A DNA stretch of 64,000 nucleotides, from the NCBI GenBank assembly GCA_041665505.1, contig JBAYIR010000001.1, positions 147,108 through 211,107 of the forward strand. Reading direction: 5' to 3'. The translations under genes were made by a program, and so were the position numbers. The notes beneath the pieces were generated by a model, which was not told the DNA's origin, searched no databases, and saw only the letters and a program-made list of their open reading frames with translations. This document shows, one piece after another, positions 1-64,000 of the stretch (positions are counted from its first letter, which is position 1; each line of letters opens with the position of its first letter). The stretch is from Patescibacteria group bacterium (GTDB lineage: Bacteria; Patescibacteriota; Patescibacteriia; UBA1558; GWA2-36-10).

Positions 1-2552
1 CACATGATAGTTGTCGTTTTGTTCCAGATTGGAAGTTTGAATGGGGAACTAACGATAGCTTATTAAGTTTAAACGGAGATTATATTGGTGAGCACAATGC
101 CACTGGTTGGTCCGATTTTGATTCTTTGACAGATGTAAATGGTCAGGCACAAGTAGAATTAAATTTAGAGGAATTACCAGGCAGGCTCTGGTTTAGAGAA
201 GTATTACCTACTGCTGACTATTTGCCATTTTCTTTTCCTCCAGGAAGTGCTCCCGGCAATAATGTCAGTGCTGAATTTTGGTGTAATAATGATGTTGTAA
301 ATTATGACAACGCTGAATGGATTGATGTCAGTGAAGACAATACATATTATTGTGTAGCTTTCAATGTTAATCTTTCAGAACAAGAGGAATGTTCTATAAA
401 AGATAGTCTTATTGTTAATGGTAGTTTTGAAGAGCCAGTAGTCACAAATAGTGATTTGTGGCAAAAAATGGGTTCAGTGCTAGCTTGGGTAATTGAAAAA
501 GTATCTGATAATTCAGCTACTACCTTAGAGCTTCACAAAGGTTGGAGTGGCAACGTAGCCTCTGATGGCTTACAATATTCCGAGCTTGATGGCGACCACT
601 CAACACGTGTCACGCAAAATGTAGCCACAGAAGCTGGCGCTCAATATAAATTATTTTGGTCATTTGCTCCTCGTCATGATGTTATAGCCGTTGGGGACAA
701 TCATCTTGCAGTAAAAGTAGATGGTAGTCAGGTAGCTACCAATGGTCCAGCTACTGGTAGTGCCCCTCTGGCTCAAAGTGATTGGACAAAGTCTAATTAT
801 ATATTTACTGCCAGTAGTACCAATACAGAAATAGCTTTTGAAGACATTGGTCCAAGCAATAGCTATGGTACTTATCTTGATGATGTCCGTTTGTGTAAGA
901 TAAAAGATGTAGAACCAACTCCAGCAGCTCCATGGTGCAGTGCTTTACTTGGTGCATTTAAAGCTTATTATGATGCCAACTCATCAGTTTATGGAATTTA
1001 TAATAATGTAATTGATTTAAATAATGATCAAGTAGTTGATTTATCAGATTTATCATTAGTAACTTCAATGCATTCTGAAGCTGATGATGATGTTTGTTAC
1101 GCTGAATTTGAAAATCCGACCAGTGAAACAAGAGAATTTTATTTTTCATGTGAAGATTCAAATGTCGGTTGGTGTAATGGTCTAGTACAAGGTGTTACAG
1201 ATTTTTATGGCCAGAATTATACAAATAATGATTTTGCGCCTAGATATGATTTAAATAATGATGGTGTAATCAATCTAAGTGATTTAGGTTTAGTGACAAC
1301 ACTTAATGCTAATAATGATCAAGTAGCTTGTTATTCATATTATGTGCCACCATTTTTGATGTGTCCTGATGAAAAACCATATTGTGGTGATGGAGTGGTC
1401 AATCAAGAAACAGAACAATGTGATGACGGTAATTTAGAAAATGGTGACGGTTGTAGCGCTAGTTGTCAAAATGAATATGATCCAAAACCATATTGTGGTG
1501 ATGGTGTTGTCAACCAAGAAATAGAACAATGTGATGGTAATGCTTCACAATCTTGTACTACCGTAGCTGGCTATGCTGGCACACAAAACTGTAATCTGCC
1601 TTCAGATGACGTTAAATTACAAAGTGTAGAACAAAGATATTGTGTCTGGAATTCATGTGTGACTGAAGAGCTCTGTGGTGACGGTATTCAAAATGGTCTA
1701 GAGCAGTGTGATGATGGTCCAAATGGGTCTAGCACTTGTAGTACTCAATGTGAAGTAATTCCAGAACCACCATGTGTGACTAACTGCGGTGGCGGCGGCG
1801 GTGGAGGAGGAGGGGGATCTTCTTTCTCTATTAAAGATTTAACATCAAATATTAGTTGTCAGGCTTCCAATATATCATGGAAAACAAGCAGATCTTCTGA
1901 TACTATGTTGGAGTTAGGCACGGAGAGCGGTGTTTATACTCAACATATAGATGAAAATGATAATACTTTAAATCATACTGTATCTTTAAAAAATTTATTA
2001 CCAAACACTACTTATTATTATAAAATAAGAGCTATTAATGGTTCTAGAGAATTAACAACTGTTGAGAAGACATTTAAAACTCCTCCAGTTGAACAGTGTG
2101 AAGAAGTTTTAGGTGAAAAGATTGAAGGCGAACCATTAATTTGCGATTTCTTAAGACCAAGTGGTTCTCATGGTGAAGATTCAGATCTACATGGTAGAAT
2201 GGAGTATTCAGATGGATCACTGTTGAGAGATGCTTGTGATCATAAAATGTCTGTTTATTTGATCAAAGACCAAAAGAAATGGCATGTACCTACTTGGCAA
2301 TATTTACATGATAATCACTTTGGTCAGAGGATTTACAATGTTCTGACTACAGTTTTAGACAAATTCCCAGATTGGGGTAAAGTTCTTGGTGTAAAAGAAT
2401 ATGCTGATGGTACATTACTACGCGGTCCAGATTTCAAAATTTATGTTTTAGAAAATGGTCATAAACAACATATTAAGAATTTAGAAGAATTAGCTAAATA
2501 TGCTGGACGAGAGATTATAAACGTTAGTGACGAAGTTATAAATAGATACTAA
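1..2552 (+). CDS. Large secreted/surface repeat protein, 5'-partial. Carries dockerin-like Ca-binding repeats, Myxococcus-type cysteine-rich repeats, a Gly11 run and an FN3-like segment.
   Basis: The frame is open from position 3 to the stop at 2550-2552; the ORF track begins at TTG 126 but no stop lies upstream, so the N-terminus is probably outside the window. Three DLNND(Q/G)V(V/I)(D/N)LSDL(S/G)LV repeats are present. Four CGDGxxNQ/EQCDDGN...GCS..C repeats are present. An 11-Gly run is encoded by GGCGGCGGCGGTGGAGGAGGAGGG at about 1787-1815. A rho-independent terminator follows the gene. Confidence 0.6.
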   Translation, partial: HDSCRFVPDWKFEWGTNDSLLSLNGDYIGEHNATGWSDFDSLTDVNGQAQVELNLEELPGRLWFREVLPTADYLPFSFPPGSAPGNNVSAEFWCNNDVVNYDNAEWIDVSEDNTYYCVAFNVNLSEQEECSIKDSLIVNGSFEEPVVTNSDLWQKMGSVLAWVIEKVSDNSATTLELHKGWSGNVASDGLQYSELDGDHSTRVTQNVATEAGAQYKLFWSFAPRHDVIAVGDNHLAVKVDGSQVATNGPATGSAPLAQSDWTKSNYIFTASSTNTEIAFEDIGPSNSYGTYLDDVRLCKIKDVEPTPAAPWCSALLGAFKAYYDANSSVYGIYNNVIDLNNDQVVDLSDLSLVTSMHSEADDDVCYAEFENPTSETREFYFSCEDSNVGWCNGLVQGVTDFYGQNYTNNDFAPRYDLNNDGVINLSDLGLVTTLNANNDQVACYSYYVPPFLMCPDEKPYCGDGVVNQETEQCDDGNLENGDGCSASCQNEYDPKPYCGDGVVNQEIEQCDGNASQSCTTVAGYAGTQNCNLPSDDVKLQSVEQRYCVWNSCVTEELCGDGIQNGLEQCDDGPNGSSTCSTQCEVIPEPPCVTNCGGGGGGGGGGSSFSIKDLTSNISCQASNISWKTSRSSDTMLELGTESGVYTQHIDENDNTLNHTVSLKNLLPNTTYYYKIRAINGSRELTTVEKTFKTPPVEQCEEVLGEKIEGEPLICDFLRPSGSHGEDSDLHGRMEYSDGSLLRDACDHKMSVYLIKDQKKWHVPTWQYLHDNHFGQRIYNVLTTVLDKFPDWGKVLGVKEYADGTLLRGPDFKIYVLENGHKQHIKNLEELAKYAGREIINVSDEVINRY

Positions 2553-2569
2553 TAAATATATTTTTATCG

Positions 2570-2600
2570 CCGCCCCCGCATTGTGCGGGGGCGGTTTTTG
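2570..2600 (+). terminator. Intrinsic terminator after the surface-protein gene
   Basis: An 11 bp GC-rich stem (CCGCCCCCGCA/TGCGGGGGCGG) with a 3-nt loop is followed by TTTTT. Confidence 0.75.
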
Positions 2601-2618
2601 TTTTATAATGTCTTTACT

Positions 2619-3476
2619 ATGCCAGAATTACCAGAAGTAGAAACAATCAGGCGAGGCTTAAGTGACAAAATTCTCAATAAAAAGATTGTCAGCGTGGAGA
2701 TAAAAAAACCCAAATTATTGAGAAATAAAGTGGCTAAGTTCAAGTCGCTTATTGATAAAAATAGTATTTTATCTATTGATAGAGTAGGCAAGCTTTTGAT
2801 ATTCAATTTGGCAGATAATAATTTTTTGTTGATTCATCTTAAGATGACTGGTCAATTGATCTATTCATTTAAAGATAATTTAATAGCTGGTGGACATAAT
2901 TTTCCAGCTACTACTGAACTACCCAATAAATATTCTCATATTATTTTTAATTTTATAGATGGTTCAACTTTATTTTTTAATGACATGCGGCAATTCGGTT
3001 ATTTGCAGATAGTGGATAATTTGGGGCAAGAATCAGCCAGAGCTAGATTTGGTTTAGAGCCAGGTAGAGCTGATTTTACCTGGAAAAATTTTAGGAGTAT
3101 AATAAAAAGTAAGAAAGGATTACTAAAAGTTTTGCTTTTGAATCAGCAGATTATAGCTGGAATTGGTAATATTTATGCCGATGAAATATGCTTTAGAGCC
3201 AAAGTATTACCTAGTCGCTCTGTAGATAGTTTATCGGATGATGAAATAAAAAAGCTTTATCAAGCCTGCCAAGTTATTATTAAAAAAGCTATAGACAAAA
3301 GAGGCACTACTTTTAGTGATTATCGGGATGCAGACAACAAAAAGGGGAATTTTGTCAGCTATCTCAAAGTCTATGGTCGTCAAAATCAGTTATGTTTAAT
3401 TTGTAAAAATACCAAGATTAAAAAAATAAAAATCGCTAGTCGGGGGACACATTTTTGTCCTAGTTGTCAAAAATAG
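2619..3476 (+). CDS. mutM: Formamidopyrimidine-DNA glycosylase (Fpg/MutM)
   Basis: The protein begins MPELPEVETIRRGL, the canonical Fpg N-terminus, and ends with a CxxC...CxxC zinc finger (CLICK...CPSCQK). The ORF-track start at 2583 is replaced by the ATG at 2619. Confidence 0.9.
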   Translation: MPELPEVETIRRGLSDKILNKKIVSVEIKKPKLLRNKVAKFKSLIDKNSILSIDRVGKLLIFNLADNNFLLIHLKMTGQLIYSFKDNLIAGGHNFPATTELPNKYSHIIFNFIDGSTLFFNDMRQFGYLQIVDNLGQESARARFGLEPGRADFTWKNFRSIIKSKKGLLKVLLLNQQIIAGIGNIYADEICFRAKVLPSRSVDSLSDDEIKKLYQACQVIIKKAIDKRGTTFSDYRDADNKKGNFVSYLKVYGRQNQLCLICKNTKIKKIKIASRGTHFCPSCQK

Positions 3477-3518
3477 TTTATTATTACTAATACTTAATAA
3501 AAATTAATTTTTAAGGGG

Positions 3519-4169
3519 ATGAAAAAAATAAAATTTTATGACATTTTTTCTCTGCTGATAATTTTTTCTGTAGCTGTATCAGCTTATTATTTTAATGGCT
3601 TATTGCCAGATATAGTGATTACTCACTGGGGTTATAATGGTCAGCCTGATGGCTGGGGGGATAAAAGTGTTTTGGTGGTTTTTGTGCCATTTTTAATTAT
3701 TGGTCTTTATCTTTTATTTAGATTTTTGCCAAAGATGGATCCCAAAAAAGAAAATTATCTGAGATTTGACTCAGCTTATCATGCTTTTAAATTGTTGATG
3801 GTAGCTTTTTTAGCTATAGTTTATTTTATTTCTATTTATAGTAATCTTGGCTATCAAATACCTATTTCTGATACTATGACTTGGTTGATGGGTACTTTGT
3901 TTATTGTGATTGGATTTTTGATAAAAAATGTCAAGCAAAATTGGTTTATGGGTATTCGCACGCCTTGGACATTATCAAATGAAGAGGTTTGGAAAAAGAC
4001 TCATTTACTAGCTCAAAAAGTTTTTGTGGTAGGTGGTCTGTTTTTTGTCTTTATGCCTTATGCTTCCCCTAGCTATGTACCGATAATTTTTATCTTTGTC
4101 TTGGTGATGATTATTGGTCTTAGCTATGGCTATTCATATTGGCTGTATAGAAAATTAGAGAAAAAATAG
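3519..4169 (+). CDS. SdpI/DUF1648-family membrane protein
   Basis: HWGYNGQPDGWGDK is a DUF1648-like motif and GIRTPWTLSNEEVWKKTH is an SdpI-like motif. The protein is polytopic and hydrophobic. Confidence 0.55.
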   Translation: MKKIKFYDIFSLLIIFSVAVSAYYFNGLLPDIVITHWGYNGQPDGWGDKSVLVVFVPFLIIGLYLLFRFLPKMDPKKENYLRFDSAYHAFKLLMVAFLAIVYFISIYSNLGYQIPISDTMTWLMGTLFIVIGFLIKNVKQNWFMGIRTPWTLSNEEVWKKTHLLAQKVFVVGGLFFVFMPYASPSYVPIIFIFVLVMIIGLSYGYSYWLYRKLEKK

Positions 4170-4251
4170 GGGATTGTTGGGTAATATAGATTTTTCCCGC
4201 CAGAGGCGGACAGGTAGCTAATATTAGATAAAATTTGTTGGTATTTATATA

Positions 4252-4280
4252 TTGACAAATTTTTTGTTATATGATATAAT
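4252..4280 (+). promoter_or_regulatory. Sigma-70-type promoter (TTGACA-17-TATAAT) driving the GC-rich cassette 1 ORF
   Basis: TTGACA lies at 4252-4257, followed by a 17-nt AT-rich spacer and TATAAT at 4275-4280. A 10-bp perfect hairpin in the 5' UTR (TGACCAATAC/GTATTGGTCA) lies at 4329-4354. The RBS GGAGGA sits 7 nt upstream of the ATG at 4409. Confidence 0.55.
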
Positions 4281-4408
4281 AATACGTTCACTACTAAGGT
4301 GGGCTAATTGTGTCTTGTGACCAATACGCCTTAGTATTGGTCATTGAAATAGAGTTTAGTCGAAACACACGCAAGAGAGTCACTCGATAGAGAAGAAGGA
4401 GGAAAGTC

Positions 4409-6622
4409 ATGTATTTGGACAACCAGCAAAGGCTGGGAGAGTTCGGACTCTACCTGGGAGACACCTGGGGATGGGTCTGGCCGGAAATGATCCTGCCCAT
4501 CTTCGCCGTGGCAATTCTGCTCGGCTGGTGGATGGCAGCACTTCGTGTCAAACGTTTGGGAACGGCTGCCTTCAAAGGACAGGGCGGCTTCTGGAACTTC
4601 GCCATCAAGCGGGCGGCTGGTTTGGTCGCCACTGGACTGTTCGGGCTCATCATCCTGGTCAGTGTCCAGTACTTCGGTCAGGAGCGAGTAGCCAAGCACC
4701 ACGACCTGTGGGCTTGGCAAATCAAGGAATTCATCCCCATGCTCAAGGGTGTGGCAGTCGGGGAAGACTCGACTGTTGTCGCGCTTGAAGCCGAGAAGTA
4801 CTACGTCGTTGGCGATGATGAAGAAATTCCCGAGGGCTACTCGCGTGAGTCCTGGGAGAAGTTCATCAATCGGCCGGTTGGTGCCATTGAAGGCACCTTG
4901 GGTCGGCATACCCAGCCTAGGACCTTTGGCAAGGAAAGGGTATATAGGGGTGGTCACCCGCGTTGGTGGGTGGATCCTATCTCCTTGTTTATCCTGCTGT
5001 TGCTCTTGACACAAGTCTTGGGCAAAAGTGGTAAGATTTGGCTCTTCGGTCGCTACATTTGGGGCGTGGTGGTGGTACTGTATCTGATACTGTACCTGAC
5101 ACTCCGTCCTTGGCTCCAAGGTCAGGTGGATTTTTGGAGCCTCACACTGGTCATAAATTTGCTCCAGCTGTGTGTGGTGGCTTTGGTACTGCCTCTGGCC
5201 TGCAGGAAGTTGGTGTGGATGTTGAAGAACAGGCAATGCGTGGTTACTATTGATCCGATCGAAAAGCAGCCCATGGCCTACACTGGGCAGATGTTTTTCG
5301 GTCTGGGGATTGGTACATTTATTGCCTTCACCAGCATTTTCTTCGTGCTCTTGCTTTTTCCTGCAGACATCATCAAGTTGGGTGGGTCCATCCGGACGCG
5401 CTTGATTTACTTGGTGCTGCAGGTGCTTGCCACTGGAGCTTTCTTCTTCTTGACCCAACTGGAGCGGGTTAAGCAGAAGATTATGATTGAGATTCCTCGG
5501 CGTGTCAGTTTGATCGCTGGTGGGATCTTGAGCATCCTGGCTTTTGCCTTGCCGGGTGTCTGGCTTTTCCTGTTCTTGCTGATTTTGATGATCTTGGTTT
5601 ATGAGCTTGGTGCTAATTATCAAGTGCCGATTGCTCATAAGCTGGTTATTGAAATCTTCAAGAAGGATCGCTATGATCCCTGGATTTTCCTCTGGCAGAA
5701 AGAGACCAACCGTATGGCCTCAACATATGGTTGTCTCAAGACTATGTTGAGGGAGGGGCTTCACATTACGCTGGTGGCGATGTGGGCTCCGTGGCTTAGG
5801 GTGTTTGTTTTCGTCGAGGAAATCCTCGAAGTTAACAAATACAAAGTGGATGAGCCTTTGGCTACCAGCAGTGTGCCCTGTAAATTCGAAACCGACGACC
5901 AAGGTCGTTTGATTGAGATTCTGACGGATGGGGAGGGTGTTTCTACTGGGCCGCCAGTGGAGTTTTTCGTGAGTCAACGCTTTGGGATGTACCACGATCC
6001 ACGGCTCTTCCTGCGTCTGTCGCTGGAAGATAGGCGTGATCCAACGGGGCTTCTGAAGCGCGATACTCAGAACCACTTGGCTCGTCTGACGCGCAAGCTT
6101 GGTATGAACCAAGCACTGATCGGAAGTTACTACACTTCCGAGGCCCATTTCTTCTTCTTTGACGGTCCGGGCACAGAGCCTATGACTTTTCCGCAGCTCC
6201 TGCGTCGTGGCTCTATGCGAGTTGTTGGTTTCTTGGAGATGAGCACAGAGCTTTCCGACGGCAATCCTCCTCCCGGCCTTGAGGCTTCCCAGATCGAGCT
6301 GGAGAAAGCTAAGATCGATCTGGAGACCGAGCGGTTGAGAGCGGAGATGGCTGTCATCAAGAAGAAGGCTGAAGGCACTGGCGCCAAGGAGATGATCGAA
6401 GAGATCGAAAAGGCTCTTCAGAAGGGAGCCTCTGCTTTGGCGGCGTCTGAATGGCTCCAGGTCATGGAGCTGGTCAAGAGTGATGCCGTCAAGTGGTTAC
6501 TGCCTTCTGGTCTGATTGACCGCTTGGGCGGTCTGGGTGATGTAGCTCGGCGGCTTGGGGTTAGTGCTCCGACGACGCCAGCTGCTCCGACCTCACCGCC
6601 GGCTCCGCCGGCTGGCGACTAA
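4409..6622 (+). CDS. Hypothetical polytopic membrane protein (about 9 TM helices) with a C-terminal coiled-coil soluble domain and a Pro/Ala-rich tail, in high-GC cassette 1
   Basis: The 737-aa ORF is about 55-60% GC by eye against a roughly 30% background. It has a strong RBS, and a hairpin plus T-run terminator lies downstream. Multiple hydrophobic helices are present, for example ILPIFAVAILLGWWMAAL and SLIAGGILSILAFALPGVWLFLFLLILMILV. The C-terminal region reads ...IELEKAKIDLETERLRAEMAVIKKKAEG... No family is recognised. Confidence 0.6.
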   Translation: MYLDNQQRLGEFGLYLGDTWGWVWPEMILPIFAVAILLGWWMAALRVKRLGTAAFKGQGGFWNFAIKRAAGLVATGLFGLIILVSVQYFGQERVAKHHDLWAWQIKEFIPMLKGVAVGEDSTVVALEAEKYYVVGDDEEIPEGYSRESWEKFINRPVGAIEGTLGRHTQPRTFGKERVYRGGHPRWWVDPISLFILLLLLTQVLGKSGKIWLFGRYIWGVVVVLYLILYLTLRPWLQGQVDFWSLTLVINLLQLCVVALVLPLACRKLVWMLKNRQCVVTIDPIEKQPMAYTGQMFFGLGIGTFIAFTSIFFVLLLFPADIIKLGGSIRTRLIYLVLQVLATGAFFFLTQLERVKQKIMIEIPRRVSLIAGGILSILAFALPGVWLFLFLLILMILVYELGANYQVPIAHKLVIEIFKKDRYDPWIFLWQKETNRMASTYGCLKTMLREGLHITLVAMWAPWLRVFVFVEEILEVNKYKVDEPLATSSVPCKFETDDQGRLIEILTDGEGVSTGPPVEFFVSQRFGMYHDPRLFLRLSLEDRRDPTGLLKRDTQNHLARLTRKLGMNQALIGSYYTSEAHFFFFDGPGTEPMTFPQLLRRGSMRVVGFLEMSTELSDGNPPPGLEASQIELEKAKIDLETERLRAEMAVIKKKAEGTGAKEMIEEIEKALQKGASALAASEWLQVMELVKSDAVKWLLPSGLIDRLGGLGDVARRLGVSAPTTPAAPTSPPAPPAGD

Positions 6623-6652
6623 ACATACTTCCCTCTCAGAGGGGAAACAACA

Positions 6653-6688
6653 CCGGGACGTTTGAAAGGGCGTCCCGGTTTTCTATTT
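6653..6688 (+). terminator. Intrinsic terminator of cassette 1
   Basis: An 8-bp stem CCGGGACG/CGTCCCGG with a 10-nt loop is followed by TTTTCTATTT. A small hairpin CCCTC-tca-GAGGG precedes it. Confidence 0.7.
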
Positions 6689-6711
6689 GCTAAAATCTGG
6701 ACTTATATTTA

Positions 6712-6745
6712 TCAATCAAAAAATCCGCTAGTTTAGCGGATTTAA
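6712..6745 (-). terminator. Intrinsic terminator of dus (overlaps its stop codon)
   Basis: On the minus strand, the hairpin AATCCGCTA-aac-TAGCGGATT is followed by TTTTTTG. The stop TAG lies inside the stem. Confidence 0.6.
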
Positions 6746-7714
6746 TATTTTCTCTACATCATCAGGATTGCTTACAGTCACTAGTTGTTTTCTTAGTTCA
6801 CTAGCATCAGGTCGGCCTTTGACATAAAATAATAAATGTTTTCTCATTTCTATAAAAGCTCTTTCATTTTTTGATTGCCATAGCAAGTGAGCGTGCCTGA
6901 TAGCTGTTTCTTTGATAGTCGGCCAAGTGACTTCTTGGTAGCTGCCTGTGTCAATATAGTCTCTTATCTGCTTAAAGAGCCAAGGACGACCGTATAGAGC
7001 CCGAGATAGGGCTATACCATCAGCTTGAGTATATTTAAGGTCTGTTACTACTGACTCTATAGTCTGAAAAGAGCCATTGATAAGATATATAGACTGGGGG
7101 AAAGTGGTTTTAAATTTTTGACCAGCCTCACGCAACATTTCCAAATCCACTGGACCAGTAAAAGGTACTTCGTAGCTTCGGCCATGCAGTATCAAAGCAG
7201 CTAGTGGCAAATCTGATAGAGCATCTATAAAATCAAAAATAGTAATGTCACCAGAGTCAGGCTGACCTTGAGTTTTTCGCAGGCTAATTCTAGTTTTGAC
7301 TGATACAGGTATATCTACAGCTTCTATAGTTTTGGTGACAATGTCTCTGACAGTTTTCATATCTCTCAGTAGACAAATACCCCCACCGTGGCCAGCTACT
7401 TTTTTGGCGGGGCAACCAAAATTTATATCAATACCAGCTACGCCAGTTTTGGCGACAATTTTAGCGGCCTGAGGGTAGAGATCTGCTTGTTTGCCAAATA
7501 TTTGGACTACTACTGGTTGTTCACTGGCTTGATACTCTAGCATCTGTATAGTTTTAGAACTAGCATGGCAAAGAGCATCCACCGAGACAAACTCAGTGTG
7601 GACTATGTCAGCTCCCCAAGACTTACATATTTGACGCCAAGCGCTATCAGTAATACCAGCCATAGGCGTCATAGATAGTATGGGTTTTTTTAGATTTTGC
7701 CAAAAGTTTTCCAT
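6728..7714 (-). CDS. dus: tRNA-dihydrouridine synthase (Dus family)
   Basis: MTPMAGITDSAWRQICKSWGADIVHTEFVSVDAL and the following FMN-binding TIM-barrel motifs are typical of DusB-like enzymes. Confidence 0.85.
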   Translation of the reverse strand: MENFWQNLKKPILSMTPMAGITDSAWRQICKSWGADIVHTEFVSVDALCHASSKTIQMLEYQASEQPVVVQIFGKQADLYPQAAKIVAKTGVAGIDINFGCPAKKVAGHGGGICLLRDMKTVRDIVTKTIEAVDIPVSVKTRISLRKTQGQPDSGDITIFDFIDALSDLPLAALILHGRSYEVPFTGPVDLEMLREAGQKFKTTFPQSIYLINGSFQTIESVVTDLKYTQADGIALSRALYGRPWLFKQIRDYIDTGSYQEVTWPTIKETAIRHAHLLWQSKNERAFIEMRKHLLFYVKGRPDASELRKQLVTVSNPDDVEKILNPLN

Positions 7715-7788
7715 TTGTATATTATAAATCCCATCCAGATTAATCTTTAGATGGGATAGTTATAGCAAAAATAATTGTTTTTATCAAA

Positions 7789-8712
7789 TCAGAGCCATTT
7801 TTTGTTGCGGAAAAATACTAAAAAGAACATAATAACAACCAAAATGAAACTCAACATAATATAAAAATCACCAGCTGAACCAATAAAAGGCATGTGTTTG
7901 GCGTTCATACCAAATATAGAAGATATCAAAGTAGCTGGAATCATCACTACAGATACTACAGTCAATGTCTTCATAATGTCATTTAAACGGTGAGATATTA
8001 GTGATTCATTGGTTTCTTGGAAAGTATTGATATTTTCTTTAAGGGTTTCCAAAATATCCCAAATGTCTTTAGTCCTATCTAAAATATTACTAAAGTAAAT
8101 ATTCATCATATCATGCATGAAAAATTTATTGTTGGCACTCATTAGTTTTTTGATGATAGTTTTATGCGCTTGCATAATACGACGAAAATCTACAATATTT
8201 CTTTTGGTATGGAGTATTTCTATTACTAGTTTTTTTTCTTCTCCTTTGAAAATTCTTTTTTCTATATCTTCAATTTCTTGAGTGATATGGTCTAGCATCG
8301 GCATGGTGTAGTTTTGCAAGCGGTGTAAAACTTCATAAAGTAAAAATACAGAATGGCCGTCCATCATAAATTTATCTCGGCTGTATTCATTGGTTTTTAG
8401 TTCATTGAAAAAGTTTTTTATAGTAGGTGTTCGGCCGTCAGATATGGTAATTAAGTATTTTGGTCCAATAAAAAAATCAACTTCACTAGATTCTATTTCC
8501 CGAGTCTCTCTATTGTAAGCGGGGAAAGTCAATATAAAAAATATATAGTGAGTATACTCACTGATTTGAGGCCTTTGGATTCTACCTAGGCAGTCTTCAA
8601 GATCTAGAGGATGAAAATCGTATTCTTTTTGTAGATATTCAATTTCTGCTCGGGTCGGTTTTTCGATATGCAACCAGAGTATTTTTTTTGTTTTTATTTT
8701 GTCTATTTTCAT
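7789..8712 (-). CDS. corA: Magnesium/cobalt transporter CorA
   Basis: The GMN signature (SIFGMNAKHMPF) is followed by two C-terminal TM helices. Confidence 0.85.
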   Translation of the reverse strand: MKIDKIKTKKILWLHIEKPTRAEIEYLQKEYDFHPLDLEDCLGRIQRPQISEYTHYIFFILTFPAYNRETREIESSEVDFFIGPKYLITISDGRTPTIKNFFNELKTNEYSRDKFMMDGHSVFLLYEVLHRLQNYTMPMLDHITQEIEDIEKRIFKGEEKKLVIEILHTKRNIVDFRRIMQAHKTIIKKLMSANNKFFMHDMMNIYFSNILDRTKDIWDILETLKENINTFQETNESLISHRLNDIMKTLTVVSVVMIPATLISSIFGMNAKHMPFIGSAGDFYIMLSFILVVIMFFLVFFRNKKWL

Positions 8713-8818
8713 TTTTTTATTTATCTTTATTATATTATAATACTTTTTTGTATCTTAGGCAAAAATAATTTTGGAAAAAAGATATAAATTATGTTATAAT
8801 TGTTTTACGCTTAATACT

Positions 8819-9226
8819 ATGAATAATCAATTTAGGCATAGAGCCTCAGCTAGCAAAGTAAATAATAATTGGAAAAGCCAAATTTGGAGCTCCAATATTT
8901 TTTCTATGTTACTGATAGTATTACTGATTATTTCTTTTGTGAAAGTGGGTAAAGAGATTATGCTGCGCTATGAGATAAAAAAGGAAATAAATACTCTAGA
9001 AGCACAATTACAAGATTTGGAAGCCAAGACATCTAAAATGGATAAGTTGATTTCTTATTTAAAAACAGATGAATATATTGAAAAGCAGGCTAGATTGGAG
9101 CTCAATCTTAGCAAACCAGGAGAAAAACAAATTAATTTGGTCAATTTAAATGACACAGCCAGCAGTGATTTGTCAGATGATCAAAGACCAAATGTAGAGA
9201 AATGGTTTAATTATTTTTTTAATTAA
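8819..9226 (+). CDS. ftsB: Septum formation initiator (FtsB/DivIC family)
   Basis: A single TM helix is followed by a coiled coil and the conserved YIEKQARLELNLSKPGEKQI motif. The ATG at 8819 is chosen over the TTG at 8771. A TATAAT at 8794-8799 lies just upstream. Confidence 0.55.
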   Translation: MNNQFRHRASASKVNNNWKSQIWSSNIFSMLLIVLLIISFVKVGKEIMLRYEIKKEINTLEAQLQDLEAKTSKMDKLISYLKTDEYIEKQARLELNLSKPGEKQINLVNLNDTASSDLSDDQRPNVEKWFNYFFN

Positions 9227-9230
9227 TTCT

Positions 9231-10175
9231 ATGAGTTTTAAAGATAGAAATATTATTAGGCAAATTAGCCAGATTTTTAATTTGGTCAAAAAAAATAATC
9301 GGATAAAAATAATTGGAGCAGTTATTTTGTTAATAGTTTTGTCTCAATGGTTGATGATAAAATTAGTTTATGCTCATAAATTGCCTCTCAGTTCATCAAT
9401 ATTTTTTGCTCAAGTTTATAATCTCAAAGCTGGCACTATAGAAGAGCAATCAGGAGAGCTTGATATTTATTTGAAAGATTTTTTGATTAATAAAAGATTT
9501 GCTGATAAATTATTGAAAGCTACCCCTACTATAGAGGATAGTGTTAAAGATACTGACGCTAGTGAGGAAGAGCTTTCAGGTCTAGTTTGGAGTAAGCTAG
9601 TCAAATTAGCTTGGTTAAATAAATTGGCCAAGGAAAATAATATAGAAGTAAGTTCAGAAGATATTGATGATTATATTAATGCAGTAGGTGGAGTAGATAA
9701 TGTAGAGACAATGCTTAAAAACCAAGGAACTTCTATTGATGAATATAAATATTTTTTAATAGAGCCAGACATATTAGAGAATAAGGTTTATAATCATTTA
9801 ATAACTAGTTTTACAGATCAAAAAGGAGTCCAAAAAATACAAGAAGTTTATAGTCTACTAGAAGCAGAAAATGGCCAGAACTGGGATGAAGTTGTCAAAC
9901 AATATGGTGAAAATGGGTCATTGTCAGATAATAGTTTTTGGTTGTCTGAAGAAGAATTGGTGGATATTTATGAGCCAATTAAAGATATAGAAGCAGGGGA
10001 GTTTAGCAAAATCGTTCAAGCTCCAGATGGTTATATTATTTGGCACTTAGATTCTATCTCTAGTGATGAGACTAAAGTAATGAGAGAAGTCAGGGGTTTG
10101 TTTGTTTATGCTCAGAGTATTGATGATTTTTTTGATGCTTATTTAGATAGTGTCAGTATAAAGAAAATATATTAA
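9231..10175 (+). CDS. Membrane-anchored PpiC-type peptidyl-prolyl isomerase-like protein (PrsA/SurA-like)
   Basis: An N-terminal TM helix is present. The C-terminal segment GEFSKIVQAPDGYIIWHL resembles a parvulin domain. Confidence 0.4.
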   Translation: MSFKDRNIIRQISQIFNLVKKNNRIKIIGAVILLIVLSQWLMIKLVYAHKLPLSSSIFFAQVYNLKAGTIEEQSGELDIYLKDFLINKRFADKLLKATPTIEDSVKDTDASEEELSGLVWSKLVKLAWLNKLAKENNIEVSSEDIDDYINAVGGVDNVETMLKNQGTSIDEYKYFLIEPDILENKVYNHLITSFTDQKGVQKIQEVYSLLEAENGQNWDEVVKQYGENGSLSDNSFWLSEEELVDIYEPIKDIEAGEFSKIVQAPDGYIIWHLDSISSDETKVMREVRGLFVYAQSIDDFFDAYLDSVSIKKIY

Positions 10176-10183
10176 ATTTTTTT

Positions 10184-10864
10184 ATGATAAAATTGATTGA
10201 TTTAAGCAAAGTCTATAATAAAAATGTGCAAGCTTTAAAAAATATAAATTTGCACATTAAACCAGGGGAATTTGTTTCTATTGTTGGACAAAGTGGTTCA
10301 GGAAAATCTACTCTGGTCAAATTAGTTATAGCTGAAGAAAGACCAAATGGGGGTAAAATTATTATTGGGGGCTGGGATATCATCAACATTAAAGATAGAG
10401 AAATCCCTACTCTCAGACGGCAATTAGGGGTTATTTTCCAGGATTTTAAATTATTACCAAAAAAAACTGTTTTTGAAAATGTGTCTTTTGCTATGGAGGC
10501 CTGTGGCTTTAAAGCCTCTGAAATAAAAAAAACATCTTCGCAGATAATTTCTTTGGTTGGCCTCAAAGGTAAAGAAGATCGTTATCCTCATCAATTATCT
10601 GGTGGAGAACAACAAAGAGTAGCTATTGCTAGGAGTCTAGTACACAAACCAAAACTTTTGGTGGCTGACGAGCCAACTGGTAATTTGGATTCTATCAATA
10701 CTAGAGAAATTATGGATTTATTAAAAAAAATAAATAATATGGGTACTACTATAGTGTTGGTAACTCACAATAAAGATGTAGTCAATGGTTTGCATGGTCG
10801 GGTTATCACTTTAGATAATGGCCAAATAATCAGTGATCAGTCACAAGGAAGGTATTTATTATAA
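10184..10864 (+). CDS. ftsE: Cell division ATP-binding protein FtsE
   Basis: Walker A (GQSGSGKST), the ABC signature ([15 protein letters not shown]) and Walker B ([12 protein letters not shown]) are present. The gene lies next to ftsX. Confidence 0.85.
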
Positions 10865-10868
10865 AATT

Positions 10869-11786
10869 ATGATAAATTTATTTAGAGTTTTTAAATTTGC
10901 CTTACAAGGATTTTTTAGAAATTTTTGGTTGTCGGTAGTAACAATAACCATAATGTTGATGGCGGTTTTGTCAGTGACATTGCTGATGTCTATGGACTAT
11001 ATCAAGGAGACTACTATTAAATCTGTAGAAAATCAGATTGATATTTTGGTAGAAATACGGCCAAATATTAGTCGAGAAGAAATAGAGAATTTTGTTTTAG
11101 AATTAGACGATTTGGATGAAGTAGATGATATAGTTATTATCAGCCCAGAGCAGAATAGAGAATTATTTTTACAAAATAATACAGATGAAAAAGTTAAAGA
11201 GGTTTTAAATGTCTATGCAGATAATGAAAATCCTTTTTCATATTCTTTGTCAGTCAAAGCTTATAAGCTCAGCCAATATTCAAACATTTTAAATTTTGTA
11301 AATCAGGAAAAATATTCCAATTTAATAGAAACTAGTGATATTGATACTCATGAAGAAATTATTAATAAGATAAATAGTATAGCGAATTTTTTAAATAAAT
11401 ATAGTTGGTACATTACCGGCATATTTTTATTAATTTCAGTGCTAGTCATTTTTAATACCATTAGAATCAGTATCTATACTCGTCGTGATGAAATCACAAT
11501 TATGAAATTGGTCGGTGCAGGCAATGCCTTTGTGAGGGTGCCATTTATTTTGGAAAGCATATTTTATGCTCTAACCGCTGTACTGATAGTAATAGCTATT
11601 TCTTATCCTTTAGTAAATCTAGTCCAGCCAGTTTTGAATAGCTATTTTCAAGGAGATCAGGTTATTAATTTAGTTAGTTACTTTAATAGTAATTTTGTAG
11701 AAATTTTTGTTTATCAACTTATTGTTTTGGTGGTTTTAAATGTAGTTAGTACCGCTATAGCAGTCAAAAGATATCTAAAAGTTTGA
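10869..11786 (+). CDS. ftsX: Cell division permease-like protein FtsX
   Basis: An N-terminal TM helix, an extracellular domain and three C-terminal TM helices are present. The gene sits immediately downstream of ftsE. The start is moved to the ATG at 10869. Confidence 0.7.
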   Translation: MINLFRVFKFALQGFFRNFWLSVVTITIMLMAVLSVTLLMSMDYIKETTIKSVENQIDILVEIRPNISREEIENFVLELDDLDEVDDIVIISPEQNRELFLQNNTDEKVKEVLNVYADNENPFSYSLSVKAYKLSQYSNILNFVNQEKYSNLIETSDIDTHEEIINKINSIANFLNKYSWYITGIFLLISVLVIFNTIRISIYTRRDEITIMKLVGAGNAFVRVPFILESIFYALTAVLIVIAISYPLVNLVQPVLNSYFQGDQVINLVSYFNSNFVEIFVYQLIVLVVLNVVSTAIAVKRYLKV

Positions 11787-11850
11787 TATATTTATATAAA
11801 TATAGTATCAAAAAAGACTGTTTAATAGACAGTCTTTTTTAGTAAATTAT

Positions 11851-12129
11851 TTATTCAGGTAGAACATCAATAAATTTTGTTTCTTTGAGCGAACCATCAA
11901 ATTTTAATTTTTTTAATTTTCTAAATTTGATAATACCAGATATTTTAGCAAATAGTGAATCATCCTTAGCTCGGCCTACATTTTTTCCAGCGTGAAATTT
12001 TGTGCCACGTTGACGTACCAAAATAGCACCGGCTTTTGCATGTTGACCAGCAAATAGTTTTACTCCTAGACGTTGACTTTGGGAGTCACGGCCTAAACTT
12101 GTGGAACCGCCCGCTTTCTTATGTGCCAT
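11851..12129 (-). CDS. rpmA: 50S ribosomal protein L27
   Basis: The protein begins [29 protein letters not shown]..., a canonical L27 sequence. Confidence 0.9.
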
Positions 12130-12229
12130 ATTTTTTAATTTATAATATTATAGTTTATTAAATCAGCTTTAGTCCGTTAAATCCCCTAAAAGTAGGTGAC
12201 TTTAAAAGAAAAGCATTTAACGGTGTAAA

Positions 12230-12263
12230 TAATAGCTAAAAAGTCAATATATGTCAAGCCCCG
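12230..12263 (-). promoter_or_regulatory. Candidate promoter (TTGACA-17-TATTAT) and structured leader upstream of rpmA
   Basis: On the minus strand, TTGACATATATTGACTTTTTAGCTATTAT is present. Downstream in the leader, a 9-bp inverted repeat CCGTTAAAT...ATTTAACGG lies at plus 12174-12222. Confidence 0.35.
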
Positions 12264-12543
12264 CCCCTTTTTCTCAATTTAATGAGAAAGCAGGCTAAAG
12301 AGGCGAGGAGTGATCATTTATATCAATAAACTTATTGATTTTATGGGATTTAGAACATTTTTAACTGAGTTTTTCGATAGATTAGACGAGGTGGATATTT
12401 AGTGTAGTTTATCTTTTCTGAGTATTTTTTTAGTAAATATTCTTCAAATAATTTTCGATATTTTATTCTAGTTTTTCTATTTATTTTAAACATAATATTT
12501 TTGTTAACGATCTAGAGTTAGCTAATCTAGGCTTGAAAAAATT

Positions 12544-13146
12544 TTATAGAAAAGTTCTCATTATTCCTTTGACTACGCCTTGAATAGCTGGATTTTTGGA
12601 ATAGATGGGTTTCATATTTTTATTAGCTGGCTGTAATCTAATACGGTCTTTTTCTCTATAATATTTTTTTAAAGTGGCATAAGTATTGTCTAATAAAGCT
12701 ACAACCACATCGCCATTTCTAGGATAAAAATTTCTCTCTACTATTACGTAGTCTCCATCAAGAATACCATCTTCTATCATTGATTCACCTTTGACTTTAA
12801 GGACAAAGCTGTTTTCGTCTCGGATCATATTTTGAGGCACAGCAATAGTCTCATGGGTTTCTATAGCTTCAATTGGTTCACCAGCAGTGATAAGGCCAGC
12901 TAGTGGTAATTCTATAGATCTACCAAAGCGATGCTGGCTAATTATTTCTAAAGAACGAGCGGCATTGTGAGAAGAGCTAATCACACCTTTATCTTCTAAA
13001 GCTTTGACATGCTCATGAATGGTAGCAGTGGAGGATAGACCAAAGTGTTCGGCTATTTCTCTATAGCTAGGGGCATATTCGTAACTTTGAATAAATTGAG
13101 TAATAAAATCCAATATTTGTTTTTGCTTCTTTGTTAAGTTTGGCAT
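12544..13146 (-). CDS. lexA: LexA repressor
   Basis: The protein begins MPNLTKKQKQILDFI..., which is the HTH region. The C-terminal S24 peptidase domain carries the Ala-Gly cleavage-site region (LPLAGLITAGEP), GESM (Ser) and KKYY (Lys). The start is set at the ATG at 13146 to give a 200-aa protein. Confidence 0.8.
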   Translation of the reverse strand: MPNLTKKQKQILDFITQFIQSYEYAPSYREIAEHFGLSSTATIHEHVKALEDKGVISSSHNAARSLEIISQHRFGRSIELPLAGLITAGEPIEAIETHETIAVPQNMIRDENSFVLKVKGESMIEDGILDGDYVIVERNFYPRNGDVVVALLDNTYATLKKYYREKDRIRLQPANKNMKPIYSKNPAIQGVVKGIMRTFL

Positions 13147-13285
13147 ATTTTTTTTCTTATTTCTTATATCTGTATTATATACCGAACAAAAACCGAACGT
13201 CAAGTATTTTATTGTGGATAAGTAAAAAACATTGCTAAAAATAGATATTATTGTTATCTTTAAGCATAATTTTAAGATTAAATAA

Positions 13286-13975
13286 ATGAGCAACGAATTA
13301 TTATTTATATTTTTTACATTATTTTTATTAAGTTTATCTCTTTTAGCTTTTAGGCTAGGCAAGGCTTATATATTTATTTTAGTAGCTCTCTATAGTCTTT
13401 TGATGAATATATTTGTATTGAAGCAGTTTACTTTATTTGGTTTAGCAGTGACTGGTGGCAATTCACTTTATGGGGCCTTATTTTTGTTGACAGATTTGCT
13501 GTCTGAACATTATAACGAACGTGAAGCTTTTAAAGCAGTTTTGGTAGGATTTGTAACTTCATTTATTTTTGTAGTATCTACTCAAATACTATTGGCTTAT
13601 TCGGTTAATGAATTTGATTTTGCTCAGGCACATTTAGTAGCTTTATTCTCCTTGTCTCCTCGTATATTATTTGCTTCAATGTTGGCTTATATTATTTCCC
13701 AAAGTTTTGATGTCTGGGCTTTTAATAAAATTCGTCGCTTAACTAATAATAGATTTTTATGGCTAAGAAATAATCTCTCTACATTTGTTGCTCAATTTAT
13801 AGATACTATAATTTTTACTGCGCTTGGTCTGACTGCTTTTAGTTTTTTGCCTTTTCCAGGAGTAATAGCTAGTGATTTGTTTTGGCCAGTAGTTATAGCT
13901 ACTTATATAATTAAAGTCTTAGTCGCTTTATTAGACACTCCTTTTTTGTACTGGAGCTACAAGATAAAAAAATAA
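13286..13975 (+). CDS. YhhQ/Vut_1-family membrane protein (putative queuosine-precursor transporter)
   Basis: The protein is polytopic with the segment SQSFDVWAFNKIRRLT. It is transcribed divergently from lexA. Confidence 0.45.
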   Translation: MSNELLFIFFTLFLLSLSLLAFRLGKAYIFILVALYSLLMNIFVLKQFTLFGLAVTGGNSLYGALFLLTDLLSEHYNEREAFKAVLVGFVTSFIFVVSTQILLAYSVNEFDFAQAHLVALFSLSPRILFASMLAYIISQSFDVWAFNKIRRLTNNRFLWLRNNLSTFVAQFIDTIIFTALGLTAFSFLPFPGVIASDLFWPVVIATYIIKVLVALLDTPFLYWSYKIKK

Positions 13976-14033
13976 TAATTATTTTATAATCAACTATTTA
14001 TTAGCTTTTGAGATATAATAGTAGATTTTTTTG

Positions 14034-14062
14034 TTGACAAAAAATTTCATAAACTATAAAGT
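14034..14062 (+). promoter_or_regulatory. Promoter of cassette 2 unit a (TTGACA ... TATAAA)
   Basis: TTGACA at 14034-14039 is followed 15-17 nt later by TATAAA/TAAAGT. The RBS GGAGGA lies ahead of the ATG at 14129. Confidence 0.45.
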
Positions 14063-14128
14063 ATTTTAGCGTCCCTAGGCTCTTGATTCCTTCCCGCGTG
14101 TGACTCTCACTGAACTGGAGGACTTAGC

Positions 14129-14596
14129 ATGAGCAACATCGTAGGTAGTCCCTTGTTGCAGCGCATTACTGGCTGCTCAACCGACATTGCCACCGCCGCT
14201 CAGCAGGCGGTGGAGAGCCTAATGAAGCATCTTCAAGTTGGCACTTTGGTGCCTGGAAGCTGGAAGCTCTACTGGGCGCCGGAGTACTACAAGGACCCCA
14301 AACTTGAGTACGCTAGTGTCTTTAAGGTAGAGATCATTCTGACCATTCAGGCTCAGGCGGGTAGCCTCCCGCCACAGGACTCGCGGCAGTGGTTCGTAAG
14401 CGAGATCATCGCCTCTGATGATCGTAGCGACAGAGCCATGATGGCCGCCGTGCAGCAGGCTACTGCTGTGATGGTCGAGCACGGCCTCAACGAGAATGAG
14501 TGTCAGAGTCTCATTCTCTGCTACACCAAGGACAACAAGGTCTACTGCTCCTTCTGGCTGTTCTACTACGCCGAGCAGGAAGTGGACTGTCACTGA
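14129..14596 (+). CDS. Hypothetical 155-aa protein (high-GC cassette 2)
   Basis: The ORF is GC-rich and has a GGAGGA RBS with a 7-nt spacer. It is followed by the terminator GGAGGCAGCAC-tgcg-GTGCTGCCTCC. No family is recognised. The antisense ORF 14219-14593 is judged spurious. Confidence 0.5.
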   Translation: MSNIVGSPLLQRITGCSTDIATAAQQAVESLMKHLQVGTLVPGSWKLYWAPEYYKDPKLEYASVFKVEIILTIQAQAGSLPPQDSRQWFVSEIIASDDRSDRAMMAAVQQATAVMVEHGLNENECQSLILCYTKDNKVYCSFWLFYYAEQEVDCH

Positions 14597-14623
14597 GTTT
14601 TGATCCCTCAGCGGATCGTTTTA

Positions 14624-14658
14624 GGAGGCAGCACTGCGGTGCTGCCTCCTGCCTTTTA
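14624..14658 (+). terminator. Intrinsic terminator of cassette 2 unit a
   Basis: An 11-bp stem with a 4-nt loop is followed by TGCCTTTTA. Confidence 0.65.
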
Positions 14659-14693
14659 CTTAATTTTAATTATAGTATTTTGTGTTTATTTAG

Positions 14694-14721
14694 TTGACAA
14701 AAAACTTATTTTAGGTTAATT
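14694..14721 (+). promoter_or_regulatory. Promoter of cassette 2 unit b (TTGACA-16-TTAATT)
   Basis: TTGACA lies at 14694-14699. The -10 element is weak. Confidence 0.35.
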
Positions 14722-14778
14722 TCTTTGGGCTTAGTGTTATTTCACAGTTGACTAGGACTCCAACGAAAGGATTCGAGC

Positions 14779-15093
14779 ATGTCCAAGCGTATGGTGGTTG
14801 TTCAACACAGCCATGTTATTGGAGTGTGTTCTGGTACCGTCAGAGTTGAGCGTCTGGAAAATGCTCAGACTGGCGTCCGTTTCAGGTTGAAGATTGGCAG
14901 TGAGCGTTCTGTCAGTAGCCCTGACATCGCAGAGCTGACCAGCTGTCTCAAAGACCAGGTCTTTGCTCGCCGTGTGAGCCAGGCTTTTACTATGGAGGCG
15001 CCGACTATTTCTTCTCTTCGACCAATGCTTCCCAAGTTCAAGGTGAAGTTCTTAGCCACGAAGGCTCGCCGTGACGAGGATCTGTTCGATTAA
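14779..15093 (+). CDS. Hypothetical 104-aa protein (high-GC cassette 2)
   Basis: The ORF is GC-rich with an AGGA RBS. No family is recognised. Confidence 0.45.
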   Translation: MSKRMVVVQHSHVIGVCSGTVRVERLENAQTGVRFRLKIGSERSVSSPDIAELTSCLKDQVFARRVSQAFTMEAPTISSLRPMLPKFKVKFLATKARRDEDLFD

Positions 15094-15115
15094 ATGTAAA
15101 AAATGGAGGAACTCC

Positions 15116-15343
15116 GTGCCTAAAATCAGCCTGGCCAAGGCTGATCCTATCCGTCAGCAGATACTATTGGTGGTTGAGTCTTGGCCCAAGGCAGAAGGCG
15201 AATGCAAGCCGAGCGCGGTTTGCTGTTTGGTCGCTGAAACTGGTGCGGCTAGCTATGGCGATTGCGCCCAGCAAGTGGCTATCCTTTTGCAACAAGGAGA
15301 ACTGAAAATAGAGCCTCAGCAAAGAGGGCTCTACGTTCCGTGA
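15116..15343 (+). CDS. Hypothetical 75-aa protein (high-GC cassette 2), GTG start
   Basis: A perfect GGAGGA lies 5 nt upstream of the GTG at 15116. The ORF-track start at 15071 would overlap the preceding ORF. The terminator follows immediately. Confidence 0.4.
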   Translation: MPKISLAKADPIRQQILLVVESWPKAEGECKPSAVCCLVAETGAASYGDCAQQVAILLQQGELKIEPQQRGLYVP

Positions 15344-15345
15344 GA

Positions 15346-15380
15346 GGGGCTTCGGGAAACCGAAGCCCCTTAACTTTTTT
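15346..15380 (+). terminator. Intrinsic terminator of cassette 2 unit b
   Basis: GGGGCTTCGG-gaaa-CCGAAGCCCC is followed by TTAACTTTTTT. Confidence 0.75.
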
Positions 15381-16662
15381 ATTGAATAGTTAAATAATAA
15401 TTTTCTTCGGGACTCAGGACAAATAGTCTTTCACCTTTTTTATCAAAGAGATAACTTTTTTTACGAGGGTTGTTGATAAGTTCTATATTATTTCTTTTGT
15501 CTCTACCATCTAATTCAGTCAAAGTAGTGCTATCATTTATTTCTGAGACAAAATAACTACCATTGGGATGCCAAAATACATCAGCTACTATATTAGAGGA
15601 TCTATCAATTAGATTTTGCCAGTCATTTTTATAATTAAAAAGTATTATTTCATGGCCATTGGTCATCAGTAGTCTTTCATCATGCAACTCTACTACCGTA
15701 ATTGGTATAGTAATTAAATCCTTAAAAATATTTTTGATATATAATTTTGAACCCAAAGTAAAGATAAGATAATTATCTTCCACTAGTAATATATCTAAAT
15801 TACCTAAATTGACATTATTTATTACTTGTTTTGTCTCTAGATTACTTTTATTCAGTTGTTCAACAAAATTATTTTTATTCAGAGTATATTGAATGATTAG
15901 CCAATTATCTTTGATAGCAAAATCATTTATAGGGTTTTTAATATTCAAAAGTTCATCAGCTTCACCAGTTGCTTGGTGTTTGTGTCTGTAGAGTTTACTA
16001 TCTTTAAGATAAAGCAAAGTATCGGTGCCATTTTCCCAAACAATTTTTTGTAGACCGATGATGGGTAAAGGGTCTAGTTGTTTTTGATCAATATTAAAGC
16101 TAAAATATTTTGTATCAGCTTGAACTATTATTTGTTGGTTATCTATAGACCAATCAATTAATTCATATTTTTGGTCTAGGGTAGTTATTTCAAAAACCTT
16201 GGCTTGTTCAATATCAGTAATTAATAAGCGTTTCTCATTATCTATAAAAGCATATTTATTTTTATCTTTATTGAGCAAAAATTTTTCACTGCCAGCACTT
16301 AAAATTGTTTTTGGTCTATTGTCTAAAAATAATACAATATCTTCGGCAAAAGTAGTTTCTCCAGAATAAATATCCAGTTCTTTGTTCCAAGTTACATAAT
16401 TATCTTTACTGACTTTTAACTTATGCGTGCCGGGGGGTATATTTACTACTTGAGTGGGAGTTTTGTTTTTATTTTTTTTGTCATTTACAAAAATTTCTGC
16501 ACCACGAGGGAAAGATTTGATATAAAAAGCGCCATTTTTTTTGAGATTACCAGTTTTAAAATCATACCTATAGCCCAAAGAATAGGTCGTTAGTAACGGT
16601 GCTAAAATAAAAAATAGTATAAAAAATATTGAAACAGTAATTTTTCTAAAGATTTTTTCCAT
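15379..16662 (-). CDS. PEGA-domain/beta-propeller-like envelope protein
   Basis: An N-terminal TM helix is present. A PEGA-like segment (FYIKSFPRGAEIFVNDKK...GTHKLKVSKDNYVTWNKELDIYSGETT) is followed by a repeat-rich C-terminal region. Confidence 0.55.
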   Translation of the reverse strand: MEKIFRKITVSIFFILFFILAPLLTTYSLGYRYDFKTGNLKKNGAFYIKSFPRGAEIFVNDKKNKNKTPTQVVNIPPGTHKLKVSKDNYVTWNKELDIYSGETTFAEDIVLFLDNRPKTILSAGSEKFLLNKDKNKYAFIDNEKRLLITDIEQAKVFEITTLDQKYELIDWSIDNQQIIVQADTKYFSFNIDQKQLDPLPIIGLQKIVWENGTDTLLYLKDSKLYRHKHQATGEADELLNIKNPINDFAIKDNWLIIQYTLNKNNFVEQLNKSNLETKQVINNVNLGNLDILLVEDNYLIFTLGSKLYIKNIFKDLITIPITVVELHDERLLMTNGHEIILFNYKNDWQNLIDRSSNIVADVFWHPNGSYFVSEINDSTTLTELDGRDKRNNIELINNPRKKSYLFDKKGERLFVLSPEENYYLTIQ

Positions 16663-16721
16663 CTTGTTATAAATTCAAATTTAGGGTATTATTTATATTA
16701 ATAATTCAATATTACTATACT

Positions 16722-18026
16722 ATGTCTAGCTTTATTATTCAAGGTGGAAACAGTTTACATGGTTCCATCAAAGTAGCTGGTTCCAAAAATGCCGCTACAC
16801 CAATAATTGCCGCTACTTTGCTCAGCAAAGAGGAAATTATCTTACATAATGTACCATTGATAGAGGACGTCAAAAAGATGCTCCAGATTTTGGTATCCAT
16901 GGGTTCAAAAGTTGTGTGGATGGACAGTAATAGTGTCAAAATTGATAATGCCAATTTAGACCCCAATCAAATGGATATGAAGTTAGTTTCAGCTATGAGG
17001 TCTTCTATTCTTTTGATGGGATCTTTGGTTGGTCGTTTTGGTAGATTAAATACCAAAGAGCCAGGTGGTTGTCAGATTGGTTCACGTTCACTAGATGCCC
17101 ATTTCATAGGTTTCAAAAAACTGGGGATTGATATTTTTAGAGATAAGGATAATGATAAATATTATACTTTAGAAAAAAAACATCCAGCTGAAGAAGAAAT
17201 AAATCTCAGTGAATTTTCTGTGACGGGCACAGAAAATATGATTTTAGCTTCAGTACTCAATCAGGGCAAGGTAAAAATTAATATTGCGGCTGCTGAACCA
17301 TCAGTTCAAGATTTATGTTGGTTTTTGGTTTCTTTGGGAGCGGAGATAGAAGGTATTGGCACTAACTTTTTGACTATTACTGGTGTCAACAAACTGCGTG
17401 GTGGCTCATATTATGTTATGCCTGATCCTATAGAAACGGGTACCTTTATATCTTTAGCGGGAGCTACTAAATCAGAATTTGTCATAGAAAATACAGCTCC
17501 AGAATTTCTGACTTTAGCTATTGAAAAATATAAAGAAGTCGGTCTAAAATTGGATATTGAATATTTGGATTTACAAGCCAACAAAAATTATAAATTAGCT
17601 AATATCAAAGTTAGTGGCAAGGTAGAGCTCAAGGCTATTAAAAAATTGCATGATATGCCTTATCCTGGTTTTGCGGCTGACTTAATCCAACCATTTACGG
17701 TGATGATGACTCAGGCTAAAGGTACATCACTAATTCATGACTGGATGTATGATGGTAGGCTAAAATATGTAGCTGAACTTCAGAAAATGGGAGCGGATAT
17801 AGTGGTTTCTGATCCACATCGTATTGTAGTTATCGGTTCAGCCCCTTTATTTGGTAAAGAAATTACTAGTTTTGATCTGCGAGCTGGAGCAACACTTATT
17901 ATTGCTGCTTTAGCTGCTTCAGGAGAATCTAAAGTTACTAATATTTATCAAGTAGATAGGGGCTATCAGGAATTAGATCTTCGTTTATCAAAAATGGGAG
18001 CTAAAATTAAAAGAGTAGAAGATTAG
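16722..18026 (+). CDS. murA: UDP-N-acetylglucosamine 1-carboxyvinyltransferase
   Basis: MSSFIIQGGNSLHGSIKVAGSKNAATPIIAATLL and MurA/EPSP-fold motifs throughout. Confidence 0.9.
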   Translation: MSSFIIQGGNSLHGSIKVAGSKNAATPIIAATLLSKEEIILHNVPLIEDVKKMLQILVSMGSKVVWMDSNSVKIDNANLDPNQMDMKLVSAMRSSILLMGSLVGRFGRLNTKEPGGCQIGSRSLDAHFIGFKKLGIDIFRDKDNDKYYTLEKKHPAEEEINLSEFSVTGTENMILASVLNQGKVKINIAAAEPSVQDLCWFLVSLGAEIEGIGTNFLTITGVNKLRGGSYYVMPDPIETGTFISLAGATKSEFVIENTAPEFLTLAIEKYKEVGLKLDIEYLDLQANKNYKLANIKVSGKVELKAIKKLHDMPYPGFAADLIQPFTVMMTQAKGTSLIHDWMYDGRLKYVAELQKMGADIVVSDPHRIVVIGSAPLFGKEITSFDLRAGATLIIAALAASGESKVTNIYQVDRGYQELDLRLSKMGAKIKRVED

Positions 18027-19295
18027 ATGGATCAGTTTAGTACTAACAATCAGCCAGTAGATAAAAATAAAAAATCTTGGTGGAAAAAAGCAGCTAAATT
18101 TTACGCCAGTATTTTTTTGTTAGCGATATTTTTTGTAATTGGTATAGTAGTAGGCATTCAATATAGTGAACCACAAGATTCTAAACAAGTATTAGATCAA
18201 ACTTCTCAAGAATTAAAAAATATATTTTCTAAACAAGATAATATAGACACAAGTTTGTTTGAAGAGGTTTGGAATGTATTGCACAACGAATATTTGGATA
18301 AAGCTAATATTAATGATCAGGATTTATTTTATGGGGCTATTTCCGGTATGGTAGATGCTTTAGGAGATCCTCATACTATGTTTTTTGATCCAAAATTGAC
18401 TAGAGAATTTACTCAAGAGCTAGAAGGTAGTTTTTCCGGTATTGGGGCAGAAATTGGCTTGCGTGACGGTTATTTGGTGGTTATAGCTGCTTTGGCTGGC
18501 ACTCCAGCTGAGCAGGCTGGGCTCAAATCAGGCGATAGAATTTTAGCGGTTGATGGTAAAGATATGGCTGGCATTAGTTCTAGTGAAGCAGTAACTTATA
18601 TCAGAGGAGAAAGAGGTACAGAAGTAATTTTGACTATACTGCCAAAGAATTCCGAAACATCCAAACAGCTTACTATAGTTAGAGAGAAGATTGATATCCC
18701 TAGTGTGGTTTACAAAACAGAAGATAATATTGCTATTATAGAAATTAGTAATTTCAATGACGATACAGATGAGCGTTTGGCCAAAGTTGCTCAGCAAATA
18801 ATCAATGATAATCCCAGTGGTGTGATTATTGATCTGAGAAATAATCCCGGTGGTTATCTATCTACAGCGGTAGAGGTGGCTAGCTATTGGTTGGAACCAG
18901 AGCAAGTAGTAGTCAGAGAGACTTTTTCTGATAAGCGTAAAGATCAAGATTATAAAGCACTTAAAAGAAATAGTTTAGCACATTTTAAAACAGTGGTATT
19001 GGTCAATGAAGGTTCAGCTTCAGCTTCAGAAATTTTGGCTGGTGCTTTGCAAGATTATAATCTGGCCCAGATTGTCGGTACGACGACTTTTGGTAAAGGC
19101 TCAGTCCAACAATTAATGGATTTAAAAGATAAATCTTCGGTTAAAATAACTGTAGCTAAATGGCTGACACCAAATGGTCGGACTATAGAAGGACAGGGTA
19201 TTGTGCCTGACCACAAGATAGATCTTAGTGTAGAGGATTATGAAAAAGAGTTAGACCCGCAGTTAAACAGAGCCAAAGAATTAATTTTTGAATAA
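18027..19295 (+). CDS. ctpA: Carboxy-terminal processing protease (S41, PDZ-containing)
   Basis: An N-terminal TM helix, a PDZ domain (GLKSGDRILAVDGKDMAG) and an S41 core (LVNEGSASASEILAGALQD) are present. Confidence 0.85.
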   Translation: MDQFSTNNQPVDKNKKSWWKKAAKFYASIFLLAIFFVIGIVVGIQYSEPQDSKQVLDQTSQELKNIFSKQDNIDTSLFEEVWNVLHNEYLDKANINDQDLFYGAISGMVDALGDPHTMFFDPKLTREFTQELEGSFSGIGAEIGLRDGYLVVIAALAGTPAEQAGLKSGDRILAVDGKDMAGISSSEAVTYIRGERGTEVILTILPKNSETSKQLTIVREKIDIPSVVYKTEDNIAIIEISNFNDDTDERLAKVAQQIINDNPSGVIIDLRNNPGGYLSTAVEVASYWLEPEQVVVRETFSDKRKDQDYKALKRNSLAHFKTVVLVNEGSASASEILAGALQDYNLAQIVGTTTFGKGSVQQLMDLKDKSSVKITVAKWLTPNGRTIEGQGIVPDHKIDLSVEDYEKELDPQLNRAKELIFE

Positions 19296-19296
19296 T

Positions 19297-19746
19297 ATGA
19301 AAGTAATACTTACTGAAAATATAAAATCATTAGGTAATAAAGGAGACATTAAAGATGTTTCTGATGGCTATGCTATTAATTTTTTAATTCCTCAAGGAAA
19401 AGTAGTATTGGCTAGCCCAGAAAATATAGCTAGTTGGCAGGCAGAAAAAAATAGAGACGTGGCCAAAGTAGAAGCTAGACAAGATGAATACCATAAAATA
19501 ATTCATACTCTAAATAAACAAAGTTTATTTTTTGTGGCCAAAGTATCTGAAAAAAATACTCTCTTTAAGGGAATATCAATTAGTGATATAATAGCCGAGG
19601 TAAAGAATAAATTTAATTTAGATATTTCTGATCATTGGTTTGTTAAAGCTAGCTTACTCAAAGAATTAGGCAGACATAGTGTATTTTTAAGACTACCAAA
19701 CAATCATTTGATTAGCTTTTTTGTTAATATCGGTCCAGCTAAATAA
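19297..19746 (+). CDS. rplI: 50S ribosomal protein L9
   Basis: The protein begins MKVILTENIKSLGNKGDIKDVSDGYAINFLIPQGKVV. The start is moved to the ATG at 19297. Confidence 0.85.
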   Translation: MKVILTENIKSLGNKGDIKDVSDGYAINFLIPQGKVVLASPENIASWQAEKNRDVAKVEARQDEYHKIIHTLNKQSLFFVAKVSEKNTLFKGISISDIIAEVKNKFNLDISDHWFVKASLLKELGRHSVFLRLPNNHLISFFVNIGPAK

Positions 19747-19761
19747 TATATAAATAATATC

Positions 19762-21369
19762 ATGGCTAAAACCAAATACATTTTTATAACCGGCGGTGTA
19801 TGCTCAGGATTAGGCAAGGGAATTGCCTCTGCTTCTATCGGAGCAATACTGAAATCAGCCGGTTATTCTGTTTTTACTAGTAAATTGGATCCTTATCTCA
19901 ATATTGATCCAGGTACTATGAGTCCTTATCAGCACGGAGAAGTATTTGTGACAGATGATGGTACAGAAACAGATTTAGATTTGGGTCATTATGAGAGATT
20001 TATTGATACCAATCTTTCTAAGCTGTCCAATCTAACTACTGGTAGAGTTTATGACAAAGTTTTAAAAGGTGAAAGAACAGGAGCTTATCTTGGTAAGACT
20101 ATTCAAATTGTGCCCCATATTACCAATGAAATAAAAGCTTATATCCATAAGGCAGCTACAGAATCAAAGGCAGATTTTCTTTTGACAGAAATAGGCGGGA
20201 CAGTTGGCGATATAGAAGGTGAGCCGTTTTTGGAAGCACTAAGACAGTTTCATAATGAAATGGGAGATGAAAATGTCATGTTTGTGCATTTGACACTTTT
20301 GCCATATCTTTCCGCTTCTCGGGAATTAAAAACCAAACCAACTCAGATGTCGGTGCGAGAATTGCATAGACGAGGTATTCAGCCAGATATCATACTAGCT
20401 CGTTCTGATTTAAAGATTGAAAAAGAAGAGCTAAACAAAATTGCCATGTTTGCCGATGTTAACCCCAAGGCAGTTATTCCTGCTTTGACGGTTAGCAGTA
20501 TTTATGAAGTGCCATTGCTTTATGAAAAAAATAGTCATATTTCAGATATTATTTTTGATAAATTAAAATTACCAAAGAGAAAACCTAAATTAGAAGAATG
20601 GGAAGCTTTGGTTAAAAAAATTAAAACCACTAGCAAAAAATTACCAATTGCCTTGGTTGGCAAATACAATGAAAATATTGACGCTTATATCAGTGTAGTA
20701 GAAGCCTTAAAAGCCGCTTGCTATCACAATGGAGTAAAGCTTGATTTGGTTTGGATACATTCTGGAAAATTGGAAAAAGGTGATAAAAAAGAATTGGCTA
20801 AATTGAAAAAAGCAGCTGGTATTGTTGTGCCAGGTGGTTTTGGTAGTCGAGGAGTGGAAGGTAAAATTATGGCGGCCAAATATGCCAGAGAAAACAAAAA
20901 ACCATATTTGGGTCTTTGTTTGGGCATGCAGGTAGCCACCATTGAATTTGCTCGTCATATTTTGGGTACCAAAGAGGTCAATTCAACTGAGTTTGATAAA
21001 AATACCAAAAATCCAGTAATTCACTTTTTACCTGGTCATAGTGATGAAGAAGACAAGGGTGGCACACTGAGGTTGGGCGCTTATCCTTGTGTTTTGGAAA
21101 AAGATTCTCTGAGCTACAAAGCTTATGGTGTGAATAAAATTTCTGAGCGTCATAGACATAGATATGAATTCAATAATGATTATTTAGAAGTTTTGGCCAA
21201 AGGCGGTATGCGTTTTGCCGGATTTTCACCAGATAAAAAATTGGTAGAAATAATAGAATTAAAAGATCACCCTTATTTTGTAGCTTCTCAATTTCATCCA
21301 GAGTTTAAGAGTAGACCACTAAGACCGCATCCATTATTTCGAGATTTTATCAAAGCAGCTTTGAAATAA
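19762..21369 (+). CDS. pyrG: CTP synthase
   Basis: MAKTKYIFITGGVCSGLGKGI... The GATase domain carries GLCLGMQ. Confidence 0.95.
   Translation: MAKTKYIFITGGVCSGLGKGIASASIGAILKSAGYSVFTSKLDPYLNIDPGTMSPYQHGEVFVTDDGTETDLDLGHYERFIDTNLSKLSNLTTGRVYDKVLKGERTGAYLGKTIQIVPHITNEIKAYIHKAATESKADFLLTEIGGTVGDIEGEPFLEALRQFHNEMGDENVMFVHLTLLPYLSASRELKTKPTQMSVRELHRRGIQPDIILARSDLKIEKEELNKIAMFADVNPKAVIPALTVSSIYEVPLLYEKNSHISDIIFDKLKLPKRKPKLEEWEALVKKIKTTSKKLPIALVGKYNENIDAYISVVEALKAACYHNGVKLDLVWIHSGKLEKGDKKELAKLKKAAGIVVPGGFGSRGVEGKIMAAKYARENKKPYLGLCLGMQVATIEFARHILGTKEVNSTEFDKNTKNPVIHFLPGHSDEEDKGGTLRLGAYPCVLEKDSLSYKAYGVNKISERHRHRYEFNNDYLEVLAKGGMRFAGFSPDKKLVEIIELKDHPYFVASQFHPEFKSRPLRPHPLFRDFIKAALK
21343..21369 (+). repeat. 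Direct repeat copy 1 (pyrG last 8 codons plus stop)
   Basis: GATTTTATCAAAGCAGCTTTGAAATAA. It is 24/27 identical to 21989-22015. Confidence 0.7.
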
Positions 21370-21373
21370 GTCT

Positions 21374-21988
21374 ATGAAAAATTTCAGAAATCAAGTAGGT
21401 CACGGCGAAGTTATCCAAATGCTTATAGTATCAGCAATAATAGGATCTATTTTTATAGCGGGCACTTATTTGTGGCAAGAAGTAAAAAATCAAAAATACA
21501 TAAATGAATTGATAGCCAAAATTGATAATATTTCCAAGATTATAGAAGTAGAAGAGATGAAAGATGAAGGTTATCAGTTGTTAGATAATGTATGTAATAC
21601 TGATCAATGTCTTTTTATTCATCCAAAGTATAATAACGTTTATGGTGTCGGCTATTTAACTGGTTATTATACTGAGTATTTAGATAAATTTTTTGGAGAT
21701 GAAAAATCTTGTGATTCCTTTACTATCACTGACGGAAATCAAGAGCTAATAAGTACAGTTATTGATATGGTAGATTCCGGAAATGCAATTTATCATAAAA
21801 ACGAGCTAGGTCAACCAATTATTAATTTTTCCTTAACACATTTGAGTGAAGATCAAAAAAATATTTTTTTAAATTCCACTGAAGATAATCCGGTCGAAGT
21901 CATTGTGTCAAAAACATACGACGAAAGGGCACCTTATTATCTTTGCTTTACTCAAATGGATATAATATCTATAAGAGAACCAAGATAA
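21374..21988 (+). CDS. Hypothetical membrane-anchored protein (204 aa)
   Basis: An N-terminal hydrophobic helix (MLIVSAIIGSIFIAGTYLW) is present. No family is recognised. The gene is flanked by the 27-bp duplication of the pyrG 3' end. Confidence 0.5.
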   Translation: MKNFRNQVGHGEVIQMLIVSAIIGSIFIAGTYLWQEVKNQKYINELIAKIDNISKIIEVEEMKDEGYQLLDNVCNTDQCLFIHPKYNNVYGVGYLTGYYTEYLDKFFGDEKSCDSFTITDGNQELISTVIDMVDSGNAIYHKNELGQPIINFSLTHLSEDQKNIFLNSTEDNPVEVIVSKTYDERAPYYLCFTQMDIISIREPR

Positions 21989-22015
21989 AAATTTCATTAA
22001 AGCAGCTTTAAAATA
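21989..22015 (+). repeat. Direct repeat copy 2 (relic pyrG 3' end, reads NFIKAALK*)
   Basis: AATTTCATTAAAGCAGCTTTAAAATAA lies immediately after the 204-aa ORF stop. The terminator hairpin follows at 22022-22044. Confidence 0.7.
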
Positions 22016-22021
22016 AATTAA

Positions 22022-22044
22022 ACACTCCGAAAGGGGTGTTTTTT
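22022..22044 (+). terminator. Intrinsic terminator (probably the ancestral pyrG terminator)
   Basis: ACACTCC-gaaa-GGGGTGT is followed by TTTTT. Confidence 0.65.
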
Positions 22045-22115
22045 ATGGTATATTGTATATTTGTTAGTAGTCGTAGTATAATTATTACTATAATAATTAA
22101 ATTAAGGAGGTAAAT

Positions 22116-22883
22116 ATGTCAGAGGAATTACTTAATAACAAATGGGCTTGGAAAAATCCAGCCAACATTATGAAAATATTGGCTTTACTACTTTTGGCAG
22201 TAGTAATTTTGGCAGCAATTTTTAGAGAGCGTTTTGTTACTCCACCAATGTGGCAGGTATCAGTTGTTGGTAGAGGAGAGGTAGCTTATACACCTGATAT
22301 TGCCAAAGTAAATATTGGCGTTCAGGTAGATAAAGCTGCGGCCGCTGATGCTGCTTTAAAGCGTCTTAATGAGACTGTGGACAAAACTATAGAGGCTATT
22401 AGCAAATTGGGTATAGATAAAAAAGATATTCAAACCCAGAATTATTCGCTATATCCAGAATATAATTATATAGAAAATAATTCATCCATTGCTGGTTATA
22501 GTGCCAATCAAGGTCTGACTATAACTATTAGAAATATTTCTGAAGAAGCAGATTTGGTTAGCAAAGTCATAGGTGCTGCTACTTCAGCTGGGGCTAATCA
22601 GATAAATAATGTCAGTTTTGAAGCTTCTAATTTGGAAACATTAAAACAAGAAGCTAGAATAAAAGCTATTGCTGATGCTAAAAGCAAAGCAGTTCAACTT
22701 TCTTCAGCTGTTGGCATTAAACTGGATAAGATAGTTGGTTGGTGGGAAAATTTTGTTCAATCACCTGACACCTATTATCCTTATTATGATGGCAAAGGCG
22801 GAGCTGGTGCTGATCAAGCTAATATACCGAGTGGAGGATATACTTTGATTGTTGATATGAATTTAAGCTATCAAATTAAATAA
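22116..22883 (+). CDS. SIMPL-domain protein (DUF541/BP26-like)
   Basis: An N-terminal TM helix is present. The segments TPDIAKVNIGVQV...ALKRLNETVDKTIEAISKLGIDKKDIQTQNYSLYPEY are typical of the SIMPL family. An RBS AAGGAGG precedes the gene. Confidence 0.7.
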   Translation: MSEELLNNKWAWKNPANIMKILALLLLAVVILAAIFRERFVTPPMWQVSVVGRGEVAYTPDIAKVNIGVQVDKAAAADAALKRLNETVDKTIEAISKLGIDKKDIQTQNYSLYPEYNYIENNSSIAGYSANQGLTITIRNISEEADLVSKVIGAATSAGANQINNVSFEASNLETLKQEARIKAIADAKSKAVQLSSAVGIKLDKIVGWWENFVQSPDTYYPYYDGKGGAGADQANIPSGGYTLIVDMNLSYQIK

Positions 22884-22889
22884 CAAAAA

Positions 22890-22926
22890 AGACCCTAGTT
22901 GCTAGAAAGCAGTTAGGGTCTTTTTG
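22890..22926 (+). terminator. Intrinsic terminator after the SIMPL gene
   Basis: AGACCCTA...TAGGGTCT stem is followed by TTTTG. Confidence 0.6.
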
Positions 22927-22946
22927 TTTGTTTAAAAATATTTAGC

Positions 22947-23867
22947 TTAGATTTTTTTGGGGAAAATAACTGATAAAATCATAGACGAACACAGAGCAAA
23001 CATAATTATACCAAAAGAAATTAAAGATGATATATGGACTCCAAATATTCCGGAGAGCATTTTTATGCCAATAAATAATAAGATAAAAGCTAAGCCTTTT
23101 TGTAGATGATGAAAACGATGTAAAATATTTTCAATTAAAAAGAATAGAGCCCTTAGTCCCATAATAGCAAAAATGTTGGAGGTAAAAACAATAAATAGAT
23201 TTTGGGAAATGGAGAATACCGCTGGGATAGAGTCAACAGCAAAGATTATATCAGTGGCTTCTATAAGTAGCATCACTAAAAACAAAGATGTAAACATAAA
23301 TTTACCATTTTCACGACAGAAAAATTTGCCGTTATGATGGTTGACACTAAAAGGTAGATGTTTACGAGCCAATTTTATAATTTTATTATTATTAAAATCA
23401 ACATGCTCTTCTTTTTTATCGCGTAATAATTTGAAACCAGTGTAGAGTAATATAGCGCCAAAGATATACAAGACCCAATAAAATTGGTGAATAATATAAG
23501 CACCAACCCCAATAAAAATTGCTCGAAAAATTATCGCCCCCATAATACCCCAAAATAAAACTCGGTGGTGGTATTTTTCTTCTAATTTAAAATAATTAAA
23601 AATCAGCATTATTACAAAAAGATTATCCACTGATAACATTTTTTCGGTTACATAAGCGCTCATAAATTGGGCAGCCATTTCTTGGCCCATATATAAGAAT
23701 ATTAAGAAACCAAAGATAATAGAAATTGCTATCCAAAAAAGTGATTGACTGAGAGCGGCTTTAAATTCTACCCTGTGACTTTTTCTATTAAAATAACCAA
23801 GGTCAATGATTAGAAAAATAATAATCACTGCCCCAAAAAGAATAAATAATTTTGTTTGGATGTCCAT
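22947..23867 (-). CDS. TerC-family integral membrane protein
   Basis: The conserved SVDNLFV motif is present and the protein is polytopic. Confidence 0.7.
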   Translation of the reverse strand: MDIQTKLFILFGAVIIIFLIIDLGYFNRKSHRVEFKAALSQSLFWIAISIIFGFLIFLYMGQEMAAQFMSAYVTEKMLSVDNLFVIMLIFNYFKLEEKYHHRVLFWGIMGAIIFRAIFIGVGAYIIHQFYWVLYIFGAILLYTGFKLLRDKKEEHVDFNNNKIIKLARKHLPFSVNHHNGKFFCRENGKFMFTSLFLVMLLIEATDIIFAVDSIPAVFSISQNLFIVFTSNIFAIMGLRALFFLIENILHRFHHLQKGLAFILLFIGIKMLSGIFGVHISSLISFGIIMFALCSSMILSVIFPKKI

Positions 23868-24091
23868 AATAATAATTTTTTGTTAGGTGTTATATTTAAA
23901 AGTATAAATAAAAACCGGTCAGACCGGTTATAATTAATGTTGGCTCATAGCTTGAAAGCGCTTTTTAATAAAGACCTACCGCTTTTTTGCTCCTCAACAT
24001 TCAAGGTTTAATTATAATAACAAATAAGCAATTAGTGCGCAAGTATAAAATAAGTGTAGCGTGGCTCACGTGTAAGGATGTGATATGAAAG

Positions 24092-24781
24092 TTAAAAAAG
24101 TGCTTCTATTATTTCAAGGGCTTTTCTATTTGGCTGGTCAGTAATAATTTTTTTAGCATCGGTAATCGTCATCCATTTTGTGTTATGGAATTCTTTGGAG
24201 TCAACATTAAAATTGACACCGTCGGTTTCCATTCCATACCAAATATCGTAATGAGTCTTACAGGGCTGCACTTTATTTTCAATAGGAGTAATTGTGAGTA
24301 AAAATGGTAGTGGCAACTCTGAAAAATGATTCCTTACTCCAAGTTCTTCATCTATCTCTCGATTTAGTGTTTCCAAAAGTTCTTCACCTTTATCAATGTG
24401 TCCGCCGGGTGAAAGCCAAAGACCAGATTTTTTGTGATGAACAATAAAAACTTGTTTAGTCTTGGGGTTGTAAGGCAAAAAGTACGCGCAGAAATGAGTT
24501 TGTGGATTTTCATCTCTTGTGAAAACGCCTGCTTCTAATCTTTTTAAAAAACTTAAATGAGTCTGTTTGCTATCACAAATTGGGAGATTTATGATTTTTG
24601 TTATTTGGTCGTATAGCATATTTTTTAACTTATTATAATTTAAGTATACCAAAAAATCGCCTTTAGGGCGATTTTTTAGATGTTGGCTCCCCTTCGTGGA
24701 AGAGTTCAGAACTCTTAACTGGGTTAGCATTAAAAGCGAACTTGAATTTAGTGGCATATTAAATCTTTTTACTGTGCCCAT
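24092..24781 (-). CDS. Nudix hydrolase
   Basis: A perfect Nudix box is present: GHIDKGE-x7-REIDEELGV. Confidence 0.75.
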   Translation of the reverse strand: MGTVKRFNMPLNSSSLLMLTQLRVLNSSTKGSQHLKNRPKGDFLVYLNYNKLKNMLYDQITKIINLPICDSKQTHLSFLKRLEAGVFTRDENPQTHFCAYFLPYNPKTKQVFIVHHKKSGLWLSPGGHIDKGEELLETLNREIDEELGVRNHFSELPLPFLLTITPIENKVQPCKTHYDIWYGMETDGVNFNVDSKEFHNTKWMTITDAKKIITDQPNRKALEIIEALF

Positions 24782-25335
24782 AACCTCTCGGTAAAATCAG
24801 ATAATTTTTCTGATAATGGCTCAATTCTTTTTAACCCATTCTTTATGATTGTTGGAGTTATTTTTAACTTTCTGAAATTTATCAGGCCATCAATTTTATT
24901 TGTTTTTACACTAACTCTTACATAACCATCTTTATCAAGAGTATACCATTTGGCGTGTGCTATTTTATTTCTCAAGACACATAAGTTATCAAGTTTATTT
25001 CTAAATTCTTTAATTTGAAGCAATTTTTGTTCTTTTCTCTTCTCCGCACAACATACTAATGGATAAACCAAATCATAGAAAAGTTCAATTTTTGATGAAA
25101 AATCTAAATTTTTTAATACCGCATATCCAGTGTCGTGTGAACCGTGACCCAATAATTCGGCAATTTCAATATCAAGTGTATGTTCGAGATTGCTGAATTC
25201 TATTAGGAATTTACCGATAAGAGGTGCATACTTATCTCTTTTTTTATACATCAAATCTTCATCAATATAATCATATTGGTCCAATCTTTCCAATTTTGTT
25301 TCTAAATCATTTTTGGGCTTAGCTCTTTTTTTCAT
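24769..25335 (-). CDS. HEPN-like protein (Rx4H motif), possible Abi/RNase
   Basis: The C-terminal LRNKIAHAKW matches the HEPN Rx4-6H signature. The gene overlaps the Nudix gene by 13 nt, so the two are co-transcribed. Confidence 0.4.
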   Translation of the reverse strand: MKKRAKPKNDLETKLERLDQYDYIDEDLMYKKRDKYAPLIGKFLIEFSNLEHTLDIEIAELLGHGSHDTGYAVLKNLDFSSKIELFYDLVYPLVCCAEKRKEQKLLQIKEFRNKLDNLCVLRNKIAHAKWYTLDKDGYVRVSVKTNKIDGLINFRKLKITPTIIKNGLKRIEPLSEKLSDFTERLWAQ

Positions 25336-25395
25336 AAGTGGCTTAATTTATTGTATTTTAACATAACTTAGTGTAAAGTAAAGTAAATTAGTAAT

Positions 25396-26667
25396 ATGAC
25401 TGTGCAGAAAAAAGAAACGTTTAAATACGAAGAAAAATCATACTATAAGCCTTTTGATTATATAAATAAAGACCTTGATTTGCTATTTATACTTATTTTC
25501 ATTGAAGAATTCAAGAGACAGAATAACGAACTTAACTTTGGCAATTTCTTTAAGGGTAATTACTGGGACATTGACCAAGTCAACGACGAGGTTATGGATA
25601 CAAATGATTATCAATCTGTGTCCGATATGGTACTTGAACAAGCCCTCTTCATCTTTGAGGATATAAGAATAGGTAAAATTATTGAAGTTGGCATTGATAA
25701 TACTGATGAATCTATTAAAGATTTACTTGTTGAAGTTGCAAAAATAGGGCCAGAGAATGCCAAAAAAGATGCACCAAACTATTATTATCCTTTTGAACAA
25801 CTATTTTTTATCGCTAACCAAGAACGAGAGGTAAGGCTAAAACAATTAGAACAAAATCCCGATTTAGATATAGGGATATTCTTAAAAGATAAAAGCGTCT
25901 TTTTCACTAAAGAGCACGGCTATTTCCGCGCCCTCCAACCTTTCATTATTGATATTCCGACACATATATTGATTAGGGTTAAATATAACGCAACAAAAAT
26001 AAAAGAAATTGAAAAAGAAATTTTTGATTATTTAGAAGATTTTTCTAATGATAAATATATAGAAAAATTGCCTCGCTATCAGGAAAAAAGATTGTATTTT
26101 GCTCAACAAATTGAAAATTTTTATCGTTATGTGAGCCGATTAAATTTAATTGGCGATACTATAAATATACCTTTTACCATTCTTAATGAGAGTGGTTTTG
26201 AAACAGTAAAAATACTTAGATTTTTAGAATTAAAAGAAGTTATAAAGATAAGATGGTCTGATGAAGGTTCTTGGAAGGTTCAATTTACTAAACTACCAAT
26301 TACTCCAGAAAGTTTATTGGGTATAAAATCAGAAAATGCTAAAACTTATACCAGTCTTAAGTCTGGCTTAGCTTATGATGAAACTAGCTCCACATTAACT
26401 ATTGGCGAATATAATATAAAAATAAATGGTCCAGACCAAAAAGATTTTATTAGAATTATTTTTAAGAATCAAAAAGAACTTAATAAAGAGTGGTTTTTTT
26501 CAGAAATTTGCGAGATATTTGACCCTGCGATGGATAATAATGATAAGAAGTTCTATAATGCGTCCTATCAGGTCAATCTAAAAATTGCTCAAAAAACTCT
26601 AATAAAAGATTTCCTATTAACAACAAAACATAGTGTTAGGGTTAATCCAAAATATATAAACAGCTAA
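25396..26667 (+). CDS. Hypothetical protein (423 aa)
   Basis: The ORF is long and AT-rich with no recognised family. A terminator hairpin plus TTTTTT lies at about 26686-26720. Confidence 0.5.
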   Translation: MTVQKKETFKYEEKSYYKPFDYINKDLDLLFILIFIEEFKRQNNELNFGNFFKGNYWDIDQVNDEVMDTNDYQSVSDMVLEQALFIFEDIRIGKIIEVGIDNTDESIKDLLVEVAKIGPENAKKDAPNYYYPFEQLFFIANQEREVRLKQLEQNPDLDIGIFLKDKSVFFTKEHGYFRALQPFIIDIPTHILIRVKYNATKIKEIEKEIFDYLEDFSNDKYIEKLPRYQEKRLYFAQQIENFYRYVSRLNLIGDTINIPFTILNESGFETVKILRFLELKEVIKIRWSDEGSWKVQFTKLPITPESLLGIKSENAKTYTSLKSGLAYDETSSTLTIGEYNIKINGPDQKDFIRIIFKNQKELNKEWFFSEICEIFDPAMDNNDKKFYNASYQVNLKIAQKTLIKDFLLTTKHSVRVNPKYINS

Positions 26668-26886
26668 GCCAACTTAGACCATTGATTTGATAACCTGTAG
26701 GTATAACAACCTACGGGTTTTTTATGCAGGAAATTGGCACAGACAAAAATATAGATACAAATCTTAAAATTAAAGACCTTCCTCTTGAGGATGGGCAGAA
26801 TTTGGTTAATGTTTTTGTTTGGCTTATCCAAGAAGATAAGAAGCAAAACCCTGAATTTTATCAATTTAATAAGCAAGAATAAATAT

Positions 26887-27999
26887 ATGATTGACACAAT
26901 ATGCCTTTTAATTCCTAAAGAAAATATGATTTATCTCTCGGGAGTAGCTACTTGGGAACTTTATTCTAAAACCGACCAATACGAAAAATATGTACGTAAT
27001 CCTAGTAAAGCAGAAAAAGAGACTGGTAAATACTTTCCTAGACTAACTGGGTACAAAAGACGCTACTCCCAAGATGCGAATGTTCGTATAGAATTTTCGG
27101 CTCCTAAGCTACTATACTTAAACAACTTGGATGAATTAGAAGATAAGGATTTTCCGAAAATAATTGAGGTCTTACAAGAAAGATTGGAAACTATGGGAGT
27201 AAGGGTTTTTAAGGTTATTCTTGAAAATGCCTGCGTAAGTTCAGTTCATTTTTCAAAAAATATCTTACTTCAAGACGGCTATACGTCAAATCATTTAATA
27301 TCAGAAATGAGTAAAATTGACCTCCGTAAAAACTTTGATTTTGCCAAAACTAGATTTATGAATGATGGTCAGAGCCTCTATGCTCATACAACTGCTCACC
27401 AATTTGTTATTTATGACAAAATAGCCGACCTCAACAAAGACAAAAAACGAGCAATTGATAAGGAACAAACAGGTTATCAAAGAAGTCTATTTGATGAGCT
27501 AAAAAAGGAAACGCAAGAAATAATACGTTTTGAAATCAGAATAAACCACAAACAAAAATTAAATAAACTTCTTGAGAGTTTTGGTTATAGGAAAAATCCA
27601 GTTTTTAAACAAGTATTTAATTCGGAAATGAGCCAGAAAATCGTTACCGATTATTGGGTAAAGCTTATTAAAAAAAGAAATCTTGGTATTTTTTCAATAT
27701 CATTGAGCCTAAAGGATGCCCTGCAAACATTATTTTTAGCAGATAAAACACTAAAACCTAAGCAAGCGGTTTATTTACTAGGACTTTTTATGCTAGCTAG
27801 AGATGAAAATGGTATACGACAACTACGGACTATCGTTTCAAAAAGGGCACGTGATAGGACTTGGTATCGTATAGCAAATGATATGCAACTGGCTAGTGAG
27901 TTAATCACTAAAAATAAAATTAGAGATTGGGTCACACAAATCGATAAAAATTTAGAAAATTATAAACCCTATAAAAGAAAAGATTATGAAAATAAATAA
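26887..27999 (+). CDS. Hypothetical protein, possibly a replication-initiation (Rep_trans-like) protein of the mobile element
   Basis: The start is moved to the ATG at 26887 (MIDTICLLIPKE...). The family assignment is weak and by eye only. Confidence 0.45.
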   Translation: MIDTICLLIPKENMIYLSGVATWELYSKTDQYEKYVRNPSKAEKETGKYFPRLTGYKRRYSQDANVRIEFSAPKLLYLNNLDELEDKDFPKIIEVLQERLETMGVRVFKVILENACVSSVHFSKNILLQDGYTSNHLISEMSKIDLRKNFDFAKTRFMNDGQSLYAHTTAHQFVIYDKIADLNKDKKRAIDKEQTGYQRSLFDELKKETQEIIRFEIRINHKQKLNKLLESFGYRKNPVFKQVFNSEMSQKIVTDYWVKLIKKRNLGIFSISLSLKDALQTLFLADKTLKPKQAVYLLGLFMLARDENGIRQLRTIVSKRARDRTWYRIANDMQLASELITKNKIRDWVTQIDKNLENYKPYKRKDYENK

Positions 28000-28180
28000 A
28001 AATAAGATTAGCACTATTGAGCGGTTTCAGAAAGGTATGAGATTATCCCTCAAGCAGTATTATAAACAAGCTTTTTCTGAACGAGTTAAGAAAGGTTTGA
28101 TGGTAAAAAATAAGAAAAAATTATCCACTTTTGATTAAGTTGCAATGTAAAGCAGAGTAAAGTATAATGAACACAACAAT

Positions 28181-28699
28181 ATGTTGGTAGATAGCATACA
28201 AAAATACATATCATTGTATGATGCTGAAAGATATTTGTTTGAAGTTCTTGGTCCAAAGATAAGGGAGAACGGCTACATAACTTTCAAAGATTTTTATGAT
28301 ATATGTATGTGGAAATCAGCTAGGCAGAAACAAAATTATTTAAAGAATAAAGATGTAGTTGAAGAGATTACAAGAAAAGCATTGAATCAGAGTGATGAGA
28401 TTGATAGAATAAATACTTTACGTCAATTAAAAGGTGTTGAGATAAAAACAGCATCAGCAATTTTAACAATCATTTTTCCAGAGAAATATGCCGTTATGGA
28501 TGAGAGGTGCTTGGATATATTGATAGATTATGGTTTTCGGATTAGCAAATATCCGACTATTAAAACTTGGATACAATACATAGGAATAATGAGAAGTTTG
28601 GCCAAAGAAAATAATGTTAGCCCTAGAGAATTAGATATGGCCTTTTTTGCAATACATAGGGAAAAGTTAGAAAAGGCAAATTTTAAAAACTTATATTAG
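28181..28699 (+). CDS. Hypothetical protein (172 aa)
   Basis: The ORF has typical composition and sits within the element gene block. Confidence 0.45.
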   Translation: MLVDSIQKYISLYDAERYLFEVLGPKIRENGYITFKDFYDICMWKSARQKQNYLKNKDVVEEITRKALNQSDEIDRINTLRQLKGVEIKTASAILTIIFPEKYAVMDERCLDILIDYGFRISKYPTIKTWIQYIGIMRSLAKENNVSPRELDMAFFAIHREKLEKANFKNLY

Positions 28700-28705
28700 T
28701 AAATT

Positions 28706-28888
28706 ATGATAGCAAAAGAAAAAGATTTTTATAAAGCAGAAGACTTGGCCCGAGTATTAGAGGTAAACATTATGACAATTTACCGATATATAAAAGCAGG
28801 TCGACTAAAAGCATACAAAATAGGCCGTGAGTTTCGGATTGATAAAGCTGATTTTCAATCTTTCTTAAAAAAAGTTAGTACAAAATAG
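28706..28888 (+). CDS. Excisionase/MerR-like helix-turn-helix DNA-binding protein
   Basis: MTIYRYIKAGRLKAYKIGREFRI is a motif of the Xis-type HTH_17 family. Confidence 0.55.
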   Translation: MIAKEKDFYKAEDLARVLEVNIMTIYRYIKAGRLKAYKIGREFRIDKADFQSFLKKVSTK

Positions 28889-28890
28889 TT

Positions 28891-30678
28891 ATGACCGAAA
28901 GAGAATTATTACAACAAAAGGAGAACCATATTCTCAAACTTGAAAAAGAAATTGAGAAATGGAAAAAAGCAGTTAAAACTCAAAGATATGGTTTAGTATG
29001 GCTTGATGTGCCCGAAGCGTTTGAAGATGATGTTGAGAACAAATTGCCAATTCTTGAGGAAGTACCTAAAAAAGCTATAAAAAGTATAGACGAAAAACCT
29101 ACACATTTACTCATTGAGGGAGATAACTATCACGCACTTACTTGTTTGAATTACACACACAAAGGAAAGATAGATGTTATTTATATAGACCCACCATACA
29201 ACACGGGTTCGGATGGTTTTAGATATAAAGATAAAAGGATATTAGACCAATATCCCGATGGTACTGAAGTACCAAAAGACCATCCTTTTAGGCATAGCTA
29301 CTGGTTGTCTTTTATGAGTAAAAGATTGGAACTCGCAAAAAGTTTATTAAAAGATACTGGAACTATATTTATTTCAATTAACGAAGACGAATTCGCACAA
29401 CTAAAGTTACTTTGTGACAGAATTTTTGGTCTAGAAAATTATTTGACAATGTTTACTATTAAAGTACGGCACGAGGAGCGTATTCTCAAGGGGGATAAAG
29501 ATTTTCACGAGGTGGTTGAATATCTTTTATTGTACAGAAATTCATCTAACTATAAAACTATAAAAAAAATATATGATAATACTTCTCTAGATGAATATGT
29601 ATATCAGATTATTGAAAAAATAAAAAAACCTAAATCAGTTAAGCTTGGAAATAAAATAGTTGAGTATTTTGAACCATCGCAATATGAAATAAAAAAAGTT
29701 CCAGCAAGTGCAGATAATTTGAAAAAAATAAACATTCGGGGTTCTTTGAAAGAAGGAAATAGTAGTGGCAGATTTTATATGAATTATATCGCTTCTAGGG
29801 GCACTAAGGGAGTGTTGTATAAAGTGCCTAATATGGGAGCGGATAAGTTTGGTTATAGGTATTTTTTGATACCAGCTAAGGAAAATAGATTAAATGGAGA
29901 TTATTTTCAAGGCGTGCCTTTAGATATACAAGATACCAAAGAAGTGCCATATCCTAACTATTTTGACCTTGAAAAAGAGTTTAATAATGTTGGATATGAG
30001 GGAGGTGTTAATTTTGGAGGTGGAAAGAAACCTATAGATTTCCTTAGGCATTTTATTAACATTGGCTCTTTAAATAAAGATGCAATCATATTAGATTTTT
30101 TTGCTGGTTCAGGAAGTACAGGGCACGCAGTTATGCAGATGAATGAAGATGATGAAGGTCATAGGCAGTTCATTTTAGTCACAAATAATAATGAAATTGT
30201 AAAAGATAAAGTTTACCACCCAATGTCTGAAGCGTGTCTACCAAGAATAAAGAATGTGATTAAGGGTTATGATAAAAATCCAAGTTTGGGAAATTCAATC
30301 AAATACTATAAAACTTCTTTTGTTGGTAAACATAACATTCTTGATGCGGATGATAAGGATAAAATACAACTTGCTCATCACGCAGGCGAAATGCTTGCAA
30401 TAGCTGAAAATACCTTAGAGCAAATAAAGAAAAACGACTATTGGCAGATATTTGAAAATACAAACAGAATGACAGCTATATATTTCCGAGAAGAACAAGA
30501 TAGACTTGATGAATTTGTGAAAGAAGTTTTAGCACTCAAAAAACCAGTAACGGTGTATATGTTTAGTTGGGAAGAAAAGGTTGAAATTATCGATTTTGAA
30601 GACATTCACAACATAAGCCTAAAAACTATACCTCAGCCAATTCTTGAAATATATAAGCAGATATATAACATTATTTAG
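28891..30678 (+). CDS. mod: Type III R-M DNA methyltransferase (Mod, N6-adenine/N4-cytosine beta-class)
   Basis: The DPPYNTGSD motif (motif IV) precedes FFAGSGSTGHA (motif I), the circularly permuted order typical of Mod. The gene is followed by a Res helicase gene. Confidence 0.8.
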   Translation: MTERELLQQKENHILKLEKEIEKWKKAVKTQRYGLVWLDVPEAFEDDVENKLPILEEVPKKAIKSIDEKPTHLLIEGDNYHALTCLNYTHKGKIDVIYIDPPYNTGSDGFRYKDKRILDQYPDGTEVPKDHPFRHSYWLSFMSKRLELAKSLLKDTGTIFISINEDEFAQLKLLCDRIFGLENYLTMFTIKVRHEERILKGDKDFHEVVEYLLLYRNSSNYKTIKKIYDNTSLDEYVYQIIEKIKKPKSVKLGNKIVEYFEPSQYEIKKVPASADNLKKINIRGSLKEGNSSGRFYMNYIASRGTKGVLYKVPNMGADKFGYRYFLIPAKENRLNGDYFQGVPLDIQDTKEVPYPNYFDLEKEFNNVGYEGGVNFGGGKKPIDFLRHFINIGSLNKDAIILDFFAGSGSTGHAVMQMNEDDEGHRQFILVTNNNEIVKDKVYHPMSEACLPRIKNVIKGYDKNPSLGNSIKYYKTSFVGKHNILDADDKDKIQLAHHAGEMLAIAENTLEQIKKNDYWQIFENTNRMTAIYFREEQDRLDEFVKEVLALKKPVTVYMFSWEEKVEIIDFEDIHNISLKTIPQPILEIYKQIYNII

Positions 30679-30679
30679 T

Positions 30680-33055
30680 ATGAAAAACTTTAACCCATTA
30701 CAATTTCAAAAAACTGCCGTAGAAAATCTTACAGATATATTTATTTCGGTATGGAAGCAACAAGGCAGGCAATTGCCCATTGTTTTGAAATCACCAACTG
30801 GAAGTGGTAAAACGTTTATAACATCACTTTTTGTTCGTGGCCTTAACCATTTACCACAATGGAAAGAAGATAAGGCATTTATTTGGATTACTTTTAGTGA
30901 TGATTTGGCTATGCAGAGCAAAGGAAAATTTCTTGAGTATTTTGAAAATATGCTTGAAAATAGAACTTTAACTGTTGCAGATATAAATCAAGGCAAACTT
31001 TATCCAAATGATATTTTATTCTTGAACTGGCAAAAAGTAATAGCAAAAAATGCAGAGACAAGATTAATTCGTCGTCCAGAAGATGAGGAATGGGCAAAAG
31101 AAACTGGTAAGTACTTTGAAGATGTGATTGAACAAACTCAAGCAGATGGTAGACAAATCATTTTAATTATTGATGAAGCTCATAAAAATAAAGATACAAA
31201 ACTAGCAAAGGACATTATTGATAAAATTGACCCTAAAGTAATTCTTCACATTACAGCAACACCAAATGAAGCGGACGAGCTAAATTCTCGCCGTCTTGGT
31301 AGTTATTATGAAGTTCCAAGAAAAGAGGTAGTTGAGCAAGGGCTAATCAAAGAAGCGATTGTCACTCAAACAGAAGAAGATTTTCAGGGTATGTCAGGCA
31401 AAGACCTTGATGAAATTCTTCTTGAAAATGGAATAAATAAACGAGAAGAGTTAAAAGCCGAATTTAGTGCACTTGGAAAAAATATAAATCCCTTGATGTT
31501 GATACAGATACCAAATGATGATAGTAAACTAATTGAAAAAGGTGAACAAACAAAGGAAGAAATTGTTATAGATTATCTTATTAAGATGAAAGTGCCTAAA
31601 CATAAAATTGCCAAATGGTCTAAGGGACAAGATAAACCAAAAGGACTAGAAGACAATGATGATGAACACGATTTTCTTATTTTTAAACAAACTGCTGGTA
31701 CTGGTTGGGATTGTCCTCGTGCATCTGTACTTGTGATGTTTAGAGAAATACAATCAAATACTTTTTATACTCAAACGGTTGGACGTATTTTGAGAATGCC
31801 AGAACCTCAAGCTAGGGAAGATTATAAAAATAATCCTAATCTTCGCTTGGGTTATTTATATACAAATTATAAACGTAAGGAAGTGGTTATACCAGACCAA
31901 AATCCTGCAAATAAACCACTAACAGAAACTGCCCATCGGAAAAATGGTATAAATAATATAGAGTTATCTTCAGATTATATCTCTCGTTTGGACTACGGTG
32001 ATATTCGCGTATCATCAAAATTTCAAGAGGTATTTAAAACAGAGCTTAATAAACATTTTGGAATTACAAGTAGTGATATTTTAGGTAAAGCTGAAATAAA
32101 GTTAAAAAAAGCAGGCTTAGACCTGACAGATACTTTAGTAAATGAAGTTATAGCCAATGCTCGTTTTGAGGATTACGACAATCTCGCCTTTGATTTTAAA
32201 AAGAAAGGTAGCGATGTTTCTCTTGAAATGTCGGTAAGTGATATTGAAAAAACTTTTAATTATCTTTGTTACCAAATTTTAAAAGAACAAGAAGATAGTA
32301 AGGCTAAATACTCAAATGTTGCTCGTTCTTGGTCGGTGCTAAAACAAGCACTTCGTGTTTGGTTTAAAACTGTTTTAAAAGATGACCATATTTATTGGTA
32401 TAAGATATTTATTAAAGATGTTCGTAAGGGTGCAGAAAGTAAATTTCGTCCAGCAATAACAAAAGCACTTAGAGCTTATAAACCAATATCAGACAGTTTG
32501 CTTGTTGAAAAGAAAAGGAAAGTGGAAGAAAAAGAGTCATATATTTTTACCATACAGAATGAGTATCAATACCCAGAAGATTATAAGATTGTGCCTCAAA
32601 AATTATGTGTCTTAGATAAATTTTATTTACCCGAAGATTATAATGGGCGTAAAAATGAAATTGCTTTTGTTGAGTATCTAGAAAAGAAGAAAGGGAAGAT
32701 TGATTGGTGGTTCAAAAACGGCAATCAAGGTAAAAAATATCTTGGTATTAAATATACAAACTCATCCACAAAAGAAGAAGACTTGTTTTACCCTGATTGG
32801 ATTATTAGTTTTTCAGATGGTCGTATAGGTATTTTTGATACAAAAAAGGGTAATACATTGTTCGATTTTGGAACACCAGAAAAGGCAGATGCACTACAAA
32901 AAAAACTTAGGGTATTTGGCAAAAAGTTTATAGGTGGCATTGCCTACCAAGAAGGAGTTATTTGGTATTACAATGACAGTCCAAAATACTCTTTTAAGGA
33001 AGGAGAATCAGTAAATGACAATAAGCAATGGAAGCCTTTTGAAGATTTATTTTAA
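30680..33055 (+). CDS. res: Type III restriction enzyme Res subunit (SF2 helicase/nuclease)
   Basis: Walker A (PTGSGKT) and a DEAH box (IIDEAHKN) are present. The protein is large and lies downstream of mod. The start is moved to the ATG at 30680. Confidence 0.75.
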   Translation: MKNFNPLQFQKTAVENLTDIFISVWKQQGRQLPIVLKSPTGSGKTFITSLFVRGLNHLPQWKEDKAFIWITFSDDLAMQSKGKFLEYFENMLENRTLTVADINQGKLYPNDILFLNWQKVIAKNAETRLIRRPEDEEWAKETGKYFEDVIEQTQADGRQIILIIDEAHKNKDTKLAKDIIDKIDPKVILHITATPNEADELNSRRLGSYYEVPRKEVVEQGLIKEAIVTQTEEDFQGMSGKDLDEILLENGINKREELKAEFSALGKNINPLMLIQIPNDDSKLIEKGEQTKEEIVIDYLIKMKVPKHKIAKWSKGQDKPKGLEDNDDEHDFLIFKQTAGTGWDCPRASVLVMFREIQSNTFYTQTVGRILRMPEPQAREDYKNNPNLRLGYLYTNYKRKEVVIPDQNPANKPLTETAHRKNGINNIELSSDYISRLDYGDIRVSSKFQEVFKTELNKHFGITSSDILGKAEIKLKKAGLDLTDTLVNEVIANARFEDYDNLAFDFKKKGSDVSLEMSVSDIEKTFNYLCYQILKEQEDSKAKYSNVARSWSVLKQALRVWFKTVLKDDHIYWYKIFIKDVRKGAESKFRPAITKALRAYKPISDSLLVEKKRKVEEKESYIFTIQNEYQYPEDYKIVPQKLCVLDKFYLPEDYNGRKNEIAFVEYLEKKKGKIDWWFKNGNQGKKYLGIKYTNSSTKEEDLFYPDWIISFSDGRIGIFDTKKGNTLFDFGTPEKADALQKKLRVFGKKFIGGIAYQEGVIWYYNDSPKYSFKEGESVNDNKQWKPFEDLF

Positions 33056-33058
33056 TTT

Positions 33059-34654
33059 ATGAAAGCAATAAATGTCTCAAGAGTATCAACCGAAGAACAA
33101 AAAGAAGCTGGTAATTCTTTGCCTGCTCAGATTGAACGTGTAGACGCTTATTGTAAGAGAAAAGATTTTGAAGTTATTAAATCTTTTAGTTTTGATGAAA
33201 GTGCTTATAAAGATAAGCGAGATGAGTTTGATAAACTACTTGAGTATGTTCAAAAAATAGCCACAAAGGAAAAGGTGGCTGTTTGTTTTGATAAAGTAGA
33301 CAGACTTTCAAGAAGTGTATTTGATAAGAGAGTTGCCGTATTTTATCAAATGGCTTTAGAAGATAAAATAGAGTTGCATTTTGTTTCAGACAATCAAATC
33401 ATAAACGGAAAATTATCGGCAACAGAAAAAAGTGGATTTGGTATGAGCCTTGTAATGGCTAGTTACTATTCAAATGCAATAAGTGATAATGTTAAGAGAG
33501 CATTTGAGCAAAAAAGACGTAATGGAGAATGGACAGGGCAAGTACGCTTAGGGTATTTAAACGTTAGTTTAGACCAAGCAAAAAGATTACGCAAAGACAT
33601 TATCATAGACCCAGACAAAGGGCATCTTATACAGAAAATGTTTGAACTCTATGCTACTGACCAATACTCTTTGAAAACCTTGCAAATTAAAATTAGTGAG
33701 CTTGGTTTGAGAACTCGCTATGGAAATAAACTTTCATTAAGTGGCATAGAAAAAATCATTAAGGACAGTTTTTATTGTGGTATTGCTATGTCAACAAAGT
33801 ATGGTTCTTATGCCCATAAATATCCTCGTTTAATATCAAGAGAACTCTTTGATAAGTGCCAACAGATACGCACCAAACGCAATAAAATGCCCTATAAGGC
33901 ACACTCTAAGGACTTTATGCTAAAAGGCCTGTTAAGATGTAATAATTGTGGTTGTTTAATGAGCCCTCAAAAACAGACTAAGAAAAGTGGACTTGAATTT
34001 ATCTATTATACTTGTACGAATGCCAAAGGTATATGCAAAAAAATATATATACCAGAAAAAGACCTTTTAAAACCAATCTATGATGTTTTAGAAAGATTTG
34101 AGAGTATAAGTGAGGAAGTACAGAATGGTCTTGTTGAGGAATTACGCAAATGTACCGAAATAGAAGTAGTATTTCATAAGGCACAAATAAATCGTATTCG
34201 AACAGATTATGATAATTTAAAAGCGAAGCAAAATAGACTTCTTGATGCATTTTTAGACCAGAGTATTACTAAGGACATCTATGACAAGAAACATCAAGAG
34301 TATCAAGACCAAATACAAACTTTAGAAATTGAAATGTCTGAACATCAGAAAGCAGATTTTGATTACAAAACTACTGTCGCTACAGTCATTTCCGTAGCAC
34401 GCAGAGCAAAAACTATATTTGAAAATAGTTCTGAAGTTGCTGGAAAAAGAACATTTTTGAGTTACATACTTCAGAACCCGATTGTAACAGGTAGAATACT
34501 TACCTTTGACCTCAAAAAACCCTTTGATTTAGTGCTAAGTCTTGCTGATAACCAAAGAAAAAAGACTATCGTTTCTGATAGTCATCTTTCTTGGCTCGGG
34601 GACAGGGATTCGAACCCCGGTTGGCTGGACCAAAACCAGCTGTCCTACCACTAG
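33059..34654 (+). CDS. Large serine recombinase (integrase)
   Basis: The N-terminal resolvase domain carries the catalytic Ser (NVSRVSTEEQ). A recombinase domain, a zinc ribbon (CNNCGC...YYTC) and a coiled coil follow. The last roughly 63 nt overlap the tRNA-Gln on the opposite strand. Confidence 0.85.
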   Translation: MKAINVSRVSTEEQKEAGNSLPAQIERVDAYCKRKDFEVIKSFSFDESAYKDKRDEFDKLLEYVQKIATKEKVAVCFDKVDRLSRSVFDKRVAVFYQMALEDKIELHFVSDNQIINGKLSATEKSGFGMSLVMASYYSNAISDNVKRAFEQKRRNGEWTGQVRLGYLNVSLDQAKRLRKDIIIDPDKGHLIQKMFELYATDQYSLKTLQIKISELGLRTRYGNKLSLSGIEKIIKDSFYCGIAMSTKYGSYAHKYPRLISRELFDKCQQIRTKRNKMPYKAHSKDFMLKGLLRCNNCGCLMSPQKQTKKSGLEFIYYTCTNAKGICKKIYIPEKDLLKPIYDVLERFESISEEVQNGLVEELRKCTEIEVVFHKAQINRIRTDYDNLKAKQNRLLDAFLDQSITKDIYDKKHQEYQDQIQTLEIEMSEHQKADFDYKTTVATVISVARRAKTIFENSSEVAGKRTFLSYILQNPIVTGRILTFDLKKPFDLVLSLADNQRKKTIVSDSHLSWLGDRDSNPGWLDQNQLSYH

Positions 34655-34665
34655 ACGATCCCCGA
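34592..34665 (-). tRNA. tRNA-Gln (anticodon UUG)
   Basis: The minus-strand read is TCGGGGATCGTCTAGTGGTAGGACAGCTGGTTTTGGTCCAGCCAACCGGGGTTCGAATCCCTGTCCCCGAGCCA. It has a 7-bp acceptor stem (U1-A72), an anticodon stem GCTGG/CCAGC with loop TTTTGGT, a T-loop TTCGAAT, discriminator G and an encoded CCA. Confidence 0.8.
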
Positions 34666-34795
34666 ATATTGTATAAAACAAAAAAATTATAGTATATATT
34701 TAATTTTTAGTCAATGGAAAGAGGACCCCGAGACGCTATGTAGCATCATGTATTCGGGGCCCCCTTGTCGGTCAGCTGGTTGTCCTAGCTAGTAG

Positions 34796-35029
34796 CTAGT
34801 CCAGCCAGCTATCGCCGGTCGGATCGCAGCAGTTGTCTTCCATCATGATCTGCCAGATGCAGATCCAACCGAAGCGGTTGAAGCCGAACTCGAGTGCCAG
34901 GTCGCATCCCCAGGGCATGAGCCCACCGGCGTGGGCAGTCCGGGGCACCGTGGCGATACCCAGAGCCGTGATCAGGGTAATGGTCGCGAGGACCCTCCCG
35001 ATCTTCTTTTTCAGGCTTTTCGGAAACAT
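34796..35029 (-). CDS. Small secreted Cys/Trp-rich peptide precursor (77 aa; predicted 43-aa mature peptide)
   Basis: A Sec-type signal peptide (MFPKSLKKKIGRVLATITLITALGIATVPRTAHA|GG) is present. The mature part GGLMPWGCDLALEFGFNRFGWICIWQIMMEDNCCDPTGDSWLD contains 4 Cys. An RBS-like GAGGG lies 5 nt upstream. The gene sits in high-GC cassette 3. Confidence 0.45.
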   Translation of the reverse strand: MFPKSLKKKIGRVLATITLITALGIATVPRTAHAGGLMPWGCDLALEFGFNRFGWICIWQIMMEDNCCDPTGDSWLD

Positions 35030-35110
35030 GGTTTCCCTCTCTGTGGGGTGTGGTGTTGTGGCTGTTTACCACAACAAGTTAGCCGGAGTCTTATCCTCCT
35101 CTCTGGTAAA

Positions 35111-35776
35111 CTATTTGAAGTCTACCTTGACACGGTGATCTTCCACCACCAGTTTGTCTGTGGTGGTTACCCTCAAAACCTCCATGCCGAAGTAGGAGCT
35201 TGGTAGCCTCACCAGAACCACGTTAGGCAGGTCGGGTGAAGCACCTTTGTTGAACTTGTTGTCCATTCTGACTGGACCATCGCGGGTGTCTTTCCAATCA
35301 TCGGACGGACGATGTTTCTTGATGCAGATGATGCCGATATCCGGTACCTGGATTTCGCTGCCATCACCACCTCTGATGGTAAAGATCAATGCTCCAACCT
35401 CGTTGAAGAGTAGGTCAACTTGGTCAGGAATATACACACCAAGCCTGTAGACTATGACCTGCTCGCGTGCCAATGTGGCACTCAATTTGAGACTGGGTAT
35501 CTCATCGACCATGATTTCAAGCTGCTCTTTGATAAACTCTACCCGTTCTTCTCGTTGTAGTCTACGACCTCTTTGCCTTTCTTCTATTTGGATGGCCGTG
35601 CCAAGTTGAGGTTTCAGGTTATCGATGGGCCTGCTCCAGCTTTCATTGTAGCCAGAGAAGATCAGGACACCATCAGGAGTCTGGTTGATAGGAACGAAGT
35701 TGGCCTTGGCTTGTGCAACTGTGCTAGCGAGTAGCATCAGGCCGAGACACGCGAGAAACATGAATGTGTTTCGCAT
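35111..35776 (-). CDS. Hypothetical secreted protein (221 aa, Sec signal)
   Basis: The signal peptide MRNTFMFLACLGLMLLASTVAQA is present. The ORF is GC-rich. Its start overlaps the upstream stop (TAATG), so it is translationally coupled to the lipoprotein gene. Confidence 0.55.
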   Translation of the reverse strand: MRNTFMFLACLGLMLLASTVAQAKANFVPINQTPDGVLIFSGYNESWSRPIDNLKPQLGTAIQIEERQRGRRLQREERVEFIKEQLEIMVDEIPSLKLSATLAREQVIVYRLGVYIPDQVDLLFNEVGALIFTIRGGDGSEIQVPDIGIICIKKHRPSDDWKDTRDGPVRMDNKFNKGASPDLPNVVLVRLPSSYFGMEVLRVTTTDKLVVEDHRVKVDFK

Positions 35777-36057
35777 TAGCGATTACCTCTCTGCGGGTTA
35801 GGGTTCTTCGCATCCAGATTCTTGGTGTTGAAGACCGAGTTCTGGACTCTTGCTTCTGCATCAGCAATAGCTTCGCAACGCCAGGTGCCGTCTTTGTTGA
35901 CACACCGGTAGCTCTTACCATCTACAACGAAGACCTTGGTACTGTCAGGGATGACAGTGGTGTCACGAAACTGTGGGTGGTAGCTGTAACCACAACCAGT
36001 GATTAAGACCAGCATCAGGATGACGCCGATCAATTTGACGACGATTTTTTCAAACAT
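35776..36057 (-). CDS. Hypothetical lipoprotein (93 aa)
   Basis: A lipobox LITGC follows the hydrophobic N-terminus. A strong RBS AAGGAGG lies 6 nt upstream of the ATG. The gene is first in the operon. Confidence 0.55.
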   Translation of the reverse strand: MFEKIVVKLIGVILMLVLITGCGYSYHPQFRDTTVIPDSTKVFVVDGKSYRCVNKDGTWRCEAIADAEARVQNSVFNTKNLDAKNPNPQRGNR

Positions 36058-36139
36058 GCGGCGCCTCCTTAGTGGCGTTTTGCTTGGCGTTTTGCTCTTA
36101 CTGCGATTCGTGTTGTTAGAGAACTGTTATGCTAATTTC

Positions 36140-36190
36140 ATTATACATAAAATAACACTTAATTCAAGTATATTTCTTTATTTTTGTCAA
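36140..36190 (-). promoter_or_regulatory. Promoter region for the lipoprotein operon (minus strand): TTGACA, then TTGAAT-16-TATAAT
   Basis: On the minus strand, TTGACAAAAATAAAGAAATATACTTGAATTAAGTGTTATTTTATGTATAAT is present. A roughly 75-nt leader contains the tandem 11-bp repeat GCAAAACGCCA x2. Confidence 0.45.
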
Positions 36191-36202
36191 TAGATAAGTT
36201 AT

Positions 36203-36285
36203 GAAAATAAAGGTGGGGCTCGTCACACAACTGGGGGGAGTGTTGAAGTGACGAGCCCCGGTCTGCCCTCTAGGGGCAGTTTTTT
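36203..36285. terminator. Bidirectional intrinsic terminator between the two cassette-3 transcription units
   Basis: A 12-bp stem GGGGCTCGTCAC...GTGACGAGCCCC (36215-36259) is followed on the minus strand by ACCTTTATTTTC. On the plus strand, CTGCCC-tctag-GGGCAG is followed by TTTTTT (36263-36285). Confidence 0.6.
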
Positions 36286-36334
36286 GGTAGCTCTATACAG
36301 CTACGCAAGAGAAGACAATAAGACTAGTGTCTGG

Positions 36335-36400
36335 CTACTTCCTGAGCCACCAGAACAGATCCAGGAGCGCCAGCCCCATGAAGATCACTTCGTAATGCAT
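36335..36400 (-). CDS. Putative 21-aa hydrophobic micro-protein (MHYEVIFMGLALLDLFWWLRK)
   Basis: A perfect SD AAGGAGGTG lies 5 nt upstream of the ATG. One predicted TM helix. It sits between the receiver-like gene and the terminator. It is not in the ORF track because it is under 60 aa. Confidence 0.3.
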   Translation of the reverse strand: MHYEVIFMGLALLDLFWWLRK

Positions 36401-36449
36401 TATGCCACCTCCTTTCATACAATGGGAGTCTCACCCCCCAGTTGTATGA

Positions 36450-36854
36450 TCAGTGGTTGGCCATGCTCAACTGGTGAACGTAGTCAACCAGACGACCGAC
36501 ATTGAGCGGTTTGGGCATACAGAAGACCCCATACTCGCTCATCAGCCGTTCGATCTTGGTGTTGGGGTAGCGGTGGCTCATAGCCAGGGTGGTGATGTGC
36601 ACGCCAGCAGAGGTGAGAATCTCCATGAACCTCTCACTGTCGACATCCAGACACTCGATGATGATCACGTCAGGCAGAGGATCCCAGTTCAGCATCTTGC
36701 GGATCACCTTCGTGGTGTCGAGTTGAGCTCTGTAGATCTGGCCGTCAACCTGCTCGATGTTGGTCAGGACTTCATGTCCTTCGGACTCCAGGCCAAAGGC
36801 CATGGTCATGGCCGTATCCGGGTCGCTGTCGAAGATGAAAACGCGCTTCTTCAT
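36450..36854 (-). CDS. Stand-alone CheY-like receiver (REC) domain protein, atypical
   Basis: The N-terminal acidic pair is VFIFDSDPD. A KP motif (FCMPKPL) and a Thr (HITTLA) occupy the expected positions. The phospho-acceptor position appears to be Glu in DVIIIE (alignment by eye). An RBS AGGAG is present. The plus-strand ORF 36453-36872 is judged an antisense artefact. Confidence 0.4.
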   Translation of the reverse strand: MKKRVFIFDSDPDTAMTMAFGLESEGHEVLTNIEQVDGQIYRAQLDTTKVIRKMLNWDPLPDVIIIECLDVDSERFMEILTSAGVHITTLAMSHRYPNTKIERLMSEYGVFCMPKPLNVGRLVDYVHQLSMANH

Positions 36855-36875
36855 GGTTTTGCTCCTAGCTGAAGT

Positions 36876-36943
36876 GTCGGTTACGCTACTGGCTCAGGAT
36901 TGTCCAAGCGTCCAAATACAGACAATCCGTCTTCGCCTCACTC
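36876..36943 (+). repeat. Cassette-3 direct repeat copy A (about 67 bp, internal 7-bp dyad GATTGTC-N16-GACAATC)
   Basis: GTCGGTTACGCTACTGGCTCAGGATTGTCCAAGCGTCCAAATACAGACAATCCGTCTTCGCCTCACT. It lies 22 nt 5' of the REC gene start when read on the minus strand. Confidence 0.7.
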
Positions 36944-36974
36944 AGTCTCTCCTGTGTCGCCGATGAAGCTGATT

Positions 36975-37145
36975 TCAGTCAGACAGGCCTTTCTGTAGGG
37001 CTTTGGCCAGTTCATCTTCGTTCAGGTGACGCGTCGCAAACCTGACCTGCCGATACAATACCTTGGTATCGTAGTCCAGGTTTTCGTTGAGCCGGGCAAT
37101 GTGCTCTTGCACAATCTTGATATTCCGCCGGTGTTGGGGGCTCAT
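36975..37145 (-). CDS. Hypothetical 56-aa protein (MSPQHRRNIKIVQEHIARLNENLDYDTKVLYRQVRFATRHLNEDELAKALQKGLSD)
   Basis: An RBS AGGGAG lies 11 nt upstream of the ATG. The ORF-track start at 37178 is rejected. It is preceded by repeat copy B and an extended -10 (TGTTATACT). Confidence 0.35.
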   Translation of the reverse strand: MSPQHRRNIKIVQEHIARLNENLDYDTKVLYRQVRFATRHLNEDELAKALQKGLSD

Positions 37146-37223
37146 AGTATTCACACTCCCTGTTTTTGGGTAACACAAAACACCTCAAAGAGGCGTTTTG
37201 GCTAAGTATAACACAGCAAAAGT

Positions 37224-37290
37224 GCCGGTTACGCTACTAGCTCCAGATTGTCCAAGCGTCCAGATACAGACAATCCTTCTTCGCCTCACT
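37224..37290 (+). repeat. Cassette-3 direct repeat copy B
   Basis: GCCGGTTACGCTACTAGCTCCAGATTGTCCAAGCGTCCAGATACAGACAATCCTTCTTCGCCTCACT. It is about 90% identical to copy A. Confidence 0.7.
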
Positions 37291-37387
37291 GCTTCTCTTA
37301 TTTTGGTAAAGAACTTAGTTTACAAAAAAATACCCTTTCAGGCATTTCTGTAAATTAAGCTCTCAATATTGAGATTTATTACGCAAT

Positions 37388-37454
37388 GCCGGTTACGCTA
37401 CTAGCTCCAGATTGTCCAAGCGTCCAGATACAGACAATCCTTCAAAGCCTCATT
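37388..37454 (+). repeat. Cassette-3 direct repeat copy C
   Basis: It is identical to copy B over the first 54 nt (GCCGGTTACGC...GACAATCCTTC), and the tail then diverges. It lies just downstream (on the minus strand) of the ZIP gene stop and a TTGACA motif at 37505-37510. Confidence 0.7.
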
Positions 37455-37514
37455 GAATGATATTTATTGTAAATTATTAATACCCTACCACATAATTTTT
37501 ATTTTGTCAAGACC

Positions 37515-38303
37515 TTAAGCATGAATATCTCCAAAAGTCATGAATTTATTGACAGAATATATCAAAATCAAGCCAATAATAAACCATACTACTTGGGATT
37601 TATAGTGCTTATTTTTTTCATTATGAAGATGTGGCATTATATCGCTCATAGCAATATACAAGAAACTACCAGCGGCAATAGTGGTTAATATCAGTTGAGT
37701 ATAATCATTTTGAGCATAAAAATAAGTAAGTATACCGCCTATGACAGCCATGAGAGCAGAGGCTAAATTCCAAAATAGAGCTTTGATTTTAGTATAACCA
37801 GCATAAAGTAATAAACTAAAATCACCAATTTCTTGTGGTATTTCATGTAAGACAATAGCTAAAGTAGCTAAAACACCTAGTTGAACGTCCAACATAAAAG
37901 AAGCAGCAATCGCCATACCATCTATTAGATTATGCAAACCATCACCTATTAAGATATTAATGCCCATGGGATGGACACATTTTTCATCATGTTGGTGTTC
38001 TTCATGATCTTGCTGATGACGGCAGTTGTGCCAATGTAAATATTTTTCTGTAAAAAAGAAAAAAACTATTGAGCCGAGCATCCAAACAGAAAATATTTGG
38101 AAATCAAAACCTTCATGTATTGATTCTTCAACTATTTCTGGCAACATATGAAAAAATACATTACCTAGTAAGACAGCCGCAGCTAGTGAAACAGTGGCTT
38201 CCATTATTTTTTGAGAATATTTTCTTTTGAAAAAAAGGCTAATGCCTATCAGGGAAAGTAAGCTGACAGCTAAGGTGGCAATAATAATATAAGTAAGTAT
38301 CAT
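37515..38303 (-). CDS. zupT: ZIP-family zinc transporter (ZupT-like)
   Basis: The HEIPQEIGDF motif is present. His-rich loops (HQQDHEEHQHDEKCVH) and 7-8 TM helices are present. The gene is immediately downstream of a Fur-family regulator gene. Confidence 0.8.
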   Translation of the reverse strand: MILTYIIIATLAVSLLSLIGISLFFKRKYSQKIMEATVSLAAAVLLGNVFFHMLPEIVEESIHEGFDFQIFSVWMLGSIVFFFFTEKYLHWHNCRHQQDHEEHQHDEKCVHPMGINILIGDGLHNLIDGMAIAASFMLDVQLGVLATLAIVLHEIPQEIGDFSLLLYAGYTKIKALFWNLASALMAVIGGILTYFYAQNDYTQLILTTIAAGSFLYIAMSDIMPHLHNEKNKHYKSQVVWFIIGLILIYSVNKFMTFGDIHA

Positions 38304-38307
38304 ATTT

Positions 38308-38691
38308 TTATTTACATTTATTACACAAGCCGGCTAATTGGACTTGATGTTTTATTAATTTAAAATTATTTGGTAAATCAATTTTTAGTTGGCAGGGAAT
38401 ACAGAATATTTTTTGGCATTTTTGGCAAAGTAGGTGATGGTGGTGAGTAGAGGAGAGGTGGTAGATTTTTTCTTGCCGGGCGGTATTGATAGTATCTTCA
38501 TTGATTAGCCCAGCCAAGGAAAAACGTTCTAGTATTCTATAAATGGAAACTAAGTTTATTTTTTTATTTAAGCCGGAGAAAATATCTTTAGCGGAGAGAG
38601 GGCGACTGTTATTTTTTAGAGCTTGAAAAACCGAAATATTAGCTTTGGTTATTTTTAGGCCAGCTTTTTTTATTAGCTCTTTTTCATTCAT
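38308..38691 (-). CDS. zur: Fur-family metalloregulator, probably Zur
   Basis: A DNA-binding winged helix is present. The protein has a Fur-family metal-binding cluster with two CxxC pairs (HHHHLLCQKCQKIFCIPCQ and C-terminal CNKC). It is co-oriented with the ZIP transporter gene. Confidence 0.75.
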   Translation of the reverse strand: MNEKELIKKAGLKITKANISVFQALKNNSRPLSAKDIFSGLNKKINLVSIYRILERFSLAGLINEDTINTARQEKIYHLSSTHHHHLLCQKCQKIFCIPCQLKIDLPNNFKLIKHQVQLAGLCNKCK

Positions 38692-38800
38692 GTTGCTAGT
38701 TTAACATAATATTTTTATTAAAGCAAGTCATTTGCCTTTATATAATTTTTATGTTATATTTTAGATTGAAAAAATTGCTTATTTATGGTATATTAGAGCT

Positions 38801-40408
38801 ATGAAAATATCTGATGAAATCATTCTACTTTATAAAAAATTAGAACAGATTTATAAAAAAAAGGAGCTTTTGGCTCAAGAAGAAAATTTAATAGAAGTTG
38901 AAGAAATTGCTAGCCATTTTTCAGCCCTCTATGAAAAACTTAGAAATACTGTTGATTTTAAAGAGATTCATCTCCTCAGGCGTTTTGCTATTGAGAGAAA
39001 TTTGAAACGTCGTTTTATTATGGAGACTCTCAAACCAAATATTGCTCAGGCTTTGGTAGAAGATTTGGTCCGCTCTCGTTATTTACCAAATAAAATCATA
39101 CCTGAATATAGAATTGGCCAAATAGAAAAGATTATTGAAAAATACAATGATTTATTTCTGTTGATGAATGATCTCTATCATGGTGATGAGATCAAAGAAT
39201 ATTTTGATTGGTTGATTGGTGTGGAAGCTTGTGAAATAGATATTTTACTTAATCCAGAAGATATTGATGATGCGGTCATCGAGACTATGTATCAGATTAC
39301 CAAACCACGCGTCAAACTCAAAGGCGATGATGATCCAAATATCAGAGAAAAGAATCTACAATTATATATTTCTATTCATAAAGCTATAGTTAAATCAGAT
39401 GATACCATTATATCATTTCATCTTTTGAATTTATTTTATGATGAGTGGCTAAATGCCGACGCCGATACTATCAAGGTGATGGCTAGTCATTTGCCAGCCA
39501 TTTATAAAAATATTCAGTATCATGTTAAGCACCCTTACCAACGTCGAATACTTAAGTCAATCAAAAAACCAATAGTTACTTTTAAGATTCTTCACGAATT
39601 GATTTTGGAACATGGTAGTAATATGAAAGAACTCTTGGCCAATCCAGACAAATTGGAGTCGGAAGCCAAAATATTGATTAATAGAAAATATAAAAGCATT
39701 AGAAATAGGATATCTCGTGCTTCAGTCAGAGCTATTATTTATATTTTTATTACCAAAGCAATGTTGGCATTACTTTTGGAATTTCCATATGAAATGTATG
39801 TGGTAAAAGAAATAAATTATACCAACTTAGGTATCAATATATTATTTCCACCTTTATTGATGTTTTTAGTCACTTTGACTATCAAACCGCTGGGTGATAA
39901 AAATACTGAATTGATATTAGATAGTTTGCATAATGTGGTTTATAATCAGCCAGAGAAATCTATTTTGTGTCAGTTAAAAACTAAATATAATAAAAATCTT
40001 AGTTATCAAGTATTTTATTATTTTATGTATACAGTTCTTTATATTGTAGTTTTTGGAGCGATTGTATATTTCCTTAGACGTTTGAATTTTAATTTACTAA
40101 GTGGAGGAATATTTTTATTTTTCTTGACAGCGGTTAGTTTCTTTTCCATCCGTATTAGATCAACCGCTAAAGAATTGATGGTAGAGAATAAAAAAGAAGG
40201 TGTTTTATCGTTTTTTATAAACTTTTTTGCTCTGCCGATTGTTTCCGCTGGACGTTGGATGTCCACTAAATTTAAGAGTATTAATCTTTTCGCTTTTATT
40301 ATGGATTATATAATTGAAGCGCCTTTCAAACTTTTTGTAGCGGCTTTTGAGGATTGGCTGGGTTTTATGAAAGAGAAAAAAGACGAAGTTTTTCATGAGG
40401 ACCAATAA
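38801..40408 (+). CDS. Hypothetical membrane protein (535 aa; C-terminal TM helices)
   Basis: The ORF is long with typical composition. No family is recognised. Confidence 0.5.
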   Translation: MKISDEIILLYKKLEQIYKKKELLAQEENLIEVEEIASHFSALYEKLRNTVDFKEIHLLRRFAIERNLKRRFIMETLKPNIAQALVEDLVRSRYLPNKIIPEYRIGQIEKIIEKYNDLFLLMNDLYHGDEIKEYFDWLIGVEACEIDILLNPEDIDDAVIETMYQITKPRVKLKGDDDPNIREKNLQLYISIHKAIVKSDDTIISFHLLNLFYDEWLNADADTIKVMASHLPAIYKNIQYHVKHPYQRRILKSIKKPIVTFKILHELILEHGSNMKELLANPDKLESEAKILINRKYKSIRNRISRASVRAIIYIFITKAMLALLLEFPYEMYVVKEINYTNLGINILFPPLLMFLVTLTIKPLGDKNTELILDSLHNVVYNQPEKSILCQLKTKYNKNLSYQVFYYFMYTVLYIVVFGAIVYFLRRLNFNLLSGGIFLFFLTAVSFFSIRIRSTAKELMVENKKEGVLSFFINFFALPIVSAGRWMSTKFKSINLFAFIMDYIIEAPFKLFVAAFEDWLGFMKEKKDEVFHEDQ

Positions 40409-40868
40409 TAATTTTTATATTATCGCTCACAATATACGCAGTCTATATAATATTGGTACTATTTTTAGAACAGCTGATGCCCTGGGAGTAGATACTGTAT
40501 TTTTAACTGGCTACAGCGGCCAGCCTCCTAGAAAAGAAATTTCCAAAGTAGCTTTAGGAGCAGAAGAGACTGTCAATTGGCAGTATTATAAAAGCTTGAC
40601 TTATTTAGTAAGAAAATTAAAAAAAGAAGGCCTTAGGATTATAGCTTTGGAAACTGGAGAGACTGCTATAAATTATTTAGATTTCAAAGCCAAATTTCCC
40701 CTGGCACTTTTGCTTGGTAACGAAGTACGAGGTGTATCTAAAGCAATGCTAAAACAAGTAGATGCCACCATTTCTTTGCCTATGAATGGCATCAAAGAAT
40801 CTCTTAATGTGGGAGTAGCTATGGCGGTAGCTGGTTATCATATTATAAAATTTAGAGACATTAGCTAA
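40395..40868 (+). CDS. SpoU/TrmH-family RNA 2'-O-methyltransferase (TrmL-like)
   Basis: SPOUT motifs are present: LLLGNEVRGVS and SLNVGVAMAVAGYHI. Confidence 0.75.
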   Translation: MRTNNNFYIIAHNIRSLYNIGTIFRTADALGVDTVFLTGYSGQPPRKEISKVALGAEETVNWQYYKSLTYLVRKLKKEGLRIIALETGETAINYLDFKAKFPLALLLGNEVRGVSKAMLKQVDATISLPMNGIKESLNVGVAMAVAGYHIIKFRDIS

Positions 40869-40916
40869 TTGTCTTTATTTTTGTTATAATATAATTAAAT
40901 AATTAAAATAAATTTC

Positions 40917-41144
40917 ATGTCTTTACACAAAGTAGTAGAATTAATTTTTACTTTAGTAATGCTCCTTTTTTTGGCAGTAATTGTTTTAGGAATTTTAGTG
41001 GCTATTACTATTGTTCAACAATTAGCTATTTTTGATGTTGGTATTAAAGGGCAAATGTTTTTTGTCGGAGGGATGTTTACTATTTTCCTTTACATCACCA
41101 AAATGATAATGGATAAGGTCAAAGAATATAATCGTTATATTTAA
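40917..41144 (+). CDS. Small hypothetical membrane protein (75 aa)
   Basis: Two hydrophobic helices. No homology is recognised. Confidence 0.3.
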   Translation: MSLHKVVELIFTLVMLLFLAVIVLGILVAITIVQQLAIFDVGIKGQMFFVGGMFTIFLYITKMIMDKVKEYNRYI

Positions 41145-41152
41145 AAACAAAA

Positions 41153-42142
41153 ATGTTGAAAAATAAAATTACCACTATTGGCGGGGCAACTCGTGATATT
41201 ATGTTTTATACGGATGATATGTTGATTATAGATAATAAGAATGATTTGCTTCGTCAAAAATTAATTGCTTTTGAATACGGCGCCAAAGTTTATAGCCAAG
41301 AAGTATATTTTGTTTATGGTGGGGGTGGCATGAATGTAGCCGTAGGTTTAGCATCTCTAGGTATTAAGACACAGGCAATTTTGTCTATTGGTGATGACTT
41401 GGTTGGTAAAGATTTACTGAGCTATCTTAAAAGTAAAAAAGTTTCTACCAATCTAGTACAGATTCAAAAAAAATTAAAAACAGGCACTTCATCGGTTATT
41501 AATGTTGGCAAATTTAAAGAGCATGTTATTTTTGCTTATCGTGGTGCTAATACTAAAATTGATCTCGGTCCAGCAGTCATCAAAAAAATAAATACCCCCT
41601 GGCTTTATTTGACTTCTTTGTCTGGTAATTTTAAGTCGGGCTTAAATAGATTATTTGAGCATAGTCAGAAAAAAAATATAAAAGTTGTTTGGAATCCGGG
41701 TACTGATCAATTAAAATTAGGTTTAAGAGGCTTGGCTAAATACATGAAGCAGACTGCTGTTTTTGATGTCAATCGTGATGAGGCCTTAGAGCTGGTGATG
41801 AGTGTCCAAGGCAAAGCCACTAAAGATAATATTAATAGTCTTTTGAAATTTTTACATCACTATGGTCAAAAATTAACAGTTATAACTGATGGCCACAAGG
41901 GAGCTTATATTTATGATGGACAAAAAATATATTTTAGAGCCGCTTTAAAGAAAAAAGGTATCAATACTACAGGAGCTGGTGATTCATTTGGTTCAGGACT
42001 GACAGCGGGTATTATAAAATATAATTGGAATTTGGAAAAAGCTCTAAAGTTGGGGATTATAAATAGTAATTCAGTAATTATGAAAATTGGTGCTCAAGAA
42101 GGCTTATTAACTTCTAGAGATTTGAACAAACATAATTTATAG
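41153..42142 (+). CDS. PfkB-family carbohydrate kinase (ribokinase-like)
   Basis: GGGGMNVAVGLASLG and the C-terminal TTGAGDSFGSG (the anion hole/DTxGAGD motif) are present. Confidence 0.75.
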   Translation: MLKNKITTIGGATRDIMFYTDDMLIIDNKNDLLRQKLIAFEYGAKVYSQEVYFVYGGGGMNVAVGLASLGIKTQAILSIGDDLVGKDLLSYLKSKKVSTNLVQIQKKLKTGTSSVINVGKFKEHVIFAYRGANTKIDLGPAVIKKINTPWLYLTSLSGNFKSGLNRLFEHSQKKNIKVVWNPGTDQLKLGLRGLAKYMKQTAVFDVNRDEALELVMSVQGKATKDNINSLLKFLHHYGQKLTVITDGHKGAYIYDGQKIYFRAALKKKGINTTGAGDSFGSGLTAGIIKYNWNLEKALKLGIINSNSVIMKIGAQEGLLTSRDLNKHNL

Positions 42143-42144
42143 TT

Positions 42145-42375
42145 ATGAATTTTATAAAAAAAGCTTTAGCCAAAACAATTGAAGAATGGGGTAATGAAAA
42201 TATTCCCGTTGTAGAAGATGATTTTGAACCACATTGGATAACAAAATATCTTGATAGTAGATCTCCAGACTATAATTCTATACTATTATATACAATTGTT
42301 CTGGGGAGTATAATAATTGTTGTGTTATTGATTTTATTTATCATAAAATTTGTTAAGAGTAAAAAGAAATCTTAA
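42145..42375 (+). CDS. Small hypothetical membrane protein (76 aa)
   Basis: One C-terminal TM helix. No homology is recognised. Confidence 0.3.
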   Translation: MNFIKKALAKTIEEWGNENIPVVEDDFEPHWITKYLDSRSPDYNSILLYTIVLGSIIIVVLLILFIIKFVKSKKKS

Positions 42376-42376
42376 T

Positions 42377-42943
42377 ATGAAAAAAGTTAAAGCAGAAATA
42401 TCAGCTAGACATTTGCATATTTCCAGAGCCCATCTCGACAAGCTCTTTGGTCGTGGCTATCAGCTGAAAGCTATCAAAGAATTATCTCAACCAGGTGAGT
42501 TTGCCGCCAGTGACAGAGTAGAAGTTAAGGGGCCTAAAGGAACTTTGACTATGCGTATTGTGGGTCCAGTCAGGGCTCAAACTCAAATAGAGTTGGCTTT
42601 GACTGATGCTAGAATTTTAGGAGTCAAACCTGAATTTCGTATTTCTGGTGATCTCAAAGATTCTCCGGGCGGCGTGACCTTAAAAGGTCCCAAGGGCAGC
42701 GTCAAACTGCTAAGCGGTATAATAATACCTAAACGTCATCTTCATATTTCCGTAGAAGAGGCCAAAAAATGGAAAATAAAAAATGGCCAAAAGCTCAAAG
42801 CAACAGTCAAAGGTCCTCGAGCTATGGAGATTAGAGAAATTACTGCTCGGGTTGGTAATTACTCTACTAGTATTCATTTAGATACTGATGAGGCTAATGC
42901 CGCTGGGCTACTTAGCTGTGGCATAATAGATTTAGAAATATAA
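42377..42943 (+). CDS. PduL-type phosphate acyltransferase (phosphotransacetylase-like)
   Basis: Two internal repeats each carry RHLHIS (ISARHLHISRAH and IPKRHLHISVEE), characteristic of PduL/PTAC. The gene is adjacent to ackA. The start is moved to the ATG at 42377. Confidence 0.6.
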   Translation: MKKVKAEISARHLHISRAHLDKLFGRGYQLKAIKELSQPGEFAASDRVEVKGPKGTLTMRIVGPVRAQTQIELALTDARILGVKPEFRISGDLKDSPGGVTLKGPKGSVKLLSGIIIPKRHLHISVEEAKKWKIKNGQKLKATVKGPRAMEIREITARVGNYSTSIHLDTDEANAAGLLSCGIIDLEI

Positions 42944-42973
42944 TGATAGAATATAATAATTAATTTCTAGCGG

Positions 42974-44131
42974 GTGAAAAAACATTTATTAGTCTTAAAT
43001 AATGGCAGTAGCAGTTTAAAATTTGCTGTTTTTGAATTGGCCAATTTATCAGGTCTTAGACAGAAAAAAATATCTAAGCAAGTTTTAAGCGGCTCTATAT
43101 GTTTACAAGGTGATAAAAGTGTTTTGATTTATAATAACAAAAAAATAAATCATCAAGCTCCTTATAGTTTGAAAAATTGGTGGCATTATATTTATGAGTT
43201 AATAAAAGATTTTGATATACAATATGTAGGTTTTAGAATGGTTCACGGCGGAGAAGAATTTACAGACACTACTATAGTCAATATTTCTTTTTTGAAAAAT
43301 ATCAAAAAATATAATAAGCTAGCTCCACTTCATAATCCCAATGCTTTGGAATTAATGCATTTAGTAAAAGATACTTGGCCTCGTGTTCAAATAGCAGTTA
43401 ATTTTGACACAGCTTGGCATCACAGTTTACCAGAGGCGGTTTATCTTTATTCTTTACCTATTGATTATTATAAAAAATATCAAATTAGAAAATATGGCTT
43501 TCATGGTCTTAGTCATGAAGCAGCCACAAATTATGCCGCCAAGGTTTTGAATAAAAAAGTAGATAAATTAAAATTAATAACTTGTCATTTGGGCTCAGGC
43601 GGCAGTATCACTTGGTATCTAGACGGTCAAGTCAAAGATACTAGTATGGGTTTTTCGCCCAATGAAGGTTTGACTATGTCTACTCGTAGTGGAGATTTGC
43701 CACCTAGCGTAGTATTTTATTTGGCCAGCGAGGCAAAGATGTCTTTGTCTAATATTAGCGAACTTTTAAATAAAAAATCCGGTCTACTAGGTCTAGCTGG
43801 TTTAGCTGATTTAAGAGATATATTATTGGCTAGCGGCTACAAAGTAGCTGGCTATAAAAATATTTTAAAATTTACTAAAGACCAAAGGCAGGCTGCTAAG
43901 TTGGCTTTGGATATTTATATTTATGATATTCGTCGCTATATAGCCTCTTATCTAGCGATGAGTAAAAAATTAGATGCCATTGTTTTTACTGGGCCAGTAG
44001 CTGCTAATAATACTATTAGGTCTATGATTATGAAAAATTTGCAAAAACCCAAAGGAACAAAGATATTATTGGCTCCCGAAGGTGAAATAATTAATATAGC
44101 TGAGAAAACAATAAAATGTCTGAGCAAATAA
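42974..44131 (+). CDS. ackA: Acetate kinase
   Basis: LVLNNGSSSLKFAVFE is the N-terminal ASKHA motif. Acetokinase signatures are found throughout. Confidence 0.85.
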   Translation: MKKHLLVLNNGSSSLKFAVFELANLSGLRQKKISKQVLSGSICLQGDKSVLIYNNKKINHQAPYSLKNWWHYIYELIKDFDIQYVGFRMVHGGEEFTDTTIVNISFLKNIKKYNKLAPLHNPNALELMHLVKDTWPRVQIAVNFDTAWHHSLPEAVYLYSLPIDYYKKYQIRKYGFHGLSHEAATNYAAKVLNKKVDKLKLITCHLGSGGSITWYLDGQVKDTSMGFSPNEGLTMSTRSGDLPPSVVFYLASEAKMSLSNISELLNKKSGLLGLAGLADLRDILLASGYKVAGYKNILKFTKDQRQAAKLALDIYIYDIRRYIASYLAMSKKLDAIVFTGPVAANNTIRSMIMKNLQKPKGTKILLAPEGEIINIAEKTIKCLSK

Positions 44132-44529
44132 TAAAATTAGCCCAAGCTGAGGACCAAATTATAAACAATTTGGTCAATACAGAAAATAAATTAAATGAGC
44201 TCAACCAAGAAGTGGGAGTAATTTTAAATGATTACAAAACTACCAATCAGCCAGAGGTGTCTTTTTTTAATTTTGATAATCCATTTTTTCTTTTAATCTT
44301 AGCTGGTCTTTTTCTATTGGCCTTTGCTTTGTGGTTTCTTAAACAGGAATTGAAACACTCCAAAACAAAAAAAACTAAAATAATAGCAGAGGTAAAGGAA
44401 AAAATAGAGATTAAAACTGTTCCGGAAATAAAAGTTAAAACATCTGAAGTAGAAAAAGTAAAAACCGAGCCGCTCAAAGAAACGCCTCGAAAAAAAGGCC
44501 GTACTATAAAAGTCATTAAGATAAAATAG
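44116..44529 (+). CDS. Hypothetical membrane protein with Lys-rich C-terminus
   Basis: The ORF is hydrophobic in the middle. No family is recognised. Confidence 0.4.
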   Translation: MSEQIIKLAQAEDQIINNLVNTENKLNELNQEVGVILNDYKTTNQPEVSFFNFDNPFFLLILAGLFLLAFALWFLKQELKHSKTKKTKIIAEVKEKIEIKTVPEIKVKTSEVEKVKTEPLKETPRKKGRTIKVIKIK

Positions 44530-44582
44530 GCCTGTTTGTCAAAACATAGTAATTACTGATACAATATTATCACGTTAAATAC

Positions 44583-46295
44583 GTGATTTTATTTTCTATG
44601 TCATATATTTGGAGATTACCTCAAAAGCCTAGTCAGGAATTTATAGATAAATTTCCAGAATTACATCCGATTGTAGTTCAATTATTGTTTAATAGAAATC
44701 TTAAAACTCAAAATGAGATTGATGAATTTTTGAGTCCTGATTATAGTAAAGACGTCCATGATCCTCATCTGTTTAAGGATATGGAGAAGGCTTGCCAGAG
44801 GATATATAAAGCTATTAGAGAACAAGAACTTATTACTGTCTATGGAGACTATGATGCTGATGGAGTTAGCTCATCGGTTATACTTCGCTCTGTGCTCAAA
44901 GATTTAGGAGCTCAGGTGGAAGTATATTTGCCTCATCGGGAAAAAGAAGGCTATGGCCTCAATAAAAAAGCGGTTGAAGAATTGGCGGGTAAAACTAAAG
45001 TGATTATTACTTGCGATTGTGGTATTAGTAATTTGGAGGAGGTAGATTTGGCCAATCAAAAAGGCATAGATGTTATTATTACTGATCATCATACTATTCC
45101 CGATACTTTGCCCAAGGCTTTAGCTATCATCCATCCGCAAGTTAAAGGAGAAATGTATCCTTTTAAATATTTGGCTGGTGGTGGAGTAGCTTTTAAATTA
45201 GCTCAAGCTTTGCTGTCTCATGTTAAAAATGATTTATCTGATAAAGAAAAAGAAGGTAGTGAAAAATGGCTCTTAGATATGGTAGCCTTATCCACGGTGG
45301 CTGATATGGTGCCACTACTAGGAGAAAATAGGACACTACTCAAATATGGTATGCTAGTTTTGAAAAAAACTCGCCGTTTGGGCATGAAAAAATTAATAGA
45401 GGTAGCTAATTTAGAAATTGATAAAATTGATACTAGAGCTATTGGTTTTTCTTTGGCACCTAGAGTTAATGCGGCTGGACGAATGGATCATGCTAATTTA
45501 GCATATTATTTAATGATTGAAGAAGATGAGGCTAAGGCTACAAAACTAGCTCAAGAGCTTAATCAATCAAATTTAGATAGGCAAAAATTGACTGAGCGTA
45601 TTGTACGTGAGGCCAAAGCGCAGACTATAGATGAAAATGATCCTTTACTAGTTTTTTATGACCCCAGCTGGTCGTCTGGTTTGACAGGCTTGGTAGCTGG
45701 CAGATTAGCTCGTGATTATGCTCGACCAGTGTTTGTGATGACCAAGGTGGAAAACAACATTGTTGGTTCTGGTCGCAGTATTCCAGAGTTTAATATTATT
45801 GAGGCGTTGCAAGCTCATGAAGATTTGTTGATAAAATATGGTGGACATCCTCAGGCTTGTGGTTTTTCTATGGATCCAGAGAAAAGAGAAACTTTTGTTC
45901 AGATTATGAAAGAGTTGGCGACTCAAAAATTGCAAGGCGTAGAATTTCAAAGTAAATTAGATATAGAATTAATGATAGATTTTGAAGATATATCATGGGA
46001 TTTGGTGGATTTATAGGAAAGATTCCGTCCTTATGGTCAGATGAATCCAGAACCATTATTTATATCTAGTGGTTTAGCAATTACTAGTATTCGTCAGGTG
46101 GGAAATGACGGCAAACATTTAAAATTGGAAGTTTCCAAAGGCAATAAGAAAAAAGGAGCTATTGCTTTTGGTCTGGGTAATGTGAAATTAGAATTGGGGG
46201 ATAAAATTGATATCGTGTATAATTTGAGTATTAATCAATGGAATGGTAATCGGGAAATTCAATTAATGATTAAAGATATAAAAAAGAATGGCTAG
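44583..46295 (+). pseudogene. recJ: recJ (ssDNA-specific 5'-3' exonuclease) interrupted by a single in-frame TAG at 46014-46016
   Basis: DHH motifs are present (VYGDYDADGVSS and ITDHHTIP), followed by DHHA1. After the TAG, the same frame continues with RPYGQMNPEPLF (the RecJ FGxGNPxPxF motif) and an OB-like tail that ends at 46295. Confidence 0.7.
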
Positions 46296-46683
46296 ACTTT
46301 TTACAGATGGTGGAGCTAGGGGTAACCCAGGCCCAGCCGCTATTGGTGGTGTGATATATGATGGGAAAAATAAAATAGCCGATTTTTCTCAATATATTGG
46401 TCAGACGACCAATAATCAAGCAGAATATCAAGCTTTGCTGAAAGGCTTAGATTTAGCTTTATCAAATAATATACAAAATTTGGAATGTTTTTTGGATAGT
46501 GAGTTGGTGGTTAAACAAATGAATAAAGAATATAAAGTTAAAGACAAAGAATTAGCTAAAATATTTGTTAAAGTTTATAATCTTAGTTTGAAATTTAAAA
46601 AAATTAGTTTTAGTCATATCCGAAGAGAATATAACAAAGAAGCAGATGCTTTGGTCAATAAAGCTTTAGACGCTAGACTTTAG
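46288..46683 (+). CDS. rnhA: Ribonuclease HI
   Basis: MARLFTDGGARGNPGPAAIGGVIYDG... The catalytic DEDD residues are in place. Confidence 0.85.
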   Translation: MARLFTDGGARGNPGPAAIGGVIYDGKNKIADFSQYIGQTTNNQAEYQALLKGLDLALSNNIQNLECFLDSELVVKQMNKEYKVKDKELAKIFVKVYNLSLKFKKISFSHIRREYNKEADALVNKALDARL

Positions 46684-46716
46684 TTATTTATATCAATTAT
46701 ATTAACAGGTTTCTGA

Positions 46717-46745
46717 TTGACAGAAAGCTGTTTTTTATTTATAGT
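46717..46745 (+). promoter_or_regulatory. Promoter of high-GC cassette 4 (TTGACA-17-TATAGT)
   Basis: TTGACA lies at 46717-46722 and TATAGT at 46740-46745. A hairpin in the 5' UTR (GAGAGAC-tgag-GTCTCTC) lies at 46782-46799. Confidence 0.55.
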
Positions 46746-46823
46746 AATCAAATTCGGATTTTTGTCCGGCCTTGTTCACTGGAGAGACTGAGGTCTCTCA
46801 AAACCATAGAAAGGAAGCCTAGG

Positions 46824-47042
46824 ATGGAATTTGGTCTCAAAGGTACTGGTTGGTATTTGATCTGCGATCAAGTACCGAAAGATGGCGGAGAGGGGGCTAG
46901 CAATCTCTTCTATCGCTTGAGTGTTCCGGTCGGGAGTAGTCAGTTGCGCTATGAGAAAGTAGCGCAACACGAAGCTCGTCGGATTTTGACCACACAAGCG
47001 GACCTGATCAAGGGTTATGTTGCCTGGATCACCACTCTGTAA
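46824..47042 (+). CDS. Hypothetical 72-aa protein (high-GC cassette 4)
   Basis: An RBS AAAGGAAG is present. The ORF is GC-rich. No family is recognised. Confidence 0.45.
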   Translation: MEFGLKGTGWYLICDQVPKDGGEGASNLFYRLSVPVGSSQLRYEKVAQHEARRILTTQADLIKGYVAWITTL

Positions 47043-47059
47043 CGCAGGAGGCTTGCTCT

Positions 47060-47260
47060 ATGGAACAGCTCTGGAAGGGCGCTTACATTGGTGCTAAGTG
47101 CCCCTATGAGGATTGTTCTGGTTTTGTGGGAGCTCATGATCCTGGTGGCTCTGAGCCGCATCAGCTTCGCTGTAGCGCGGAGCCCGAACACATGACCGAG
47201 ATCTCGGCCGACCGCTACTCCCAGCTTCAGCTGGAAGCTCGGTCTAGGGCCGAGGCCTAA
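47060..47260 (+). CDS. Hypothetical 66-aa protein with a Cys/His cluster (high-GC cassette 4)
   Basis: An RBS AGGAGG lies 8 nt upstream. The protein carries CPYEDC...H...C...H, which may bind metal. Confidence 0.45.
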   Translation: MEQLWKGAYIGAKCPYEDCSGFVGAHDPGGSEPHQLRCSAEPEHMTEISADRYSQLQLEARSRAEA

Positions 47261-47290
47261 GTCGTCCCATCAGGGATAAAGGCATTTTGG

Positions 47291-47330
47291 CCGCCGCCAC
47301 GTCAGACGTGGCGGCGGTTCTTTTATTTTA
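47291..47330 (+). terminator. Intrinsic terminator of cassette 4
   Basis: An 11-bp GC stem CCGCCGCCACG/CGTGGCGGCGG is followed by TTCTTTTATTTT. Confidence 0.8.
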
Positions 47331-47374
47331 CTTATGGGTTGATTTTTAGTCTCAAAAATGGTATTTTATATGTA

Positions 47375-48376
47375 ATGTCACAGGTATATAAGTGGCCTAT
47401 TTATGGTCATAAAAAGCAGTTAGAATTTTTACAAGAAACTATTAGTCAAGACAAATTGGCTAATACTTATTTATTTTATGGTCCAGCTGGTTTGGGTAAG
47501 AAAACAATTGTGGATTATTTTGTTAAAAGTACTTTTTGTCTTGATGATAAAGTCAGACCTTGTGAAAAATGTGAACATTGTCAGATGATAAATCGTGGTA
47601 TTTTTTTGGATATTTATAAGGTCGGACATAGAGAAGATTTGAGCGTGGATAATATTCGGAATTTTTTACATAAAATAGCTATGTCCAATTTTAGCGGGCA
47701 TAGAAAAATAGCTATTGTCTACGGGGCAGAAGCCATTAATCTTTTTAGTGCCAATGCTTTGCTAAAAACTTTAGAAGAGCCGCCAGCTAATACTACTATT
47801 ATATTGATTGCCAATTCGGTTGTTAATTTGCCAGCTACTATTATGTCTAGAGCCCAACTTATAAAGTTTAAGGCTTTAACTAAAACGGATATGACGGCAT
47901 GGTTAAAAAATTATGATTTTTCAGCCAAAGAAAAAGAAACAATAATTAATCTTTCTTTTGGTCGCCCGGGTTTGGCTTTAAAACTGATGTCCGATAATAT
48001 GGAACAATTCAAAAAAAATTCCAATTTTATACTCAAGATGTTAGCGGGTGGAACTTTTTATTATATGCAGGCGCTTGATAAGTGGTTTGCTATATTAAAA
48101 AAAGAATATCCAGCTTATAAATTGTATGAGCTAGGTAATTTAACCAAAGAATATTTAGACTTGCTGGAACTATTTTTGAGAGATATTTTATGGACCAAAC
48201 TTAATCGGTCTATAATTAATGAAATTTACGATCAAGAAATAAAGGAATTAGCTAAAAGTTTAGATAAACAAAGTTTAATAGATAATTTGTTGTCACTAAA
48301 TAAAGCTAAAGAGAAATTAAATTATAATATATCACCACAGTTAGTGTGGGAAAATTTATTTTTAAGTATTAAATAA
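47375..48376 (+). CDS. holB: DNA polymerase III delta' subunit
   Basis: YLFYGPAGLGKKT is the Walker A motif. SANALLKTLEEPP follows. The start is moved to the ATG at 47375. Confidence 0.8.
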   Translation: MSQVYKWPIYGHKKQLEFLQETISQDKLANTYLFYGPAGLGKKTIVDYFVKSTFCLDDKVRPCEKCEHCQMINRGIFLDIYKVGHREDLSVDNIRNFLHKIAMSNFSGHRKIAIVYGAEAINLFSANALLKTLEEPPANTTIILIANSVVNLPATIMSRAQLIKFKALTKTDMTAWLKNYDFSAKEKETIINLSFGRPGLALKLMSDNMEQFKKNSNFILKMLAGGTFYYMQALDKWFAILKKEYPAYKLYELGNLTKEYLDLLELFLRDILWTKLNRSIINEIYDQEIKELAKSLDKQSLIDNLLSLNKAKEKLNYNISPQLVWENLFLSIK

Positions 48377-48380
48377 AAAT

Positions 48381-49709
48381 ATGCCAAAACAAAAATTATC
48401 AGTTTTACTTCTTATCTTGCCATTATTTTTATCAGGTTGTATTAGCTTGTCTAATAAATCAAAAGGACCAGCCGCAGAACTGACCGGTGGATTTTTTAGA
48501 AGTGATAATTTAGGAGCCACTTGGAGTAAAATGAATACCATTTATACATTAGGTAACCAAGTAGCTACTTTTGATGCCTCCAGTGTGACGGTTATGACTT
48601 ATGATCCTTTGGATGACAGCGCTATTTATTTGGGTACTTTGCATGATGGTATATTTTATAGCTATGATTATGGTGAAGGCTGGACCAGAACTTTAGCAGG
48701 CTTAGGCACAGTCAATGATATCGCGGTTGACCCAGAGGTGAATTGCACTATTTTTGCCGCCGTACACAATGCTATTTATAAAACTACTGATTGTTCACGC
48801 TCTTGGGATAAAGTTTATTTTGAACCCAGTCCAGGCATATATATTTCTTCTTTAGCTATTAGTTATTATGATAATAATATAGTTTTTGCTGGTACTTCAA
48901 AAGGATCACTTTTGCGTAGTGAGGATTATGGGGCTAGTTGGGACGCTAGCAAGCGTTTTGAAGATAATGTCAAAAATATTTTTGTCGTTGAAGATGAAGC
49001 TAGTCGAGTAGTTTATTCTGTCACAGAAAATTTGGGTATTTTTAGAAGCCCAGATGATGGTCTAACTTGGAAAAATCTTTTAGATTATCGTGTCGATAGA
49101 ACGGAAGTAGATGAAGATATAACATTTAAAGAATTTCTAGCCGCTAGAGAAGCAGAAAAATTTTTGTTGACTTGCCAGCTTTTAACCAGGGAAGAAAGTG
49201 CGGAGATTATTCAAGGTGTTGATGATGCTACTAGACAAAATGAACTATTAAAAAGTGCTCAAGAAGAAAAAAATAGGCAAACTTGTGAAGCTTTGACTAC
49301 GCAAGAAATAAGAAATTTTGAAATTGAAAGTAAATATTTGAAGTTAGCTCAAGTGAGAGGAGCAGCCACAGTGATCACAGCTAGCTTGGATAGGAGTGTG
49401 GCTGATGCGCTTATTTATGCCAACAACGGCTCTATTTATAGGTTAATAGAAGATAAATATGGACCAATGTGGAAGCAAATAAAACTATTAACACCACCAA
49501 ATAGCTATGAAGCCATTTTCTCAGTTTTAGTCAATCCAAAAAATACTAATGAACTATTTTATGGCACCTCAGCTGCTCTTTATCATTCAATAGACAATGG
49601 TGCTAATTGGAGTATTAGTGATTTACCAACCAATCATAGCGCCCGTTCCTTGTCTTTTTCTAGGGATAATAGATTTTTATATCTCGGGGCTTATCAAATT
49701 CAACAATAA
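48381..49709 (+). CDS. BNR/Asp-box repeat lipoprotein (Ycf48/sialidase-like beta-propeller)
   Basis: A lipobox LSGC is present. Several S-x-D-x-G-x-(T/S)-W repeats follow: YSYDYGEGWTR, SEDYGASWD, SPDDGLTWKN and SIDNGANWS. Confidence 0.6.
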   Translation: MPKQKLSVLLLILPLFLSGCISLSNKSKGPAAELTGGFFRSDNLGATWSKMNTIYTLGNQVATFDASSVTVMTYDPLDDSAIYLGTLHDGIFYSYDYGEGWTRTLAGLGTVNDIAVDPEVNCTIFAAVHNAIYKTTDCSRSWDKVYFEPSPGIYISSLAISYYDNNIVFAGTSKGSLLRSEDYGASWDASKRFEDNVKNIFVVEDEASRVVYSVTENLGIFRSPDDGLTWKNLLDYRVDRTEVDEDITFKEFLAAREAEKFLLTCQLLTREESAEIIQGVDDATRQNELLKSAQEEKNRQTCEALTTQEIRNFEIESKYLKLAQVRGAATVITASLDRSVADALIYANNGSIYRLIEDKYGPMWKQIKLLTPPNSYEAIFSVLVNPKNTNELFYGTSAALYHSIDNGANWSISDLPTNHSARSLSFSRDNRFLYLGAYQIQQ

Positions 49710-49725
49710 AGATAACTATAAGCAT

Positions 49726-50280
49726 ATGAATAATTTAATAGAAAATCATCTCAGTCAATTTGAAAAAACAATTAGTTTTTTTCAAGAAGATATTTCTTCT
49801 CTTAGGACAGGTAGGATATCACCAGCTTTAGTAGAAAATATACTAGTGGAGAGCTATGGTACTAGCTCTGAGCTTTTGCAATTAGCGTCTATTACTACTC
49901 CTGAACCACAAAGTATAATCATCAAACCTTGGGATAGAAGTATTTTGGCTAATATAGAAAAAGCTTTAAATAAAGCTGATTTAAACGTTAATCCAATAGT
50001 TGATGGGGATTTAGTTCGATTAAATTTTCCATCACTGACTGAGGAATCTCGCAAGGAATTAGTAAAAATTTTACATAGAAAAGCTGAGGAGTCTCGGGTT
50101 ACTTTAAAAAATAATCGTGAAAAAGTGAAAGAGACAATTATCTCTATGGAAAAAACTAAACAAATTTCGGAAGATGAAAAATTTAATGCTTTAAAAGACT
50201 TAGATGAGTTAATTAAGCAATACAATGAAAAAATAAAACAGATTAGTGATAATAAAGAAAAAGAAATAATGACAATTTAA
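49726..50280 (+). CDS. frr: Ribosome recycling factor
   Basis: LRTGRISPALVENILVESYG and the rest of the RRF fold are present. The start is moved to the ATG at 49726. The ORF-track 5' extension overlaps the upstream gene. Confidence 0.9.
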   Translation: MNNLIENHLSQFEKTISFFQEDISSLRTGRISPALVENILVESYGTSSELLQLASITTPEPQSIIIKPWDRSILANIEKALNKADLNVNPIVDGDLVRLNFPSLTEESRKELVKILHRKAEESRVTLKNNREKVKETIISMEKTKQISEDEKFNALKDLDELIKQYNEKIKQISDNKEKEIMTI

Positions 50281-50283
50281 TTT

Positions 50284-51393
50284 ATGGAAACAGCTATTAT
50301 ATTTATTTTAATTTTAGGCCTTTTGGTCCTAGTCCATGAACTAGGACACTTTGTTAGCGCTGTAAAATTAGGGGTTGATGTCGAGGAATTTGCCATTGGT
50401 TTTCCACCCAAGATCTTTGCTTGGAAAAGAAAGGGGATTAAATATTCTATTAATTGGATACCAATGGGTGGTTTTGTAAAAATAAAAGGTGAACAAGGTG
50501 AAGGTCTTGATGATCCTAGAAGTTTCATTAATCAGCCAGCTTGGAAAAAATTGATTATAGTGTCAGCTGGGGTCTTGATGAATTTTGTTTTAGCTTTTGT
50601 TTTGTTATCAGTGGTGTTTATGCTTGGTTTTCCTCAAGAGCTTAGTAAGGATATGGGAGATAAAAATATCCGGGATAAAAATGTGGTTATTTTACAAGTG
50701 GCCAAAGGAAGCCCAGCTAATAAAGTTGGTTTAGAAATTGGGGATAAAATATTAGAGGTCAACGGGCAGTCTTTTGATAATTATGAAGAAGTTTATGCCC
50801 AATTGGAGTTTTTAAGAGGAGAAAATATAGAGTTGTCAGTCTTAAAAACCGATAATCAAAAAATGACTTACAATCTAAAACATGAAAAATTAGAAGGATA
50901 TGATGAGTCGATGTTGGGAGTAGGTATTAGTGAGACGGGAATTGTAGATTATGGGTTTTTTGGTAGTATTAGCCAAGGATTTAAAGTAACTATTTCTATG
51001 ATAACTGGTATTATTAAGGCTCTTTATCATTTGATTGCTGATCTTATCACCAGAGGCAAATTGGCTGAGGGTTTTGGTGGGCCGCTAGCTGTAGCTGCAG
51101 TAACTGGTGATGTTGTAAAACTTGGTTTTATAAATATTGTTTATTTTGCCGCTATACTGTCTATAAATTTAGGAGTGATAAATTTTTTCCCATTTCCAGC
51201 TTTAGATGGTGGACGGGCCATGTTTATTTTAGCTCAAGCTGCTACTCGTAAAAAATTAAATGAAAAAGTGGAAGCTTGGATACATAATAGTGGTTTTATT
51301 ATTTTAGTAACTATTCTAATAGCCGTGACCTTAAGGGATTTTAAAATTTATGGACCTAGTATTTGGACAGCTATCAAATCTTGGTTTATATAA
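50284..51393 (+). CDS. rseP: Site-2 (RIP) zinc metalloprotease RseP
   Basis: The HELGHF zincin motif is in TM1. A PDZ domain and a C-terminal LDGG motif are present. Confidence 0.85.
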   Translation: METAIIFILILGLLVLVHELGHFVSAVKLGVDVEEFAIGFPPKIFAWKRKGIKYSINWIPMGGFVKIKGEQGEGLDDPRSFINQPAWKKLIIVSAGVLMNFVLAFVLLSVVFMLGFPQELSKDMGDKNIRDKNVVILQVAKGSPANKVGLEIGDKILEVNGQSFDNYEEVYAQLEFLRGENIELSVLKTDNQKMTYNLKHEKLEGYDESMLGVGISETGIVDYGFFGSISQGFKVTISMITGIIKALYHLIADLITRGKLAEGFGGPLAVAAVTGDVVKLGFINIVYFAAILSINLGVINFFPFPALDGGRAMFILAQAATRKKLNEKVEAWIHNSGFIILVTILIAVTLRDFKIYGPSIWTAIKSWFI

Positions 51394-51417
51394 TTAATAA
51401 AGTAAATTTCTAACTGG

Positions 51418-51702
51418 ATGAAATTTTTAATAAACAATAATAAATATAATATATTAGCTTTAACTAGACAAATTGGCTATCACCCGCATAAAAATAAGCA
51501 GAGTTTTTCCAGACGTTTGGACAGTGGCGAATTTCCTCGTTTACATGTCTATATTAAAGAGCTAGACGACGCTTGGGAATTTTCTTTGCATCTTGATCAA
51601 AAAGGCGCTTGCTATGATGGCCAAACTGCTCATAATGGGGATTATGATGGCGAAATTTTAGAGGCAGAAAAAAATCGCATTAGCAATTTATTAAAAGATT
51701 AA
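51418..51702 (+). CDS. Hypothetical protein (94 aa)
   Basis: A short ORF between rseP and proS. No family is recognised. Confidence 0.35.
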
Positions 51703-51704
51703 AT

Positions 51705-53168
51705 ATGAATAACAACAATAAAATCACAGCTAGATCAGAAGATTATTCTAAGTGGTATCTGGATGTTATAGAAGCAGCTGATTTGGCGGAATATGGTCCA
51801 GTTAAGGGTACGATGATCATCAAACCATATGGTTATGCTATTTGGGAGAATATTAAAAATGCTCTAGATAAAAAAATAAAATCTACTGGACATCAAAATA
51901 TGTATTTCCCTTTGTTAATTCCCAAATCTTTTTTTAATAAAGAAGCGTCACATGTTGAGGGTTTCGCCAAAGAGTGTGCAGTAGTTACTCATTATAGATT
52001 AAAAAATGATGGGCAGGGTAATATTGTAGTAGATGAGAGTGCTAAACTAGAAGAGGAATTAATTATACGCCCCACTTCAGAAACTATTATCAATAATAGT
52101 TTCGCACAGTGGGTAAAATCTTGGCGTGATTTGCCAGTTTTGATAAATCAATGGGCCAATGTCATGCGTTGGGAGATGCGCACTAGGCCATTTTTACGTA
52201 CTTCAGAATTTTTATGGCAGGAAGGTCATACCTGTCATATTAGTAAATCAGAAGCTGAAAAGGAAGCCAAAAAAATGCTTAGAGTCTATGTAGATTTGGT
52301 GAAAAATAAATTAGCTATGGATGTAGTATCGGGAAAAAAATCAGACAGTGAAAAATTTGCTGGCGCTCTACATACTTATACTATTGAGGCTATGATGCAA
52401 GACGGCAAAGCTCTCCAATCAGGTACATCTCATAATTTAGGTCAAAATTTTGCCAAAGCTTTTGATATTAAATTTTTGGATAAAGAAAATAATTTTCAAT
52501 ATGTTTGGCAAACTAGCTGGGGAATGAGCACTCGTATTATAGGAGGATTAATAATGACTCATAGTGATGACAAAGGTTTGGTTTTGCCTCCAGAGATAGC
52601 TCCTATTAAAGTAGTTGTGATTCCTATTTTGAAAGAAAAAGAAGATAATACTGAAGTTTTAAATTTTGTCAAAAAATTAAAATTAGGAGTTAGAGAGTCA
52701 GAGATTGATACTAGAAATAATATCAGTACCGGAGTTAAATATAATGAGTGGGAGAAAAAAGGTGTACCGATTAGATTAGAGGTTGGTCAAAGAGAAATGG
52801 ATAATAATTCTGTGATGTTGGTGTGTCGACATAATAGTAGTAAGACTTTGGTAAAAATTAATGATTTAGCCAAAACTATCAAGCACGAATTAAAAGACAT
52901 GCAAGCAGAACTTTATCAAAAAGCTTTAGATTTTAGAATTCAACATACCAAAACTGTAGATACTTGGGAAGAATTTGTCAAAGAAATTGATAATAATAAT
53001 TTTGTTTTGGCTCATTGGGATGGCACAGCGGAGACAGAAAATAAAATTAAAGAAGAAACTAAGGGTACTATACGATGTTTGCCATTTGATCAAAAAATCG
53101 AAAAAGGATTCTGTGTTTATAGCAAAAAACCATCAAAACAAAGAGTTTTATTTGCTAAAGCTTATTAA
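51705..53168 (+). CDS. proS: Prolyl-tRNA synthetase (archaeal/eukaryote-like class II type)
   Basis: The protein begins ...[36 protein letters not shown]... and has class II motifs. Confidence 0.9.
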
Positions 53169-53234
53169 AATTTGTATTTGCAAAATTTCTTCAAAAATGG
53201 TAAGACAAGGGGGTATAATTAATAGCTACAGATA

Positions 53235-54287
53235 ATGTTTAAAGGACTTTTTAAAAATTTTTCCAAAGATATTGGTATTGACCTAGGCACGGCCAATATT
53301 TTGGTTTATGTCAAAGATCAGGGTATTGTGATTAATGAGCCTTCTATTGTGGCTATTAACAATCGTACAGAAAAAATTGTGGCTGTGGGTGATGATGCTA
53401 AGGTGATGCTTGGAAAAACTCCTCAGCATATTACAGTTACTAGACCATTAGTTGATGGTATTATCTCTGATTTTGAAGTAACAGAAAAAATGATTAAGCA
53501 TTTTATTGAAAAAGTGCATAAAGAATCATTTACTTTTATGCCTCGGCCTAGAGTAGTGGTTGGTATTCCTTTGGATGTGACTGAAGTAGAAAGAAAAGCC
53601 GTAGAGGACTCTGTGATGGGAGCTGGCGCTTCAGAAGTACTACTAATAGAAGAACCAATGGCGGCAGCGATTGGCGCTGGTTTGCCAATTCAAGAAGCTT
53701 CAGGATCTATGATTGTAGATATTGGTGGTGGCACTACAGAAATTGCTGTAATATCGCTCGGTGGTGTGGTATCTTGGAAATCACTCAAATTGGCCGGCGA
53801 TAAACTCAATGAAGCTATTATCCAATATGCTCGAGATAAATTTAATTTACTTTTAGGAGAACATAGTGCGGAAAAGATAAAAATACAAATAGCTTCTATT
53901 ATTCCGGGTGATAAACCAGTAAAAGCTATTATTCGTGGGCGTGATCTTTTGACTGGTTTGCCCAAAGAGGTCCAAATAACAGACGCTAATATTAGGGAGG
54001 CTATTACTAAACCGATAAAATTGATTATAGAAAATATAAAAACCACTATTGAAAATACGCCACCAGAATTAGTAGCTGATCTTTATGAAAGAGGCATGGT
54101 TTTAACTGGTGGTGGAGCCTTGATTAAAGGCTTGGATGTTTTGATAGCTCAAGAAACTAAAATGCCAGTGCATATTACTGATGAACCGCTAACAGCCGTA
54201 GTCAGAGGCACCGGTAAAGTATTAGATGATTTAGAAAATTTAAGAGAGATATTACTTCCTTCTACCAAAGATTTAGGATTAAGCTAG
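53235..54287 (+). CDS. mreB: Rod shape-determining protein MreB
   Basis: DIGIDLGTANILVYV... and actin-fold phosphate motifs are present. Confidence 0.9.
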   Translation: MFKGLFKNFSKDIGIDLGTANILVYVKDQGIVINEPSIVAINNRTEKIVAVGDDAKVMLGKTPQHITVTRPLVDGIISDFEVTEKMIKHFIEKVHKESFTFMPRPRVVVGIPLDVTEVERKAVEDSVMGAGASEVLLIEEPMAAAIGAGLPIQEASGSMIVDIGGGTTEIAVISLGGVVSWKSLKLAGDKLNEAIIQYARDKFNLLLGEHSAEKIKIQIASIIPGDKPVKAIIRGRDLLTGLPKEVQITDANIREAITKPIKLIIENIKTTIENTPPELVADLYERGMVLTGGGALIKGLDVLIAQETKMPVHITDEPLTAVVRGTGKVLDDLENLREILLPSTKDLGLS

Positions 54288-54299
54288 ATAAGATAGCTG

Positions 54300-55040
54300 A
54301 TGTTAAGAGAAAATTTAAAACTTTTTTTACTTTTTATTAGTATAATTATTTTGTTTGTATTGTTTAAAAACGGACAAATTTTTGATTTGGGTATAATTTT
54401 TAGGCATAGTTTCACACCTAATAAATTTGATACTAAATTACTGCAGCCGCCAGATGATATAGAAGAGGCTTACAAAAATCTTTTGGTAGAGAATAATAAA
54501 CTCAAAGAGCTAGAACAAGAAAATAACGATTTACATCAATTATTGGATTTGAAAAATAAAAATGAATATAGTCTAGCGGTGGTTAATGTCTTGAGTCGTG
54601 ATCCAGCTAATCGCAATATATTAATAATAGATGGGGGCCGTGATAAAAATATAGTTAGTGGCCAAGCCGTAGTAGTTAGTAGCGGTATTATTATAGCTAA
54701 AGTGATAGAGGTAGGTATTGATTCATCTAAAATTCGTCTGTTGACAGATAATTTTTCAAAATTAGCTGTTAAAGTCGGTGATGATAGAAATGTTTCTGGT
54801 ATACTCTCTGGCTCCTTAGGTTTAGTAATGGATCTTAGTTTTATTCCTCAAGAGCAAGAGATAAAAAAAGATGATATTGTAGTCAGTGCTGATATTGATC
54901 CAAAAATTCCACCAGGTTTGGTAGTTGGTAAAATAGAAAATATTGATTTTTCGCAAGAAGAACTTTTTAAAAAAGCTTCTGTTTTACCATTAATTAATTA
55001 TGAAGCTCTAGATACTTTAGCAGTAATTACAATTTTATGA
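54300..55040 (+). CDS. mreC: Rod shape-determining protein MreC
   Basis: TM helix plus coiled coil (LVENNKLKELEQENNDLHQLLDL), then a beta domain. Its position is the canonical mreB-mreC-mreD order. Confidence 0.6.
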   Translation: MLRENLKLFLLFISIIILFVLFKNGQIFDLGIIFRHSFTPNKFDTKLLQPPDDIEEAYKNLLVENNKLKELEQENNDLHQLLDLKNKNEYSLAVVNVLSRDPANRNILIIDGGRDKNIVSGQAVVVSSGIIIAKVIEVGIDSSKIRLLTDNFSKLAVKVGDDRNVSGILSGSLGLVMDLSFIPQEQEIKKDDIVVSADIDPKIPPGLVVGKIENIDFSQEELFKKASVLPLINYEALDTLAVITIL

Positions 55041-55537
55041 GGTATTTATACCTGATATTAATTTTCCTTATAGCTAGTTTTTTATTCTTGCTTCTCAATT
55101 TATATAATAATGGTTGGCAATTACTGCAACCATTTTTAGTCGCCATGTTGTTGGTTTATTTTAATTATAAAAAAGAGTGGGTGCACTATGTGTTTGCTAC
55201 CTTAGCTGGTTTTTTCGTAGATTCATTTACTGGGGTTTTTGGCTTACACGCCATGATATTTGTAATAATTATTTTTATATTAAGTGGTCTACAAACAACT
55301 ATTTTAACTTCTAAAAATATTTTGGCCATAATGTTACTTACTTTATTTTCTTTTATTCTGTTTTGGTTGTTATTTTGGGCTAGTGATTTAATTTTTAATT
55401 TAGACCTTTATACTTTTGATAATACTTTAATAATCCCTACGGCCAAGATGGCAGGCATTGATATATTATTATTTATATTTTGGCATCTTATTTATTATAA
55501 TTTTTGGTTGAAGAAGCATGAAAAACAATCCTTTTAA
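55037..55537 (+). CDS. mreD: Rod shape-determining protein MreD
   Basis: A small polytopic membrane protein placed between mreC and the PBP2 gene. Confidence 0.45.
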   Translation: MRYLYLILIFLIASFLFLLLNLYNNGWQLLQPFLVAMLLVYFNYKKEWVHYVFATLAGFFVDSFTGVFGLHAMIFVIIIFILSGLQTTILTSKNILAIMLLTLFSFILFWLLFWASDLIFNLDLYTFDNTLIIPTAKMAGIDILLFIFWHLIYYNFWLKKHEKQSF

Positions 55538-57422
55538 AATCCAAGAAGGTCAAATACGCGACTCCAATATTGGTGATTTTATTAAACAAAAAAAGAGTGG
55601 TGATTATTTAGATTTTGGTTTGGTAGCCAAAACTCAGCAATTAGGTAGATTTTTTGAGGATAGGAAAATAAGGGGTTTATTTTTTCTTTTTGCCTTTTTT
55701 TTGATGGTATTATTTAGTCGATCTTTTTATTTACAGGCTGTTAAAGGTAGTTATTTTAGAAACGTAGCCGAAGGTAATCGTATTAGATCAGATGTTATTA
55801 AAGCTAATCGAGGTTTGATGTATGATCGTTTTGGTGGGTTACTAGTAAAAAATATTTCTTATTTTTTTCTTTACGTTGACACTACTATATTGCCAACAGA
55901 TGAATTATTAAAACAAGATTTGTTTAACAAATTGGCTAATATTTTAGAAATTCCCAAAGTGGAGTTAGAAGGAAGAATTTTTAATGAGCAGACTAGTTTG
56001 GGTAAGGTATTGGTGTATGAAAATTTGCCTTATGAGTTGGCTATGAAATTAATAATTTTTTCAGAAAATCAGCCTAGTATTAATGTGGCCTACGAGCCTC
56101 GCAGACAATATTTCACCAATTTGGGTATGGGGCATTCATTGGGTTATTTAGGGGTTATAACTGAAGAAGATATAAAAAATAGAAAATATAATTATCATGA
56201 TAGGATTGGTAAGACCGGCTTGGAATTTATATATGAAGATATTCTTAAAGGTCAAGATGGTGTCAGACAAGTTGAAGTAGATGCTTTATTTAGAGAGAAA
56301 AATATTTTATCTATGGTTGAGCCGGTAGATGGTTCAGATCTGGTTTTGACTATAGACGCCAAAGCCCAAGAAAAATTGTTTAGTATTATGCAGAAAAATG
56401 CCGAGCAACATGATAAAAAAAAGATGTCGGCGGTAGTACTTGATGCCAAAGATGGTGGAGTATTAGCTATGGTTAGCTTGCCAAACTATGATAATAATAT
56501 GTTTACTACAGTTTTAAATAAAGATGAATATAAAAATATTATCGAGGATGAGGATTTACCATTACTTAATAGAGTTATATCGGGGACTTACCCTATGGGT
56601 TCGGTATTTAAACTAGTAATGGCTTCGGCTGCTTTAGAAGAAAAAATTATTGATACTAATTTTACAGTCAATAGTACTGGAGGGGTACAAGTCGGGGCTA
56701 ATTTTTTCCCAGATTGGCGTCCAGGTGGACACGGTCTGACCAATATATATTGGGCCCTAGCTGATTCGGTTAACACATTTTTTTATTCTATTGGTGGTGG
56801 TAATAATCAATGGTTAAATTTGGGCCTAGGAGCTGATAAAATTGTAGAATATGCTAAAAAATTTGGTCTAGGAGAGCCAACAGATATTGATTTACCTGCC
56901 GAAGCCAAGGGTTTCCTTCCTTCTAAGGAGTGGAAAGAAAGTACTTTTGGTGAAAGATGGTATTTGGGGGATACTTATAACTTATCTATTGGACAGGGAT
57001 TTTTGTTAGCTACACCACTGCAAGCGGCCACACTGATGTCTTATTTCGCTAATAATGGTCAAGTTTATACTCCTCATTTTATTAAAGAAACAAAAAATGG
57101 GGATAGGGTAGATATTTACCAGCCAAGACCACTTTTGACTAATGTCGTATCATCTGATAATTTAAATATTGTCAGGAGGGGACTGCGTATGACAATCACC
57201 GATGGTACAGCTAAGAGTCTACAGTCAGTAGCAGTCGATGTAGCCGGAAAAACTGGTACGGCTCAGTTTAATAAAAATAAAACGCCACATTCGTGGATGG
57301 CCGCCTTTGCTCCTTATGAAGATGCTAAGATTGTAACAGCCGTGATAGTAGAAGAGGGTGGGGATATTGGTTTGGCGGTCACTATTACTAGAGAGTTTAT
57401 GGAGTGGTATTTTTCTCAATAA
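55518..57422 (+). CDS. mrdA: Penicillin-binding protein 2 (elongasome transpeptidase)
   Basis: An N-terminal TM helix, a dimerisation domain and transpeptidase motifs are present: SVFK (SxxK), SVN (SxN) and KTGTA. Confidence 0.85.
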   Translation: MKNNPFKIQEGQIRDSNIGDFIKQKKSGDYLDFGLVAKTQQLGRFFEDRKIRGLFFLFAFFLMVLFSRSFYLQAVKGSYFRNVAEGNRIRSDVIKANRGLMYDRFGGLLVKNISYFFLYVDTTILPTDELLKQDLFNKLANILEIPKVELEGRIFNEQTSLGKVLVYENLPYELAMKLIIFSENQPSINVAYEPRRQYFTNLGMGHSLGYLGVITEEDIKNRKYNYHDRIGKTGLEFIYEDILKGQDGVRQVEVDALFREKNILSMVEPVDGSDLVLTIDAKAQEKLFSIMQKNAEQHDKKKMSAVVLDAKDGGVLAMVSLPNYDNNMFTTVLNKDEYKNIIEDEDLPLLNRVISGTYPMGSVFKLVMASAALEEKIIDTNFTVNSTGGVQVGANFFPDWRPGGHGLTNIYWALADSVNTFFYSIGGGNNQWLNLGLGADKIVEYAKKFGLGEPTDIDLPAEAKGFLPSKEWKESTFGERWYLGDTYNLSIGQGFLLATPLQAATLMSYFANNGQVYTPHFIKETKNGDRVDIYQPRPLLTNVVSSDNLNIVRRGLRMTITDGTAKSLQSVAVDVAGKTGTAQFNKNKTPHSWMAAFAPYEDAKIVTAVIVEEGGDIGLAVTITREFMEWYFSQ

Positions 57423-57464
57423 TCTGGTAAGATTTAATTTGCTAATAATTTTGAATAAAAACAA

Positions 57465-57929
57465 TTGGTTATGGATAATAAAGTTTTAACTAATGAGGGT
57501 CTAAGTAAACTCAAAGATGAATTAGAGCATCTGAAGAATGAAAAAAGACCTCAAGTATCTGAGCGAATAAAATCAGCCAAGGAATTGGGTGATTTATCAG
57601 AAAATGCTGAATATCAAGAAGCTAAAGAAGAACAATCTTTTGTCGAAGGTCGTATTTTAGAATTGGAATATTTAATTAAGACATCTTCTATAGTTGAGAA
57701 AGGTAAAAATAATGGTAAAGTACAGGTTGGTTGCCAAGTAAAAATTGATAAGGATGGTCAGATTATGTCTTTTACTATTGTTGGTAGCACCGAGGCTGAC
57801 CCAGCTCAAGGTAAAATTTCATTGGAGTCACCATTTGGTGACGCTTTAATGGGTAAATCAGTCAATGATGAAGTAGAAATAAATTTACCTAGTGGCAAAA
57901 TAAAATGTAGGATTTTAGAAATTCAATAA
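57465..57929 (+). CDS. greA: Transcription elongation factor GreA
   Basis: An N-terminal coiled coil carries the acidic tip (DLSENAEYQEAKEEQ). A C-terminal FKBP-like domain follows. Confidence 0.85.
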   Translation: MVMDNKVLTNEGLSKLKDELEHLKNEKRPQVSERIKSAKELGDLSENAEYQEAKEEQSFVEGRILELEYLIKTSSIVEKGKNNGKVQVGCQVKIDKDGQIMSFTIVGSTEADPAQGKISLESPFGDALMGKSVNDEVEINLPSGKIKCRILEIQ

Positions 57930-57935
57930 GTAAAA

Positions 57936-58949
57936 ATGTTTATAAAGAAAATCGGGATAGATTTGGGGACTACTTATACTTTGGTCTATATTCCAAAGAG
58001 AGGTATTGTCATTCATGAGCCATCAGTAGTGGCTATTTCTGTTTTGGATAAAAAAGTTTTAGCGGTCGGTGATGAAGCCAAAGAAATGATTGGTCGTACT
58101 CCTGATTCTATTATTGCTGTCAGACCACTCAAAGATGGTGTCATTGCTGATTATCGCACTACTGAAAGCATGCTCAAATATTTTATAAACAAAGCCGTTG
58201 GTGGTATGAAAATATTCCGTCCAGAGGTTATGATTGCTGTGCCAGCTGGTATTACTTCTACTGAAAGAAGAGCGGTAATAGATGCTACTTTAAATGCTGG
58301 AGCCAAAGCGGCTTATATCATCAAAGAGCCTATTGCAGCGGCTATTGGAGCTGATATACCTATTGGCTCTCCTTCTGGGCATATGATTGTTGATATGGGT
58401 GGTGGTACTAGTGAAATTGCTGTTATTTCATTAGGAGGGATAGTAGCTAATACTTCTGTGAGAATTGGTGGAAATAAATATGATACGGCCATTGCTGAAT
58501 ATATAAAGAAAAAATATAATATGGCTATTGGAGAGCGCACGGCTGAAGAAGTAAAAATTAAAATTGGTAGTGCGCAATTTTTACCCAAAGAAGAAAGATT
58601 GAGTATGGATATTAAGGGAAGGGATATGATTTCAGGTTTGCCACGCACTATTAAAGTGACCTCAGATGATGTCACAGAAGCTCTACAAAACGAATTACAA
58701 GGTCTAATTGCCGCTGTAAAGTCTGTCCTTTATCAAACACCGCCTGAACTTTCAGCTGATATTATGGATAAGGGAATGGTTTTATCAGGTGGTACATCAC
58801 TCTTAAGAAATATGGATAGATTATTAAGTCAGGCTACGGGGGTACCAGCTTATGTAGCTGATGATGCCTTACTTTGTGTAGCTCGTGGCACAGGGATTGC
58901 TTTGGAAAATTTGGAATCATATAAGCGCAGTATATTATCGGCTAAATAA
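57936..58949 (+). CDS. MreB/Mbl paralogue
   Basis: GIDLGTTYTLVYIPKRGIVIHEPSVVAI... The protein is about 50% identical by eye to the MreB at 53235. Confidence 0.85.
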   Translation: MFIKKIGIDLGTTYTLVYIPKRGIVIHEPSVVAISVLDKKVLAVGDEAKEMIGRTPDSIIAVRPLKDGVIADYRTTESMLKYFINKAVGGMKIFRPEVMIAVPAGITSTERRAVIDATLNAGAKAAYIIKEPIAAAIGADIPIGSPSGHMIVDMGGGTSEIAVISLGGIVANTSVRIGGNKYDTAIAEYIKKKYNMAIGERTAEEVKIKIGSAQFLPKEERLSMDIKGRDMISGLPRTIKVTSDDVTEALQNELQGLIAAVKSVLYQTPPELSADIMDKGMVLSGGTSLLRNMDRLLSQATGVPAYVADDALLCVARGTGIALENLESYKRSILSAK

Positions 58950-58956
58950 TAAGGCG

Positions 58957-60054
58957 ATGAAAACAGTCGGATTAGAGGTTACTCGGGCTAATAAAAATTA
59001 TAAAACTGGTACAGAGTGGTATGCTTGGCATCTACTCCAAGAATTTAAAAAATTAGACAAAACTAATAATTTTGTAATTTATTATAATAAAAATTTAGCC
59101 GGTGATCTTAAAGATGTGCCGGATAATTTTTATTTGAAATCTTTACCTTGGCCTTTTAAGAAATTTTGGACGCATCTTAGATTGGCTTGGGAATTGACTA
59201 TTAGACCAGTAGATAAATTTTTTGCCACTAATGCTTTACCTATTTTTGGTCGAGGAGAGACAATAGTTACAATTCATGATTTGGGCTTTTATAAAAATCC
59301 AGGGCTTTATCATCCTTTAGAAAGGATTTATCAAAAATTGTCTCATCAATTAGCTATCTGGCGAGCTGATAAGATTATTACTATTTCTGAGACTACTAAA
59401 CAGGATATTATTAGATATTTCCCTAGAGCCAAGAATAAAATAAAAGTAATTTATTTGGGTTATGATCATTCTTCTTTTCAGCCGATAAAATCTGAAGATA
59501 AAAAAATATTTATTGACCAACATGAATATCCAGATAAATTTTTATTATATATTGGTCGTTTGGAGAATAAAAAAAATGTTTTAAACTTAATCAAGGCTTA
59601 TCAAAAAACTAGCCGTCAGTGGCCACTAATTTTGGCTGGTCGCCCAGGCAATTATGGCTACAAGGAAATAGAGGACTTAGCTAAAAGTCCAGACTTGATA
59701 AGTGATCTAATATTGCTAGGTTATGTTAGTCAGAACAATTATCCAAAATTAATGGCTTCAGCCACTGCCTTTGTATTTCCTTCTAAGTTTGAGGGATTCG
59801 GCTTGCCAGTTTTGGAAGCTATGGCTTCTGGCGTGCCAGTAGTTTGTTCTAATATTCCCGCTTTAAAGGAAGTAGCTCAAGATGCAGCTTTATATTTTGA
59901 TCCAGATAATATTGAAGATATAGCTGAAAAAATAGAAAAGATTTTTATTGATCAAGAAGAGAGGAGTAGATTAATTGATAAAGGTTTGATAAGAGCTAAA
60001 GATTTTTCTTGGACCAAGGCAGCAAAAGAGACTTTGAAATATATTTTAGAATAA
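58957..60054 (+). CDS. Glycosyltransferase family 1 (GT4)
   Basis: EGFGLPVLEAMASGVPVV is the EX7E region. The start is moved to the ATG at 58957. Confidence 0.75.
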   Translation: MKTVGLEVTRANKNYKTGTEWYAWHLLQEFKKLDKTNNFVIYYNKNLAGDLKDVPDNFYLKSLPWPFKKFWTHLRLAWELTIRPVDKFFATNALPIFGRGETIVTIHDLGFYKNPGLYHPLERIYQKLSHQLAIWRADKIITISETTKQDIIRYFPRAKNKIKVIYLGYDHSSFQPIKSEDKKIFIDQHEYPDKFLLYIGRLENKKNVLNLIKAYQKTSRQWPLILAGRPGNYGYKEIEDLAKSPDLISDLILLGYVSQNNYPKLMASATAFVFPSKFEGFGLPVLEAMASGVPVVCSNIPALKEVAQDAALYFDPDNIEDIAEKIEKIFIDQEERSRLIDKGLIRAKDFSWTKAAKETLKYILE

Positions 60055-60062
60055 TACAAAAA

Positions 60063-60452
60063 GGCCTAAATAGACCTCATAAGCCGAATTCTGTATTTCA
60101 GCAAATACTGAAATGATGATCATCTATCTAGGATTACAATCACTTGTAACCTCAAGCAGCCTACCCGTCCCCGAAGGGACCTATTTGGCCTTTCACCAGA
60201 TAGAAGTTTACCTCTTTCTACATGTCACCATGTAAACGTGTCGACTGATTATTCGACATTTTCACCCTTACCCATTCGACTCAGCCTTGCGGCTTTGCTC
60301 AGGGAGGAATATTCTCTGTTGCACTTGTCCTAACCTCAAACTCGCATTGAGGCTGGTTGGCGTTACCAACTATCTTTTTTATGGTGTTCGGACTTTCCTC
60401 TACCTATAGCTTTACGCTAAAGGTAGCAATCATCTCAGTCTATTTAGACCTT
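60063..60452 (-). ncRNA. rnpB: RNase P RNA (bacterial type A)
   Basis: The minus strand contains GGTAGAGGAAAGTCCGAACACCA (the P4 5' strand), AGTGCAACAGAGAAT, GGGTAAGGGTGAAAATG, GGGTAGGCTGCTTGAGG and ACAGAATTCGGCTTATGAGG (the P4 3' strand). The P1 stem is GGTCTAAATAGAC/GTCTATTTAGGCC. A TTGACA promoter lies upstream and a T-run at the 3' end. Confidence 0.9.
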
Positions 60453-60546
60453 GTGTCTATTGTGTAACAGATTTTATCAATTTTGTCAAGGAAAATAAGT
60501 AATAGATGTTTACTAAATATAAGGCAAATGATATTATATTTATACT

Positions 60547-61935
60547 ATGAAAAAAGCTAATTTTATTGTAAATATTGCTTTGGTGCCAATTGATTTTGCA
60601 ACAGTATTTTTGGCTGTTTTGTCAGCCTATTTTTTGAGATTTTCAGAGTCTATAGCTGAAATAAGGCCAGTTTTTTTTGAAATGCCTTTAAATGAATTTA
60701 TAAGTTTGACATTTAAAGTAGCCTTTTTAGCCATAGTAGTTTTTGCTTTTAGTGGCTTCTATGCCATGCGAGATAAAAAATTAGCTAGAGAATTACCAAA
60801 AATTATTAATGGTGTTTCTACTTTAGGTATTATAATAGTTTTGGCTATTTTTTGGCAAAGAGAATTATTTTCATCTCGTTTTATTATAATTTCTGCTTGG
60901 CTAATTGCTATTATTTATTTATTTATAATTAGAATAATAGTTTTTAGTATCAGAAATTATTTTTTAAAAAAAGGCTATGGTCTTTCTAAAGTGATAGTTT
61001 TGGGTAATCAGGCTAGTCGGAAAATAATAATTGATACTTATAAAAAAAATCCGCAAATTGGATTAAAAACAGTCGCCGAGTTTGATACTTTAGATGATTT
61101 AGAAAATTCTAGTGAAATAATAAGTCAGATAAATAACAAAAAAGTTGATAATATCATACAAACTGATTCTGCTATTGATAAAGATCAAGCTCTAAATTTA
61201 TTGACCTATTGTCAAGAAAATCATCTGGACTTAAAATATGTGGCTAGTCTTTTCCAGACGCAGAGTTTGCATTTGAATATAAATTCTGTGGCTGGCATTC
61301 CAATTGTAGAAATACAAGGCACCCCGCTAGATGGTTGGCGTAGAGTGTATAAAAAAATATTTGATTTATTAATAACTATTTTATTAATAACTATTTTATC
61401 ACCAGTATTTATTATTACTGCTATAGCCATTAAATTAAATTCTCCTGGTCCAATTTTTGTAAAATTAGCTAGAGTTGGTGCTAAAGGTAGAATTTTCAAA
61501 ATGTATAAATTTCGTTCTATGGTCAAAGATGCTCACATCATGAAACCAGAAATTATGCAGTATAATGAAAGAGTAGATGGGCCACTTTTTAAAATGAAAA
61601 ACGATCCTCGGGTCACTAAAATTGGTAAATTTATTCGTCGCACAAGCTTGGATGAGCTACCACAACTCTTTAATGTTTTAGGCGGTACTATGAGCTTGGT
61701 TGGCCCCAGACCACATGAACCAGAAGAAGTAGATAAATATCAAAGAGGCTATAAAAAGTTATTGTCCATTAAACCAGGTATTACTGGTATGGCTCAAGTC
61801 TCAGGTCGGGCCAATCTGGTTTTTGCTGAAGAGGCGAAATTGGATATTTTCTATATTGAAAATTGGTCAATGTTGCTTGATTTGATTATTCTATTAAAAA
61901 CACCAATAGCTATTATCAAGGGCGATCAAGGATAA
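60547..61935 (+). CDS. Undecaprenyl-phosphate sugar phosphotransferase (WbaP/CpsE-like bacterial sugar transferase)
   Basis: N-terminal TM helices are present. The C-terminal bacterial sugar-transferase domain carries [21 protein letters not shown] and [12 protein letters not shown]. Confidence 0.85.
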
Positions 61936-61990
61936 TATTGACCACATGGTAGTGGGTGAGGGTGAAAAATAATTATTAATTTTTAATGGG

Positions 61991-63073
61991 GTGAAAAAAA
62001 TTGCTTTTGCTCATGACCATTTATTTCAGATTGGTGGCGCGGAAAAAGTTTTAGTAGCTTTAGCTAGCTTAGATCCGCAAGCACCTATTTTTACTTTGAT
62101 TAATGATTCTAAGATTAGCAGGAAAATATTAAAGCAGGAAAATATTGTTAGTTCTTATTTACAAAAAATTCCTGGTATTAGTAAGTTTTTTAAGTATTTT
62201 TTAGTATTAATGCCCAGAATTTGGGAGCGTACTGATCTCAGCGATTATAACTTAGTAATATCTTCATCTTCGGCTTTTGTTAAAGGAGTCAAAACTGGCC
62301 ATAATAACAAACATATTTGTTATTGTCATGCACCGACTAGATATTTATGGGACGATAAAGAAGAATATTTTGGCAATTTACCAGAAGGAAAGTTATTAAA
62401 AAGATTTTTGCCTAAAGTATTAAATCGTTTACAAACTTGGGATTTTTCTAAAGCGCAAGAGGTAAATTATTTTATAGCCAATTCCAATTTTATAGCTAAA
62501 AAAATAAAAAAGCATTACAAAAAAGAGGCTATAGTTATTCATCCACCAATTAGAGTAGCTGATTTTCACCTGTCCAGTGACTTGGGGGATTATTATTTAA
62601 TAGTTTCTCGTCTCAGGCCTTACAAAAGAGTAGACTTAGCTGTGGCCGCTTTTAACAATTTGAAATTGCCACTTAAGATTATTGGTAATGGTTCGGAGTT
62701 TAAAAAATTAAAGAAGATGGCCAATTCCAATATAGAATTTTTAGGTGAGTTGTCAGATCAGCAAAGGAATTATTATTTATCACGTTGTCAGGCTTTTATT
62801 TATCCTCAGATTGAGGATTTTGGTATATCAGCTTTAGAAGCTATGGCCTCTGGCCGTCCAGTTATAGCCTATGGTCAAGGTGGCGCTTTGGAGACAGTGA
62901 TAGCCAATAAAACCGGAGTATTTTTTGAAGAGCAGACTTGGGAATCACTGGCCCATAAGATATTAAGATTTGATGCTAAGAAATTTAATCCTATAATTAT
63001 TAGAGAACATGCAAAAAATTTTGATGAAGCCAAATTTAAACGCAAAATTCTTGATTTTATAGAGACCTTATGA
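61991..63073 (+). CDS. Glycosyltransferase family 1 (GT4)
   Basis: EDFGISALEAMASGRPVIAYGQGG. Confidence 0.75.
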   Translation: MKKIAFAHDHLFQIGGAEKVLVALASLDPQAPIFTLINDSKISRKILKQENIVSSYLQKIPGISKFFKYFLVLMPRIWERTDLSDYNLVISSSSAFVKGVKTGHNNKHICYCHAPTRYLWDDKEEYFGNLPEGKLLKRFLPKVLNRLQTWDFSKAQEVNYFIANSNFIAKKIKKHYKKEAIVIHPPIRVADFHLSSDLGDYYLIVSRLRPYKRVDLAVAAFNNLKLPLKIIGNGSEFKKLKKMANSNIEFLGELSDQQRNYYLSRCQAFIYPQIEDFGISALEAMASGRPVIAYGQGGALETVIANKTGVFFEEQTWESLAHKILRFDAKKFNPIIIREHAKNFDEAKFKRKILDFIETL

Positions 63074-64000
63074 ATATTGGGATAGACATCAGAGCTTTAG
63101 GGAATAAAAAATTGACTGGCATTGGTAAATATATTTTTTATGCCATCAATAATCTTTTAGAATTGGACAAGGAAAATAAATATTTTTTATTTAGTGCCGG
63201 TTTTAAAAAAGAGCCTTATTTTAATTTAGATTTTAATAAAGCTAATGTCAGTCATTCTCATATTTCAATTCCTAATAAGTTATTAAATTTAAATTTACTG
63301 ACGGGTTTTGGTCAAAATTTTTATCAAAAATTTTTTAAAGACATAGATATTTTTTGGATGCCAAATATAAATTTTTGTAATTTACCAAAAGATTATCCCA
63401 TGATTTTGACGGTACATGATTTGTCATTTCTCCACAGTAGAGAATTTTATTCTCTTAAGAGAAGGCGTTGGCATAAATTGGTTAATGTTGCTAAATTAGT
63501 TAAATCAGCTAATAAAATCATAGCTGTTTCTGAAAATACTAAGAGAGACTTAATTAGATTTTTCCCTTCAGCTGAAGATAAAATACATATTATAAATCCA
63601 GGTGTCCATTCGGTGCCGATGAATAGAGAGCGAGCTAGAGAGCTCTTGTCAAAATTTGATCTGCCGGAGAAATTTTTTATATATCTTGGTACATTAGAAC
63701 CACGTAAAAATATAGCTAGTATTATTAAGGCTTTTGATAAATATCATCATGACTATCCAGATGTGCATTTGGTAATTGTTGGTAAGAAAGGCTGGGTATA
63801 TAATAATTTGCTTGAACAGATAAAACTAAGACCATTTATCCATTATCTAGATTATGTAGAAAGTCCAGCTAAAGATGCTCTTTATTTTATGAGTTTAGGC
63901 CTTATTTGGCCATCATTTTATGAAGGTTTTGGTTTTCCACCAATGGAAGCCATTGCTTATCAAATACCAGTGATAGTTAGTTATAAAACATCTTTACCAG
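63070..64000 (+). CDS. Glycosyltransferase family 1, 3'-partial (runs off window)
   Basis: The ATG at 63070 overlaps the upstream stop (ATGA). The protein begins MNIGIDIRALGNKKLTGIGKYIFY... and carries EGFGFPPMEAIAYQIPVIVS. It is absent from the ORF track because no stop lies inside the window. Confidence 0.6.
   Translation, partial: MNIGIDIRALGNKKLTGIGKYIFYAINNLLELDKENKYFLFSAGFKKEPYFNLDFNKANVSHSHISIPNKLLNLNLLTGFGQNFYQKFFKDIDIFWMPNINFCNLPKDYPMILTVHDLSFLHSREFYSLKRRRWHKLVNVAKLVKSANKIIAVSENTKRDLIRFFPSAEDKIHIINPGVHSVPMNRERARELLSKFDLPEKFFIYLGTLEPRKNIASIIKAFDKYHHDYPDVHLVIVGKKGWVYNNLLEQIKLRPFIHYLDYVESPAKDALYFMSLGLIWPSFYEGFGFPPMEAIAYQIPVIVSYKTSLP

Follow-up and report, generated by a model that had tools for sequence, protein, structure and literature searches.

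Among the closest described counterparts of the locus treated here is the phage moron, which a definition cited in PMC4378225 presents as an autonomous promoter-gene-terminator unit lying between conserved genes. Like a moron, the unit that separates rnhA from holB in a Komeilibacteria-like Patescibacterium comprises one or two ORFs with their own sigma-70 promoter and intrinsic terminator, sits between genes that are adjacent in relatives (rnhA and holB are divided by an empty spacer of 65-100 nt at six loci from five distinct lineages, i.e., L004, L011, L013, L014, L015, and L017), and differs sharply from its neighbours in base composition. Unlike a moron, it belongs to no phage or prophage but is flanked by housekeeping genes of DNA replication on a bacterial chromosome, has no homologue in 50,697 phage records or in IMG/VR contigs, and has merged its -35 hexamer into the terminator of the upstream gene; its composition contrast moreover survives deep divergence rather than marking a recent import.

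The second product of the unit, ORF2, recalls the haloarchaeal CPxCG-type proteins (Brz) and the Haloferax micro-proteins, which are likewise under 70-85 aa and consist of essentially one zinc-binding module (PMC2253796, PMC6562870); common to both sides are a first knuckle of the form C-P-x..C-x-G and an intergenic-like gene beside unrelated genes. In contrast to these proteins, the second ligand pair of ORF2 is C-x4-6-H and not CxxC, its knuckle spacing ranges from 1 to 5, and its family is bacterial (Patescibacteria), confined to a single locus, and without a significant match in Pfam, NCBIfam, PHROGs, PADLOC, or PDB. Type II toxin-antitoxin operons also pair two small co-transcribed genes with a patchy distribution, but the downstream gene of the cassette persists alone, and the domain duplications and fusions seen in its family are atypical of such operons. 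MYT1 fingers are eukaryotic DNA-binding repeats; the local arrangement K-C-P-x-x-G-C-x-G ... H ... H ... C of the MYT1/NZF CCHHC type (PDB 2cs8) resembles that of ORF2, whereas the final invariant His and the C-terminal helix of ORF2 have no counterpart there, and its two middle His residues are not invariant.

The rnhA-holB spacer unit is a genuine accessory transcription unit of restricted lineage distribution. Within the window (the whole 64,000-nt stretch of DNA analysed), this cassette spans ~600 bases from promoter to terminator between two DNA-replication genes of an ultra-small bacterium with an AT-rich genome, with recJ and rnhA on one side and holB, frr, and proS beyond. Its placement in the preliminary description agrees with the flanking proteins, which match Pfam RNase_H and DNA_pol3_delta2, and the two tiny proteins of 72 and 66 aa reported there correspond to the two ORFs listed below.

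46704..46742, + strand: rnhA intrinsic terminator; arms 46704-46715 and 46721-46732 form a 12-nt inverted repeat (92% complementary), with a T-run after
46717..46745, + strand: sigma-70-type promoter, TTGACA-17-TATAGT, a consensus match
46746..46823, + strand: 5' leader of 78 nt with two hairpins, a box, and a ribosome-binding site
46811-46817, + strand: ribosome-binding site of ORF1, AAGGAAG (direct reading)
46824..47042, + strand: ORF1, 72 aa, a new small-protein family
47046..47051, + strand: ribosome-binding site of ORF2, AGGAGG (direct reading), 8 nt 5' of the ATG
47060..47260, + strand: ORF2, 66 aa; it founds a new domain resembling a zinc ribbon, of likely Cys3-His type, followed by a C-terminal helix
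47289..47329, + strand: intrinsic terminator; 14-bp stem (47289-47319) with 10 G-C pairs and a 3-nt loop, then TTCTTTTATTTT
47339..47377, + strand: right boundary, outside the cassette; holB promoter-like block TTGATT-17-TGgTATTTT, with the holB ATG at 47375

The holB start was positioned from the gene call at L003, and the promoter-like block before it is equally conserved at occupied and empty loci. That the sequence is an assembly chimera or artefact is ruled out by matching sequence in independent assemblies. Four independent assemblies carry the cassette; its sequence is 100% identical in Logan SRR6484324, 99.95% identical in ENA ERZ27249449 (a 350-kb contig), and 99.2% identical in JGI 3300037810, and Logan SRR22387796 holds a diverged copy.

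The promoter proposed at first reading is present at 46717-46745 as the sole TTGACA-17-TATAGT match in the window, against 0.07 expected by chance, and it is one of three forward-strand sites there that match the consensus at 11 or more of 12 positions. The form TTGAC[AC]-17-TATA[AG]T is kept in all seven cassette units examined (six loci) and is also present at L019, while the promoter at L020 reads TTGACA-17-TATATT. The layout first proposed is refined here: the rnhA terminator also supplies the cassette promoter with its -35 hexamer and spacer, and the hexamer is divided between the loop of the terminator hairpin and its 3' arm. An equivalent rnhA hairpin with its T-run occurs at L004, L006, L007, L009, L012, L018, L019, and L020, and TTGACA lies in its loop only at loci that carry the cassette. 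Nesting a promoter in the terminator of the upstream gene is an economical use of intergenic space.

In the leader, the hairpin noted at the outset was found at 46782-46799 (GAGAGAC-TGAG-GTCTCTC; hairpin 2), and RNAfold places another upstream of it, at 46754-46769 (hairpin 1), 2-3 nt from the predicted start and absent from the preliminary description. Between the two, at 46772-46779, lies the box TTGTTCAC, invariant in six of seven units. Both sides of the hairpin 1 stem differ between lineages (CGGA/UCCG, CUGA/UCAG, CAGA/UCUG); these compensatory changes were read by eye and carry no formal count because the MAFFT leader alignment misplaced hairpin 1, so that RNAalifold recovered four hairpin 2 pairs only. 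The stem of hairpin 2, GAGAG/CUCUC, is GGGA/UCCC at L020; hairpin 1 is absent from L009, and hairpin 2 from one of the units at L012 (L012b). The fold energy of the leader is unexceptional (z = -0.70), no Rfam covariance model gave a credible match at E <= 10 across 46600-47450 (leader plus whole unit), and the TGTTCACT box common to the leaders of cassettes 1 and 4 shows no enrichment, occurring twice in the window where chance predicts 1.85 copies.

The terminator had been called strong, and its 14-bp stem and T-run bear this out (z = -6.06 relative to shuffles). Homologous terminators of 12-14 bp occur in five other lineages with arm sequences that differ and yet remain mutually complementary (z -6.2 to -7.4). 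The whole transcript folds with z = -5.46, but the coding region reaches only -2.0 to -3.2, the level of the rnhA control (-2.95); the extra stability thus comes from the terminator and the leader hairpins, and RNA structure is rejected as the cause of GC-richness.

ORF1 had been described as lacking recognisable features; it proves to belong to a conserved small family, with homologues at the same site in L006, L007, L008, L018, and L019 and 15 invariant alignment columns that include GWYL and V-x-W-I. A fold of three beta strands plus one helix is predicted for it, the single-sequence AF2 model being weak (pLDDT 66), and it matched nothing in Pfam, PHROGs, NCBIfam, PADLOC, PDB, or Foldseek. 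ORF1 is unrelated to ORF2 (hhalign probability 0.1), from which it is separated by 17 nt; it occurs solely alongside ORF2 and is dispensable in some lineages. A GGAGG site had been listed as part of the layout: this holds for ORF2, at a position where relatives carry an equivalent purine-rich site, but ORF1 is preceded by a site that contains no literal GGAGG.

ORF2 carries a domain of ~55 residues with the pattern G-D-x-C-P-x1-5-C-x-G ... C-x4-6-H ... I. In an alignment of ten domain copies, G11, C14, P15, C19, G21, C38, H44, and I48 are invariant, so that the four Cys/His ligands, arranged as two pairs (C14, C19, C38, H44), are kept in ten of ten, while spacing within the knuckle C-P-x(1-5)-C-x-G varies. 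The suggestion that a C-x4-C ... H ... C ... H arrangement could bind zinc is upheld for these four residues and not for H26 and H34, which are missing from some copies; the zinc site, judged from conservation, is therefore likely Cys3-His (C14/C19/C38/H44). The second ligand half, C-x4-6-H, is unusual, and no known zinc-finger model matched the Cys3-His pattern significantly. The best PDB profile match is the MYT1-type CCHHC finger 2cs8_A at noise level (E = 0.28), and membership in that class, whose spacing is C-x4-C-x4-H-x7-H-x5-C, was rejected: none of 10 members matches Pfam zf-C2HC (E <= 10), and the middle His residues are not invariant. The AF2 model of ORF2 is poor (pLDDT 52); both AF2 models were computed from single sequences. 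Across the profile libraries (Pfam, NCBIfam, PHROGs, PADLOC), neither the window proteins nor any family member gave a match, defence, toxin, and phage families included, and ORF2 is without annotation in NCBI and ENA records.

Word-indexed protein searches with ORF1 and ORF2 returned only the queries themselves, for which reason an exhaustive HMMER search (phmmer) of 1.84 billion representative proteins was needed; it recovered P0005, P0006, P0008, and P0009, of which the first three are homologues of ORF2. A metagenome scan based on HolB, and the members of HolB clusters, yielded additional copies. Besides the three phmmer homologues, ORF2 has copies at L007, L012, L018, L019, and L020. Every cassette homologue found lies 5' of holB and, on each contig that extends as far as rnhA, in the spacer separating the two genes; no genome fragment seen has it at more than the one site, and no paralogue of ORF1 or ORF2 exists in the window. 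Occupied loci vary in content: some pair ORF1 with ORF2, and others have a lone ORF2-like gene, a fusion of tandem domains, two units complete from promoter to terminator, or a copy decayed to a pseudogene. The ORF2 domain has been duplicated, fused in tandem, and pseudogenised among relatives. ORF2-type genes stand without ORF1 at L009/L010/L016, L012, and L020-L023, with L009/L016 represented by more than 20 contigs. At L019, a frameshift near the start of ORF2 indicates that the gene may be dispensable there or start elsewhere. The six empty spacers, together with the tandem duplication of complete promoter-to-terminator units at L012, mean that the unit behaves as a module, in keeping with its original description as a cassette. 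In a tree of RnhA and HolB, empty L004, L011, and L013 nest among occupied lineages; these three also keep TTTATTCACAG, which follows the cassette terminator at L009, L012, L018, and L020. The more distant L008 is occupied while the closer L014, L015, and L017 are empty, so that horizontal spread among relatives may have contributed to the history of gain and loss.

Both cassette genes are constrained and yet evolve several-fold faster than their neighbours. Purifying selection on the ORFs had been set beforehand as a check on the preliminary description, and between the window and L019 dN/dS is 0.16 for ORF1 (dS 0.47, dN 0.075) and 0.18 for ORF2 (dS 0.88, dN 0.156), compared with 0.03 for recJ, 0.07 for rnhA, 0.08 for holB, and 0.06 for the next gene, a nonsynonymous excess in the cassette with Fisher p = 6e-5. 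Between L009 and L012, the cassette gene reaches 0.50, with rnhA at 0.02 and holB showing no differences in 999 nt. Five or six lineages keep both reading frames intact, with amino-acid identities of 38-57%.

The cassette block is 53.5% GC in a window of ~31%, and its GC3 is 0.51-0.60 against 0.19-0.25 in the flanks. Such a contrast, the clean presence/absence polymorphism, the mosaic junctions at the cassette, and a promoter-gene-terminator layout that fits the moron definition excerpted from PMC4378225 would all suit moron-like foreign DNA of recent arrival that came from a donor richer in GC (a phage, a plasmid, or another bacterium) and has not yet taken on the composition of its host. We nevertheless regard this origin as unlikely: among the 1.84 billion representative proteins no homologue lies beyond the rnhA-holB locus, and none occurs in the phage and IMG/VR sequences above or in 72,556 plasmids (searched with ORF2 only); the cassette comes with neither an integrase nor terminal inverted repeats, and shows no target duplication that convinces; and lineages with saturated synonymous divergence carry collinear cassettes with a common promoter, leader, and terminator and a GC3 still at 0.46-0.64. 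A single recent import would not produce such deep, collinear, GC-rich cassettes. It is barely conceivable that the GC-rich block is instead a structured non-coding RNA, or its ORFs chance open frames. GC-rich islands in AT-rich genomes often do signal structured RNAs, the whole-transcript z is strongly negative, and only 3 stops interrupt frame +0 of the insert; against this stand the low dN/dS of both ORFs at unsaturated dS, the frames kept open across lineages with invariant Cys and His, the lack of any Rfam match across the unit, and a coding-region z like that of the rnhA control.

Haloarchaeal Brz is a zinc-finger protein encoded directly upstream of the gene it controls, and small one-domain zinc-finger regulators of this kind are known (PMC2253796, PMC6562870). 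ORF2, which always lies immediately 5' of the conserved holB promoter block, might by analogy regulate holB or rnhA, but we find this improbable, as the six related loci without the cassette keep the same holB block, the family's net charge of -5 to +4 is atypical of a DNA binder, and holB is conserved next to a fast-evolving cassette. Two adjacent genes of ~70 aa, closely spaced, patchy, and under their own promoter, could also be a type II toxin-antitoxin pair with the antitoxin upstream and the toxin downstream. This is very improbable: abundant lineages retain ORF2-type genes in the absence of ORF1, which is incompatible with ORF1 as an essential antitoxin, ORF1 is never seen alone, and searches of Pfam, NCBIfam, and PADLOC at E <= 1 linked neither protein to a toxin or an antitoxin. 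Two classes of mobile DNA were also considered and rejected. An integron gene cassette, promoterless and with a 3' attC site beside an intI integrase, is at odds with the unit's own conserved promoter, with a terminator as its sole 3' inverted repeat, and with recJ, rnhA, and holB as neighbours and no intI among them. A transposable element (IS, MITE, or IS200/IS605-derived) is at odds with end hairpins unrelated in sequence, with the lack of terminal inverted repeats or a convincing duplication, and, for a multi-copy element, with the single site.

We thus consider it fairly probable that the cassette is a self-contained, strongly signalled accessory unit encoding a small zinc-ribbon-like binding protein at a fast-evolving, recombining locus. 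Under this reading, (i) the 5'-terminal hairpin, the strong promoter, and the terminator would yield a stable, abundant, and insulated mRNA; (ii) ORF2 would fold round one structural zinc, giving a module akin to a zinc ribbon that ends in a C-terminal helix; (iii) it would act by binding another macromolecule, more likely a protein than a nucleic acid because net charge varies in sign across the family; and (iv) ORF1 may be an optional partner or modulator. Presence/absence, changes in copy number, raised dN/dS, and recombination junctions together suggest a role in a changing interaction, be it with a phage, a host cell, or a competitor, rather than in housekeeping; such a "conflict" role would be read from evolutionary pattern.

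The preliminary description had assigned the same layout to all four of the window's cassettes, of which the present one is the fourth, and direct reading of the islands at ~4400-7000, 14000-15400, and 34800-37200 does show a promoter, a ribosome-binding site, and a GC-rich terminator. As observations in their own right, another relative carries a homologue of cassette 1 that is syntenic and GC-rich and diverges fast, and cassette 3 contains three c-di-GMP-II aptamers (Rfam). Literature searches turned up no relevant account of GC-rich islands in the Candidate Phyla Radiation. As speculation that we think rather unlikely, the four GC-rich promoter-to-terminator modules might form a distinct genome compartment of Komeilibacteria-like Patescibacteria, chromosomal "morons" swapped between lineages by homologous recombination through conserved flanks. 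Their GC content would be actively maintained, whether by a GC bias of gene conversion where this recombination has its hot spots or through selection tied to the manner or place of their expression, with cassette 4 as a fast-evolving zinc-ribbon inhibitor or effector docked at a bifunctional terminator/promoter.

Returning to the reading of a self-contained accessory unit, the cassette is of modest practical importance at present; it adds two new protein families, one with a testable metal-binding signature, to the large uncharacterised part of Patescibacteria proteomes. GC-rich coding islands that last past synonymous saturation in a 31% GC genome are a population-genetic puzzle, whose solution would be informative about selection for base composition, or gene conversion with a GC bias, in bacterial genomes. 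Ultimately, the locus illustrates how a very small genome can organise its accessory genes: they occupy fixed hot spots, each as an insulated module running from promoter to terminator, and from one close relative to the next such a module may be present or absent, duplicated, fused, or decayed.

The promoter, untranslated-region hairpin, two tiny ORFs and terminator that the preliminary description had placed between rnhA and holB were all found on reading window positions 46684-47375, and cassette 4 is the smallest cassette, as also claimed there; it is one of four sharply bounded GC-rich islands in an AT-rich chromosome (~31% GC; host-gene GC3 0.18-0.31). The flanking genes match Pfam RNase_H and DNA_pol3_delta2.

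Layout of cassette 4 (window positions, plus strand)
46704-46732: rnhA terminator hairpin, then a T-run
46717-46722: -35 hexamer TTGACA, within the loop and 3' arm of the rnhA terminator hairpin
46740-46745: -10 hexamer TATAGT, 17-nt spacer from the -35
46746-46823: leader, 78 nt
46754-46769: leader hairpin 1
46782-46799: leader hairpin 2
46824-47042: ORF1, 72 aa
47046-47051: ribosome-binding site AGGAGG
47060-47260: ORF2, 66 aa
47289-47319: GC-rich terminator, 14 bp, then a T-run

The window has a single match to this promoter pattern, against 0.07 expected, and the terminator folds with z = -6.06. Because the cassette is present in three further independent assemblies at 99.2-100% identity, an assembly chimera is ruled out as its source. 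ORF2 is unannotated in the NCBI MAG, where the consecutive locus tags WCV71_01035 and WCV71_01040 denote ORF1 and HolB; the ENA gene calls omit it too, whereas those of JGI and Logan include it. The recJ gene of the window carries an in-frame TAG at 46014-46016 where a 99.95%-identical ENA contig (L003) has TTG (Leu), either a nonsense mutation or a base error of the assembly; RecJ of relatives is uninterrupted (564-565 aa).

Word-indexed protein searches with ORF1 and ORF2 returned only the queries themselves. An exhaustive phmmer search of 1.84 billion representative proteins, with the two proteins concatenated as query, retrieved relatives of both. Three are genuine ORF2 homologues, namely a 66-aa protein with 60% identity, a 69-aa protein with 50% and a 141-aa one consisting of two ORF2-like domains; the fourth, 67 aa long and 50% identical, is related to ORF1. 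On their contigs, all four genes lie directly ahead of holB, with rnhA on the other side in each contig long enough to include it. The unsaturated comparison partner of the window was a close relative, contig L019, with HolB 96% identical.

Substitution rates, window vs L019
ORF1: dS 0.47, dN 0.075, dN/dS 0.16
ORF2: dS 0.88, dN 0.156, dN/dS 0.18
recJ: dS 0.34, dN 0.011, dN/dS 0.03
rnhA: dS 0.64, dN 0.043, dN/dS 0.07
holB: dS 0.22, dN 0.016, dN/dS 0.08
Next gene downstream: dS 0.39, dN 0.024, dN/dS 0.06

The low ratios of ORF1 and ORF2 thus indicate that both are protein-coding and under purifying selection, a point that the preliminary description had left to be checked. Both are significantly less constrained than the neighbouring genes (Fisher p = 6e-5), and in deeper comparisons the cassette proteins retain 38-57% amino-acid identity vs ~80% for HolB and RnhA. 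Cassette 4 read as a structured noncoding RNA was rejected: the region has no Rfam match, the coding-region folds (z = -2.0 to -3.2) are comparable to the rnhA control (-2.95), and the whole-transcript value of -5.46 is contributed by the terminator and leader hairpins.

Some 20 relatives of the locus were collected from HolB genome and metagenome scans and HolB cluster members, and their rnhA-holB spacers take several forms. At NCBI, relatives carry the label Candidatus Komeilibacteria.

Content of the rnhA-holB spacer (L-numbers are fetched contigs)
Empty, 65-100 nt: L004, L011, L013, L014, L015, L017
ORF1 and ORF2: window, L006, L007, L008, L019
ORF1, frameshifted ORF2 pseudogene, ORF2: L018
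One 83-aa ORF2-like gene: L020-L023
One 141-aa tandem-domain gene: L009, L010, L016
Two complete tandem units (83-aa gene, then 141-aa gene): L012

The repeated unit of L012 spans the TTGACA hexamer to the terminator T-run, so that what was duplicated is the whole module from promoter to terminator. In an RnhA+HolB tree, the empty L004, L011 and L013 fall among occupied lineages, and after their rnhA terminator they retain the motif TTTATTCACAG, which lies 3' of the cassette terminator in L009, L012, L018 and L020; for these reasons, they look like secondary losses. The motif is missing from the empty L014, L015 and L017, which may be primitively empty. With the cassette also carried by the more distant L008, gain and loss or lateral spread are both possible histories.

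The promoter TTGAC[AC]-17-TATA[AG]T is kept in seven of seven aligned units, and also in L019 and L020. Wherever the spacer is occupied, the rnhA terminator hairpin contains the -35 hexamer, and the T-run of this terminator doubles as spacer of the promoter; in L007 and L012, TTGACA even includes the TGA stop codon of rnhA. Empty sites retain a terminator hairpin with a loop free of TTGACA. Leader hairpin 1 starts 2-3 nt from the predicted transcript start, and its stem differs on both sides among lineages (CGGA/UCCG, CUGA/UCAG, CAGA/UCUG); hairpin 2 mostly has the stem GAGAG/CUCUC, replaced by GGGA/UCCC in L020. Each hairpin is absent from one unit, and therefore neither is essential. 5'-terminal stem-loops are established mRNA stabilisers, from which we infer that hairpin 1 may stabilise the cassette mRNA. 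In six lineages, the cassette terminator forms a hairpin of 12-14 bp whose arms differ yet stay mutually complementary. Two further features adjoin the unit. In L009 (5781-5905) and L016, ~125 nt holding the palindrome TCTCGAGCGAAGTCGAGA, absent from other occupied loci, separate the rnhA stop from the terminator/promoter hairpin. Ahead of holB lies a TTGATT-17-TGgTATTTT block (window 47339-47377) that every locus conserves, whether occupied or empty; the holB ATG begins 7 nt past its -10 element, which suggests a leaderless holB mRNA.

Ten aligned ORF2-type domains share invariant G11, C14, P15, C19, G21, C38, H44 and I48 and near-invariant D12, L36 and L56, in the motif G-D-x-C-P-x(1-5)-C-x-G ... 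(H-D-P-G-G ... H-Q-L-R)-C-x(4-6)-H ... I-S-x-x-x-Y-x-x-L. Of the zinc site suggested earlier, the Cys/His signature (C14, C19, C38, H44) thereby stands; His 26 and His 34 are missing from some copies, so that the predicted ligand set is likely Cys3-His. Going by a weak single-sequence AF2 model (pLDDT 52), ORF2 would form three short strands and end in a helix. The five aligned ORF1 proteins share 15 invariant columns, including G-W-Y-L and V-x-W-I, and the ORF1 model is beta-beta-beta-alpha (pLDDT 66), with nothing found by Foldseek in the PDB. Searches of Pfam, NCBIfam, PHROGs, PADLOC and PDB sequences gave no match for either family; the best PDB profile match of ORF2, a MYT1-type CCHHC finger (E = 0.28), is a likeness of pattern only. 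No relationship links the ORF1 family to the ORF2 family, neither has a paralogue within the 64-kb window, and phage and IMG/VR collections contain no homologue of either; for ORF2, a plasmid collection was likewise negative. The net charge across the ORF2 family, -5 to +4, counts weakly against nucleic-acid binding and for protein binding. At L019 3684-3882, a +1 shift in a run of G interrupts ORF2 after codon 11; if translation began instead at the TTG at L019 3712, which has GGAAGGG upstream, a 56-aa product with all four putative zinc ligands would be retained.

Two mosaic junctions at the cassette indicate that homologous recombination shuffles the locus. In the JGI contig L002, the initial 40 nt of ORF1 show eight differences from the window (four synonymous and three conservative codon changes), after which the two are identical. 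Between L009 and L012, holB has 0 differences in 999 nt, vs dS 0.30 and dN/dS 0.50 in the adjoining cassette gene and dS 0.49 and dN/dS 0.02 in rnhA. The composition of the unit might be explained as a neutral import from a GC-rich donor, given that ORF1+ORF2 cassettes have GC3 of 0.46-0.64 in five lineages vs 0.16-0.29 in flanking genes. The variants with ORF2 only are less GC-rich than those cassettes (GC3 0.30-0.38). However, synonymous sites among the five ORF1+ORF2 lineages are mutually saturated, a divergence over which imported composition should have decayed, and the databases hold no donor lineage. Because of the two junctions, we propose GC-biased gene conversion at recombination hot spots as a candidate cause.

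Cassette 1 offers a parallel, being GC-rich with a syntenic homologue in contig L005 (window 4252-6690 vs L005 1118-4126; 41% protein identity vs 78% for the flanking SdpI-like protein). Its promoter, TTGACA-17-TATAAT, is a perfect one, and its product is a 737-aa membrane protein that matches no family; promoter and first ~90 nt of leader are almost identical in L005, and the leader, which has no Rfam match, may be a conserved regulatory RNA. Cassette 2 (14000-15400) holds a TTGACA promoter, three ORFs (155, 104 and 90 aa; GC3 0.54-0.72) unmatched in four profile libraries, and the terminator GGGGCTTCGG/CCGAAGCCCC. The GC-rich cassette 3 contains three c-di-GMP-II riboswitch aptamers (65-72 bits, above the gathering score).

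Features in and beside cassette 3
37378-37461, minus: c-di-GMP-II aptamer, Rfam RF01786
37214-37297, minus: c-di-GMP-II aptamer, Rfam RF01786
36866-36948, minus: c-di-GMP-II aptamer, Rfam RF01786
34592-34665, minus: tRNA-Gln

Two aptamers stand in tandem upstream of a 67-aa ORF (36975-37178) and the third upstream of a 134-aa ORF (36450-36854); the genes downstream encode proteins with signal-peptide-like N-termini. An AT-rich gene for a 531-aa large serine recombinase (33059-34665 region) abuts the tRNA-Gln and cassette 3, and this region may be either a hot spot for integration or what is left of an integrated element.

Among known systems, cassette 4 is laid out like a phage moron (PMC4378225); morons, however, reside in phages, and cassette 4 does not. 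ORF2 is similar to haloarchaeal CPxCG-type small one-domain zinc-finger proteins (PMC2253796, PMC6562870), with no zinc-finger model matching it. A classical toxin-antitoxin pair is ruled out, since abundant lineages keep ORF2-type genes while lacking ORF1. The unit also falls outside integron cassettes, transposable elements and known riboswitch-controlled units.

Cassette 4 is an accessory unit of two genes, insulated and with strong signals. Selection acts on both products, and one of them, ORF2, has a zinc-ligand signature by alignment; the locus evolves by rapid protein change, duplication, fusion, decay, loss and recombination. ORF2 would act as a structural-zinc binding module on a partner macromolecule, with ORF1 as an optional partner, and the locus would serve a changing interaction with a phage, a host cell or a competitor, and not core physiology. 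We consider this overall picture reasonably probable; its functional part, taken alone, is tentative and rather doubtful. Cassette 4 is thus a real, clean and evolutionarily lively unit, with a testable zinc site and a puzzle of composition.
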